Assembly (NCBI GenBank): GCA_950097015.1
Contig: CATNEN010000038.1
Span: 25,668,001-25,732,000, forward strand
DNA from: Macrostomum hystrix
Lineage: Eukaryota > Animalia > Platyhelminthes
DNA: 64,000 bases
Direction of reading: 5' to 3'
Shown: positions 1 to 64,000 of the stretch, in pieces
Layout of the letters: each line of letters starts with the position of its first letter
How positions within the stretch are numbered: the stretch's first letter is position 1
Notes under the pieces: model-generated
What the model saw: only the letters and a program-made list of their open reading frames with translations
Told to the model about the DNA's origin: nothing
Database searches by the model: none
Made by a program: the position numbers and the translations under genes

Positions 1-1133
1 CTCTGCGGTACTTGACGGTGAAGTCGAACTCTTGGAGCAGCAGCCGCCAGCGACCCAGCCTACCATAGCTATCGATTCTCTGGGAATCGATGTAGGTGAG
101 CGGGCAGTGATCCGTGTGCACCGTGAAATGCTTGCCAAGCAAGTAATGCCTGAAGACTTTGAAAGCGTGCAGGATGGCCAGACACTCCTTCTCTGTTGCC
201 GAGTACTTTTTCTCCGCCGAGTTGAACGCCCTGCTCGAAAACTCGATCACTGCATCGCTTTGCTTCAGGATTGCACCGACCCCACTGCCGCTGGCATCCG
301 TGAAGACAGCGAACTCCTTGGAAAAGTCCGGGTTCACCAGGATCGGAGGACTCATCAGGCAGATCTTGAGCTCGTCGAAGGCAGCTTGGCACTCTGCAGT
401 CCACTCAAACGCCACGCCCTTGCCAGTCAGGTGGTGAAGTGGTGCAGCGATGGCAGCGAAGTTGGCGACATGGCGGCGGTACTGGTTGCACAGGCCGATA
501 AACTGGCGGATCTCCTTGACTGACCTCGGCTCCTTCCACTGCTGAATCGCCTCCAGCTTCTCTTTGCTTGGCTGAGCTCCCTCCTTTGAATAGCGCATGC
601 CGAGGAAAGTCACTTCAGGCACCGCGATCTTGCACTTGGAGCCTCTCAGTGTCAGTCCGGCTGCTCGGACACGCTGAAGTGCCTCTCGCAGTTGCAGCAG
701 ATGCTCCTTCCTGGTCTTTGAGAAGCACAGGCTGTCATCGAAAAACGTGAAGACGAAGTCACAGCCATTGAAAACTTTGGACATAAGCATGCAGAACGTG
801 CTGGGGCCACCTGACAGGCCTTGAGGCATTCTCTTAAATTGGTATAGCGGCATCCCTGGTCCAGGGCTAAAGGCCGTCTTCTGTCTGTCTTCTTCAGCCA
901 GAGGGATCTGGAAGTAACCTCCATTGAGATCCAGCACTGAGAACACCGTGCTGCCCGCTATTCGATCTCGTGCCTCCTCCATTAGCGGAATTCCTTGCGC
1001 CGACCGAATCGTCTTCTTGTTGAGCTCTCTGTAGTCGATGGTCAGCCGCAGACTGCCGTCCTTCTTGGTCACGTACACCGGTGGAGCCACGTACGGACTC
1101 TCGCTCAGTTCGATCACGTCGTTCTCCAGCAGC
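1..1133 (-). mobile_element. Ty3/gypsy LTR-retrotransposon pol fragment (RT + RNase H), open frame running off the window start, 5'-truncated at ~1134
   Basis: Manual minus-strand translation: LLENDVIELSESPYVAPPVYVTKKDGSLRLTIDYRELN...FSVLDLNGGYFQIPL...KTAF...MPQGL...TFFDDSL...FLG...FTDAS...YSATEKECLA...HTDHCPL...RWRLLLQEFDF; no stop seen. Confidence 0.93.
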
Positions 1134-1595
1134 TTTTTTTTTGTGTTTGTGTTTTTTTAACTATTTGAAACAGGAGAAGGTTAAGCTTCTGACGCTTTTT
1201 GTTTTCTCTTCTCCCTTGAAGTGATGAGAGGATGCCATGGTAACATCATATGCTGGGCCTTTATTTATCTTCAGCCTCTCTCCTTATGCAAACGGCTTAC
1301 AATTGGTTGGGAGTTGGGAGAAGCACTGCCATTGTTTTTTAGTGGGAACGCGCCTAAAGAATAGTTTGTATTGCTTTTGCGTGGTATGATAATATAGAGA
1401 CTGTTAAAAAATAGTGGGATCTCTCGGTATGAGATGGGGTGAAGGATTGGATTGGGCGTAGGTTTTGGCCTGGACATATTTGGGGTCCGGGGTGCTGTCG
1501 TGTAGGTGTGTGTGGGCAGAGATGGGGTCACCCATATCAACCGGGGCTCAAAATACGGTATATGGCGGTGGAGGGTACTACTTTTCTGCAAACTG
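1134..1595 (-). mobile_element. Possible 3' end of a non-LTR retroelement with A-rich tail abutting the gypsy fragment
   Basis: T-rich run at 1134-1158 (A-rich on minus) exactly where the gypsy frame stops; short ORF end 1271-1591 followed by AATAAA; no recognisable domain. Confidence 0.3.
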
Positions 1596-1599
1596 TAAC

Positions 1600-2100
1600 T
1601 CTACTTCGGCGATGATCCACTCACGAAGAAAATAAATTCAAGGAAGGCTTGCACCTTTGACACAAGCTTGATCCTGAGAAGTACTGTAAAGGCAATACTG
1701 AAATTGATGTCGCTGCATTTCATTGTCAAATTCGAGTCGACACCATCGAAGACAGCGCCGTTCTCCGAAGATTGGACACCCTTCAGATAGATAAAGTTGA
1801 TAGTTTCGTCATTCTGACAAAGCAGGATTTAAATTTCGTCTCGTCTCCGACCCCTACTATCGTAAAATTCTAGCGATGATGCCGAGTATTTTCTGGGGAA
1901 TCGGGTGAGCACTCAGCACGCTGCTCACACCGGAGAGGCTGTATGCGGAAGATGCTGCATTGCTGAAGGTTTGGCCTGACCAGGAGACCCAGTCTCTCCT
2001 TGTTCGATGCTTCAACAGTGCACTGAATGTCGCTGCTTGTCTGCATTTTGTTCAGAGCAGTGGTGTCAGGTTCAGATAATTGCACCTGAATTTGCGTTGC
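1600..2100 (-). pseudogene. Degenerate relic of the PAN-like/LamG-like secreted protein family
   Basis: Minus strand gives TQIQVQ..., LSGVSS..VLTRFP, and NFIYLKGVQSSENGAVFDGVDSNLTMKCSDINFSIAFTVLLRIK, matching NRFYPIGVQWTEDGAAFDGSSSYLALNKSDIAFGSGVTVLLRMK of 9401-10375; frameshifted. Confidence 0.8.
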
Positions 2101-2639
2101 TAGCTAGTGTTCTATGGTCATAAAACAATTTCATATCGCAGTCTTATATTTCTATCCGGATATACGAGCGTAGTAATGAATTATTAATTGACGCTTATAA
2201 AGTTACAGAGTATTGTCAGCCAGATAGTCATCCATTTCCGTTTTTAGACGATAAAGGTAAAACTGAAAAGCTAGCAGATGAAAGCGAAGCAGCTTATTTT
2301 TTATACGAGCTAGTTTTATTGTTGTAGGCATAGTCAAATCTCAGTCTTATATATTCACCTAGTATTTTTCATTATGCTCGAACTATTAATTTCACAGGCC
2401 TCGTATTATCGATCATCGGTTTCATCCGTAAAAACTACGGATCTCAAACAAAATTCACGACAAAAATGCGACAATTTATAACTGAGGAGCGTCTAAATTA
2501 GAATTGAAGTTAATTGTGGCCTCTTTGGCGTTTGTATTGTTTTATCCCGCGCAGTTTCACACTGCAAAGCATGTTATTATTTTTTAAAATAAATAAATAA
2601 ATTAAAAAAGCGTTGCATTTAATAAACTCACAAAGCTTC

Positions 2640-2880
2640 TGTCCGGTTTCAAAGACTTCATTCCTAATGACCGCCACAAGTGCAGTCAAAGTCCGATGCC
2701 TGAACATGGATGCCATATTTGTTGCCACAGTGGCACCAGCTGCCGGCCTGTACATTGGCATATATGTATTGCCTGTTCTTGCAAATCCTAAAACAATCTT
2801 TAACAGTGTTACCACCCTGTTCAAAGCTCGATGTTCGATTTAGACAAAATTTCATCGATGAATTATAGGTTAGATCACTG
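2640..2880 (-). pseudogene. WSC-domain exon relic (frameshifted)
   Basis: TVKDCFRICKNRQYIYANVQAGSWCHCGN...CGG then, in a shifted frame, RNEVFETG; fits the WSC pattern C-x3-C...Y-A...C-x-C-G-N...C-G-G...N-x-V-(Y/F). Confidence 0.55.
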
Positions 2881-3829
2881 AAGAAGGAAAATAAATCGAT
2901 TGCTTACTTATTCGTGACAAATTCGCTAAGTTTTTAACTCCTATTCGTCTATTCTACAATCAATTTTTATTAAAACTTGTAATGATTTTATTTCTAGAAA
3001 ATGCCCTGGCAACAAAATAACAATACTTTTGCATTCATTACCCACATCTATTAACTACCTCTTATTTTGTATTTTTTGTAATATTTTGCTCGGCATGTGT
3101 AGCTTAGCTTCATACATATATTTATTGGCTATGTGTTGTTGGGGATTAAATTCGTACTTCAAAGCATACTACTCTGACCTATAGTTATATATGCTGGACA
3201 ACTAACTAAATAACTGGTGTTGGTGAGTGTCGTGTGCCAGATCCGGCCTAGAGTACTGAAATTGGAAGTCCTATAGACACAGTCTGCAGTTCGCTCAGAG
3301 CGCACACTATAACTGTGCTCCGATCAGTTTGCGTTGTAATCAATCAAAATAAGCTGAGCTTTTCGAAACGGCTTCATTGTATACTTTCATCTGGCATCGT
3401 CTGCCTTAAAACTTTCCACGCAGTTTTAAACCTGCCCGTCATCTTTATCCAATTAAAGCTACTAAAATACGAGTACAATTTGTCCTGGTGACTGTTTTTG
3501 AAATACAAAGCTGACTTGTTGAGTATGGTCTCAACTCAACTCAACTCAAGAAATTGCCATAAATTATTAGTTGACTCCTGGAAAATGAGAGACCATTGTT
3601 AGCTAGATAACCCATCCATGTCAGCTTTTTAGCCGATGAAGCATTTTTATAGCCATAAAATACTGCTAGGCATAAGCGACTGTGGATAAATTTATTTTTG
3701 CATTTTATTTTTTTGCCTGGCCTTCCAGTAGGCAGTTTGCGTTGAAAAATCATCGGCAATAAATAAAAAAAAGCGTTAACCGTTACCATCTCTAGAAGAA
3801 TTTTTCTGATTCAAAGTCAAAGTTCACCA

Positions 3830-3965
3830 ACCCGTTGCCATGCATTCTGGGTCAAATCCCGCTGCTTGTCAGCAGTTTGTACAGAGCCGTGGTGTCAGAG
3901 AAAATTTTTTTTGCATTTGAGTCCAGGTGTCTCCGAGTCCGCGATGGCAAAAGGCCAGCAGGCTC
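3830..3965 (-). pseudogene. N-terminal relic of the PAN-like/LamG-like family
   Basis: Minus strand SLLAFCHRGLGDTWTQMQ (cf. CLCRSGDTWTQMQ); downstream DNA resembles the relic at 2030-2090. Confidence 0.65.
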
Positions 3966-4069
3966 TAAAGGTGCGTTTCTTGTCCATATGGCGTTTCTTG
4001 TCCAAACAGTTACATAATCATAGGGACGGCCCCCCACACAGTCGGATGACCAACGCCCCGCACTATCGG

Positions 4070-4525
4070 ATAGACTAAAAACACCGATGGGTGCGTTGGT
4101 GCAGCAGAAGGGGCGGGATTCGAAATGACCATGTTTGAACTCGAGCAGAATGAACTCGTCCCCAATGGGTTGCGCAACCTTGATTCTGATGTTGGGTCAA
4201 TCAGCTTTGTCAGCCAGGTCTCGTACGCATTGTTCGAACACATGACATGTCGGGTATAAGCCGATGGCTCAACCAAACAGAGTTACCGAGCTAAGGAAAT
4301 GATTAGGCAAACCATTCTTTTACATTCACGAGTGGATAAATATTTTGGCGACAAAGCTGAGGCCCGGATTCTCCTCAACTTGTTCGAGCTTAGCGCCTTC
4401 TTTCTGGTAGATGTGATCGATGTAGGCAGCCTTTTCATACTCTGAAAAGGACTCGGACTCGGCATTGACTTTCGGAAATACGTCGACATAGTCGGTAAAC
4501 AGGCCGGTGCGATGCTAATTCCCAA
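4070..4525 (-). mobile_element. Maverick/Polinton-like protein-primed DNA polymerase B fragment (pseudogene)
   Basis: Minus strand TGLFTDYVDVFPKVNAES...EKAAYIDHIYQKEGAKLEQVEENPGLSFVAKIFIHS* and later CTNAPIGVF; resembles the pPolB segment GLF..YV..F.K.K.E...NPG.R..AK...NS and N..IA.F. Confidence 0.6.
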
Positions 4526-4544
4526 TAGGCCCGGGAGTGGGGGG

Positions 4545-5110
4545 TGAGTGGGTCAGCGGCTAATGTCGCTGCCTCACTTTCCAATGGTCGCTGGTTCGTT
4601 CCTCCCTTCAAGTCACGATTATTTCGGGGCTTAGTTTGAAGTTTGCGAAGTAGTGACTTGCGGAAATGCACCTTATTATGTGCAGCCAAAGCTAGTTTAA
4701 AATAGCTTAACCCCTGCCTTCTGCATGCCTGCTTGTTTGCGTTTGTGCGTTGGGCCGGGTTTGAGGTGTTGTATGGGGGGTGGGGCGGGTGTGCACCAGC
4801 AATGCTTGCTCTGAGCGGTGAGGTTTCACCAGCCGTCTGCGCGCGTGGCTTGGTCCTCTCGTCCCAACCCTTCAGGCATCTAAGTCCTCCCCTGGTTTGG
4901 TCAGCTCTGCGCGTGTGCGCGCCTGGGGTGAGAGGCACTCTGGCTGGCCCTTCCCCGCTTGGCTTGCTGCTGTGTGTGAGGTGCCTGTGTCCAGGGGTCC
5001 AGATGGCGCGATGGGCGAGTCCCGCCAAGTTCGCCGGCCTGCTGGGGGCATGCCGTTCCTGCGCTTGTGCGTCAAGTGCCCCAGGCCCCCCTACAATTAA
5101 TTAAGTAAAA
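4545..5110 (+). repeat. ~560-bp dispersed repeat, copy 1 (unclassified TE piece)
   Basis: Highly similar to 38702-39260 in inverted orientation. Confidence 0.85.
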
Positions 5111-5195
5111 GGCCCGCGAGTGCACATGTACCAGTTGATAGCCGCATAGCCTAGTTCGAAGGCCTTGGCAAGCTCCAGTGTCGACCAGTTGCAGT

Positions 5196-5390
5196 TCAAT
5201 TGCAGTTCAGCAAGACTCTAATGCAGTTTGGAAACAATCTAAAGGCCAGCATTGAGCAGTGCCGCTCAGTGAATGATCTGTTGCTGTGGACTGGAGAGGC
5301 ATTGGTCAAGCATTGCACCTGCATCTGAGTCCAGGTGTCTCCGGACCTGCACAGGCAAACAGTCAGCGAGCTCAGCAGCAGCAACGTCTG
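5196..5390 (-). pseudogene. N-terminal fragment of the PAN-like/LamG-like family
   Basis: LLLSSLTVCLCRSGDTWTQMQVQCLTNASPVHSNRSFTERHCSMLA, nearly identical to the N-terminus of 9401-10375, then truncated. Confidence 0.88.
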
Positions 5391-5691
5391 CCGAGAATCT
5401 GACGAGAATCTTTCGAGAATTCTAATGCCACAATATTCGAATCACTAAGACTTAATTTTTTAACTCATCAATTAGTTTTTTATGAGAGAAATGTGTATGA
5501 CTTCTTCCTAGGGATAATTGGGTCCACGACAATGGACTCTAAAAGACTGCCAGGACATTTGAATGCCTCAAAAAAGACGAAGAAAAAAGACTGCTACAAA
5601 AAAACGACCACAAAAATGCAAAAAGACTGCTTGACAAAAAGACTGCTGACAAAAAGACTGCCGACAAAAAGACTGCTGACAATTGTTGTCC

Positions 5692-5890
5692 GCCCAAGGC
5701 GCAGTGAGATTGTACACTGCCTGACGATAAAAAAGTCAGGGCAGATGTACACACCTGTGTCAGTGTGTGGCTGCATACAGTATCTATGTATCTGACTAGT
5801 GTTCAGTGGTCAGCGAAATGGGCAGAATTGCCTCCTCTTTGGCTGCAGGTCTAGTGTCACCAAATGAAGTGCCATAGCCCACAGCCCTCC
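5692..5890 (+). mobile_element. SINE family A, partial copy
   Basis: Shares ccaaggcNcagtga...cctgacgat...cagcgaaat..gcagaattgcctcctc...ggctgcaggtctagtgtcacc with 24245-24545 and 43100-43423. Confidence 0.75.
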
Positions 5891-6721
5891 TGCAATGAGT
5901 ATTTCTGAGCAGATATGCCTCTACAGTGGTATGCAATAAACCCGATTTCTCGATTCTCTTGACAAGTATTTAACCGTCTGCGCCCAAAATCAATGTTGCT
6001 TGACGCAGAATCGAGCTCAGGGACATTGGTGCAAAAGGCGAAAGCCGTTAACTACTCTGCCACTCAGCCCACCCCGTCAACCAAGAATTAGACGGAAATG
6101 TTTTCCGATGAGAAAACAGGACTCCATTAAGCTAATTTAAGTCTTTCCGTAGTCTTGTTGCTTAAAACACAGAAAAGTAATCTGCATTATATTACAGGTT
6201 GAAAAAATACCTTCTGATCGCTTGAACATCAAAGTACATTTTTGGCTGAGACCGGTGAATTACTTAGACCAGCAGGGTGGGTACTGCGCCCTCTTTTATA
6301 CTACTGCTGAATGAAACCAAGTAGTATATACCTCTGTTAAGTTGTTTAAATATAAAAAAAGAAATATAAAAATATAAATAAATAATAAATATATTACAAC
6401 ATAAAAAATTCTAATATTTTAATGTTCTATGTTCTAATAAAAAAATCAAATAATACAACATTTAACTTAGATGCTCCTTCTCGTAATGACGGTAAGGTCT
6501 TATGTTTCGCTATAATTCCCTTCAGCGGGTACGAAGTACGTAAGGATTATTCGTTTTATTTTTTACGGTAACCTGCTTAATCAGTTAATACATGAATAGT
6601 GTTCTAACACCAGAAATAATGGATAAAGCAAGGTTGCTAAAGTTCTTTTTTTGCTTAAGCAAAACATCAAACTGAGGAATGTGTGACAATTTTCAAATGA
6701 TACCGCAGTAATACAGAGGCA

Positions 6722-7105
6722 GTCTAATTCTAATTCTAATTCTAATTCTCATTCTAATTTTAAATCTAATTCTAATTCTAATTCTACAACTTGTAATTCT
6801 AATTCTAATTCTAATTCTAATTCTAATTCTAATTCTAATTTTAAATCTAATTCTAATTATAATTTTAAATCTAATTCTAATTCTAATTCTAGAACTTGTA
6901 ATTCTAATTCTAATTCTAATTCTAATTCTACAACTTGTAATTCTAATTCTAATTCTAATTCTACAACTTGTAATTCTAATTCTAATTCTAATTCTAATTC
7001 TACAACTTGTAATTCTAATTCTAATTCTAATTCTAATTCTACAACTTGTAATTCTAATTCTAATTCTAATTCTAATTCTACAACTTGTAATTATAATTCT
7101 AATTC
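6722..7105. repeat. (TTCTAA)n microsatellite with higher-order interruptions
   Basis: Direct reading. Confidence 0.95.
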
Positions 7106-9400
7106 TGCCCTTTTAAGTTCAATGCTAATCGTCAGCGCGGAGGTATTCAATAAAATTCTTAAAGCCTTTGTCTTTTGGAACTCTCTCAATTTAAGCTTTT
7201 TCACTTTAGCAAGCTTTCTTGCAAAATTCTGAATACATGACTTTACTTCTTTCACATGGATGCGTCTATTGTTAAAAAACTTAGTTAGTTAGAGGCAAGC
7301 AAAATCTATATTAAACAGTGAGTTGGCAAGTAAAGCCCAAGAACGGGGGACAGTGGCACGAGTCTTTACTACGATTCCTCATACTTTTGTGGTAGCTCAA
7401 AGAGCTTTACCCCATCATACAGCTACGCATGACATCCTTTTAACAATATGCATGGCTCGTGGGAGGGGGTGAGTGGAACGGTGGTCTTAGGCGTTTGCCT
7501 ATTTGGAGCTTGTGCTGAATTTTTAATTTACCTCGGTTTACCTCGGGCGCCTCTTACTCATAGAAGTTGAATATTACATCATTGGTCCATGCTCCAGATG
7601 TCCATGGCCGAAAGAGGCGGGATTTTCTTACATGCAGCCTTTTTAACTTGATAACGATGATGAGCATTTTTTAGTGTAAAATGTGTGTACATTTTGAGGC
7701 TTAGCAGCCTATTTAAACGCACTCGAGACAAACTAGCATTCATAATTAAAACTATTAAAACCCACCATTTTTTCTAGAGACAAGAGCCCGCGAGAGGAGG
7801 CTGGGCGTTTTTAAGTGCAATTTACTCTCAGAAGGACAAATCTTCGAGACACACAGAGAGCAAGAGCAGATGTTAACACCTGTTCATGTGTGTGTCTGAG
7901 TAAGTGTCCTTGTGCACTATTCTGAACGGTCTGCTGAATGGGCACAAAGACCTCTATTCTGGCTGCAAGTCGACTTTCAGCGTTTCGAAGCCAGCAGTTT
8001 GCGTAGTGTGATGTACATAAGGGCTTTCACTCCGCTAACTAAATTTTATCTCTAGCAATTTGATGTGCAGCGGTATCGTCCACCCACCCCTCCGCTTTAG
8101 CTAATGCGAAGATATTGTCAATAATGAGTGTGATAAGCCAGTCAGGCTGGTTAAGTGTGTTTTGTCGGTTTGAGATCTGGTGCTCACGTTTGAGCACCAC
8201 TAAATTGACTAGCCGTCGATACTAGAGTCGCCACCCTTTGCACCAATAAGCAACTTCTATCGGATCTCCTTTGCAAGTTGCACAACTTACTTTAAACCGC
8301 GGGGACATACATTACGTAATCACTACGCTGAGCAATAGGGTGTAGCATAAAAATAATGAATTGTTTAATTAATTCGTAACCCTAGGAGCAACATTCGATT
8401 TACAATGTTTAATTCAGAAAAGTTCTTGGTAACAAGTTACGATCGAGTAGGAGTAACATACGGCGAAAGACGAAAGACTCTCGCTCAATAAGTTATAATA
8501 ATAATAATAATTATTATTATTATTATAAAGTGCGCACTCAAAAAAGGTGTTGATTATTATCCCATTTTATTTTTTAATCGCAACTGCAAGTAGGAACTTA
8601 GCAACCTAATCTAAAGGCCAAAAAACGAAAGCAAAATAACATAAAGAGCAAAATTTGTTGAGAATGACGCGACGCACGCCATGCATCAAAAACTTCTTTG
8701 TGTCTTTGGTCTTTGGGCCAGGCAGGTTGATGCTTGCGTCATAGAGAGAGAGAGAGAGAGAGAGTACAAACTGATCAACATTTTGGGATTTTTTAATTTG
8801 CCCTTCGCATTTCAAGTGCGAGAAATTTTTACTACAGTACTGCCTTTATGTTACCACAACACTCATATACAAGGACAGAAAATGTTCTGCGCGTACAGGT
8901 TTCCCCCAAACACAATGACGCAAAACAGCAGTGGAGCTTCGTTCCTTTACCTACCTCGTACCTCACTACCTTACCTGAAGGACACAGAACTCACAACCAA
9001 TAGAAAGCCGATAAAAGAGAGACAAAAATATAAAAGGCACAGAATTATGTTTCCATGAAAAGCCTCATTTCCCGCATTCACTTAGAAGCGTCCTTCAGAA
9101 AGCTTTCAAGAGGACGCGAAACCAGAAAAGCATTCAATACTTTAGCGACATCAGCAGCAAAAATGGGTAAGCTATGAAAAATATAATTTTCTAACAAATA
9201 TTAGCTGAAACCTTCACGATAGATGAAGCTAATGGTAAAAAAGCATTCATTAGTTTACGTGGCTTGCAATTTCTGATTGCGACTCTGACTTTAGACAAGG
9301 ACAATATACGAAAGACAAGGAAAACTTACACCTAGAAAATTGCTACTGAGTTCTACCAGCGTACAGTATTTATAAACTTTCCCTGGTGTTTTCAGTCATT

Positions 9401-10375
9401 ATGCTCCTGATATTAGTGCAGCTGCTGAGCTCACTGACTGTCTGCCTGTGCCGGTCCGGAGACACCTGGACTCAGATGCAGGTGCAATGCTTGACCAATG
9501 CCACCCCAGTCCACAGCAACAGAGCATTCACTGAGCAGCACTGCTCAATGCTGGCCTCTGATGCATTCCCGTCTGGCATTCTGGTTGCCCAGTTCAGAGC
9601 GGCCTCTCTCCAGTGCGATCTCTTCCGCTACCAGTCCGTGTGTCGCCAGCTTCTCTCCGGTGTGAGCAGCGACTGCCGAGTGCTCATCCGATTCCCAATC
9701 AGCTATCCGAGCAAGCTCAGCTCGAAGCTCACAAACGTGTGGCTCGGAGACGACATGACCAGATTGGAGAATGTGCTGTGCCAGGCTGAAGAAGAGACGA
9801 ACCGCTTCTATCCGATCGGCGTCCAGTGGACGGAGGACGGCGCCGCGTTCGATGGGAGCAGCTCGTACCTGGCGCTGAACAAGAGCGACATCGCGTTCGG
9901 CTCCGGCGTCACCGTGCTGCTGCGGATGAAGAGAACGCCTCAGGTGCAGGCACTTCTAGAGTCTTTTGAATGTTCAAGATTTCTAACAGGTCCTAAGTAC
10001 GACCACTTCTGGGAGTACGATGCAGTTTCTAAGCTTTTCTTAGTCATTAAAACACAGGCTAGTGCAGCCCCGAGGATTTATCAGACGACAACGGCGCCCT
10101 TGACACAGAATGCCAGCGAGTGGGTGAACATTGGCTTCACGTCAACGCCATCTGCTGACGTGTTTGGAATATTTGTTGGAAACTCGTTCTTGTCATCTGG
10201 TAGTTTGCAGCTCGCAACCTCATCTGACTACAGCCTGATGCCTCAGCTCTGCTTCCGATTCGGTAAACGACTGGGCGACCCTCGAATGTTTAAGGGAACT
10301 GTCAGGGTCATTGCTATCAGCAACAGCTCCATGTCCGAGAGTGAGATACGGGACTTCTTCACCTTGGTTGTGTGA
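9401..10375 (+). CDS. Secreted protein: signal peptide + PAN/apple-like Cys domain + LamG/concanavalin-A-like domain (copy 1)
   Basis: Intact ORF; hydrophobic N-terminus; QHCSMLA...AQF...QCDLF; GAAFDGSSSYL...WVNIGFT...FKGTVRVIAISNSSMSESEIR typical of LamG-like jellyrolls; splice acceptor ttttcag just upstream so the true start may lie in a small upstream exon. Confidence 0.8.
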   Translation: MLLILVQLLSSLTVCLCRSGDTWTQMQVQCLTNATPVHSNRAFTEQHCSMLASDAFPSGILVAQFRAASLQCDLFRYQSVCRQLLSGVSSDCRVLIRFPISYPSKLSSKLTNVWLGDDMTRLENVLCQAEEETNRFYPIGVQWTEDGAAFDGSSSYLALNKSDIAFGSGVTVLLRMKRTPQVQALLESFECSRFLTGPKYDHFWEYDAVSKLFLVIKTQASAAPRIYQTTTAPLTQNASEWVNIGFTSTPSADVFGIFVGNSFLSSGSLQLATSSDYSLMPQLCFRFGKRLGDPRMFKGTVRVIAISNSSMSESEIRDFFTLVV

Positions 10376-10877
10376 AGGCCTTATGCGCTGATTTTATGTA
10401 GTGGTATCGTCGACAAAATCAAAATTAGTACTCTTTAAGTACTTTTAAATACTTTTAAATCAATTTAAAATGCTTTTCCGAACAATCTTTTTCAATATGA
10501 TATTTTGAAAAAGAGTGTTTTAATTTTTCTTAATTCTCTTTTTTTAGTTTTAAGTCTTATAGTTTTTTAATTTATCTCTAAATATAATTTATAGTTTAGT
10601 AGAAAATTATACTATATTATGCCGAGAAAATCGGTTTCCTGCTGATTGAAGCGATTGATATCCCATTCCTTTAACAATGTCGAATCATTGGCTTTCAAGT
10701 CTTGAGTCCAAGGTTTTAAGCCCTGTGCTACAGTTCGCTGGGCCCTACCACCATTTGTTTTTGGAGAGGAATATTGATCTTAAATATGAAATCTGAAAAT
10801 CTATACTCGAGACTACGGATCGGTTGATTTGCGATGCAGCTTTTTGTATGTCACTAACTCATTTGGCTATTGACAAA

Positions 10878-10918
10878 GTTTTATCCACAGACTACACAGT
10901 GTATTCTGTGGTTTTATC
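10878..10918. mobile_element. 25-bp palindromic transposon remnant with 8-bp TSD
   Basis: gttttatc|cacagactacacagtgtattctgtg|gttttatc. Confidence 0.8.
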
Positions 10919-12342
10919 TATCCAATTTCATTATCTCACAACGATTCAAGACTTGTTCACACTGAAAATCTGTTCACACTGAACTAAAACAATCGCAGTT
11001 GGTCTGCGATTCGGGGTGAAATTTGGGGTAACAGCTTTAGGCAAGGAGATTCACAAATACAAGTTAGTAGTGGGTTTGATGAGCAAATGCTTGGTACTGC
11101 ATTTACTCAAATGCCTGGCAGCTTACTAAATACTAAATACTAAATGACAGTCGTCCAGCCTCTTACAAAATCGCAAATTTCTACCCAAATTTAAGCCATA
11201 CCTATTCTTCAATTTAGGTCTTTATTTATGCCGAGCTCTATTGTTTTAGTTCAAATTTTACCCAGATCTTCTCAAACTAACCATCCCCATTTAACAAGAT
11301 CCTGATGGAACGTTCTAAAACAATATAAAAATTCCTCCTAATGTATTTTTTAGGAATTTTCATCGATATGGACGTTCAGTGCATGTGACCGTTTTTTCCT
11401 AGCCTAGAAGAACTGACGGCATTTGTAGCCCAGGAGAACACGATGATGCTTTCCTTCGAAAGCAGAGCGGCAGCCATAAATAGTGTTATGGGTTCTGTAT
11501 CTGGGCATCCTTTCTTCCTGCGCCTCGTGTTTGAGATGATCGAGGTTGACGACAAAGAAGAAGGCCCACTATCGACCTCTGGTCACTTCATTCTTACCAA
11601 AGCGCTTAGAAACTGGTGGCTAAGTGAATTCACTAGCTGCATTCAAGTGAACCTGCTCAGCCCAGAATTGCTCAAACCAATCGTTCGCAACAATGCGAAT
11701 AACTTTAAAAGGAATTGCAATGAGCTGGGTCAAATTAAGTTCCGACGCTACCCATATAGCAACGGCCAAGGACAACTTGATAACTCAGGACCTGAAACGA
11801 GCCAATTCATAGCGAAAATGGTATGAGGCTCGTTTAAAACCATTGTTCTAAGCTTTTACTTCGACGTAATGACAATTTTAAAAGTCGGTTGCTTAACACT
11901 TTCTGCATAGTCTATGGTATTTTGTATTCATAGAGAATGCGTAAATTTATGAATGAATTTAGATATAACAATTTAAACAAAAACACGCTAATAAGACAAA
12001 GTTATGTGATGCTCATGGGAAGAGTAATAGTCCATCCAAGTTTTGCAGGTAGTCACTTCGTAAAGTTGAACGTGAACTTGTCGAATTTGCAATTTTCGGA
12101 TAGCTTGGATACTTGCGCTTGGGTGCTTCGAACTGCAATATTGAAAAAGCAAAATAAAGTAGCAGAAATACATGGATTCAGAAATACCTTTCCCAGCGAA
12201 GTTTTAACTTACCCGTTGAAAGGTGAACTTCCTGGCTCGGGGTCATGTCACAGGTTTCTCTGATAAGAACTCGTCTCTTTTTCGGTGGCCGTAGCACTGG
12301 TGGGCTTCTGGAGTTCCACAATTGGCCGTTCTTACGCGGTGC

Positions 12343-12965
12343 TTACCGCAGTCGATGGTTCGAACACAGCACGGTTCGCTCGCTCTTTTGGCCGGTAATG
12401 CACATAATGTCACTCATACTGTGCCCAACTTCATGAAGATCTGCGATACGACTCACGCGAATGCAGTGATTCGTGTATACACGAGACAGATTTAGCTTCT
12501 TGCTAAGACGACTCATCAGACTGTTCATCCAGTTAATTTCGCGAGCCTGCTGCGTAGAGAAGCGCAGATTTCCTGTCTTGCAATCGTTCGGTAGTGACCG
12601 CGGGAACAGCGTGTTCTGATTGCGACCCGACGGAAGCATCGAAATATATCTCTGCACGAGCTCCCGCTGTTTTCCATACAATCTAGCTTGCTGTGATGTG
12701 TCGTCTTTACACCGCGTTGGGTCGGAACTCTGGTTCTTTGTTGGCAGCGAAGGAAGTGCCAAATAGGCTCTTGCCATCAGCATCTACATGTTCAGTCAGA
12801 GTGCTCGAATTCTGCAGAGCCTTTAAATGCTCATGTCCTCGCTCTCCAAAGATGTACAACAGTGTGAAAAGTACCTCCTCTTGAAGCTTCTCGCCGGTAC
12901 TACCATCGAAATAGTCTCGAAGCTTATGCATATCCGCCTCTTCGATTGCTTCAAATTGTTAGGTA
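12343..12965 (-). pseudogene. Crypton-type tyrosine recombinase (DUF3504/ZMYM-like) fragment nested in the P element
   Basis: KLRDYFD...KLQEEVLFTLLYIFGERGHEHLKAL and LMSRLSKKLNLSRVYTNHCIR...G...IMCITGQKS, matching the Y-T-N-H-x-x-R / T-G-H-K-S region; frameshifted. Confidence 0.75.
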
Positions 12966-13008
12966 GTTCCACCCTAATTATGAGGCCATTATTCAACTCT
13001 GCAACATA

Positions 13009-13710
13009 TAGCTTTTGCCATTCAATCTCAGTGTTTTGTCATTCATACTCAGCCCCCATAGAATTAATCCAGCCAGTTGGCGCGGTTTGGCCCATAAACT
13101 ATCGCTCTGTGCCATTCAATCTCGGGTTTTGTCATTCAAACTCAGGCTTTAATGTGGAGAAGGAATGTGGATAAGGAATGAACAGGTTATTATTCCTCAG
13201 CTCGGCTCATGTAACACAGGACCGAAAAACTGACTTGTTAAACTTGTTAAACATAATGCAGTTCATACACATTACAAGTCAAACACCTCTAGCATCATAG
13301 TGAGGAACATACGGATTTGAGCGGAATTGTTAAAGTCTTGGATCAGAACAATGACTCAGAGAAAAGGAATCTGCATAATGCACCGTGGATGCAGTCGGAT
13401 GCAGGCAATCTCCCAGTTTGCGGCCTTCAGAGTGTCCAGTGCAACGTGGCCCAGGCGCTCCATGTAAGCATATGGCCCATGTAAGTTGGGCCATGTAAGC
13501 AAATGCAATGGAAGAAATTTGTAATTTAGCTGTCTTTTTGGAGGACTGCGCTTGAGAGACCGAGCTTATAAAGCCTGAGTTTGAATGACAAAACCCGAGA
13601 TTGAATGGCACAGAGCGATAGTCATGGGCCAAACCGCGCCAACTGGCTGGATTAATTCTATGGGGGCTGAGTATGAATGACAAAACACTGAGATTGAATG
13701 GCAAAAGCTA
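13009..13710. mobile_element. MITE with ~140-bp TIRs and TA target duplication
   Basis: 13009-13150 is the near-perfect reverse complement of 13569-13710; flanked by TA on both sides; shares actcagc..cccatagaa / ggcccata motifs with the TIRs of 20158-21756. Confidence 0.88.
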
Positions 13711-13835
13711 TACTATTCAATCTACCATGATCTATTGCCCATCCAAAGCTGAGAAGAAATCTGAGCTGAAAATTGAGTTCTTCGCATGCACTTGCAACTG
13801 AGAGAGAGAATTTATTCTTGCTGAAACTAAATATC

Positions 13836-16306
13836 ATGCGGAGAAAATGCAGCGTCATTTTCTGTCGTGCGAACTACAATAGTTTGCAACAATTGTAATC
13901 GTGATCGGAATGTTGCAGTATTTTCTTTTCCTAAAGATGCAACTGAACGAGAGGCTTGGCGACTGTCTCTGCCTAATCAACTGACGGTAAGAATTTCTTC
14001 CTATGTGCTTTGTGAATCAGATTTAGCCTGGCCACATGAATTCATTAACAATTTTGTTGTTGTTTAAGACCGTGACAGACTACATGGGCGTGTGTGCTAA
14101 GCACTGGCCTCAAGATGCACCAATGATAAAAAAGGGAAGAAATGAAAGGCCGCTACATCCACCATCAGTTTTCGACGGAGTTCTAGAGTCCTGCCTCGTT
14201 CAAACACAAGGTTTGTGAAGTTCTACTGCTTTAATTCAAATATTCGAGCGTATTTGCACTCCATCAAATCGGGTCGAAATGAAGCACTAAGATGCGTGCT
14301 GGGATATTGCAGTGCGTGCCAGTCGACAGGCTGAGGGAAGGGGCGTGCTGTTGTCCGAACGATGCCTTTTCCAAGATGAACTAGTAGAATTTCGAGAGCG
14401 TGACACGCTGCCATCGTGGACTGAATTCCAAGCATCCATTCACTGTTCAGACGTAATAAAAGCACACCAGCTTATTGTTACCATTGTTCAAGAGGAGGTG
14501 TTTATCTACTCCTTAAGCGCCAATGCCGAAATGGTTCTGCGAGTTTTCGTTTCACCAAACTATTCCATGCGATGCTTTCGGTTACACTCACCAGTTGCGG
14601 TTCGAGATCTGCTTGGATTTCAACCAACATTAAAGTATTGGTTGCAACTTGAAGCTATCATAAATCGTTGTAAAAACTGTACAGTGGACGTCGAAAGTGA
14701 GGTGAGGGCATTATCTAAGAACCTTTCTATTGCCTTGTCTATTGTCACACAATCATAACAAAACTTCTCGAACAGTGCTCGCAATAATTTTGAAGCCATT
14801 GTTCGGTGGTAAGCCATTTGTTCTAAGGCTGCTACCGATTTTTCTTCTTTCCGCCGACTTTTTGTACCACCAGCTTCGAAAGTGCATTCAACTCGTCAAT
14901 CAACATGGAGGCCTCGTTGTGGCGCTTGTGTGTGACAACCATCCCACAAACAGAAAGTGCTTCTCGATGTTTGCTGCTCAACAGACGAAACCTTGGATCG
15001 GCAAATCTGAATCACAGGATTCTACTTTCTGTTTGCTCCATGATGTTGTGCACCTTTTGAAGTCAATACGGAACAATTGACAGTCTGAGTCTGATGGAAT
15101 GCTAACCGTTCGTTTGCTCGAGTCTGCAACAGTCGTCACGGCTTTGTAGAGCTGTATAAATATGAAGCGTATCACATTGCTAAGCGTACAGGCATTACAT
15201 ACGTAGCGTGTTTCCCAACAAATTTCCAAAAGACTAAAGTCAATTTAGCTCTTCAAGTTTTCTGCGTCAACGTTGCTGCCGCCCTAAAATGCGACGGGAA
15301 GAATGGAACAGCTGCATTCATTGACGTTATTTCGAAATTCTGGAAAATCGTGAACTGCAAGAACCCGCATCTTCATGTTAGACTTAAAGCAGTTCTGATT
15401 TATGACCCAGACAGACGGGCTGTCTATTCAGTATTCAGACAGCGCTTTGCGAATCGATTGAGGAGATGCGCAGTGGAAAGGGAAGAACAAGACACCAATC
15501 TCTGACGTCAGAGACGAAGATGTCATTAGCCTACACTATTCATGCAATCATAGAACTATGCGAACGACTGCTCTGCGAATCTGGTGCAACGTACATTCTC
15601 ATAGCGGAGTTGCAAAGTGATCCTCTGGAAGCAGAATTCGGTGTTCATCGCCAAATGAGCGGAGGCAATTACTCTATTTCAGTATAGCAAGTTTTTATCA
15701 GCGCGCGACTCCGACGAATGAAACTCTACACAGCGTTAGAGCTGTATCGATTTGCTGCGAATGACTTTGCTGCGACACGCCCCTTTCAGACGAAGAACTT
15801 TTGACGCTCGATGACCGCCGCTACGTCAAAGCTGAGAGCCTATCAATGGCCGAAAAGGCATATTTTTATTATATTGCAGTGACATGCAGTTCTAAGGCAT
15901 GCATTTGTGTTGAACTTGAATGGAAATAGCGATTGCTGAGGCATAATAATAACTTTTCAGGTTACATAACGTTTAAGGAGAAAATTACCGGTGAAGATCC
16001 TTGAGAAATTTAAACACTCACTCTGTGAATTTACTAAAATGATTTCCCGGGGAAAGTTGAAGCACCCGCCAAAGTGGCTGTTCAATTTTGCTTGCCTCTG
16101 TTTCGGATGCTTCATTTCGCTGCGATCACCGTCATGTGCTTTGCGAGTGCGGATATTGTTTGCTGCTGTTGGCGAGTTTTACTTCCCTGAAGCAGATGTT
16201 CTGTAATGCTGCGTGCGCCTCACCAACTGTTTCTTCAAGGGTTATGTTCAACGAGGAACAAAGAGCACTCCTTCGCCGGATAAAGTGCACGATAGAAAAA
16301 TACTGA
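13836..16306 (+). pseudogene. THAP-domain P-element transposase pseudogene
   Basis: MRRKCSVIFC...FSFPKD...W...VCAKHW (THAP, split by a small intron); VALVCDNHPTN; LHDVVHLLKSIRNN; LQSDPLEAEFGVHRQMSGGN; many stops and frameshifts. Confidence 0.88.
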
Positions 16307-16959
16307 AGCTGAGCGAACCTGGAGCAAACACTTCACCATTTATCATAGTCAGCTTTTGTCCCGTTCTGTGACTGTTATTTTCCTCTCTGTTTGTAGTTCA
16401 GATGAAGAAAGAATCGTAAATTTTTCTCGAGTTTCCTTATACATGTGCTGCATGTACAGCTTTCCCATTGTGTATTTTCTCGACGATTACTTTATGTAAT
16501 AAAACTATTCAACATTTAAGAAAACCAACCCTGCACCCGCCTTCCGACTGCCTATCAAAAAGTCAAATATGATACGAGTATACATTGGCAACTGAAAGCA
16601 TGCGCATACGGATGGGCCACAAAACAATGCTTTTAAACGAGCCTCATACCTTCTTCGCCATGAATGGGCTCATTTCCGGTCCTGAGTTACCAAGTTGTCC
16701 TTGGCAACGGCATTGAATGTATGACACACCGGGTATTATTTCAGCCTAGTAAAGTCGGCGGTCATTATTTCAGCCTTTGAGCGGCCATTATTTCAGCCTT
16801 GCGAATGGGGGTATTTGGGGTGTTTTCTGGGTAGCTTGTGCCATAGACTAAGATAATTGAGGTCAAAACTCAAGAAGAAGTGGGGAAGAAAAAAGAGTGA
16901 GAAGCGAGAAAGTGATAGCGGAAGAGCTGCAGAACACTTGAAAAGTTTGAAAGGAGATC

Positions 16960-17250
16960 ATGGCACTTATTAACTGGTCTCATTTGCCTGTGGATTCCCT
17001 GGACGGAGTTACGAGTTGTGAATTATCGTTACTTACGGAGCTGAGTAACAAGGCGCATCAGGACGATGCTGAACTTCAGGAATTCATCAACTTTTTGACC
17101 AACCAGAGCGACGTTGGAGAGCTTCAGGACCTACCAGTCAATGAAGTGACACTTAATTTGGACGCCGCTGAGCTGGAATCTTTGCCTAAGACCACACTGG
17201 AGCAAATGAAGCGCCATGGTGAAGGCTTTGAGGCTTTTTTATGGGAACAA
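16960..17250 (+). pseudogene. Possible N-terminal part of a Crypton-like protein
   Basis: LDAAELESLPKTTLEQMKRHGEGFEAFL loosely resembles Crypton N-terminal regions; frame continues into AT-rich non-coding-looking DNA. Confidence 0.3.
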
Positions 17251-18054
17251 ACGCTCTATCTTTTATTTCTAATCTATTTTTCATTTATCTACGAGTATAT
17301 AGATATCTTATCTATTTATCAATATATTCTATCTATCCTATCTATTTGCTACATGTTTGCCGTTCTTTGTGTACTTTGTTGGTTGTCTCTCTATTTGATT
17401 AATAAAACGATCTATGTACCACGTGTGGCAGTGCATAGTAGGATTTTTTACAGTGTCTATGGCCAAGAATGGTGGCAAAGGCTGAAAAATGGACGCGTTG
17501 GGCATGACATTACTTACCAGTGTGTCATACATAAAATAGCTCTGATTGTGCCACTGGCTGTGCGCTTTGGCCCGACTGAGCAAGATGCAATATCTACCAT
17601 GATTTTTCTTTAGAATATCAGGCGAGACGAGAGTCAAATAATTTTAGAAACGAACTCTCAAAAATATTTTTCTTGAAGCCCGAGATCTGGTGCATGTACA
17701 GAGGCTGGGCTTGTGACGACGCGCCATAGACTGCTAATAAAGAATAATGCAGAGACTCTGGCGGTATGCAGTTTTCGAGTCTTGATAGAAAGGAAGCTAA
17801 CTCAAAATGGTCGCTGCAGACATGTTTTACATGCTTATCTACGAAGTTCTATAAGAGTGATTTTCTGAAAAGACAAAACTTCTAGCTGTCGATTGTCTAA
17901 TGGGCTATATGCAAGCCTGCTGCAGAAAGCGCTTTTTGGCTGTTAAAATGGCTTCGATTCTTTTATGATTGGTAAAGGCTTCCCGTGGAAAGCTTTGCAA
18001 CAGTACATGTTGGCATTGAAGTCGAAAAAAGCAGAAAGATTTTTGTCATGAATA

Positions 18055-18095
18055 GACAGACTCACAGAATACACTGTGTATTCTGTGGACAGACT
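18055..18095. mobile_element. 25-bp palindromic transposon remnant with 8-bp TSD
   Basis: gacagact|cacagaatacactgtgtattctgtg|gacagact. Confidence 0.85.
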
Positions 18096-18684
18096 CAAAC
18101 AATAAAATACTTTTCAAGTCTGTAGTTGAGATAGACGAAATATGAGTAAAAGAGAATGCACGTTCAGAAAAAAAAGGAAATACGAGTACTTACTGGACTC
18201 GAGTAACAGAACGGTTAGCGCTTTTACCTCGCGTACCAAGGTCCCTGAGCTCGATTCCACTGCGAGGCCACATTTATTTGGGGAGCAGGCGCGGTGAGAA
18301 GGCTTGGTGGCTTGTGGTACAATTTAGGCCGATGAGGACTAACATAAAGAATCGTCATTCGTTAAAAAAAGTAATTTGTACATGACTTTAATGACCGCAT
18401 GATTGAGGTGCTGAAGAAAAATCGTGTTAACACCTCGTCAGGACTACTTGAAGCTGTGAACTTTTAGTCAGTATTAACTTTCAACAAGTCTCCGGTGTGT
18501 TAACATGCAGAGTGAACAAGCACGGAGTCTATGACTCCATCAGGTGGATGTTCCTGTTTACCTGTTCGTTGTCTACTAGAATAAAAATATAAGAGAAATT
18601 ATCTCCAGGAAAACGCAACTCACAAAATAGTTATCGCTTTAATTCTGATCTCTAACAATTTTCGCATAGTCGACCAATAAAAAC

Positions 18685-19735
18685 TCACTGGACCAAAGCG
18701 AAGAAGTTGCGGATCTCTGTCTCAGACATGGAGCTGTTGCCGATCGCAACGGCTCTCACGGTGCCCTTAAACATTCGGGCCTCGTTGTACCGTTTTCCGA
18801 ATTTGATGCAGTACTGAGATAAAAGGCGAATGTCAATCGAGTTCGACGCGGAGACGGCAACGGATGGTAAGAAAGACTCGCTCAGAAACATTTCCCAAGC
18901 GCTTGCCGTGAAATTCGAGGTGAAGCCGACATTGACCCACTCGGCTGCATTCACAGTCAGGACTGCGGCTTTGGTCATGTAAGACTTTGAGGCCTCGCTA
19001 ATGTGGGATTTGAAAAGCACATAAATCTTTGACACAGAGATGAACTCCCAAATGTGGTGATAGAAAGGTCCAGTAGCGAAGTTGGCGCAGTCCAGAAACT
19101 CAATGAGTGGCTGCACCTGAGGCGTTCTCTTCATCCGCAGCAGCACGGTGACGCCGGAGCCGAACGCGATGTCGCTCTTGTTCAGCGCCAAGTACGAGCT
19201 GCTCCCATCGAACGCGGCGCCGTCCTCCGTCCACTGGACGCCGATCGGATAGAAGCGGTTCGTCTCTTCATCAGCCTGGCACAGCACATTCTCCAATCTG
19301 GTCATGTCGTCTCCGAGCCACACATTTGTGAGCTTCGAGCTGAGCTTGCTCGGATAGCTGATTGGGAATCGGATGAGCACTCGGCAGTCGCTGCTCACAC
19401 CGGAGAGAAGCTGGCGACACACGGACTGGTAGCGGAAGAGATCGCACTGGAGAGAGGCCGCTCTGAACTGGGCAACCAGAATGGCATGTAGAAATGTGCT
19501 GGACGCCAGCATCGAGCAGTGCTGGTAGCTGACTGCAAACAAATTGTGAAAGGCTGCAGCCCCCGGTATGCACTGCACCTGCATGTGAGTCCAGGTGTCT
19601 CCGGACCGGCACATGCAGACAGTCAGCGAGCTCAGCAGCTGCACTGCTATCAGTAGATTTAAAACTGAAAACAAGGATTGTTGTGAGATTTCTATCTGAA
19701 AGCCAGAATATACCTTTTAACAATTTTTTGGACAT
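18685..19735 (-). CDS. Secreted PAN-like + LamG-like protein (copy 2); exons 19735-19714 and 19664-18685, ~333 aa
   Basis: Intact paralog of 9401-10375; ATG exon MSKKLLK joined through a short GT-AG phase-1 intron to VLNLLIAVQLL. Confidence 0.8.
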
Positions 19736-20157
19736 AAGTGAAGTTTATTTAGTCCATGGCCAGCTCAGTCCTAGAAAAGTGAGTTTGTTTTAGTCAGCAC
19801 TCGGTATACTAATCAGCGCCCTGTAAGCAGAGCTATGTATCCCAAAAACAACTGAGGATTCAGTATCCTTAAGTTGTCCTTGGTGTAACCTTAGCTAGAG
19901 ACGTACTTTTCATAGTCACATCATGTCACTTAGTTGACTCACCGAGTTTCATGATTTTGCACTTTTATAGGTGTTGATCTTGAAGGTAGTTGTCTGCAAC
20001 GCACAAAACTTTTTGATATACTAAACCAGCTGTGCAATCAAGTCGATTTAAACTCGCTGCTAGACTTGTCGTCTATTCATGAATAATCGTTTGCTATTGG
20101 CTGAAAATGGGGTTTATCCTTTGTCTAACGTATACCACTAGTGTACTAGTATAGCAT

Positions 20158-21756
20158 TACTCAACCTATCTCAGCCTACGAGCATCCGAACTCAGCTACC
20201 CATAGAAATCAATGGTGGCAAAGATGGGGGTTGGGCCCATAGACTGTCTCTTCGTGACAATCAAACTCAGCAGCACAGATTCTATATTACCTATTATATA
20301 TTCTATTATATATTATATATTATATATTATATTATATTATAGATTATATATTCTATATTCTATATATACAGCAGCACAGATAATATAGAATCTGTGCTCA
20401 TCAGTGAGCAACCAAACTCAGCCATATGCGTTTTCCCTTGCATTTTGTTTCTACGTGGCGCAACTGAGACCAACTTCTAACAAGGACAGAGCGCGCTTAA
20501 TCACTGCTTTTATTGAAGGGCAGAATTTGAACACCGCGTCGCGCATTCTGGGCATCAAGTTGAAGACCGCCAGACATATCGTTAGATGTTTTGAGCAGAC
20601 TGGAAGGACTGATGCGCTTCCGCGAGGTGGGAGGAAGGATGCAAGGTGCAAGATGGACGAAGAGATGAGGCAAGAGCTGACCAACATTGTAGATACCAAT
20701 CCATTTGCCACCCTGAACATCATGAGAGAGCAGCTGATAGAGAGACTGCCAAATAAGCCTGCTGTCTCAATTGCCACCGTGGCCAGAGCTCTGGAAGGTT
20801 CCCTGTACACTTTCAAAATCGGATCCAAAGATGCTTATTATCGATTGTTCGACTGCAGGCCAATTCGGCCGAAGTGATCGCTGCTCGACGGGAGTACGCA
20901 CAGCTGATGACGCATTTGCCACAAGAAGTCGTTGTCATCTACATTGACGAGACAGATTCCACAATCTGTAGTCTCAGGGCTGGTCTCCGAGGGGTCAGAG
21001 TGCGCCGGCAGTGCACAACCCAGCGTGGTCCCAACCTGACAATGTGCTTAGCCGTGTCATCAACCATTGGCCTGATCAAGACTGAGATCTTCCGAGGGGG
21101 CAAACTCGACAGCGTTTTCAACAGTTTGTCACTGAGCTCATTGAGCATGCTTACGGCCTTGTTGGCAATGCAAGAGTCGTAGTTGTTTGTGACGGTCCGA
21201 CCTTCCACCGCGGTGTCACAGTGCCTGCAGTCCATCAGCCACAGTTTTCCCTACAGCTGCTTCCTGCCTACTCGCCATTCCTCCACCCATGCGCGATGGC
21301 TCACAGCGCCGTGAAGTCTCGAATCCGGCAGCAGCTGGTTGATCCATCATTCGCTGAAGAAGAGTCTGGTGGCAAGCCTGACGGGGTGAATCGTGAGGAG
21401 TGGCGCTGCATCCTGCTGGAGCGAGTTGAAGGTTGCCCACTGGGAGGTCCACTGCAGCAGGAATTTTCACCGCTGCATCATGCAGCAGCCGTTCCTGTAA
21501 TTGATTAAACTTTCTCATTGATGTTCGTTCGTACGTGTTGCCTGTGTTTGCATGTTTGCCCGTGCGTTTGTCATCTTTAAAATGTAACCGCCTCTTGGCT
21601 TTATGGGAAATAAACGCATATGGCTGAGTTTGGTTGCTCACTGCTGAGTTTGATAGTCACGAAGAGACAGTCTATGGGCCAAACCCCCATCTTTGCCACC
21701 ATTGATTTCTATGGGTGGCTGAGATTGGATGCTCGTAGGTTGACATAGGTTAAGAA
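20158..21756 (+). mobile_element. Tc1/mariner (IS630-like) transposon with long TIRs and decayed transposase (~20404-21508)
   Basis: TIRs ~20158-20432 / 21612-21756; HTH-like N-terminus (ASRILGIKLKTARHIVR...PRGGR), IYIDET, VVVCDG, LLPAYSPFLHP; frameshifts. Confidence 0.88.
20274..20396. mobile_element. AT-rich insertion within the left TIR, with CACAGA termini and 8-bp TSD
   Basis: ctcagcag|cacagattctatatta...taatatagaatctgtg|ctcatcag; absent from the right TIR. Confidence 0.75.
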
Positions 21757-23563
21757 AAGGAATACAATTTTTTTAGGTAATTAGAGTAGTTTATTCCTAC
21801 AAGTGCACGTTATGTGTGTCGCACTACTTACATTGCATTCTGTCTGAAAAAGCTAGGAACTTATGCATACGAGCCTCATACTCGTAGCATCTTGTTAGCG
21901 CTTTGGAGAATGTAGGCAGTTTTTTGCAGATAGCATCGATTTTTCAACAGCCAATGAAAAAGTTTTCACACGGACCTTTTTCGGTTCCTTGTCGCTCTAA
22001 TAACTAAGTGCTATACAAGCATGCTGGATGGATAAGCCTTCCAAACTTTTATCGACGACTGTCACTTGGACGGCAGATTGTGGCTGCCTCAAACAATGAA
22101 AACTTTTTTACCTCTTAGACATTTTACATGTACTCGTGGGACAAAGCAGAGTATGTAAAGAGATAGAGTGACAAAATTTCTACGCTTAACTAATACTTGC
22201 ATCTATTTTACATCTGTGTGATGTGAAGCAATCGGTATTTAGGTCCCAGAGTCTCTATCAGACTATCTTTGTGACGCTTTTTTGTACATAGGATTCATAA
22301 TGTGTCATGATTTTCTAGGAAACAGGTGACACCAATTGAAGAACAGGTACAGCTCCGCCAAGGTGAAAGGTCAGTAGAGCTACAGAAGGCTGAGATGACA
22401 CACGTGCTTAAAATGCAATGTTGGTTTGCATACAGGAACCTTTAGTGCTGATTGAGTAAAAGCAATTTGCCAGCATTGCTGAGCTTATTATTTTTGCTCC
22501 TGGCATACTGTTAAACCAGCCAGAACTAGACATTCAGCAGCATAGACTGCAATATCTGTGATACATTTCGGTAGTCCATCCACACCCACACACGCGCAGT
22601 CTCTATCTGTTTCTACTCTACTTGTTGAAGGGCTCTCTCAAAGCTAATTCCACAACAAGCAAGCCCTGCCCCGCCCAAGCACGGAGTCTCGTCTAGCGAG
22701 GTCACGTGCTACTATACCAAGCTGACGAAACCATTTAGACTATAACGCACACAGCCTAGAGAATCGGACCCCAAAATACGATCCACGTCTCTTCATTCGC
22801 CAAGCTTCTTCTGGTTGTGCATGCATAGTACTTCGAACAATGGCCAGTGAGGGTGAGGTGAGAGTTGAGTAAACAACCAGTAATACCCCACCCGCCGGGT
22901 TACGAGCCGTTCGGTGTGAATGCTTGAATCGCCAGTTGTTTCTCCCGTCAGCCCTGGTTCTATAAAATCGTAATTTCCTTATTTACCTAATATTTTTCTG
23001 CACATGAAGTCTACATTCCTAAACGTTTGTCCGACGTAAAGCTTATTGATCTAAAGACTGTTGTAAATTGCACTGCTTTCGGAAGGAGGCAAATTTTAAA
23101 GCTAACGAATCAACTAAAAAACCAAGGGCACTAGTTATAAATAGGTAAGTTTTGCACAGTTTTTTTCGGATCAAATCGAAATTATATCGATCTAATATTA
23201 TTCGTATTTTATTTCGTATTGTCTTGTTGAGAAATATACGATAATTTACATTTGGAACTCTGAAGGGAGGCGGTCTTATAAAGTATGACGGTGATTTTTC
23301 AACAAGTCAAGGCTTGGGGACTTGTCGTGCAATTTACGCCATTGAGGGCCAACCTCCAAGGGACAGGTGTGTACACAGGTGTGTACACAAGCCCTGACTT
23401 TCTCATTGTAAAGGATTAGGAGTCATGCAAGATGCCTTAAGTCGTATCCCTACGACAAAGTCTCTAAAGGAAGTATTCTCTCTAGTGCTTAGAACTATCA
23501 AGGGGCCTATCTCAAGCAGTTGAAAAATATGATGACTTTCACAAATTTAATCTACAGCCAAGC

Positions 23564-26500
23564 ATGTCAGTGGAGCATCACGAAAAGAACAGGCATGGCT
23601 CAAACAGCAAGACCAATGGTGCCGCAGCTGACACGGCCGAAACTGCAGACCTGCTTTCAGCGGAACTCAAGCCAGAAAAGGCGCCAAAAACTGGCAAACA
23701 AAAGGCGGTGAAATTTCTTCGCGACAACGCCTTCATGATTGCCACAATCGCGGCTGTCATTGTTGGCTTCCTCATCGGATTGGCTGTGCGCCTGACTCAC
23801 GCTGATCGAGAGATTTCACCTCAGCTGCGACTCTGGCTTGGTGAGCACAATGAGCACAGTTTTATCTGCCTTTTAACTGCAATATAAGTAATAATATAGC
23901 GGCGGGTCCGGTCGGCCATGGTCCGTCTTGTTACTGATTGATCAGTAACTCATGATTACTGAGTATATTTGCAGAAGGGCTGCGGGCAATATGATGTGGA
24001 CCTACATACTAACTGCGATCACTTTTTTGTTGTGCTCGTGCGAAGTGTCTTGGGTAAAACCTCCTAAAACATTACTGTAGTAAAGAGAAGCCCGCAAGCC
24101 AGCGGCCTATGGAAAATATAACGAAACAAACGAATGAGAAGCACCAGCAAGGTTTACGACAAGGTCAGACCTGCCTACGAATTATTCATCCGAATACAAC
24201 TGCTCGTCTAATTTCTCCCTGCCTTCCAATACATCACAATGATACATCATTTGGTGACGCTGGACCCGCAACCGGCGAGGAGGCAATTCTGCCAATTTCG
24301 CTGACTCCTGAGCACACACGCACTCAGCTACTGTGCGCAGGCACACGCTCACACAGGTGTGTACATCTGTCCTGACTTTTTCATCGTCAGGCAGTGTACA
24401 CTTCACTGTGCCTTGGAGGCTGGCCCTCAATGGCGTAAATTGCACCTCCACTGCGCCCCAAACGAATGTGGCCCTTCCGCGGAATCGAGCTCAGAGACCG
24501 TGGTGCGAGAGGCAAACGCATTAACCGCTCTTCCACCGACCCCCTTTTTAAAGTCTGCTATTGCGAATAACGAGTTTAAACATAATTTGACAATAATGTA
24601 AACTTTCAGCCATGCCTGGAGAACTTTTTATACGACTTCTAAAACTGACAATTCTTCCACTGATTGCCTCTAATGTGGTTGTCGGTAAGTTTAAAGCAGC
24701 TCATATTTAGCACTCACGTGGGGAATCATGAAATTCAGTATGGACCCAAATTTTCTTTAGTGTCTGCAAGCCTGGATCCAAAGCAGAACGGCAAGATCAG
24801 TTTGGTCTCGTTTGGCTACATTATGGTGGCAAATGTATTTTCGTCTATCATCGGTTGCGTCACAGCATTGATTGTTAAGCCAGGTGAGCGTTTATATCAC
24901 CTAGGGCTTAATGCGACCTCCACAGAGCCACCTCATTCCCTACGCCAATCTGAAACAGCCACCTCATTCCCTACCCCAATCTGGAGCAGCCACCTCATTC
25001 CCTACGCCAATCTGAAACAGCCACCTCATTCCCACCCCAATCTGAAATAGCCACCTCATTCCCACCCCAATCTGAAACAGCCACCTCACTCCCTACCCCG
25101 ATCTGGAACAGCCACCTCATTCCCTACGCCAATCTGAAACAGCCACCTCATTCCCTACGCCAATCTGAAACAGCCACCTCACTCCCTTACTCCAATCTGG
25201 ATCAACCACCTCATTCCTTAACACCAATCTGAAACGGAAACCTAATTTACTGTACTGTGAATTAGTACCTTTAATCGTTTTAAAGGACTTCAATAACTTT
25301 TTTCATAGATCATCCTCGATCAAGTCCTTATGGTATTTGAAACCTATCTCACACTATGGTCCATTTACCGGCAACTATGATTGGTTCGCAGGTCTACACG
25401 GCCTGTCAAACAGCACCACAAGTGACTCTTCGGATGGCAAGCCAAAGCTAACCTTTGCCAAGCTGACTTCATCGGACGTGTTCGCCGACCTGTTGTACAA
25501 CATCTTCCCAGACAATCTGGTTGGCGTATCGCTGTTCAAATCACAAACCACTTACAAAATACCACTGCGCGGTCAGCTGATCCAGATGGGAGTAATCGAC
25601 TCTGGCGACGCAAACGTCACAATGGAGGTGCGCGACGAGAGAGTGGTGACAAATTCGGCTTCAGTGAACATGATCGGTGTGATTTTCTGCGCCGCAGTGT
25701 TCGGTATGGCTGCCCGCACTCTGGGACCGCAGGGAGAGCCGTTCATTGCATTTTTCCGATCGCTTTCGCATGTGGTCATCAAGGTCATGCGGTGGTTTCT
25801 ATGGTATGCTGAGCTAGCGATCCAACGTCATTACTGTGCAATACCAGCTAAATTAACTTCCTAGAAACCAGCGGTAGCTTCAATGACAAGTTAGGAACCA
25901 ATACAAGCTTCAATGACAAATTAGGAACCAATAGCAGCGTCAATGATGAGTTAGGAATTAATACTAGCTTCAATGACCAGTTAAGAACTAATACCAGCTT
26001 TAATGATCAGTTAGAAACCAATATCAGCGTCAATGACAAATTAGGAAATAATTCCAGCTTCAATGGCCAGTTTGGAACCAATACCAGCTTCAATGACCAG
26101 TTAGGAACCAATACCAGCTTCAATGACCAGTTAGGAACCAATACCATCATAAAGTATCTTTAATGACTTCATTGCATTTCAGGTTGACCCCACCGGGTGT
26201 GTGTTTTATGATCGCATCGTCCATAGCAGATGTTGTTGACCCAGCTTCAACCCTGATCAAGCTGAGCCTATTCATTGTGAGTGTCACAATCGGCCTAGGT
26301 GTGCACTTCATTGTGCTGCAGGCGGTTTTCATTGCCGTGTCCAGAAAGAATCCGATTTGGTTCCTGGTTAAGACCCTGCGATCTTGGTGCATCGCGTTTG
26401 CTACTACAGCGCCGTAAGTTTTTATCGATTTTAATCTAGCTCGAAAAAAAATAATTGATTACACCTGCCCCAATCGGGACAGATTTGCAGCCGACCGCAT

Positions 26501-28229
26501 AGCCGCAGCTATTGCGTGGCGCATCTGAAGGCTGCAGTACGGCTTTTCAGTCCATGGACTGGGGAGACGCCACACCCACCCTCACTTAACTCAGCAAATG
26601 CTGGTACCCATTTAACTGCTGGGTGAACTGTAGCAATGCAGAGTTGAGCTTCTTGCTAAAGGACACAAATAGCTTCAGTGGAGGAACCGAACCTCCGACC
26701 TTCAAGTCGTGAGTCCGACGCTCTAACCACAAGGCTACAACCTACCGTAAAGACGGTATCTTACTGCGAAGAATTATCTAAATTATTTTATCAATGGGAA
26801 AACCTAGACTCCTCTTCCTCTTTCCCTTTCCTTTGCCGTTTCGAGAACAGAAAACATTTGAGATGTACCTGTAGTCACCTTAATGAAACCATCTGCATTA
26901 GTTCTTTACCACGTTAGTACCCCGTTAGTACGTTAGATTGAATGTGCTTTCCTGTCTCCTATCTTCTGTTCACGTCACATTTCAATTAAACTACACAAAG
27001 CGCTACTGAATTCTAACGCACCCGTCAAATTCAGCGTCGTAGCCATCCCGGAGATGATTGAGTGCTGCGACACCTACGGCATTGCTCATGACATCTCTCG
27101 CTTTGTGATCCCATTCGCTGCCGCCATTAAAGGCGACGGTAGTGCCTGCTTCATCTCGGTGGCAGCGGTGTTCTTAGGACAGCTCACAGGATACCCCATC
27201 ACCGTTGGCACCATCGTCATCATCGTCCTGCTGGTGTCCTCGGCTATGCTGGCTCTACCGAACATTCCGTCGGCTAGTCTGGTGATCCTAGTCACCATTC
27301 TCACCTCTGTGGGCATATCCGAGACTGAAGTGGCGCTACTGTACTCAGTGGACTGGCTTCTGTGAGTTGCCGGGGTCTCTGAGCTCGAGTCCCGCTTTTG
27401 AAAATAACATTTGCTAGCAAGACTAAAGAGCCTCTACCCAAAGTAAAGAGCCGCTACCAAAACTAAAGAGCCGCTACCCAAACTAAAGAGCCGCTACCAA
27501 AACTAAAGAGCCGCTACCAAAACTAAAGAGCCGCTACCAAAACTAAAGAGCCGCTACCAAAACTAAAGAGCCGCTACCAAAACTAAAGAGCCGCTAGCAA
27601 AACTAAAGAGCCATTACCAAAACTAAAGAGCCGCTACCAGAACTAAAGAGCCGCTAGCAAAACTAAAGAGCCGCTACCAAAACTAAAGAGCCGCTACCAA
27701 AACTAAAGAGCCGCTACCAAAACTAAAGAGCCGCTACCAAAACTAAAGAGCCGCTACCAAAACTAAAGAGCCGCTACCAAAACTAAAGAGCCGCTACCAA
27801 AACTAAAGAGCCGCTACCAAAACTAAAGAGCCGCTACCAAAACTAAAGAGCCGCTACCAAAACTAAAGAGCCGCTACCAAAACTAAAGAGCCGCTACCAA
27901 AACTAAAGAGCCGCTACCAAAACTAAAGAGCCGCTACCAAAACTAAAGAGCCGCTACCAAAACTAAAGAGCCGCTACGCACAACCCGCCACCTGCAGAGA
28001 CCGTATGCGCTCAGGTTCCATCTGTCTGTCTCACTGCTACTGTGCGGCATTCACGCATTTCATTTGTGCCGGCGATCTAAAAAAGCCTGACCAAGAAGTC
28101 GACGAAGATAAAGAGGCCGCGGCGGCGATTGCCCACGACGAAGATGACCATGGCAAAGGAAAAATATTAAAAAAAGACGAGGCCTTTAAATCGAACGGCA
28201 ACGACTTGCAAATGTCCGAGGTGGCTTGA
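23564..28229 (+). CDS. SLC1-family (dicarboxylate/amino acid:cation symporter) transporter, divergent; approx. exons 23564-23840, 24610-24684, 24761-24882, 25392-25803, 26183-26413, 27035-27361, 27998-28229
   Basis: PGELFIRLLKLTILPLI; DLLYNIFPDNLV; NMIGVIFCAAVFG; SRFVIPFAAAIKGDGS; VDWLLDRMRS; GT-AG introns with compatible phases. Confidence 0.92.
24245..24545 (-). mobile_element. tRNA-derived SINE family A, near full length
   Basis: Minus-strand head GGTGGAAGAGCGGTTAATGCG...GAGCTCGATTCC (A/B-box-like); body repeated at 5692, 7855, 23330, 35575, 38460, 41960, 43100. Confidence 0.78.
24925..25235. repeat. 30-bp intronic minisatellite
   Basis: agccacctcattccctacgccaatctgaaac units. Confidence 0.92.
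25862..26146. repeat. 30-bp intronic minisatellite
   Basis: ttaggaaccaataccagcttcaatgaccag units. Confidence 0.9.
26460..26745 (-). mobile_element. tRNA-derived SINE family B (CORE-like body)
   Basis: Head tagccttgtggttagagcgtcggact...ggttcggttcc then gtgtccttt.gcaag...cacccagcagttaaatgggtac; related head/body at 40598-40760 (+). Confidence 0.65.
27415..27977. repeat. 20-bp homogeneous minisatellite filling the last SLC1 intron
   Basis: aactaaagagccgctaccaa units. Confidence 0.95.
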
Positions 28230-29280
28230 CAAGCAGCCACGTGATCAGTTTTTTACATGGAAAAACTTTAAATTTTTTTTACGATTTGTGTGATTTTCAT
28301 TAGTTGGAAAAACTTGATGTCACCCAAACAGTAGCTAAGCAAAGATTTTGGCGCAACGGACTAATGCAAAGCACCCAATTACTGCTTAAAAGTAAGAGTA
28401 ACGTAGAGTATGAATGCTATAAATTATGGAATCTCTATTTATTCATTAGCTTTCCCTTTCACTATAAATTTAACCATTTGTCTTGATTTTTTCTGTCCCT
28501 AGTTGTACATACGTCGTCTAAACGTATGCTTTTCCTTCACAATCCCCGACAAGAAGCCATGTGGCGATCAATTTTCGGAAAAAACTTATCCTGTGGCGAC
28601 AAGACAGAATTCTGGCAAAATACAAAAATTGAGAAGACGATATTTACATCTGTTAGCTGTTAGCACAAAACCCAAAATTTCTGAAAAATTCTTGCTTTTA
28701 CTATTCTTCGACACGAATTTAAGAGTCAACTAAGGCAACCGATTGATCGATATCTTTTCTATGAACTTTGGCCAGGTTTTACGAATAGAAGCAAAAAGTA
28801 TACATTTTTTTGCAATAAAAAAACTGTTGGCTGCGGATTGAAACGCTTGAAACTTTGATTCCTTTAAGCTGTACGAACCCCTGAACTTCAACTTAATTGT
28901 GAGTCTCACGTTCTCAGCCCTCTTTGGCTCCGACCGCCATTTTTTTGGATTGGAAACGTTACTAAGTATTTTATATTCAAAATAAATAAGAGGCTTAAAA
29001 TCTGAACGGACAAATGCGAGGACAAAATGCGAGCACATGGGGGAGACATAGTATTTTCAGCCTAAAAACCAAGCTAAAAAATCATTAGGCAGTCTTAAAT
29101 TAGCTACCTAAATATCCTTTGCCCTGACTTATTTTCATAGCCATGAGTGATTAAATTCCTGGGGTGTGGGGGCTCTAGTGATGCCAAGCTAAGGCTGATG
29201 CTGATGAACAACTTGTAAGGGCGCACAGGAGTCAATATGGAGATAGGAACTTAAGAGTAAGATGCGGAGTGTAGTGACTA

Positions 29281-30186
29281 TAGGGGCGTAGCCAGGGGGG
29301 CAAGGGAGGGCCACGGGGTCCCCCCTAATCGGCTGAAAAAACTTTGTGGCGCCCATACATAGTACGAGTGTAGTGGCGCTTCCCGTGTGGTAGTGGTGCC
29401 CCCGTGTGGTAGTGGCGCCCCAGTGTGGTAGTGGCGCCCCCGTGTGGTAGTGGCGCCCCCGTGTGGTAGTGGCGCCCCCGTTTGGTAGTGGCGCCCCGTT
29501 TGGTAGTGGCGCCCCCGGTTTGGTAGTGTCGCCCCCGTTTGGTAGTGGCGCCCCCGTTTGGTAGTGGCGCCCCCGGTTGGTAGTGGCGCTTCCCGTGTGG
29601 TAGTGGCGCCCCCGTGTGTTAGTGGCGCCCCCGTGTGGTAGTGGCGCCCCCGTTCGGTAGTTGCGCCCCCGTTTGGTAGTGGCGCCCCCGTTTGGTAGTG
29701 GCGCCCCGGTTTGGTAGTGGCGCCCCCGGTTGGTAGTGGCGCTTCCCGTGTGTTAGTGGCGCCCCCGGGTGGTAGTGGCGCCCCCGTTTGGTAGTGGCGC
29801 TTCCCGTGTGTTAGTGGCGCCCCGTGTGGTAGTGGCGCCTCCGTTCGGTAGTGGCGCCCCCGTTTGGTAGTGGCGCTTCCCGTGTGGTAGTGGCGCCTCC
29901 GTGTGGTAGTGGCGCCCCCGTGTGGTAGTGGCGCCCCCGTTTGGTAGTGGCGCCCCGTTTGGTAGTGGCGCCCCCGGTTGGTAGTGTCGCCCCCGTTTGG
30001 TAGTGGCGCCCCCGTTTGGTAGTGGCGCCCCGTTTGGTAGTGGCGCCCCCGTTTGGTAGTGGCGCCCCGTTTGGTAGTGGCGCCCCCGGTTGGTAGTGGC
30101 TCCCCCGGTTGGTAGTGGCGCCCCCCATCAGTAGTGCCCCCAAAAGGCGCGGTTCCTCCTAGACAAAAATCCTGGCTACGCCACTG
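29281..30186. mobile_element. MITE-like element with short TIRs enclosing a 20/21-bp GC-rich minisatellite
   Basis: taggggcgtagccagg ... cctggctacgccactg; internal tggtagtggcgcccccgtt units 29370-30140; no clear TSD. Confidence 0.7.
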
Positions 30187-30951
30187 ATTGTGTGTACTTT
30201 ATTTCCGGGTTAAAGGAGTCCTTGGTGAGTCCTTCCTCAGCTCTTGAGTGGTTCCACGCGCATGTGTGACTCTCTGCATGTCATCTATCTAATGTGGGTC
30301 CGCAGCACTAGAGCATTTACTGAGCAGCATTGCTCAATGCACGACAGATTTAACTGTCAGGACGTCTTTTTCTAGTACCTGAACTCATGAAGTAATAAAG
30401 ACTTGAAGCCCAAGCTCCAACTTTTACTCTGACTACAACCATTAGTAAAATAACAAAGAAAATTAGAACATACATTATATAAATAATCCGAGCGTGTATA
30501 AAGTGTCTGAAAAAAATATCTCGCATTAAAATATTAGTTTAATTTTTGCAGCTTGGTCAAGATAGCAGTGCGGTTTTTATGTAACTAAATTATTTTTTTC
30601 TTATAACGATTCTTTTAATATAAACTTTTAATATAAAATGTGTTTCCCAAATAGAAAGTACTCGTAAAAATAACTGTACCTTTTCAATTACAAAAAGGAA
30701 AATTTTATTTTGCTTTTAACTTTAAAACGAGAAAACAACCTTTAGGAAACTTTAGTAGAAGTGCTATTACAAAAGTGAATTAAATTATTGTACTTGGCTC
30801 CATGGCCAGCACAAGCGAAATTAAAGTTCAGTTGGTAAGTAAAGTGCATCAGAAATGGTCGTAGTCAGTCAGTTCTAATAATAGAAGTATCGATCGATCA
30901 AATAGTTTCTAAACGGGATTCCCTTGTGAATTTCTTCTCTGTTCAGCTCAA

Positions 30952-31907
30952 TCAATCAGAGCAGCTGCTGCTGGTCGATGAGTCAGATGTCCAGGCCTCC
31001 TCGTTCTCCTCGCCCGGATGTGACGATTCCACTTTTAGTTCGGGCAGGGCAGCAGCTCCGAAAGCGACAGCGAGAACCGCGGGCTCGCGACTCCCAACTT
31101 CCAGTTGCTTCTTACGCTGCTGCTGCCTTTGCTGCTTCTGTTTATTTTTGCGCTTTCGTTTTTTCGATTCGTCGCGAGTCGACGCCGGAGCTGCCGTCGG
31201 TGGCAGCAGTGTCTGCAGGACGGCGCGGAGCAGGCACAGGAAGGCTTCGCTGGCGCTGTCTGGATCTCGAGCCGTCGCCTCGCGCCAAACCAGACCGTGG
31301 CGCCGGGCAAGCGCGATGCCGGAATCCACGACAGGCGCATCCGACAATCGTCGACGATCCAGCTTGTTGCCGATGAGTGCTATGGGAGCATCGGCGGGCA
31401 GACCCGCTTCATTGCTGCGAAGGCGCTGCAGCCAGGCCTCGCAGTCGCGAAGGCTCTGGCGGTCCGTGACGTCATAGACTAGCATGGCGCACTGGCACCC
31501 GCTGTAATAGCCGGCTGCGAGGCTGCGGTATCTGAAATATAGCGAAATCAGAATTGAAGTGTTTACCACATTTTATTAGAAACCAACTCACTCCACAAAC
31601 CACTTCATTCAACCAAATACTTCACTCCATCACAAACCTACTCATTCTACTAACCATCCCACTCCGACAACAACATCCCTCACTCCATCAACCAGCCCAC
31701 TCCACCAACTCCAGCCCACTTTCGCTTACCTCTCTTGTCCAGCAGTATCCCACATCTGGCACTGGACAGGCGTCCCGTCAACCTTGATTTGTCTTGATCG
31801 CAAACTGGCGCCAATAGTCGGTGCGTAGGACTCTTTAAAATCGTGCTCGCCAGTGAAGCTAGTCAGCAGGCTCGACTTGCCAACACCGGCGTTGCCAACC
31901 ACGATGA
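30952..31907 (-). CDS. Rab-like GTPase domain 5 plus C-terminal tail (part of the multidomain gene)
   Basis: [20 protein letters not shown]|YRSL, GNKLD, EATAR; polybasic [10 protein letters not shown]; ends SSSCSD*. Confidence 0.9.
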
Positions 31908-34900
31908 CTGCGGAAAGCAATAAGATGCGTGAATTGTTACTCAAAATACAATGCAATGCTAGATAAAATGTTATTCAATATCTATTATAAAATAGTGACC
32001 AAATCCTTTACCATTCACCAGTACAGCAGGCTTCTCATCGATTACGGCTGGCAGAGCGGACTCATCCTCTTCACTGTTACGGTTTGCTTGACGAACGGCT
32101 TCAGCAAAAGCTTCATGGACATTTTCGCCAGTCCTTGCATTGACGGCAACGAATTTCAAGCCGTACCTATCAGCTAACAGTCGAGCACCTTCAGCGACTT
32201 CGCTGCTGGTTGAACCTGTTTCGTTCAGTACTACAAGCACGGCTGCCTGCGGCGCCTTGGATTGCAGATCTCGCAGTGTGGCTTCGGCCCGCTCAAAGCT
32301 GCTTCCGGAGTTCACCACTAGCAGGGCGCAATCACTGTTGGCGTAGCACTGGCTGCTGGCTTGGCTGCGTGGTTTGAAATTTTGTAGAAACGGAAATTCT
32401 AAATGGAAATTTAGTTTAATTTTACACGTGGCTTCTGTCGCAGTAAGCGACATTTTTGCTACCTTAATGCATTTTCTGCTGCGTCTAATGGACACGTGCT
32501 CGACTAGTTGATTGAATTAAAGCTCTTGACAAAAATGAGGTGCTGATTTGGCGTACAGCGATGTACTAAATGCATCGACACCACTGGTGAACTTTCTGTC
32601 AGAATTCTTGAATATCCCGTGTTTAGGAGATGTGACAACTTAGAATCTTTCTTCAGAAGGGGCGCTACAAAAAGTTTTCCCGTGTTCTTGAACTTTGTGT
32701 ACTTTCATTGCCCATTTAAATAGTTTGCCAGTAGAATCCCCTCCTGGTACTTTACCAGTTAAAAAAACTGTTAGTAGCTGTCACCAAGACTGTCAATCTA
32801 CGAGCCTCGTAAAATTACCTTTTATTGCTAGGCAAATCCCAGATCATGCACTTGACGGGTTGACCATCCACTTCAATATTTTTAGTAGCAAAATCGACTT
32901 CTTTAGTTTGCTGATACGTTTCTTTAAGAGTTTTGCCGAGAAATCGACCAATCATCGTAGTCTTGCCAACCTGCTCGTCGCCAATTAATAGCACTAAAAA
33001 TGCAAAGCAACATTGCTTAATTTTTTTTCTGGAGATACAAGCCAGTTAAAAAATAGTCTGCCGTCAAACTAACCCTTTACTCGTTGAGTGTTTTTTTCTG
33101 GTTCGGCAAAAAACTTAGGAAAGTTGGTTGCACTGAGCACATCAGTGTCAGCCGTGAGTTGGTCTAATGACGTTCCAACGAGCGCAATGGCATTGGAAGC
33201 CGCCTTTGGTACATACTGCGAGCCCTGAAGTTTTTTCTGTACAAGGCAACGACTCTGCAACATCATGAAGGCCTGGTCCACGTTCAGTCCGCTTTTGGCG
33301 CTGACCTGCCAGCACAGCTCGAGGTCGTGACGTCTGGCAAATTCCTCCGCTTCAGATCTAGAGACGGCGGCGTCCATGTCGCTCTTGTTGGCCACCAGAG
33401 CCACTGGCACGCCGTCAGGAGCTCTGCACCGCAGCTCATTGAGCCAGCGCTCACAGTTGACGAAGCTGTCTCTATTGGAGGCATCAAAGACTAGCAGAGC
33501 TCCAGATATGCCACCGTAGTATGAGTATGTGATTGCGCGGAATCTGAAGTGAGATGGTTGGGCACCCGCAGCCATGAATTAATGGTTTGTGTCATGACAG
33601 GTGGATGGTGAAGAGGTCAAAATTTGCATTGAGAGCAGTTTTACATGTGCATTAAAGAGTGTTGGCGTTTCAAACGCTTATCGAATACTCATATGCTTCG
33701 CGAAGGAGTCCTATACAATGGCATCTATAAATGATGCTTTTCTGGCGGGTAAGACGCTTCTCTAACGACTCAGAAGCTACTTTAACAAATCAAACGCCTT
33801 ATTAAAGACACAAGAAACCGTGCAATAGAAGCTTCTAGAGAAAATTTTAAAGCCTTTTAGAACGTCGTTTAAGATGCTTTTGACGCGCTCTCGCAGTCGC
33901 TAACTTGAAACGCTTAAAAACGACTATAAACACCCTTTAACATGCATTTTAAAGTCCTTGTTACGTGACATAAAAATGCTTTATTGTTATTTTGTCATTT
34001 ATAAACTTTTACTGAACTTAAACGCTTTTAGAACGACTTCAGCGTTGCACCTTTATCAAGGTATGTTGAAGGATGGCTTAGAATGAATGAACGAGCATTT
34101 TGAAGGGATGATCTTCAAATTGCATTAGTAGATGTAAAAAAATACGATAAACCAATGAGATAACTCGCCTCTCTTGGCCTGCGGTGTCCCAAATCTGGCA
34201 CTTGACTGTAGAGCCGTCAACATCGTTATTAACTATGCGAAAATCCACACCAATAGTTGGTATTGCTTTGAGGCTTGCATCGAACTCTTTGTCAGCGAAT
34301 CGTCGAGTTAGGCAGGACTTGCCGACGCCGGTGTCGCCGATTATCAGCACTGAAATTTTTTTTGAATAGCTACGCGTTTTCAGTGCAAGGTTGTGTCATT
34401 TTCTCACTAAAAATTGTTACTTTAATTTGATGTAATTGACTTGAAACAAGAACACGGCAAAAAATTTTTTTACATTAAATAAAGCCAAAGTCGCTATGTC
34501 TGGGATATCATCAATAATCTGTCATCACTCTCTCCTGCCATGTCTGATCTATATCCTCTCTCCATAGAGATCTTGACTTTGACTACATATAGTCACGTCT
34601 GATCTCTCCCGTGTTTTCTCTATCCCCGTCTTATTTAATCTGGGGCGAGATATATTATTAAGTTTTGTAGTGTTACAGCGTTATTAACTGCTTAAAATCA
34701 GTCGAAGTTCAATCAGTAAGCCCCCTTAACTAGCGCCGCTTACGTTTGATGATAAAATCCGGTGTAGGCTCAGCAGTGGTGATAACAGGCTGCATTGGCT
34801 TACTAACAACCTCATTCGAAAACTTTTCAGCAACTTCACGGGTAACTTCTGAGGTGGCAGCATTGTTGTTTGCTTCGTGAGACACCTGCTCCTGACTTGA

Positions 34901-37900
34901 TCCAGACTTTGAACTGTCATTACTAAGAACTATTCGCGTCAAACTTCTGAATGTCTCGGCGACGTTAAGTCCGCTCTTGGCGCTAACCTGCCAGCACAGC
35001 TCGAGGCCGTGACGTCTGGCAAACTCCTCCGCTTGCGGTCTGGAGACAGCGACGTCCATGTCGCTCTTGTTGGCCACCAGAGCCACTTGCAGGCCGTCCG
35101 GAGCGTGGGACCGCAGATCGTTCAGCCAGCTCTCGCAACTTTCCAAGCTGTCTGGATTCGTGGCGTCAAAGATTAAAAGTGCACCGTGGCAGCCACGATA
35201 ATAAGCGCTGGTGATGCTGCGAAACCTGAAAATTTGCGTTGTTATATTAAAAAATTGCGTTGCAGGTGTGGTAAATCGACTTAAAAAGTCTCACCTCTCT
35301 TGCCCGGCAGTGTCCCAGATCACTGACTTCACTCTGGTACCGTCGATGGTCTCGCAAACTGAACTGAAATCAACTCCGATTGTTGGCACAAAGCTTTCGT
35401 GGAATTCTTTGCTAGCGAAGCGACGAAGCAGACAGGATTTGCCGACACCGGAGTCTCCGACTAGCACCACTGGATCGTATTAAGGGTTTATATTGGTATG
35501 AATATCATTAATGATGTTCGTAATATATTCGTTTGAGAGGGCTTATGGACAATCACACCTATTTTTTCCACTGTCGACCCGCAGCCATTAGCAGGAAATT
35601 CTGCTTGTGCCACTGGCTCCTGAACACACTCCTTATCTCGGTGTCAGAATCATAAGGACGACAATGTCATCAAAACGGACTAACTGTTTGCAAGTCTGAT
35701 GACAAAAATTTTGGTATGACAATTCTGAGAAAAAATAATAAATGAATTTGTGGAATCATTTTAGAATGAGAAGTCATGGTAAATATTTAAATACATCTTA
35801 CATTTAACCAGGCGCTCATAGCTTTGTTCTCCATGATTTGAGCTGTCTTGCTTCTTTTCTGAAGTCAACTGAGTTGGTGCTTGCTGCACATTAGAGGCTC
35901 TACTGAAAGCGGAAATAAAAAAACAATTCTATCCAACTACAATTTTAACATACTTCTCATTTCGATTTTTTAACAAACCCGCTCGGCCTGTTATCGCCGT
36001 TAAGAACTCGTCGCTCCAAGCTTCTGAAAGTCTCGTCGACATTGAGCCCGCTCTTGGCGCTGACCTGCCAGCACAGCTCGAGGCCGTGACTTGTGGCAAA
36101 CTGCTCAGCCTCCGACTTGGATACAACGGTCTTCTTGTCGCTTTTGTTAGCCACCAAAGTCACAGGCACTCCGTCTGGGGCGCTTGACCGCAGCTCGTTG
36201 AGCCAGCGTTCACAGTTGACGAAGCTGTCTCGATTAGACGCATCAAAGACTAGCAGGGCTCCAGCTATGCCTCGATAATAGGAGCTCGTGATTGTGCGAA
36301 ATCTGAGATGTTTTTGAGGAAATGGTTGAATGTAGCTCGTACATTGGCTGGGGGTAGGAACTGGAGGGGCTGTTAAGTGGTTGAATGTACTCTGATTTAG
36401 TAAGGAATTGGAGAGGTTGATATAGTGATTGAATGTACACTGGCTAGAGTAGGAATCGGAGAGGTTGATGAAGTGGTTTAATCTACACTGTCTAGGGTAG
36501 GAATTGGGCGGTTGATAAAGTGGCTGAATGTACCCTAGCTGGGGTAGGAATTGGAGGGGTTGATAAAGTGGCTGAATGTACACTAGCTGGGGTAGGAATT
36601 GGAGGGGTTGATAAAGTGGCTGAATGTACACTAGCTGAGGTAGGAATTGGAGGGGTTGATAAAGTGGCTGAATGTACACTAGCTGGGGTAGGAATTGGAG
36701 GGGTTGATAAAGTGGCTGAATGTACACTAGCTGGGGTTGGAATTGGAGGGGTTGATAAAGTGGCTGAATGTACACTAGCTGAGGTAGGAATTGGAGGGGT
36801 TGATAAAGTGGCTGAATGTACACTAGCTGAGGTAGGAATTGGAGGGGTTGATAAAGTGGCTGAATGTACACTAGCTGAGGTAGGAATTGGAGGGGTTGAT
36901 AAAGTGGCTGAATGTACACTAGCTGGGGTAGGAATTGGAGGGGTTGATAAAGTGGCTGAATGTACACTAGCTGGGGTAGGAATTGGAGGGGTTGATAAAG
37001 TGGCTGAATGTACACTAGCTGAGGTAGGAATTGGAGGGGTTGATAAAGTGGCTGAATGTACACTAGCTGGGGTAGGAATTGGAGGGGTTGATAAAGTGGC
37101 TGAATGTACACTAGCTGGGGTAGGAATTGGAGGGGTTGATAAAGTGGCTGAATGTACACTAGCTGAGGTAGGAATTGGGCGGTTGATAAAGTGGTTGAAT
37201 GTACACTAGCTGGGGTACGAATTGGAGGGGTTGATTAAGTGGCTGAATGTACACTAGCTGGGGTAGGAATTGGAGGGGTTGATAAAGTGGCTGAATGTAC
37301 ACTAGCTGGGGTAGGAATTGGAGGGGTTGATAAAGTGGCTGAATGTACACTAGCTGAGGTAGGAATTGGAGGGGTTGATAAAGTGGCTGAATGTACACTA
37401 GCTGGGGTAGGAGTTAAACGCGCACAACCCACCTCTCCTGGCCGGCAGTGTCCCAAATCTGGCACTTCACCTTTGTCTCTTTGATTTCATTTCTTGCAAT
37501 GCTAAAATCAACTCCAATAGTTGGCATGAAATTCTCGCTGAACGCATCGTTTACAAATCTGTTCAATAGGCTGGACTTGCCAACGTCAGAGTCTCCGAGA
37601 AGAAGCACTAAAAATGTTTTAGTTCGTATTCAAATGAAAAGCACGTAAAGCTCTTGTGCCGAATATTCGAAAATGATTTTAACAATTGTGTTGGAGTTAA
37701 TAAACCTTGAAGAAATTAAAAAAAGGAAATATATTAAGTCTAGAATTGAATTAAAAATAGACTGGACTCACATTTCATCAGCACCTCTGGTGCCTCATTG
37801 GCCTCAGACGAAATGCCATCAACAGGTGCCTCAGGCCTATGAATAGTATGGTTGTTTTAGAATTACGTCGAGCAAAGTGATACTTTGGGTAAGAGGAATG

Positions 37901-40900
37901 TAAAGACCATATAAAAATAAATTTTATATGACAGGGAGGAGGGAAGTAGAGAAAGGGATAAAGAGGGAAAAAGAAAGAGGGAGCTAGGAAATTTTACATA
38001 CTTTGGCGATTCAGTCGCTTTATCTCCATCTTTTTTAGTAGCCACATTTGCTTCAGCAGCAGCAGCAGCAGCAGCAGCTTGTCTAACTTTTTCTTTCCTT
38101 TCAACGCCCCACGCGCGAAAGTTTCTAAAGAAATCTTTGTCTGGTCGGTCGTGCAGCGAAGCCCAGTCTGAGCGTCCACGGGTGGACGCCATTGGATGCT
38201 TGCTTAGCCAATCCTGGCGCTGTGACGTCATTTCGTTGCAACCAATCGAATCGCCGGATTCACTCAGTAGCTCAATGAATAGAATATAGGCTTCGTCCAG
38301 CCAACGAATATAGGAGCCGTAGGACTCAGTGAGATCAATTACTTCTTTGGCTAGGACCATGGCTCGCTCAGGATTACCGGAATCACGATACAGCCTATGC
38401 GGTAGGTTTTGGTGTTAACTAGCGATTATAATAATAAGAATAATAATAATAATTGCTGGACTGCAGGCAATATCACATCAAACTGTACGTAGGCAGACAC
38501 TCATACACGTGTGTACATCTGCTCTCACTTTCTCATCGTCAGGGCAGATGGCAGGAAATGGTCGTATGAATCTTTGTTGAGAAATTGTCGTTTAAAATGA
38601 TCTTTTGACGTTTCTTGAGAAATTTTACAAGTATTGGTGCACGGACTACTCAAGTAGGTCCTATCTACTAGTGGTCCTTGTATTGGTGCCGATGGGGTTA
38701 CTTTTACTTAATTGCAGGGAGGCCTGGGGCACTTGACGCACAAGCGCAGGAACGGCATGCCGCCAGGCCGGCGAACTAGGCGGGAGTCGCCAAACGCGCC
38801 ATCTGGACCCCTGGACACAGGCACCTCACACACAGCAGCAAGCCAAGCGGGGAAGGGCCAGCCAGAGTGCCTCTCACCCCAGGCCCGCACACGCGCAGAG
38901 CTGACCAAACCAGGGGAGGACTTAGATGCCTGAAGGGTTGGGACGAGAGGACCAAGCCACGTGCGCAGACGGCTGGTGAAACCTCGCCGCTCAGAGCACG
39001 CATTGCTGGTGCACACCCGCCCCATCCCCCATACAACGCCTCACACCCGGCCCAACACACAAACACAAACAAGCAGGCATGTAGAAGGCAGGGGTTAAGC
39101 TATTTTAAATTAACTTTGGTTGTAAATAATAAGGTGCATTTCCGCAAGTCACTAGTTCGCAAAACTCCAACTAAGCCCCGAAATAATCGTGACTTGAAGG
39201 GAGGAACGAACCAGCGACCATTGGGAAGTGAGGCAGCGAAATTAGCGCTGACCCACTCAACCCCGCTGAGTGGGGTTAGGGTTTCTTTGATTGGGCGCTC
39301 ACTTGGCCAATTCCAGCTTCGCTTTGAGCATCACGTGACCTCTAGCGGGTTGGCTATCAGCCAAAGACGCCACGGCCTCCTCAGCCAGAATTTCCGCATC
39401 CTGCCGACTGTGAGCGGTCCTGACGATGGCCAAGAGTCGACCTAGGCTGATCTTGGCTTGCACAGCGGCTAGGCTCTGTTGACCGAGAGAGGAGCTCAAA
39501 ATTTCGATGGCTTTTTTACCACAATCGACGGCCGCTTGAGTCAGTTCGGCTGGCAACAGAGCCGGATTAGCTAATCTAGCGGCTAGGGTGAGATTAGTCA
39601 TGAGAGCTGCTACATTGGGATGATCGCCAGTTGGCGGATAAGCGCTAGCCGACATTCGCACTGCCGTCAGAGCGGCATCCACGTGAGCAGCGGGCTCGGT
39701 TGCATCCGCAGCGGCTTGGTGACGCTTCTCGTGATGCCGCAACCGGAGCAGATGAGCCAGGGCCAGGTGAGACTGGATCTCAGCTAGCAGCGGGTGCTGG
39801 TAGCCAAGGATTAGCTGGGCGAATAGGGACGCATTCTGAAATTAGTAGGCAGGATGGGATCTTTAAGAGGAGCGACGGACTGAGGGTAAATAGGATTTCA
39901 GGTGAAATGGGATTTTAGGTGAAATGGGATTTCAGGTGAAATGGGATTTCAGGTAAAATGGGATTTCAGGTAAAATGGGATTTCAGGTGAAATGGGATTT
40001 CAGGTGAAATGGGATTTCACGTGAAATAAGACTTCAGATGAAATGGGATTTCAGGTTAAATGAAATTAGGGTAAATGTGATAATCTCAACTCACCACTGC
40101 AACCTCCACGCCGAAATCGTCCTGATGAAAGGCGTTAGAAAATTTCACATAGTTCAGCAGAGATTTAATGTACTCTGGCGATTGGGCTTTGTAGAATTTT
40201 CTGAAAAATTGTAACAACAGCATTCATTGAATCGACAGCTGACTGTTGAGATGCAACTCGGAGCCACTTAAAACACTAGCAGTAAAGTGACTATTTACTT
40301 TGAGTCGCTAGTGATGGCATGCTTGTAATACTCGAACGTCAGTTATACTTAAATGCTTTACCGACTCAAACGCTTCTCTGACTACTCAAACGCTTATCTA
40401 ACGATGCAAACGCTTCACTAACGACTCAAACGCTTCTTTAATTACTCAAACGCTTCTCAAACGACTCAAAAGCTCCTCTTCTGACTTTATGTGACTAAGT
40501 GGCAATGAAAAACAATCAGATTTCTAGAGTCCAATTTAAATAAGTTATCCAACCGGCCTATTCGCAGTAGCTCGTACTTTATTACACTGAGCTATCCGCC
40601 CCGGATAGATCAGTCAGTAAGGTGTCGGACTCTGGATCAGATGGTTCTGGGTTCGACTCCCGACCTAGTCTAGAACTATTCGTGCAGCCTTTGGCAAGCT
40701 GCTTTGCCCTGATGTACACACAGTCTACTCAGCAGCAAATGATAACCGACATTTCTTCGGGTAATAATAATTCCGGATGGTGTGGAATAAAACAGTTCTG
40801 TGCGGCAATTCAGTGGGCTTTGGATGCTGCCGATATGTTTAGAAAAAATTCCATTGCTGACACGCGGCTGTCAACCATTGTCCGAGAGACCCGGGAGTAC

Positions 40901-43900
40901 AATAGGTGTGCAGTCCCCACCTGCTAGTGTGCTTGACACACAACACTTGCACTGGCCCTTGGGTCTGGTGTCTTTATTATTATATTATTAATATTATTTA
41001 TTACATGACCATCGAGACAGTTATTCGGTTTCCACGACGCACAATTCGAGAACTAAACAACAAAAATCTTCAAACACTCACTGAGCGTGCTGAACGCAGG
41101 CGACAGCCAGTTTTTCCGCTTTGGTCTCGTCCGAATTCAAAATGTAGATGTGCAAAGCGTGATAAAGAATCTTAAACACCGCCACTGTGTCGTTCAGGTC
41201 GACATTCTGTGACAAAAACATAAAATATGCATGCAGTTAGAGCTTGGATATGCTTTTCAGATGTGGCGTAGCTTCAATTTTGCTAAAAAAATCACATTTC
41301 AATGGGTTAAGAAACGTTTGAGTCTGATAGTGAAGCATTTAAGCACTTAAAACGTGTTTTAATTCGTTTGAGACGTTAATAAAGCTTTTGATTCACTTTG
41401 AGAAGCGTTTGAGTAGTTAGAGAAGCTCTTAAGAGTTAAAAGAAGCGTTTGAGTTGTTAGAGAAGCGTTTGAATCGTTAGACAAGCGTGTGAGTCGAGAA
41501 AGACTCTAAAACACCGCCTGTCACTCTAGACTGCTTGGATCTGTACAGGAGTGAGCGTAATGTGGCATTAGACATGCTTCATCTGAAACGCACCGAGATA
41601 GCGCTGGCAAACGCGCCCAGCGCAGACGTCAAACTACCCTGGTCCAGCAGTAGGCGTCCGATCTGAGCCTGCAGCAGCGCCTGATTGTCCATCACTTTGC
41701 GACCAAACGACAGGCAGTTGATTCTGGCGGCCGTGGCCTGAGCGGTCTGGCTTGCGGAGTCAGCCAGTTGGTGCTGGGCATTGTTCAACCTCGCCTCCAT
41801 CAGCCGGACGCTGGCCCGATAGATTGGTAGAAGGGCCTCCACGCATTCGCCCCCGTATCTGAATAGAGTGTTGGTTTGCCTGCGATAGTTTTTTCAACTG
41901 ACAAACACGGTTTTTTTACGTTTTACAGTAAGACTATACGCTTTAAGACTACGAGAAAGTCAGTGCAGATGCACACACATGTGTAAGCACGTGCCTGCGT
42001 ACCGAAACTGTATGAGTGTGTGCTCAGGAGTCAGTAAAGTTAGTTGAATTGCCTCCCCGCTGGCTGCGTGTCTTCTGTCACAATGTCCAGTGTCCAGCAT
42101 TAAAACTTGGCAAAGTACTGGCATATGCTTAGATGCAGCATCAAGCGACGGCTTTCATTAGTCCTCACCTGTGCAGGTATTCGGCAAGCGCGTTGGCAAC
42201 CGTCTCGCAGGCCGCAAACTGACCCGCCCCGGCTAGGAAGTCGAATATTCGGCCAGCCAAATTGGCCAGCTTGGCGGCCGCGTAGCGCGACCAGAAACCG
42301 TCCGTAAACAGTCGACGTCCGGCTGGTCCGGCCGCCAAATCGGCAAACGCTGCAGCCATGGCGTCGGCCAGAGTTGGCGCGTTAGCCAGTAGGTACTTGT
42401 AGGCCAGGTGGCGTCGACGCAAGTCGCACAACAGCCGATGCAGCGGCGAGATGAAGCACAACAGGAGGCGACGCTCCGGTTCGACGCGAGCGGTGCGCAG
42501 AGCGAACTCGTCTGCCATGCGAAGACGCTCTAGGCAACGACGTTCCCGCTTGGCAGCAGCGCCGCCACCGGCGGTCCAGGCAGCGTAGGTCCGCGCAAAG
42601 TGCTCGGGCAGATCCGGCGGCAGTCGGCTCAACCGAGAATCCGAGCCGCCCAGTTGAGCTTCCATCAGTTCTAAATCGGCTTTGGCAGCGGCGCGCAAGG
42701 CCTTCCAGCGGCGCCGGTGCCCAGCGGAGGCGGCGTCACTGTGGTCGAAATCTTTGCGACCCGGCTCGATGGGTGGCAGAGGCGGCTGCTGCTGCTGCTG
42801 CTGTGCTGTTGTTGAAGACGATTTTAGATTGGCCACATTGGTGCTATCTAGAAAATCGGCTAGTATTTGATGATTCCTGGCGGTGGCTGAATCCACTGCG
42901 GATGTGGCTGACAGAGAGTTCCTACAGAGTTGTAGAATGCAACAAAATGATTTTCGAAAGAAAATTGTGAACAATTTAGAGAAAGACTCTAAAACACCGC
43001 CTGTCACTCTAGACTGCTTGGATCTGTACAGGAGTGAGCGTAATGTGGCATTAGACTACATTACCTAATGTACATCAACAACTACCCAATAATAGGGAGG
43101 GTCAAAAGTGCCTGAGCTCGATTCCGAGGCGAGGCCACGTTTATTGGGGGCCCAGCTTGGGGACTGTCTTGCAATTTGCGCCTCTGAGGGCCAGCCTCCA
43201 AGGCACAGTGAGAGTGTACTCCACTGACGACTGACGACTCCACTCCACGACACTCCCTGACGACGTGAAATTCAGGGCCCATATACGCATCCCAGTTTGA
43301 GTGCGTACCTGCGTACAGTATCTGTGTGTGCGTGTGTGCTCAGGAGTCAGCGAAATTGGCAGAATTGCCTCCTCGGTGGCTGCAGGTCTAGTGTCACCAG
43401 ATGAAGTGCAGCCCACAGCCTTCCATTATTATTAATATATTATACTCAAGAATAATTTTGCAAAGATTTACCTGAACTTGTTGTACCACTGAGTGCTTGG
43501 ATCCTTAGCTGGCAACACATCCAGCAAAAGTCGAGTCTTCTCCGGCCTGCTGCCGCCGCCCAGCACAAAGCGGACATCCGTCTCAGTGAGAATACCCTCC
43601 CGTTTCAGATAGTCAATCACCGGGTCCACATTCAACTGTTGGACTAAGCAGACTCGGTTAACACGAAGTCGAAGGACATTCTGAGCATCTCGCTGGCTCA
43701 GTGGGCTGGGCTGTTGGGCCCTAGAATAGTTGAAAATACTTAATAGGCAATCAGCATGGCACTTTAACTAACTTGTTTAGCTAAGATGCATGTCTATTTA
43801 GATACTGATAATGAGTCAACTTTGAATGCACGAGCCATGAGTAAAATCCTTTGCTACATAAACAAAAGCTATATACATGAATATATTGCAATAGAAAAAA

Positions 43901-44491
43901 AGTAAGAAATTCAAAAAAAAATTTGCTATGAAAATATGAGATAAATTAAACTGAATATACTTTGGTCTCAACATGTATCCATGTGACATGACCACTCCAC
44001 TTATTGTACTTAAATATCTGTTGAATATTTCATGCACAATTAAACTTTTGTCTACTTCCAAAGTTACAAGAGATTATATAATTGGCTTAATTCAACTATT
44101 TTCATATTATAGATCCACAAGTACAAATTTTTAAGACTTTTAATACATTTAAAATTATCTTTTAATACTCTAAGTACCTCAATTAGGCCCCTATGGCATT
44201 TTTGTAGTTTATTACTTTGTTTAGCTAGGATTTAGAAGCACTTAAAGGCTCGAGCATAAAGTAACTACCATAAAAGCTTTTTAATCATAGGAGACAGCAA
44301 GATTAAGGCAATGCATAATATATCTTGACTCAAAACATTTAGAGAAGTTAGATTTATTTTTATAACACTTTTTATAGTCTTATAGATAGGTCATTTTTTA
44401 TTTTTAGCAAGTCATGAATATTCGAAAGTAAATACCTGGAAGAACTCGCTGCATATTGGTCACTGTGTATTTTAGATGAACTTTCACTCAT
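30952..44491 (-). CDS. CARD - TPR-like - 5x Rab-like GTPase multidomain protein, 20 exons, ~1912 aa
   Basis: Exons (minus): 44491-44436, 43720-43472, 42921-42169, 41858-41594, 41206-41082, 40200-40095, 39835-39303, 38394-38002, 37836-37772, 37607-37433, 36302-35979, 35902-35802, 35469-35295, 35225-34744, 34349-34169, 33543-33074, 32993-32819, 32364-32012, 31907-31730, 31531-30952; total 5739 nt; 18 GT-AG and 1 GC-AG introns, all phases compatible. First exon is the least certain. Confidence 0.82.
32012..32993 (-). CDS. Rab-like domain 4, degenerate (part of the multidomain gene)
   Basis: [53 protein letters not shown]. Confidence 0.82.
33074..34349 (-). CDS. Rab-like GTPase domain 3 (part of the multidomain gene)
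   Basis: [23 protein letters not shown]|[20 protein letters not shown]. Confidence 0.9.
34744..35469 (-). CDS. Rab-like GTPase domain 2 (part of the multidomain gene)
   Basis: [23 protein letters not shown]|[22 protein letters not shown]. Confidence 0.9.
35979..37607 (-). CDS. Rab-like GTPase domain 1 (part of the multidomain gene)
   Basis: [23 protein letters not shown]|[22 protein letters not shown]. Confidence 0.9.
36340..37412. repeat. 39-bp minisatellite inside the intron of Rab domain 1
   Basis: ggctgaatgtacactagctggggtaggaattggaggggttgataaagt-type units; source of spurious repeat ORFs. Confidence 0.95.
38002..41858 (-). CDS. TPR-like alpha-helical region (exons 4-8 of the multidomain gene)
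   Basis: [25 protein letters not shown]; [18 protein letters not shown]; [13 protein letters not shown]; [25 protein letters not shown], resembling kinesin-light-chain-type TPRs. Confidence 0.65.
38702..39260 (-). repeat. ~560-bp dispersed repeat, copy 2 (intronic)
   Basis: Inverted copy of 4545-5110. Confidence 0.85.
39893..40060. repeat. 18-bp intronic minisatellite
   Basis: ggatttcaggtgaaatgg units. Confidence 0.9.
40598..40930 (+). mobile_element. tRNA-derived SINE (CORE-like)
   Basis: gccccggatagatcagtcagtaagg...gggttcgactccc followed by gcctt.ggcaag...agtctactcagcagcaaatg. Confidence 0.6.
42850..43720 (-). CDS. CARD (death-fold) domain, exon 2 and start of exon 3 of the multidomain gene
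   Basis: [31 protein letters not shown]...[16 protein letters not shown]...WYNKFR|NSL...HQILADFL; not in the ORF track. Confidence 0.8.
43100..43423 (+). mobile_element. SINE family A copy (intronic)
   Basis: cctgagctcgattccg head, shared body, (ATT)n tail. Confidence 0.78.
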
Positions 44492-44855
44492 TATTAGATT
44501 GATATTCACTTTACTAGCATGATTTCAGTAAATGACCAGTAAATTTCAGTAAATTTTAATAGGTTTTGACTCAAATCATAAAAACATATCTCTATAAACA
44601 ATAAGTTTAAAAAGAAAGTAAATAAGCAGTGATGGAAACTAGTTAAAAAACATTTTTGTTAGATACTTTTTACCAAAAGTTGACAATAAAAAATTTAAGT
44701 TGTACAACGTAATACTTGTTGTTTTACTCGTTACTGCCATAGAGAAAGCAAGACTTCTAATTTTAAATTCGCAGCTGCGACTTCTTTTTAAACATCAACA
44801 TATGGTTCTATTTCGGTATTTACTAAATTTTCAACGAAACTGCTTTTCTGAAACC

Positions 44856-45461
44856 ATGGAGGAAGAAAAAACAGATTTTGTGATCCCCGTTAAAACGGAT
44901 ACAGACGAATTCGTCCTACATGGACGTCCATGTGAACTCTCATCATTTTCTTTCGTGCCTCCGGAGCGTCACGCACCTAAGGAACGAACATATTTTAACG
45001 TGGGAAAAAATGTAAGAGAATATTTTTGGCTACCATGTTGCTTTTTTTTCATTTATAGTAAATTCTGATTTCTACTGCACTTTCTAAAATCCAGGAGCGC
45101 TATTCATCCTTCGGCTACGACAGAATCTTTCATCAAGAGCGCGAATTCAATGCGAAACTGCACCGAGACGACAGGGAGCACGCGAAGTCAAGCGGTCTTC
45201 AAGTCAACCAGGAGGTCTGTGACTTTCTTCATATAAATGAAAAACAAAATAATTTGGGTTAATATTTCGATGAAATTTTCTGCACCTCATGACAATTTTT
45301 AGGAGACTTCAAAAGTAGTTCCCACTCTATGTTCATCTGTGTACGGCAAGCGGCTGTCCAATAAGATTGATCCACCAGATCGAGCCCATTGCCGCATAGG
45401 CATTGTGCAGTCTGAGTTCTACAGGCGAAATGGCACCGAGATCAATGGGCACAAGGTGTAA
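44856..45461 (+). CDS. CFAP90: Cilia- and flagella-associated protein 90 (C5orf49) homolog; exons 44856-45011, 45095-45214, 45303-45461; 144 aa
   Basis: SSFSFVPPERHAPKERTYFN; YDRIFH...KLHRDDREHAKSSGLQVNQEE; SSVYGKR; QSEFYRRNG; two phase-0 GT-AG introns. Confidence 0.85.
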
Positions 45462-45854
45462 ATAAACTCGCTCATAAAGCTGCCAGAATTAACTTGAACA
45501 TTTTAGTAGTATGTATGACATCACATTGCATATCTGATCAGCACGTTTGATTCAAAAATCTGAAAATTAAGATGCTTTTGTAAAGTTAAAGAATATTTTA
45601 CAAAAGAGAAATACTTCGATCGCACTTTGTTCCTTTCTGCATGTTAAAATCTTAATTTGAATGTTACCAAAATAACACAAAGCTCCAGAAGCAAGTTTTT
45701 ATTGCCTTGCTTGCACTAGAAGTTGTATTTGAATTAGAAATAAAACTGTTTTTTTCTCTGTCCGTCACTGCTGTAAATGACAGTTAAAGACGATGATAAT
45801 CTTCACGTTCTTAAAATTGCTTAAAATCACGTTCTTGGATTGGCGAAAAGACCT

Positions 45855-46000
45855 AGAGTGGATGACAGTAGAATGAGAGTGGGTGACAGTAGAATGAGAG
45901 TCGGTGAGAATAGGGTGGGAGTGGTTGAGAGTAGAATGAGAGTGGGTGAGAGTAGAATGAGAGTGCAGGTGAGAGTAGAGTGGGAGTGGGTGACAGTAGA
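45855..46000. repeat. 21-bp degenerate minisatellite
   Basis: agtagaatgagagtgggtgac units. Confidence 0.8.
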
Positions 46001-46148
46001 ATGTATACAGTACAGCATTTTGGCAATCCAAGCCAGACAGAGATGAAAAAGTATCAAATAGGCAGCTAATATGTCACAGCTTGATTGTAACGGGTATACC
46101 ATAATTGAACGCAAGTAAAATTCCCAATTTTTCCAAGAATCAGAATCA

Positions 46149-46691
46149 TCAGCGAAAGATTCTCATGCTGGTAGCCAACTGGCTGAACTCTTCGAAGCTA
46201 ATTTGACCGTCTCCGTCCGTATCGGCCGTGGCCATCATCTGGTCCAGCTCAGTCTCGGTCAAACCCTCGCGCAGCAGGTCATTCATCACGTGATTGAGCT
46301 CGGCCCTCGAAATGAAACCGTCTCTATTTCTGTCAAGCAGTTCGAAAATTCTGCGCTTCTCCTCGACGTCGGCATCGCCGACGCCGTCTGGCGTCGAAGC
46401 CGAGCCGACGCTGGACTTCTCGGCGAAGGCGGACATCATGTCAACAAATTCGGCGAATTCTAGACGACCGTTGGCGTTCTTGTCGAAGTCGCTGATGAGT
46501 TTGTCAGCTTCGGATCTGGTCAGACACTGTCCGGCCGACCGCATCAACCTGACTAGCTCCTTGGTCTCGATGGCGCCGTTGCCATCGGTGTCGTAGAGGT
46601 TGAAGACCTCGCGAAGGATTTCATAATCGCAGCCGCATTTTCGTTGCCTACTCGTACTAGTTGGTCGATCTTGCTTTGACTGGTCAGACAT
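46149..46691 (-). CDS. Calmodulin-like protein, 4 EF-hands, intronless CDS
   Basis: DTDGNGAIETKE, DKNANGRLEFAE, DRNRDGFISRAE, DTDGDGQISFEE. Confidence 0.92.
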   Translation of the reverse strand: MSDQSKQDRPTSTSRQRKCGCDYEILREVFNLYDTDGNGAIETKELVRLMRSAGQCLTRSEADKLISDFDKNANGRLEFAEFVDMMSAFAEKSSVGSASTPDGVGDADVEEKRRIFELLDRNRDGFISRAELNHVMNDLLREGLTETELDQMMATADTDGDGQISFEEFSQLATSMRIFR

Positions 46692-47199
46692 GGCCAAAAA
46701 GATTTCGTTATTGTTGCACCAACACTGCAGCTAGAGCGATTGAGCCAGAAGATGTTGGTTATCTCTTCTTGTTAGAAGAAGGGCCTCACATTTCTGCCGA
46801 CCCCAACCTGGCGGACCAATGGCAGTCTGGCTCTGGTTGCTAGCCAAGCTTTCTCTCTCCTTTTCCGCCTTCCTAACTGCGTGTCACCGCCAGTGTCTGG
46901 CTGACTCAGGCCCTACAGGATTTCCTCATCTGTGCCATTGTCATGCCAGGAGCATTGCCAACAGGGCGACACTCTCCCTTACATTCTGTCAGCCAATGCA
47001 TGACTGAAACAGCTCAGCCTATCCCCAACCGTCTGCCACAATGAGTGATGTTCTTCTTAAACCACTTGTTCAGTATCTGCATTGAGCATTGTGAATTCCT
47101 TCAGCTGGCAGCAAAACGTTCTTCTTTTTTGAAGCACGATAAGTACTAATCATCACATTCCTTCAGGACCTGCAGAAAATGGCTAAACTCTAGGGGTGA

Positions 47200-48105
47200 G
47201 AGGTGTGCTAGAGTGGATGATGGGGTGTGCTAGAGTGGATGCTGGGGTGTGCTAGAGTGGATGATGAGGTGTGCTAGAGTGGATGATGGGGTGTGCTAGA
47301 GTGGATGCTGGGGTGTGCTAGAGTGGATGATGGGGTGTGCTAGAGTGGATGCTGGGGTGTGCTAGAGTGGATGCTGGGGTGTGCTAGAGTGGATGATGGG
47401 GTGTGCTAGAGTGGATGATGGGGTGTGCTAGAGTGGATGCTGGGTGTGCTAGAGTGGATGCTGGGGTGTGCTAGAGTGGATGATGGGGTGTGCTAGAGTG
47501 GATGATGGGGTGTGCTAGAGTGGATGCTGGGGTGTGCTAGAGTGGATGGGGGTGTGCAAGAGTGGATGATGGGGTGTGCTAGAGTGGATGCTGGGGTGTG
47601 CTAGAGTGGATGATGGGGTGTGCTAGAGTGGATGATGGGGTGTGCTAGAGTGGATGCTGGGGTGTGCTAGAGTGGATGATGGGGTGTGCTAGAGTGGATG
47701 CTGGGGTGTGCTAGAGTGGATGCTGGGGTGTGCTAGAGTGGATGATGGGGTGTGCTAGAGTGGATGATGGGGTGTGCTAGAGTGGATGCTGGGTGTGCTA
47801 GAGTGGATGCTGGGGTGTGCTAGAGTGGATGATGGGGTGTGCTAGAGTGGATGATGGGGTGTGCTAGAGTGGATGCTGGGGTGTGCTAGAGTGGATGGGG
47901 GTGTGCAAGAGTGGATGATGGGGTGTGCAAGAGTGGATGATGGGGTGTGCTAGAGTGGATGCTGGGGTGTGCTAGAGTGGATGGGGGTGTGCAAGAGTGG
48001 ATGATGGGGTGTGCTAGAGTGGATGCTGGGGTGTGCTAGAGTGGATGGGGGTGTGCAAGAGTGGATGCTGGGGTGTGCTAGAGTGGATGGTTGGGTGTGC
48101 TAGAG
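47200..48105. repeat. 21-bp minisatellite
   Basis: gtgtgctagagtggatgatggg-type units. Confidence 0.95.
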
Positions 48106-48729
48106 CCAAATCGCTGCTTAGAAATTACCACTGTACTTTTCATAGAGTATCAAATTTATTCACTTTTAAATTTGCTCTAACGTGGCTACTAGCAGTAGAA
48201 GTGCGTAAAGTCATGTTTTAATTTTTTTCACACTATACCAAGCCCCAATGTCACTGAGAAAGTTAAATTTCAGTCAGCCGGAACCATAGCTATGTGTGAG
48301 TATGACTATAAATTAGCTTCGATATATTTTGACAGTAAAATTAGCATGAAACTTCTGTGCTCATGGTCCTTATGGATTTATGAGCATAAGAAATAGTGTT
48401 CTTCCCCCCTTCTATAACGGGAACAAAAGGACTAGCTGGCTTTGAGCATGCACAAAAAAATTTGAATTTCCTTAAGCCACTTCTATCGTAATATGAGAGA
48501 GAAGAGAGGAATTATAGAAAGCTATAATGGCCTGAGTGGCTAGTGTACTCAAGGTAGAAGGCTACAGCTAGGAGTGAAGTGGTAGCAGGTGTTGTTTAAT
48601 GCTTATATTGACCTGTTCTGAGCTTCACGCTCAATAAAAGCTTATTTACACTTTCTCTAAGTAAAAACTGTCTGGAAATTTCGGCTTGAAAACTGGCTAG
48701 AATTTTTTTTTATTTTTTACTTTTCTTTT

Positions 48730-49320
48730 GGAGAGAGTGGTTGAGAGCGAGAGGGTGAGAGAGAGTGGTTGAGAGCGAGAGGGTGAGAGAGAGTGGTTGA
48801 GAGCGAGAGGGTGAGAGGAAGAGGGTTAGAGGAAGAGGGTGAGAGGTAGAGGATGAGAGGAAGAGGGTGAGAGGAAGAGGGTGAGAGGAAGAGGGTTAGA
48901 GGAAGAGGGTGAGAGGTAGAGGATGAGAGGAAGAGGGTGAGAGGAAGAGGGTGAGAGGAAGAGGGTGAGAGGAAGAGGGTGAGAGGAAGAGGGTGAGAGG
49001 TAGAGGGTGAGAGGTAGAGGATGAGAGGAAGAGGGTGAGAGGAAGAGGGTGAGAGGTAGAGGATGAGAGGAAGAGGGTGAGAGGAAGAGGGTGAGAGGAA
49101 GAGGGTGAGAGGAAGAGGGTGAGAGGAAGAGGGTGAGAGGAAGAGGGTGAGAGGTAGAGGATGAGAGGAAGAGGGTGAGAGGAAGAGGGTGAGAGGGTGA
49201 GAGCGTGAGGGTGAGAGAGCGAGAGATGGGGAGAGGGAGAAAGGTTAGGAGAGACGGGCAGAAGAAGAGGGAGAGAGAGGGAGGTGGAGAGAGTGAGAGA
49301 AGAGAGAAATAGAGGAAATG
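48730..49320. repeat. Purine-rich 13-bp repeat
   Basis: gagaggaagagggt-type units. Confidence 0.92.
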
Positions 49321-49799
49321 GAGTTAGCTAAAGGAGACAGGAAGATAGAAGATAGGGATTGAAGGGGAAGTACGGGAAGTAATGAAGCAGAATTGGTGAA
49401 ACAAGAGTCAGAATGGTTGAGGAATCAGCTTAACTCGCTCAGCACTCTACATAGCCCGTCAAAAAAATGTTTACTCATTTCAGTCCTCTCACAAAAATAG
49501 CAGTGATAAAGTTGAACAAATATCGATCGGGTAGTAGTGGTTAGGCCTCTGCACCCTCATCCCCATGCTGACCACAATTTATAGGCTTCCGCCACTATTT
49601 GCTAACGAATAAGGTTGGAGATTTTCGATCGGAGGGGAGTACCGCTGCTTCTTGGGGAGTTTTATGTTGCGTTTTTTAGGGCGCAGTCCGTAATAATTTA
49701 TCAACCCCGGAGTTGTTTACCAGCTTAGAAGCCAATGAATTTGCGAGATACAGAAACTAAACATAATGTTAGATTAGGTTGACTAGGTTGACATGACTG

Positions 49800-51270
49800 A
49801 CAAATTGGGGTGGGAGAGAGTGAAAAACTCAATTGAGAGAGTGACAAGTTGGGGTGGGGGAGAGTGACGAACTGGGTCGGAAGAGAGTGACAAACTGTGT
49901 GAAGTGGGAAAGAGTGACAAACTAGGGTGGGGAGAGTGACAAACTGTGTGGGGTGGGCGAGACAAACCTGGGTGGGGGAGAGTGACAAACCTGGGTGGGG
50001 GAGAGTGACAAACCTGGGTGGGGGAGAGTGACAAACCTGGGTGGGGGGAGAGTGACAAACCTGGGTGGGGGAGAGTGACAAACCTGGGTGGGGGAGAGTG
50101 ACAAACCTGGGTGGGGGAGAGTGACAAACCTGGGTGGGGGAGAGTGACAAACCTGGGTGGGGGAGAGTGACAAACCTGGGTGGGGGAGAGTGACAAACCT
50201 GGGTGGGGGAGAGTGACAAACCTGGGTGGGGGAGAGTGACAAACCTGGGTGGGGGAGAGTGACAAACCTGGGTGGGGGAGAGTGACAAACCTCGGTGGGG
50301 GGAAACTAACAAAACCTCGGTGGGAAAGAGTGACAAACCTGGATGGGGGAGAGTGACAAACCTGGGTGGGGGGACAGTAACAAAACCTGGGTGGGGAAGA
50401 GTGACAAAACCTGGGTGGGGGAGAGTGACAAAACCTGGGTGGGGAAGAGTGACAAAACCTGGGTGGGGGAGAGTGACAAAACCTGGGTGGGGGAGAGTGA
50501 CAAAACCTGGGTGGGGGACAGTAACAAAACCTGGGTGGGGTAGAGTGACAAAACCTGGGTGGGGGAGAGTGACAAAACCTGGGTGGGGGACAGTAACAAA
50601 ACCTGGGTGGGGGAGAGTGACAAACCTCGGTGGGGGGAAACTTACAAAACCTCGGTGGGAAAGAGTGACAAACCTGGATGGGGGAGAGTGACAAACCTGG
50701 GTGGGGGACAGTAACAAAACCTGGGTGGGGAAGAGTGACAAAACCTGGGTGGGGGAGAGTGACAAAACCTGGGTGGGGAAGAGTGACAAACCTGGGTGGG
50801 GAAGAGTGACAAAACCTGGGTGGGGGAGAGTAACAAAACCTGGGTGGGGAAGAGTGACAAAACCTGGGTGGGGGAGAGTGACAAAACCTGGGTGGGGAAG
50901 AGTGACAAAACCTGGGTGGGGAAGAGTGACAAACCTGGGTGGGGAAGAGTGACAAAACCTGGGTGGGGGAGAGTAACAAAACCTGGGTGGGGAAGAGTGA
51001 CAAAACCTGGGTGGGGAAGAGTGACAAAACCTAGGTGGGGAAGAGTGACAAAACCTGGGTGGGGAAGAGTGACAAAACCTGGGTGGGGAAGAGTGACAAA
51101 ACCTTGGTCGGGAAGAGTGACAAAACCTGGGTGGGGAGGAGTGACAAAACCTGGGTGGGGGGACAGTAACAAAACCTGGGTGGGGGAGAGTAACAAGCTG
51201 TGTGGGGTGGGGGAGTGACAAACTCAGCTGCGAGGAAGAGTGACAAACTGGGTTGACGGAGTGACAAATT
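49800..51270. repeat. 21/22-bp G-rich minisatellite
   Basis: gagtgacaaacctgggtggggga-type units. Confidence 0.95.
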
Positions 51271-51714
51271 TTTTAAGAGAAGGACAAAATGGCTATATAA
51301 GTCTTTCGAATATAATTTTTTTTTTGAAATACGAGCGTATATTTTACTAAAATGACTGTTGTCCCGCAGTTTCCATAGCAGCATCCGTGAAACAGTTCAG
51401 TTATGTGATTTCGCATGCTGGTAATAAGTTTTATATTGATTTGGGAAAATTTCCCCAATCTGTCTATCGTCCGGATTGCTTAAGGTTAGAGTGAAATTTT
51501 TTTTACTCCAATGAGCTCTAATTAATTTGCTCCAATTTTATGGCCCTACCAATATCCGCTGAGCTGCATGACAGTTAATGAATTGATTGATATTCTCAAC
51601 CACTGAAGCTGCAGGCAGTATTTTATGCCCCAGAGTTTATACTGTAGGTCACGAGCAGATTGACTGATAAAAATATGCGGGACTAGACTTTGTGTGTCCG
51701 GTCGGAAACACGCT

Positions 51715-54700
51715 TCTCCAACTCCTAATCTCCATCTCTATCTCCTAATCTACTAAATTCCTAATGTCCGTCTCTATCTCCTAATCTACTAAATTCCTAA
51801 TGTCCGTCTCTATCTCCTAATCTACTAAACTCCTAATCTCCGTCTCTATCTCCTAATATACTAAACTCCTAATCTCCGTCTCTATCTCCTAATCTACTAA
51901 ACTCCTAATCTCCGTCTTTATCTCCTAATCTACTAAACTCATAATCTCCGTCTCTATCTCCTAATCTACTAAACTCATAATCTCCGTCTCTATCTCCTAA
52001 TCTACTAAACTCCTAATGTCCGTCTCTATCTTCTAATCTACTAAACTCCTAATGTCCGTCTCTATCTCCTAATCTCCTATACTCCTAATCTTCGTCACTA
52101 TCTCCTAATCTGCGTCTCTATCTCCTAATATACTAAACTCCTAATGTCCGTCTCCATCTCCTAATATACAAAACTCCAAATCTTCGTCTCTATCTCCTAA
52201 TCTACTAAACTCCTAATCTCCGTCTCAATCTCCTAATATACTAAACTCCTAATGTCAGTCTCTATCTCCTAATCTACTAAACTCCAAATCTTCGTCTCTA
52301 TCTCCTAATATACTAAGCTCCTAATCTCCGTCTCTATCTCCTAATCTACTAAACTCCTAATGTCCGTCTCTATCTCCTAATCTACTAAACTGCTAATCTC
52401 CGTCTCTATCTCCTAATATACTAAGCTCCTAATCTCCGTCTCTATCTCCTAATCTACTAAACTGCTAATCTCCGTCTCAATCTCCTAATATACTAAACTC
52501 CTAATGTCCGTCTCTATCTCCTAATATACTAAGCTCCTAATCTCCGTCTCTATCTCCTAATCTACTAAACTGCTAATCTCCGTCTCAATCTCCTAATATA
52601 CTAAACTCCTAATGTCCGTCTCTATCTCCTAATATACTAAACTGCTAATCTCCGTCTCTATCTCCTAATATACTAAGCTCCTAATCTCCGTCTCTATCTC
52701 CTAATCTACTAAACTCCAAATCTTCGTCTCTATCTCCTAATCTACTAAACTGCTAATGTCCGTCTCTATCTCCTAATATACTAAACTCCTAATGTCCGTC
52801 TCTATCTCCTAATATACTAAACTCCTAATGTCCGTCTCTATCTCCTAATATACTAAACTCCTAATGTCCGTCTCTATCTCCTAATCTACTAAACTCCTAA
52901 TGTCCGTCTCTATCTCCTAATATACTAAACTCCTAATGTCCGTCTCTATCTCCTAATCTACTAAACTCCAAATCTTCGTCTATATCTCCTAATCTACTAA
53001 ATTCCTAATGTCCGTATCTATCTCCTAATCTACTAAATTCCTAATGTCCGTATCTATCTCCTAATCTACTAAATTCCTAATGTCCGTATCTATCTCCTAA
53101 TCTACTAAATTCCTAATGTCCGTCTCTATCTCCTAATCTACTAAACTCCAAATCTTCGTCTCTATCTCCTAATATACTAAGCTCCTAATCTCCGTCTCTA
53201 TCTCCTAATCTACTAAACTCCTAATGTCCGTCTCTATCTCCTAATCTACTAAACTCCTAATCTCCGTCTCTATCTCCTAATATACTAAGCTCCTAATCTC
53301 CGTCTCTATCTCCTAATCTACTAAACTGCTAATCTCCGTCTCAATCTCCTAATATACTAAACTCCTAATGTCCGTCTCTATCTCCTAATATACTAAGCTC
53401 CTAATCTCCGTCTCTATCTCCTAATCTACTAAACTGCTAATCTCCGTCTCTATCTCCTAATATACAAAACTCCTAATCTCCGTCTCTATCTCCTAATATA
53501 CAAAACTCCTCATCTCCGTCTCTATCTCCTAATATACTAAACTCCTAATGTCCGTATCTATCTCCTAATCTACTAAATTCCTAATGTCCGTATCTATCTC
53601 CTAATCTACTAAACTCCTAATGTCCGTCTCTATCTCCTAATCTACTAAACTCCAAATCTTCGTCTCTATCTCCTAATATACTAAACTCCTAATGTCCGTC
53701 TCTATCTCCTAATATACAAAACTCCTAATCTCCGTCTCTATCTCCTAATATACTAAGCTCCTAATCTCCGTCTCTATCTCCTAATATACTAAGCTCCTAA
53801 TGTCCGTCTCTATCTCCTAATATACAAAACTCCTAATCTCCGTCTCTATCTCCTAATATACTAAGCTCCTAATCTCCGTCTCTATCTCCTAATCTACTAA
53901 ACTGCTAATCTCCGTCTCTATCTCCTAATATACTAAACTCCTAATGTCCGTCTCTATCTCCTAATCTACTAAACTCCAAATCTTCGTCTCTATCTCCTAA
54001 TCTACTAAACTCCTAATTTCCGTCTCTATCTTCTAATCTACTAAACTCCTAATGTCCGTCTCTATCTCCTAATCTGCTAAACTCCTAATGTCCGTCTCTA
54101 TCTCCTAATCTCCTATACTCCTAATCTTTGTCACTATCTCCTAATCTGCGTCTCTATCTCCTAATATACTAAACTCCTAATGTCCGTCTCCATCTCCTAA
54201 TATACAAAACTCCTAATCTCCGTCTCTATCTCCTAATATACTAAGCTCCTAATCTCCGTCTCTATCTCCTAATATACTAAGCTCCTAATGTCCGTCTCTA
54301 TCTCCTAATATACAAAACTCCTAATCTCCGTCTCTATCTCCTAATATACTAAGCTCCTAATCTCCGTCTCTATCTCCTAATCTACTAAACTGCTAATCTC
54401 CGTCTCTATCTCCTAATATACTAAACTCCTAATGTCCGTCTCTATCTCCTAATCTACTAAACTCCAAATCTTCGTCTCTATCTCCTAATCTACTAAACTC
54501 CTAATTTCCGTCTCTATCTTCTAATCTACTAAACTCCTAATGTCCGTCTCTATCTCCTAATCTGCTAAACTCCTAATGTCCGTCTCTATCTCCTAATCTC
54601 CTATACTCCTAATCTTTGTCACTATCTCCTAATCTGCGTCTCTATCTCCTAATATACTAAACTCCTAATGTCCGTCTCTATCTCTGAATCTCCGTCTCAA

Positions 54701-54860
54701 TCTCCTAATCTATCTATTAGGAACTATCTTCTAATCTCCTAATCTGCATCCCTATCTCCTAATCTCCATCTCCCTCTCCTTATCTCTGTGTTTGTGTCTT
54801 ATTCTCTGTCTCGATTTCCTAATTTCCATCTAGATTTCATTATCTCCTAATCTCGATCTC
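51715..54860. repeat. 39-bp satellite with variant blocks
   Basis: ctaaactcctaatgtccgtctctatctcctaatcta-type units. Confidence 0.95.
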
Positions 54861-55029
54861 TACTCCGTAGATTATAATAGTTAATTCACTTTCAAAGTTC
54901 AACACAAAACCCTGCCGCATGCTTTGTGTCAGTCTTGATTCAGCAAATTTCAATACTTCCTGAATTATGTCTAGGTTTTCACTATTTTGTCATTTGAGTT
55001 CTGACGCCTGTCAATTTAAATTATTGAAT

Positions 55030-55687
55030 AGCTCTTCAGACCGTCGAGATATTCAATGTTTCTGGCCGGAAGGTCCGATTTTTCCCATAAGAGCTAGTGT
55101 ATTTCATACACCCCTATACACGAATTTGCACTGCGCCTCAGTGCGGCCTTTACAGACCTTCAAAATTGATCAGCATGTCCCCCGAATGTGCTTGCATCAT
55201 CTCCGACCTCGGCGGTCACCGACCTTTATCTAGACGGAGCTGCTGGACCTTCAACAAGTGGAACCAGCCGACTATGGAGTCCCTAAAGCGAATTTCTCTA
55301 CTTTCGCTGATCAAGCCTCGACATTGGGCAACACTCAACTACTTCACATGCTCCTCTAGTCCGTCAACCAATCAGTCACCACCCCGACGCCGTCAGCACC
55401 GTCAGCAGGGTGCCTCCAGCTGGCAATGGAGTCCCTAAAGCGAATTTTTCTACTTTCTCTAATAAAGCCTCGATATTGGCCTAAACTCAACTATTACTTG
55501 TTTAAGGTCCAGCAGCTCCGTCTAGATAAATGTAGGTGACCACCGAAGTCGGAGATGGTGCAAGCACATTCGGGTGACATGCTGATCAATTTTGAAGGCC
55601 TGGAAAGGCCGTATGAAACGGTGTATGAAATACACTGGCTCTTATGGGATAAATCGGACCTTGAATATCTCGACGGTCTGAAGAGCT
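55030..55687. mobile_element. Foldback/MITE with ~200-bp TIRs and internal direct repeat
   Basis: agctcttcagaccgtcgagatattcaa... is the reverse complement of ...ttgaatatctcgacggtctgaagagct; atggagtccctaaagcgaattt duplicated at ~55274 and ~55426. Confidence 0.85.
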
Positions 55688-56551
55688 GGCGACTTGTTTC
55701 TTGTTTCAGGTTTCAGAAGATGCGCAACAATTAAAAAGTTAGCCCGTGTTCTTTAGTTTCGTGTGCTTGCATTGTTCCGTTCGGGTGCATAAAAAAAATT
55801 GTTAGGGGGGGGGGGGGAAATCCCCCCCTTGGTAGTTCTACTGTTAAAGAAGTGAGGCTAATAGGAAAGTAACAAAGCAAAGACTATAAGTTTATAAAAC
55901 ACTCATAAAATTGTCCATTAGGTTCTGTACCTCTTGCTTTTAAATAATTCACGAATGCACGGACATTGATATATATATATACAATTGTCCATGAAGTAAA
56001 TCTCGCTTTACCGAATTGCAATGGACCAAGCAGTAAGGTCTGATCTGGATCTAGATTCGGCGGGATTAACTTAAGCTGATATTCTCTAAAATGAATCTGA
56101 TTGATTTACTTGGCCAAACTGACTGACTGACTCATTTGCATACGGTCTGGATCAAAACCCGCTTTACCACTATGGAGCTAAAATTTTATCAATAGAGAAT
56201 AAATTTGTAGCTCTTAACTTACTCAGATAGTTAAATTGCTTATTTTTAACGCCCTAACTCTTTTTTGTTGCAGCGTGCCTGTCATCCACTGTAATCTGTC
56301 TGTAATATACTGTTATCTGTCTGAAATATACTTTTGTCTGTCTGTAATATAATGCAATCTGTCTGTTCTATTCAGTAATGTGTCTGTAATTTACTTTAAT
56401 CTATCTGTAGCATATGTCTGTAATCTGCAATAAGATTTTGTATATAATTTAGCTGCAGTGTTTTGTCTGTTTTCTACTGTAATATTTCTTTTATATGTTC
56501 TAATATCTGTGAAATCAGATCGAATCTTTCAGCGATATACTGAATTCCGTA

Positions 56552-56685
56552 AGTTAGTTAGTTAGTCAGTTAATTAGCTAGTTAATCAGTTAGTCAGTCA
56601 GTCAGTCAGTTAGTTAGTCAGTCAGTTAGTTAGTTAGTTAGTTAGTTTGTTTGTTTGTTAGTCAGTCAGTTGGTTAGTTAGTTAA

Positions 56686-56720
<35 letters not shown>

Positions 56721-56769
56721 GTTTGTTAGTTAGTTTGTTTGTTAGTCAGTCAGTTGGTTAGTTAGTTAA

Positions 56770-56801
<32 letters not shown>

Positions 56802-56802
56802 C

Positions 56803-56866
<64 letters not shown>

Positions 56867-56890
56867 CAGTTAGTTAGTTTGTTTGTTTGT
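56552..56890. repeat. (TTAG)n microsatellite
   Basis: Direct reading. Confidence 0.95.
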
Positions 56891-57299
56891 ACTCGTAAGT
56901 TGGAGTGTATGATATTCTACATTTGATAAGTGACACATTCAGCAATTCAGTTGCCAATCAGTCACAAGGTTGGGTTGCAATGGTTCTTAACCAAGTATGA
57001 TACAATAACTGACAACTTGTGAAAATTAATTGTGAACAAGAAGTGTGCCTTTGAACTGTGAGAAGTATATCAAATCCTTATCTATAGCTCACCTGATGCA
57101 ACTCATAATCCTATTCAGAATCTGCAATCTACCTAGTATGTTATTTAAAGAGTCCTATCAAGGTATGGTTTTATAACGGCCACTGAAAACTCAATACTTC
57201 AGCAGCATGTTTGTACAACTGCCTGTCTTCAACTAACACATCTGTTTGCAAGCACTTGGATGGCAAACAAACCCTCACAAGCTCACAGCCACATCATAT

Positions 57300-59258
57300 C
57301 CTCTCCTACCCTCTCCTTTTCTCTCCTACCCTCTCCTTTTCTCTCCTACCCTCTTCTTTTCTCTCCTACCCTCTTCTTTTCTCCCCTACCCTTTCCTTCT
57401 CTTTCCTACCCTTTCCTTCTCTTTCCTACCCTTTCCTTCTCTTTCCTACCCTTTCCTTCTCTTTCCTACCCTTTCCTTCTCTTTCCTACCCTTTCCTTCT
57501 CTTTCCTACCCTTTCCTTCTCTTTCCTACCCTTTCCTTCTCTTTCCTACCCTTTCCTTCTCTTTCCTACCCTCTCCTACCCTCTCCTTTTCTCTCCTACC
57601 CTTTCCTTCTCTTTCCTACCATTTCCTTCTCTTTCCTACCCTTTCCTTCTCTTTCCTGCCCCTTTCCTTCTCTTTCCTACCCTCTCCTACCCTCTCCTTT
57701 TCTCTCCTACCCTTTCCTTCTCTTTCCTACCCTTTCCTTCTCTTTCCTACCCTTTCCTTCTCTTTCCTACCCTTTCCTTCTCTTTCCTACCCTTTCCTTC
57801 TCTTTCCTACCCTTTCCTTCTCTTTCCTACCCTTTCCTTCTCTTTCCTGCCCCTTTCCTTCTCTTTCCTACCCTCTCCTACCCTCTCCTTTTCTCTCCTA
57901 CCCTTTCCTTCTCTTTCCTACCCTTTCCTTCTCTTTCCTGCCCCTTTCCTTCTCTTTCCTACCATCTCCTTCTCTTTCCTACCATCTCCTTCTCTTTCCT
58001 ACCCTCTCCTTTTCTCTCCTACCCTTTCCTTCTCTTTCCTACCCTTTCCTTCTCTTTCCTACCCTTTCCTTCTCTTTCCTACCCTTTCCTTCTCTTTCCT
58101 ACCCTCTCCTACCCTCTCCTTTTCTCTCCTACCCTTTCCTTCTCTTTCCTACCCTTTCCTTCTCTTTCCTACCCTCTCCTACCCTCTCCTTTTCTCTCCT
58201 ACCCTTTCCTTCTCTTTCCTACCATTTCCTTCTCTTTCCTACCCTTTCCTTCTCTTTCCTACCATTTCCTTCTCTTTCCTACCCCTTTCCTTCTCTTTCC
58301 TACCCTTTCCTTCTTTTTCCTGCCCCTTTCCTTCTCTTTCCTACCCTCTCCTACCCTCTCCTTTTCTCTCCTACCCTTTCCTTCTCTTTCCTACCCTTTC
58401 CTTCTCTTTCCTACCCTTTCCTTCTCTTTCCTACCCTTTCCTTCTCTTTCCTACCCTTTCCTTCTCTTTCCTACCCTTTCCTTCTCTTTCCTACCCTTTC
58501 CTTCTCTTTCCTACCCTTTCCTTCTCTTTCCTACCCTTTCCTTCTCTTTCCTACCCTGTCCTTCTCTTTCCTACCCTTTCCTTCTCTTTCCTACCCTTTC
58601 CTTCTCTTTCCTACCCTTTCCTTCTCTTTCCTACCCTTTCCTTCTCTTTCCTACCCTTTCCTACCCTCTCCTTTTCTCTCCTACCCTCTTCTTTTCTCTC
58701 CTACCCTTTCCTTCTCTTTCCTACCCTTTCCTTCTCTTTCCTACCCTCTCCTACCCTCTCCTTTTCTCTCCTACTCTCTCCTTCTCTTTCCTACCCTCTC
58801 CTTTTTTCTCCTACCCTTTCCTTCTCTTTCCTACCCTTTCCTTCTCTTTCCTACCCTTTCCTTCTCTTTCCTACCCTCTCCTACCCTCTCCTTTTCTCTC
58901 CTACCCTTTCCTTCTCTTTCCTACCCTTTCCTTCTCTTTCCTACCCTTTCCTTCTCTTTCCTACCCTTTCCTTCTCTTTCCTACCCTTTCCTTCTCTTTC
59001 CTACCCTTTCCTACCATCTCCTTCTCTTTCCTACCCTTTCCTTCTCTTTCCTACCCTTTCCTTCTCTTTCCTACCCTCTCCTACCCTCTCCTTCTCTTTC
59101 CTACCCTCTCCTACCCTCTTCTTTTCTCTCCTACCCTTTCCTTCTCTTTCCTACCCTTTCCTTCTCTTTCCTACCCTTTCCTTCTCTTTCCTACCCTCTC
59201 CTACCCTCTCCTTCTCTTTCCTACCCTCTCCTACCCTCTCCTACCTTCTCTTTCCTAT
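57300..59258. repeat. ~2-kb pyrimidine-rich 20-bp satellite
   Basis: ctaccctttccttctctttc units. Confidence 0.95.
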
Positions 59259-59914
59259 CCTCTGCTCCCAACACTTAAAATAGAATCACATTTTAGGTTC
59301 AGTTGAATGTATTTTAACTTATGAATTGCTTAATTTCATCTTTTACTTTCAAAATCATGTCGCTGCTTGTCTCTTCAACTGCTCCCCTTTACAACTGACA
59401 AGGCAAAGCACATTGACGTTTTAAATTTCTCAATTCTAAACTTTATATATTTTTGGGAAATTGAAACAGCTGCTGTTGAGTGCTGCTAAGAAATTCTGCA
59501 TACTGCAGAGCCACTTTTCCAACCCACAATTTCTGCAAGATAAAGGCAAGACAATTCAGAAACAGAACCTAACGCAACGGTGCAGCACAACTGTCGCTTG
59601 CGAACAACCTTTTCGCTCCCGCTGTGTCAGCAAAGTTCTTAAATTCGATAGTCTCACACTGACGCTACAGAATAAGAAACAAATATAGCTCGTATAATTT
59701 TTTGTCTTTAAGCAACTAACTACTGTGTCTTCTATTATGACGAATCTCTATGGATAAACTGCATAGATAATAGCAATCCATAAGTAGTGATTTTTGCCCA
59801 GTCGCTATAACTGCGATTTTCTAACTGAGCGGTCGGAGGTTCGAATCTCAACCCAGAGGAGACCATGATTGTAAATTTCAGCGGGACCGGAGAAATCATA
59901 GCCATTGATTAATA

Positions 59915-60995
59915 TATCGATCGAATAGATTCAAAACCGATAATTAACCGATAGAATTAATTCGAGTCCGATAGTTATCGATCAGATAGTTTCAAAACTG
60001 ATATTTGTCGATCGGATAGATTCAAAATAACCAATAGTTATCGATCGGATAGATTAAAAATCGATAGTTATCGATTGGATAGATTCCAAACCAATAGTTA
60101 TTGATTGGATAGATTCCAAACCAATAGTTATTGATTGGATAGATTCCAAACCAATAGTTATTGATTGGATAGATTCCAAACCAATAGTTATTGATTGGAT
60201 AGATTCCAAACCAATAGTTATTGATTGGATAGATTCCAAACCAATAGTTATTGATTGGATAGATTCCAAACCAATAGTTATTGATTGGATAGATTCCAAA
60301 CCAATAGTTATTGATTGGATAGATTCCAAACCAATAGTTATTGATTGGATAGATTCCAAACCAATAGTTATTGATTGGATAGATTCCAAACCAATAGTTA
60401 TTGATTGGATAGATTCCAAACCAATAGTTATTGATTGGATAGATTCTAAACCAATAGTTATTGATTGGATAGATTCCAAACCAATAGTTATTGATTGGAT
60501 AGATTCCAAACCAATAGTTATTGATTGGATAGATTCCAAACCAATAGTTATTGATTGGATAGATTCCAAACCAATAGTTATTGATTGGATAGATTCGAAA
60601 CCAATAGTTATTGATTGGATAGATTCCAAACCAATAGTTATTGATTGGATAGATTCCAAACCAATAGTTATTGATTGGATAGATTCTAAACCAATAGTTA
60701 TCGATCGGATAGATTAAAAATCGATAGTTATCGATTGGATAGATTCCAAACCAATAGTTATTGATTGGATAGATTCCAAACCAATAGTTATTGATTGGAT
60801 AGATTCTAAACCAATAGTTATCGATCGGATACATTAAAAATCGATAGTTATCGATCGGATAGATTAAAAATCGATAGTTATCGATAGGATAGATTAAAAA
60901 TCTATAGTTATCGATCGGATAGATTCAAAATCGATAGTTATCGATCTTATAGATTCAAAATCGATAGTTATCGATCGGATAGATTAAAAATTGAT
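59915..60995. repeat. 30-bp satellite
   Basis: ccaatagttattgattggatagattccaaa units. Confidence 0.95.
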
Positions 60996-61376
60996 TATCA
61001 TATTATAAGCATATACGCGGATTGAATATGTGCATAAATTTATTACTTATATGGCTGTGATTTTGCTTGATTCCGATAGAGCCTCGAGAGAGCGATGCAA
61101 ATCTTTTGTTGATTTCAGTGAGCAATAAAAATCGCTGTTTCAACAATTCACAGGAGCAATTTAGAACTCCCTACCAATTTGTTGCAGAAATTCCCTTGTG
61201 AGTCGCGGATATATTGGTTGAAATGAGTCTTTACAGTCTTTTGGTTCGGTTTTTTGAGCTTGAAGGCTGAGGATATAGGGAAAATATATAAATGTGGAAA
61301 CACTGAACACGGAAATAAATGGGCGATAAGGAACGCTGGCAGGCACACTGAATTTTGGTCACGAGGGAAAACGCTT

Positions 61377-61377
<1 letters not shown>

Positions 61378-61413
<36 letters not shown>
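61378..61413. repeat. (CAG)n microsatellite
   Basis: Direct reading. Confidence 0.85.
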
Positions 61414-62464
61414 TACTCAGAGAGACACCCCAAAGAATTTTTAGGGACCTAAACCAGTAAAGAAATATTGGAACACTGCTCAGGCACTGTTGAATTATTC
61501 ATGAGAACTTTGCGGACTCGTCGGAAATAGGAATGGGATTCGGCGGGGGGGCGGGAAATTTTAGTGGTGACAACGATACAGGATTGGAATGGAATGGATG
61601 AGCCGCGAGAGAAAACGAGCAGTGTTTAGGAAATTGAAGAGAAAAAGAAACCACAGACAGATAAAATTGCTGCTACTGCTGCTGCTGCTGTGACACAAGC
61701 ACGAGCAGTGGCCTCTGAATCGTTTTTTTGTCAGTTGTTTCAATTAACGAATGCAAATGCTCTTACTATAGGATGTATGGCCTATTGATTTTTTAGATAG
61801 GCCAGAAAGTAAATTTTTAATTCAGTATGTTTGTCAGTCTGTCAGTCTATATATACGTCTGCATTTGCCTGACCGACTATAGACTTTCTGTCCGTCGACG
61901 TTGCTCGATGTATATGTTTCGACGTCTGTCTGTTTTTTCTACGTCTGATTGTCAGTCGACGCATGTCTCTCTTTTAAAGTCTGTCCGTCTTTTGATTTCT
62001 GTCTTTCGATGTCTGTCAACCCGTTAGAAAAATGTTTACTCAGTCTTTTTACGGATTATCATTCTGTCTTGTGACTTCAGCTTGTCAATATGCATTACAG
62101 TGCGCATGTTTCTTCAGGCCGGCGTGTCAGCCAGTTTCTAGCCAGTCTGATCCTACTCTTGTCCGAAGCCAAGAACTAAGAAACCAAACTGCCTATCCCC
62201 TACTAGAATTATTCTCAACGATTGGCAGCATGCGGGGCCAAGAATACAGCAGGCCACTGTGCCAGTCCAGTTAGTTACTCAGTTAGTTACAAGAGAGTCC
62301 ACTGCAACAATTCTCTGACCAATGAGCGTTCAGTGCGTTTCGATCGGCACGCCAACCCCAATTCCGCGCCAGGCCAAACTGCCAGGATAAAGGCTAAGCT
62401 AGCTGAGGAGTAGCCCGCTTTGCTTCATTCTTTCTCTCTTCTTCTACTTCTAAAAGCAGCAGGC

Positions 62465-62926
62465 ATGTCTGAGAGTGAGCAGGCCCTCAAGGTTGTGTTT
62501 GACAAGGCGGATACCAACGGCAATGGTTCCATCGAGGTCAAGGAGCTGGTGTCGCTGATCCGGGCCGCCGGACAGACCATCACCCGACTGGAAGCCGAAG
62601 CTCTGGTGAAGCAATTCGACAAGGACGAGAATGGCACCCTGGAGTTCGGCGAGTTTGTCAACATGATGAACGCCTACTTGGCCAAGGGCGGTCACCAGCC
62701 GCAGACGGAGAAGGAGAAAATTTTCGCCCTGCTGGATCACAACAAGGACGGCGTCATCTCCCTGTCCGAACTGAAGTCCGTCATGAACGACATCCTGAAG
62801 GAGAACCTGACAGATGAGCAGCTGCAGGAACTGCTGGACAAGGCCGACGCGGACAAGGATGGCGTCATCAGCTTCGAGGAGTTCAATAAGATGGCAGCCG
62901 AGCTGAAAATCTTCCACGCCACTTAG
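62465..62926 (+). CDS. Calmodulin-like protein, 4 EF-hands, intronless CDS, 153 aa
   Basis: DTNGNGSIEVKE, DKDENGTLEFGE, DHNKDGVISLSE, DADKDGVISFEE; paralog of 46149-46691. Confidence 0.93.
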   Translation: MSESEQALKVVFDKADTNGNGSIEVKELVSLIRAAGQTITRLEAEALVKQFDKDENGTLEFGEFVNMMNAYLAKGGHQPQTEKEKIFALLDHNKDGVISLSELKSVMNDILKENLTDEQLQELLDKADADKDGVISFEEFNKMAAELKIFHAT

Positions 62927-64000
62927 ATTCAAAATATGAAAACTCAAGAAATGCATTGAATCAACAGACTAATGCTATTGTTATAATATTATAACTATGT
63001 TATTAATAATATTATGGCCATAATGGCGGCATATTATTTATTTGTTATCCGTTTCCTCTGCAAAAATAGTTAACGTGATAATTTTAACGTTAATTCTGAG
63101 CTAGTTTTAAAGTTAGTTATCAAATATCACAGTTGGTTGTTCGACGCATTATTATCTATAGCTCCTGCCTCTTATAATTAATAATCTTATAATAGCCATA
63201 TTTTAAATACCTACGCATCATTATAAACATCCCCGAAAACAAAGCTAGCGTGTTCTCTATTTGAAATAGACTCAAATGTGTCCAAACATTTTTTACACTT
63301 ACAATCGAAAAGCAAATGCGAGAAAATATTGAGAATATACATTATACACAAATATACACACATGGCAAAATATATCTAAAGGTGTTGGAACCCTTCTATA
63401 TGTTGGTAGAAAAAGTAGATAAATCCAGTGACTAGTTTCACTTTTTTCAAATTCAAGCTTTATTGAATTTCCACTGTTCCTTCTCGCCTGCCGAGGCGAG
63501 GTGCAATAAAATTGTGAAAGCACCAAGTTACGGCTGCTCAGTAAATAAATTGCTTCCTAGCAAACCCACCCCACTCCGCATGTTCTGGTTGCTGACGAAA
63601 GCTGAAATAATTTTCTTTACTAGCTTTCTCATAAAACCCACCCACGTTGTATGAAACGCTATGCTCTGAGTTCCTAAAAAACGGAAGAGTAGAAGCAGCA
63701 GCAGCAGCAGCAGCAGCTGTCTGGGCAAGCCATGCAGCTCAGAAAAGTAATGCCATTGTCCTAGCCCACCTTAAAGTGGCTTGGGAAGAATGTACAGAAG
63801 CCTTCTAGCTTGGGAAATAATTGTAATAATTCACAGCTGTCAATTTATATAAGTAGTGCTCGTTTAATTAAATGCCAGAAAACGCAGGGTAGATGCAGTT
63901 GACACGGGTGCGAAATATCCAATTAGACAGAATTTTTCTCTTTGCGTTTCCTTACGCTTTTTAGTGTTTAAATCATTAGCAATGCAAAATAAATATTTGC

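What the first reader, a model, noticed from the sequence alone, without database searches (positions are those of the whole stretch)
30952..44491. One gene encoding CARD + TPR-like region + five tandem Rab-like GTPase domains
Seen: what the ORF track shows as scattered Rab-like fragments splices into a single 5739-nt frame over 20 exons. Every internal Rab unit has a splice donor just before its apparent stop codon, and the linker supplies the first beta-strand of the next domain (EVLMK|LLLLGD, YERLVK|LVLVGD, DFIIK|LLIIGD, QRVK|VLLIGD, AVLVN|VIVVGN). Upstream, phase-compatible exons encode TPR-like helices and a CARD. Established: Rabs are normally single-domain proteins; the large Rabs (RASEF/Rab45, Rab44, CRACR2A) carry one Rab domain, and Miro has two GTPase domains. 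I know of no CARD-TPR-(Rab)5 architecture. Inference: a death-fold signalling scaffold coupled to a multi-GTPase array, e.g. an innate-immune or cell-death sensor whose Rab repeats act as switches or as decoys for pathogen effectors that target Rabs.
Basis: partly seen in the sequence, partly recalled or inferred. Interest (0 to 1): 0.95.

Follow-up and report, generated by a model that had tools for sequence, protein, structure and literature searches.

The report
Flatworm CARD protein with five Rab domains
A Macrostomum-type flatworm has one expressed gene for a roughly 1,900-residue protein that joins a cell-death docking domain (CARD) and a helical repeat region to five Rab-type GTPase switches in a row; I found no paper describing this build, although an unstudied four-Rab version from Macrostomum lignano is already in UniProt.

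Summary
On the minus strand, 20 exons (44491 to 30952) join into one 5,739-nt frame of 1,912 codons. All splice sites are GT-AG except one GC-AG. Spliced transcript contigs from two independent studies confirm every junction from Rab unit 1 to the last exon, including all four junctions between Rab units. The "stops" after each unit therefore lie in introns.

Pfam finds a CARD above its threshold and five Ras-family domains whose best solved relatives are Rab1, Rab35 and Ypt1. The middle is all-helical and TPR-like, on weaker evidence.

- Units 1-3 are canonical Rabs under purifying selection.
- Unit 4 has lost G3, G4 and G5 and is probably a pseudo-GTPase.
- Unit 5 is divergent but keeps G1, G3 and G4.
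- There is no C-terminal prenylation motif.

The genome has one paralogue with a single Rab. M. lignano database proteins link CARD, helical region and Rab, and one carries four Rab domains, so the architecture is conserved and public but uncharacterised. Predicted CARD-less multi-Rab proteins also exist in rotifers, a fungus and a clam.

The exon 1-10 junctions are not RNA-checked here. Function, such as a link to the caspase-2-like or Apaf-1 CARD network or a decoy role, is inference only.

The parts
44436..44491 (-). Exon 1 (56 nt); ATG at 44491; aa 1-19
   Evidence: ATG preceded by an in-frame stop, donor GTATTT. The N-terminus resembles the M. lignano orthologue (MS...ASS[S]R). No RNA check.
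43472..43720 (-). Exon 2: CARD helices 1-4 (aa 19-102)
   Evidence: PF00619 CARD, 33.8 bits (cut-off 23.9); best PDB match is the RAIDD/CRADD CARD (E 1.9e-5); 81% identical to M. lignano P0001.
42169..42921 (-). Exon 3: end of CARD plus first helical region (aa 102-353)
   Evidence: collinear with P0001 residues 103-356; homologues found only in Macrostomum. No Pfam family.
41594..41858 (-). Exon 4: helical region (aa 353-441)
   Evidence: 85% identical to P0001 residues 352-443; GT-AG.
41082..41206 (-). Exon 5: helical region (aa 442-483)
   Evidence: 85% identical to P0001.
40095..40200 (-). Exon 6: helical region (aa 483-518)
   Evidence: 89% identical to P0001 residues 485-519.
39303..39835 (-). 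Exon 7: TPR-like repeats (aa 519-696)
   Evidence: TPR_12 at E 0.001, 19.7 bits, below the cut-off; the orthologue's model is most confident here, and Foldseek hits APPBP2, LGN, KLC and OGT TPRs.
38002..38394 (-). Exon 8: last helical repeats and Ala/Lys-rich spacer (aa 696-827)
   Evidence: The paralogue has the same block.
37772..37836 (-). Exon 9: 65-nt linker ending EVLMK, the lead-in to beta-1 of Rab unit 1
   Evidence: It is homologous to the M. lignano P0001/P0013 linker. An RNA contig extends 141 nt upstream of exon 10, but its letters were not shown.
37433..37607 (-). Exon 10: Rab unit 1, N-half (G1 GDSDVGKS, G2, G3 WDTAGQE)
   Evidence: Ras, E 1e-21; the loose end at 36302 reads ...[10 protein letters not shown], which is this exon, so it is joined to exon 11 in RNA.
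35979..36302 (-). Exon 11: Rab unit 1, C-half (NKSD, SAK)
   Evidence: Ras, E 2.5e-22; joints.
35802..35902 (-). Exon 12: 101-nt linker between units 1 and 2 (ends ERLVK)
   Evidence: joints 35902/35979 and 35469/35802 in X3, X4 and X2.
35295..35469 (-). Exon 13: Rab unit 2, N-half
   Evidence: Ras, E 1e-20; joint (cut +2).
34744..35225 (-). Exon 14: Rab unit 2, C-half plus a roughly 60-aa linker ending DFIIK
34169..34349 (-). Exon 15: Rab unit 3, N-half; GC donor
   Evidence: joint 33543/34169 with ends CT..GC, a GC-AG intron used in RNA.
33074..33543 (-). Exon 16: Rab unit 3, C-half plus linker ending QRVK
   Evidence: PDB best hits Ypt31, Rab2, Rab11 and Rab1..
32819..32993 (-). Exon 17: Rab unit 4, N-half, degenerate (P-loop kept, G3 = WDLPSNK)
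   Evidence: Ras, E 3.7e-12. Joint 32993/33074 in X3, X4 and X1.
32012..32364 (-). Exon 18: Rab unit 4, C-half, degenerate (LNET for NKxD, NAR for SAK) plus linker ending AVLVN
31730..31907 (-). Exon 19: Rab unit 5, N-half ([15 protein letters not shown])
   Evidence: Joint 31907/32012 in X3, X4 and X2. Orthologous to the last M. lignano unit (support 100/100).
30952..31531 (-). Exon 20: Rab unit 5, C-half (NKLD), polybasic stretch, acidic/Ser tail, stop at 30952-30954; no prenylation motif
30731..30951 (-). 3' UTR as far as the transcript contigs reach
   Evidence: contigs end at 30731-30736. AATAAA at 30704-30709, just beyond.
36339..37412 (.). 48-bp tandem repeat (22 copies) filling most of intron 10, inside Rab unit 1
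   Evidence: It is spliced out in RNA (exon 10 joined to exon 11).

Best explanation
This is one transcribed protein-coding gene of a Macrostomum-type flatworm, with 20 exons and 1,912 aa (about 210 kDa). The domain order is CARD, then about 650 aa of TPR-like helical repeats, then a spacer, then five Rab-like GTPase domains joined by flexible linkers, then a polybasic and acidic tail.

Origin: the array arose by tandem duplication of a phase-1/phase-1 exon pair that encodes one whole Rab domain. The starting point was a CARD-helical-single-Rab ancestor of the kind still present as the paralogue on contig 31.

State of the units: units 1-3 are intact Rab1/Rab35-like switches kept by purifying selection. 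Unit 5 is a divergent but probably nucleotide-binding unit that is conserved with M. lignano. Unit 4 has lost G3, G4 and G5 and is probably a pseudo-GTPase. The protein lacks the C-terminal Cys prenylation motif, so it cannot be membrane-anchored as ordinary Rabs are.

Likely mode of action (inference, about 0.3): it is a soluble scaffold. The CARD would make a homotypic contact with one of the few CARD proteins of this animal (the single CARD-caspase, Apaf-1, a CARD+Death adaptor, or a HEPN-CARD-NACHT protein). The TPR solenoid would bind a peptide ligand. The chain of Rab switches would engage Rab regulators or effectors according to nucleotide state. Together this would couple membrane-traffic or GTPase status to a death-fold signalling complex.
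For: Gene structure:
- Canonical splice sites and a single 5,739-nt frame.
- Spliced contigs from two studies, with 0-2 mismatches each, join units 1-2-3-4-5 and exon 10 to exon 11. They leave the introns uncovered, and the contigs overlap into one path ending about 220 nt past the stop.
- Exons 11-20 alone give 1,005 open codons.

Domains:
- Ras on all ten half-exons.
- CARD above its cut-off, nearest to the RAIDD CARD.
- The Rab of the orthologue hits Rab1A/B, Rab35 and Ypt1 at E 1e-45 to 1e-40.
- G and RabF motifs.
- The TPR-like middle rests on a weak TPR_12 hit, Atlas leads that are all TPR, an all-helical hairpin model, and Foldseek hits to APPBP2, LGN, KLC and OGT at E 2e-9 to 1e-5.

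Conservation and selection:
- M. lignano P0001 and P0013 link CARD, helical region, linker and Rab. P0004 has a CARD plus four Ras domains.
- Unit 5 is orthologous between the species.
- dN/dS is 0.14-0.28 between units 1-3.

Genomic context:
- The paralogue has one Rab.
- The CARD repertoire of the genome is six loci.
- Platyhelminths are reported to have one CARD-caspase plus Apaf-1 (PMC11463336).
Against: - No RNA junction data for exons 1-10 in this species. Read laying allows one call, and I kept the repeat-filled intron out of it. The link from the CARD/TPR part to the Rab array therefore rests on frame and phase, on a contig that runs 141 nt upstream of exon 10 (letters not shown), and on M. 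lignano gene models.
- Contigs cannot show that one molecule spans all 20 exons, and they hide rare isoforms.
- The TPR assignment is below the Pfam threshold and rests on a low-confidence model of the orthologue (mean pLDDT 53.6).
- Nothing tests protein existence, nucleotide binding, CARD partners or any immune or cell-death role.
- The M. lignano model P0004 lacks unit 4 and the first half of unit 1, so the unit number may differ between species or that model may be faulty.
Confidence: 0.8

Rival explanations
1. The locus is a tandem array of five separate small Rab genes (own promoters, or an operon resolved by spliced-leader trans-splicing) next to an unrelated CARD/TPR gene. The long frame would then be an accident of the reader's exon choice.
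For: Macrostomum is known to use trans-splicing and operons (my own knowledge, not tested here). An intron just before beta-1 is an old Rab intron position, so each unit could have had its own short first exon. An in-frame stop follows each unit's donor within 1-13 codons.
Against: RNA contigs from two studies splice each unit directly to the next, in frame. The inter-unit introns are only 76-394 nt long. There is no ATG at or near the start of any N-half exon, so a trans-spliced unit would lack beta-1 or the P-loop. No unit ends in a prenylation motif. M. lignano database models also join units.
Confidence: 0.02
2. The Rab array is a gene of its own (a CARD-less penta-Rab like the rotifer or Solemya predictions), and the CARD/TPR exons upstream form a separate gene in this species.
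For: No RNA junctions were obtained for exons 1-10 (limits). CARD-less multi-Rab proteins are predicted elsewhere.
Against: Exon 10 starts in phase 1 without a start codon. A transcript contig continues 141 nt upstream of it. Exons 8-9-10 are phase-compatible and homologous to the continuous M. lignano proteins P0001 and P0013, which run CARD to Rab.
Confidence: 0.06
3. The gene yields a family of isoforms with one to five Rab units, by intron retention or early polyadenylation at the inter-unit introns. The five-Rab protein would then be only one product, possibly a minor one.
For: Each inter-unit intron brings a stop within 1-13 codons of the donor. M. lignano P0001 ends with a tail that departs from P0004 exactly at the exon-11 donor equivalent, which is what a retained intron would give.
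Against: The inter-unit introns have no contig coverage in X3 or X4, while the flanking exons do. However, contigs drop rare variants. P0001 may simply be a truncated gene model.
Confidence: 0.25
4. The locus is transcribed but decaying: a lineage-specific exon-duplication accident with no function for the extra Rab units.
For: Unit 4 has lost G3, G4 and G5 and is missing from the M. lignano model P0004.
Against: There are 1,912 open codons across 19 introns. dN/dS is 0.14-0.28 between units 1-3 at dS 0.75-0.95. Units 2, 3 and 5 have counterparts in M. lignano. The gene is expressed in two studies.
Confidence: 0.05

Closest known systems
Macrostomum lignano UniProt A0A1I8FWW3 (P0004) and NCBI PAA53536.1 / BOX15_Mlig018981g1 (P0001), 'CARD domain-containing protein', uncharacterised
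   Same: Orthologous family. The CARD, the helical region (60-89% identity exon by exon) and the Rab units match. P0004 has four Ras domains, and its last unit is the orthologue of unit 5 here.
   Different: P0004 lacks the degenerate unit 4 and the N-half of unit 1. P0001 stops after one Rab with an intron-like tail. Neither has been studied, and I found no paper naming them.
Paralogue in the same genome
   Same: CARD (58% identical), helical region (about 40%), the same block before the spacer, and a Rab split at the same place after DTAGQ[ED]R.
   Different: It has a single Rab domain and a long Lys/Ser/Glu-rich spacer.
Large Rab GTPases (Rab44, Rab45/RASEF, Rab46/CRACR2A; review PMC8303950)
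   Same: A Rab domain at the C-terminal end of a long multidomain protein.
   Different: Those have EF-hands and a coiled coil, one Rab domain and a prenylated C-terminus. This protein has a CARD and TPR-like repeats, five Rab domains and no prenylation motif.
Proteins with several GTPase domains: Miro (two), bacterial EngA/Der (two), GIMAP8 (three) (from my own knowledge)
   Same: More than one P-loop GTPase domain in one chain.
   Different: They belong to other GTPase families, have fewer domains and carry no death-fold domain.
Death-fold plus Ras-like GTPase or NTPase scaffolds: DAPK1 (Roc plus death domain), Apaf-1 and NOD1/2 (CARD, STAND NTPase, repeats) (from my own knowledge)
   Same: A death-fold recruitment domain is combined with P-loop NTPase switch(es) and a repeat solenoid, which is the logic of a regulated signalling platform.
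   Different: There is no NACHT or NB-ARC domain. The order is CARD, repeats, GTPases. The switches are Rab-type and fivefold.
Predicted CARD-less multi-Rab proteins: P0005 (8 Ras, ENA), P0006 (7), Rotaria P0007 and P0008 (6), Tulasnella P0009 (4), Solemya velum P0012 (3)
   Same: Tandem complete Rab domains joined by short Cys-free linkers with no internal start.
   Different: They have no CARD or TPR part. They are gene predictions that I did not verify. P0012 ends in a CaaX-like CNIL.

Membership tests
Rab family of small GTPases | G1-G5 guanine-nucleotide motifs (GxxxxGKS/T, switch-I Thr, DxxGQ, NKxD, SAK) | tested here: met
   Units 1-3 have all five. Unit 5 has G1, G3 and G4, with G5 as TAR. 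Unit 4 keeps only the P-loop (WDLPSNK, LNET, NAR), so it is not met for unit 4.
Rab family of small GTPases | Rab-specific RabF motifs ([33 protein letters not shown]), with Rabs as the best matches | tested here: met
   Units 1-3 carry all five RabF motifs in near-consensus form. Unit 5 has them partly and unit 4 does not. PDB best hits are Rab1A/B, Rab35, Ypt1, Rab8 and Rab11.
Rab family of small GTPases | C-terminal Cys prenylation motif (CC, CXC, CCXX or CaaX) | tested here: not met
   The protein ends ...SSSCSD. No linker carries such a motif. The M. lignano homologues and the paralogue also lack it.
Large Rab GTPases (Rab44/45/46) | N-terminal EF-hand(s) and coiled coil followed by one prenylated Rab domain | tested here: not met
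   No EF-hand family appears in the Pfam scans of any exon. There are five Rab domains and no prenylation motif.
CARD (death-fold superfamily) | Match to the CARD profile above the curated threshold | tested here: met
   PF00619 scores 33.8 bits against a cut-off of 23.9 on exon 2 and 36.7 bits in the orthologue. RAIDD CARD at E 1.9e-5.
CARD (death-fold superfamily) | Six-helix bundle | tested here: inconclusive
   The orthologue's model has six helices at residues 29-128, but pLDDT is only 41-77.
CARD (death-fold superfamily) | Homotypic CARD-CARD binding | not testable with these tools
   Candidate partners were only listed: CARD-caspase, Apaf-1, CARD+Death and HEPN-CARD-NACHT loci.
TPR repeat proteins | Profile match above threshold | tested here: not met
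   TPR_12 scores 19.7 bits (cut-off 30.1) on exon 7 and 17.2 bits in P0001.
TPR repeat proteins | Helix-turn-helix solenoid fold | tested here: inconclusive
   The model shows about 20 consecutive 14-20-residue helices. Foldseek hits APPBP2, LGN/Pins, OGT and KLC TPRs at E 2e-9 to 1e-5, but the model's mean pLDDT is 53.6 and TM-scores are low. Atlas leads are all TPR at 0.85-0.87, below the 0.9 mark.
STAND/NLR-type signalling NTPases (Apaf-1, NOD) | Central NACHT or NB-ARC domain | tested here: not met
   Only faint P-loop-level NACHT or AAA matches appear, all inside the Ras domains.

The most novel reading that the evidence does not exclude
The protein is an animal 'integrated-decoy' sensor. 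The non-prenylated Rab1/Rab35-like array would serve as bait for pathogen effectors that modify or bind Rabs. Modification or nucleotide-state change would release the TPR/CARD part, which would then nucleate a CARD complex with the flatworm's single caspase-2-like initiator caspase. This would be a guard mechanism built from Rab domains rather than an NLR.
Probability: 0.08. Interest if true: 0.9.

Novelty: new variant of a known kind. Interest (0 to 1): 0.62.

Why it matters
Rab GTPases are textbook single-domain, lipid-anchored switches. Here five of them, one of which is degenerate, are chained without an anchor behind a caspase-recruitment domain. The arrangement is conserved in two Macrostomum species and is expressed. 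If the protein works as a unit, it would be a new way of wiring GTPase state to death-fold signalling in an animal whose CARD network is tiny: one CARD-caspase, Apaf-1 and a few others. It is also a clean natural example of domain-array growth by duplication of a symmetric-phase exon pair. M. lignano allows RNAi and transgenesis, so the function can be tested. The scattered multi-Rab predictions in rotifers, a fungus and a clam suggest an overlooked class of poly-Rab proteins.

Tried and rejected
- **'Goes back 36302->34169' joint.** I rejected it as a back-splice. The loose letters that follow it translate to the end of exon 10, which lay outside the laid stretch. Its last 35 nt resemble exon 15.
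- **Operon or separate-gene reading.** Rejected; see the rivals.
- **The look-up of encoding contigs.** It was closed, so I could not fetch the M. lignano locus or transcript contigs.
- **The search for homologous proteins with exon 3 and with the orthologue's residues 440-850.** These returned only M. lignano entries, with no transcript-derived proteins of this species, so they gave no extra junction evidence.
- **The search of protein representatives with exon 3.** It gave two real hits (P0001, P0002) and one spurious repeat protein (P0003).
- **AlphaFold2 on the orthologue with a 14-row alignment.** The model was poor (pLDDT 53.6), so I used it only for secondary structure and as a weak TPR lead.
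- **Bacterial-type promoter/terminator scan.** Irrelevant for a eukaryote; ignored.
- **Paper searches.** I searched for tandem Rab domains, CARD-Rab and the M. lignano accessions. I found nothing relevant except the large-Rab review and the lophotrochozoan apoptosis paper.

**Handling of the spliced model.** I did not send the joined spliced protein to any search, fold or database tool. Exons were searched one by one by reference. Exons were joined only inside local scripts, to count frame and stops and to cut units for a local alignment, tree and dN/dS. In one search, a 58-residue exon translation copied from the output was typed into the script.

Full report
**What is in the sequence**

The region is eukaryotic, and the gene lies on the minus strand. 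The ORF listing shows ten Rab-like fragments in five pairs. Pfam Ras (PF00071) matches all ten. The N-halves cover profile positions 1-60 and the C-halves cover positions 60-162, so every domain is split right after DTAGQER.

I used an M. lignano orthologue as a guide (tblastn) and read the boundaries directly. The rebuilt model has 20 exons and 5,739 nt, giving 1,912 codons with one terminal stop.

Introns are 69-1,130 nt long. All are GT-AG except a GC donor after exon 15. Each N-half exon is entered in phase 1 and each unit is left in phase 1. The preceding exon ends with the residues that precede beta-1 in ordinary Rabs (EVLMK, ERLVK, DFIIK, QRVK, AVLVN). The exon pair encoding one Rab is therefore a symmetric module that can be duplicated in tandem without breaking the frame.

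**RNA evidence**

The look-up of sequencing runs returned six runs from two studies. I laid X3 and X4 (study P2) and X1 and X2 (study P1) on window 30700-36335. I kept this stretch under 6,000 letters and clear of the 48-bp tandem repeat in intron 10.

The contigs match with 0-2 mismatches each, skip every predicted intron, and leave the inter-unit introns uncovered. They are therefore RNA-derived. Confirmed joints are:
- 31531/31730
- 31907/32012 (unit 4 to 5; both studies)
- 32364/32819
- 32993/33074 (unit 3 to 4; both studies)
- 33543/34169 (the GC-AG intron)
- 34349/34744 (unit 2 to 3)
- 35225/35295
- 35469/35802 and 35902/35979 (unit 1 to 2 through the 101-nt exon 12; both studies)

The odd 'goes back 36302->34169' joint is a mapping artefact. 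The letters that follow translate to [10 protein letters not shown], which is exon 10, and that exon lay outside the laid stretch. This in fact shows exon 10 spliced to exon 11 across the repeat-filled intron.

The contigs overlap by 25-30 nt into one path that ends at 30731-30736. An AATAAA lies at 30704-30709. The RNA-confirmed exons 11-20 alone form an open frame of 1,005 codons. The stops at 35957, 34730, 33069 and 31971 are therefore intronic, and the rival reading of five separate genes is contradicted.

**What the RNA evidence does not show**

- The junctions of exons 1-10 are not RNA-checked in this species.
- One contig runs 141 nt upstream of exon 10, but its letters were not displayed.
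- Contigs cannot prove that a single molecule carries all 20 exons, and they hide rare isoforms.

**Domains**

*CARD.* Exon 2 gives a CARD hit above the curated threshold (33.8 bits against 23.9). Its nearest solved relative is the RAIDD/CRADD CARD (E 1.9e-5).

*Helical middle.* The middle (aa about 165-800) has no family above threshold. TPR_12 scores 19.7 bits. The Atlas neighbours are all TPR families, with scores of 0.85-0.87, so they are leads only. An AlphaFold2 model of the orthologue is poor (mean pLDDT 53.6). It shows about twenty consecutive 14-20-residue helices, and Foldseek places it with the APPBP2, LGN/Pins, OGT and KLC TPR solenoids (E 2e-9 to 1e-5). 'TPR-like' is therefore reasonable but not proven.

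*Rab units.* The Rab domain of the orthologue matches Rab1A/B, Rab35, Ypt1 and Rab8 at E 1e-45 to 1e-39. Exon 16 of the window matches Ypt31, Rab2, Rab11 and Rab1. Motif reading gives:
- Units 1-3 have all of G1-G5 and all five RabF motifs.
- Unit 5 keeps G1, G3 and G4, but its switch I and G5 are altered.
- Unit 4 keeps only the P-loop (WDLPSNK for DTAGQE, LNET for NKxD, NAR for SAK), so it is probably a pseudo-GTPase.

*C-terminal tail.* The protein ends ...SSSCSD after a polybasic stretch and an acidic/Ser-rich tail. There is no prenylation motif, and the linkers carry none either.

**Relatives**

In its own genome (220 Mb, 42 contigs), the helical region and the CARD have exactly one paralogue, on contig 31. 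That paralogue encodes a CARD, the helical region, a Lys/Ser-rich spacer and a single Rab split at the same place.

An exhaustive profile-free search of 1.84 billion representatives with exon 3 found only Macrostomum-type proteins.
- **P0001** is M. lignano PAA53536.1 (BOX15_Mlig018981g1; UniRef100_A0A267DWG7). It has 1,063 aa, with a CARD and one Ras domain.
- **P0004** came from a length-windowed search with the orthologue's Rab region. It is UniProt A0A1I8FWW3, 1,667 aa, with a CARD plus four Ras domains. P0004 and P0001 are identical up to the exon-11 donor equivalent. After that point P0001 runs into a short unrelated tail, as an intron read-through would. P0004 in turn lacks the N-half of unit 1 and has nothing matching unit 4.

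Taken together, M. lignano has the same CARD-helical-multi-Rab gene, so the architecture is conserved and already public, though only as automatic annotation.

The same search also showed predicted CARD-less proteins with 3-8 complete tandem Rab domains: ENA contigs (8 and 7 domains), Rotaria (6), Tulasnella (4) and Solemya velum (3). Their linkers are continuous, with no internal start and no Cys motif. I did not verify these predictions.

**Evolution of the array**

In a local ML tree, unit 5 pairs with the last M. lignano unit (support 100/100). The M. lignano units 1-3 group with each other (94/98) rather than with their positional counterparts. This points to concerted evolution, or to independent duplication, of units 1-3. 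Unit 4 sits on a very long branch.

Between units 1-3, the C-half exons show dS of 0.75-0.95 and dN/dS of 0.14-0.28. The N-half exons are saturated at synonymous sites. The duplicates are therefore old and have been kept under purifying selection.

**How it probably works**

Shown: the gene structure, its expression, the domain content and the state of the motifs.

Inferred: the protein cannot be lipid-anchored as Rabs normally are. It is therefore most likely a soluble scaffold whose Rab units bind Rab regulators or effectors according to nucleotide state, while the TPR solenoid binds a peptide and the CARD makes a homotypic contact.

The genome has only six CARD-encoding loci detectable exon by exon:
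- this gene
- its paralogue
- a CARD-caspase (contig 30)
- Apaf-1 (CARD, NB-ARC, APAF1_C, WD40; contig 11)
- a CARD plus Death-domain locus (contig 38, 4.03 Mb)
- a HEPN_DZIP3-CARD-NACHT locus (contig 1)

Apart from the paralogue, the gene's CARD is nearest to that of the CARD-caspase (29% over 62 aa; weak). PMC11463336 reports that platyhelminths have a single caspase-2-like CARD-caspase plus Apaf-1. A link from GTPase or traffic state to that caspase platform is therefore the most economical hypothesis, and I put it at about 0.3. An additional set of shorter isoforms is possible (about 0.25).

**Comparison with known families**

The Rab units pass the Rab tests except for prenylation. [quoted passage not shown] It is not an NLR/STAND protein, because it has no NACHT or NB-ARC domain. 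It resembles those platforms only in logic: a death-fold domain plus P-loop switches plus a repeat solenoid.

No paper in the held library mentions tandem Rab domains, a CARD-Rab fusion or the M. lignano accessions.

- The joined spliced protein was not sent to any search, fold or database tool. Exons were searched singly, by reference.
- Joining was done only inside local scripts, for frame counting, unit cutting, the tree and dN/dS.
- In one search, a 58-residue exon translation copied from the output was typed into the script.

**Verdict**

The structural interpretation is supported. The claim of an unknown architecture must be softened, because an unstudied M. lignano orthologue and CARD-less poly-Rab predictions exist. 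The function is open.

Noticed in passing
window 36339-37412: A 48-bp tandem repeat of 22 copies (93% matches) fills most of the 1,130-nt intron that splits Rab unit 1. The region has a strong GC skew (0.37 in the 36-38 kb bin).
   Followed up: partly
window 42979-43056 and 41496-41573: A 78-bp stretch is 100% identical in introns 2 and 4 of the gene, on the same strand. It may be a small mobile or recently converted element.
   Followed up: partly
window 46149-46697 (minus strand): A single-exon ORF of 182 aa lies about 1.7 kb upstream of the gene on the same strand. By eye it looks like a four-EF-hand calmodulin-like protein. It has its own stop and was not scanned against Pfam.
   Followed up: no
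window 29370-30125 and 49700-51400: There is a 19-bp tandem repeat of about 40 copies just downstream of the gene. A long proline-rich repeat ORF region at 49.7-51.4 kb has extreme GC skew.
   Followed up: no
L010 (G000:C38:4029500-4036500), ORFs 3432-3776(-) and 2387-2788(-): A CARD ORF is followed about 650 nt later on the same strand by a Death-domain ORF, which is a CRADD/RAIDD-like arrangement. PMC11463336 reports CRADD as absent from platyhelminths.
   Followed up: partly
L009 (G000:C1:11760500-11767500), ORFs 2270-3412(+) and 3615-6233(+): HEPN_DZIP3 plus CARD is followed by a NACHT ORF. This looks like an NLR-type gene with a HEPN-CARD N-terminus.
   Followed up: partly
Proteins P0005, P0006, P0007, P0008, P0009, P0012: Predicted proteins have 3-8 complete tandem Rab domains and no other domain: ENA contigs, Rotaria socialis and R. 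sordida, Tulasnella and Solemya velum. Their linkers lack start codons and Cys motifs. The Solemya protein ends in a CaaX-like CNIL. I found no paper describing such poly-Rab proteins.
   Followed up: partly
Proteins P0001 and P0004 (M. lignano): The two database models are identical until the position equivalent to the exon-11 donor, where they diverge. P0001 appears to read into the intron, and P0004 skips the exon-10 equivalent. Neither public model seems complete.
   Followed up: partly
window 23500-27400 (plus strand) and 20400-21650: By eye, the plus-strand ORFs downstream resemble exons of a sodium:dicarboxylate/amino-acid symporter gene. The 20.4-21.6 kb stretch holds inverted copies of a transposase-like ORF. 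Neither was scanned.
   Followed up: no
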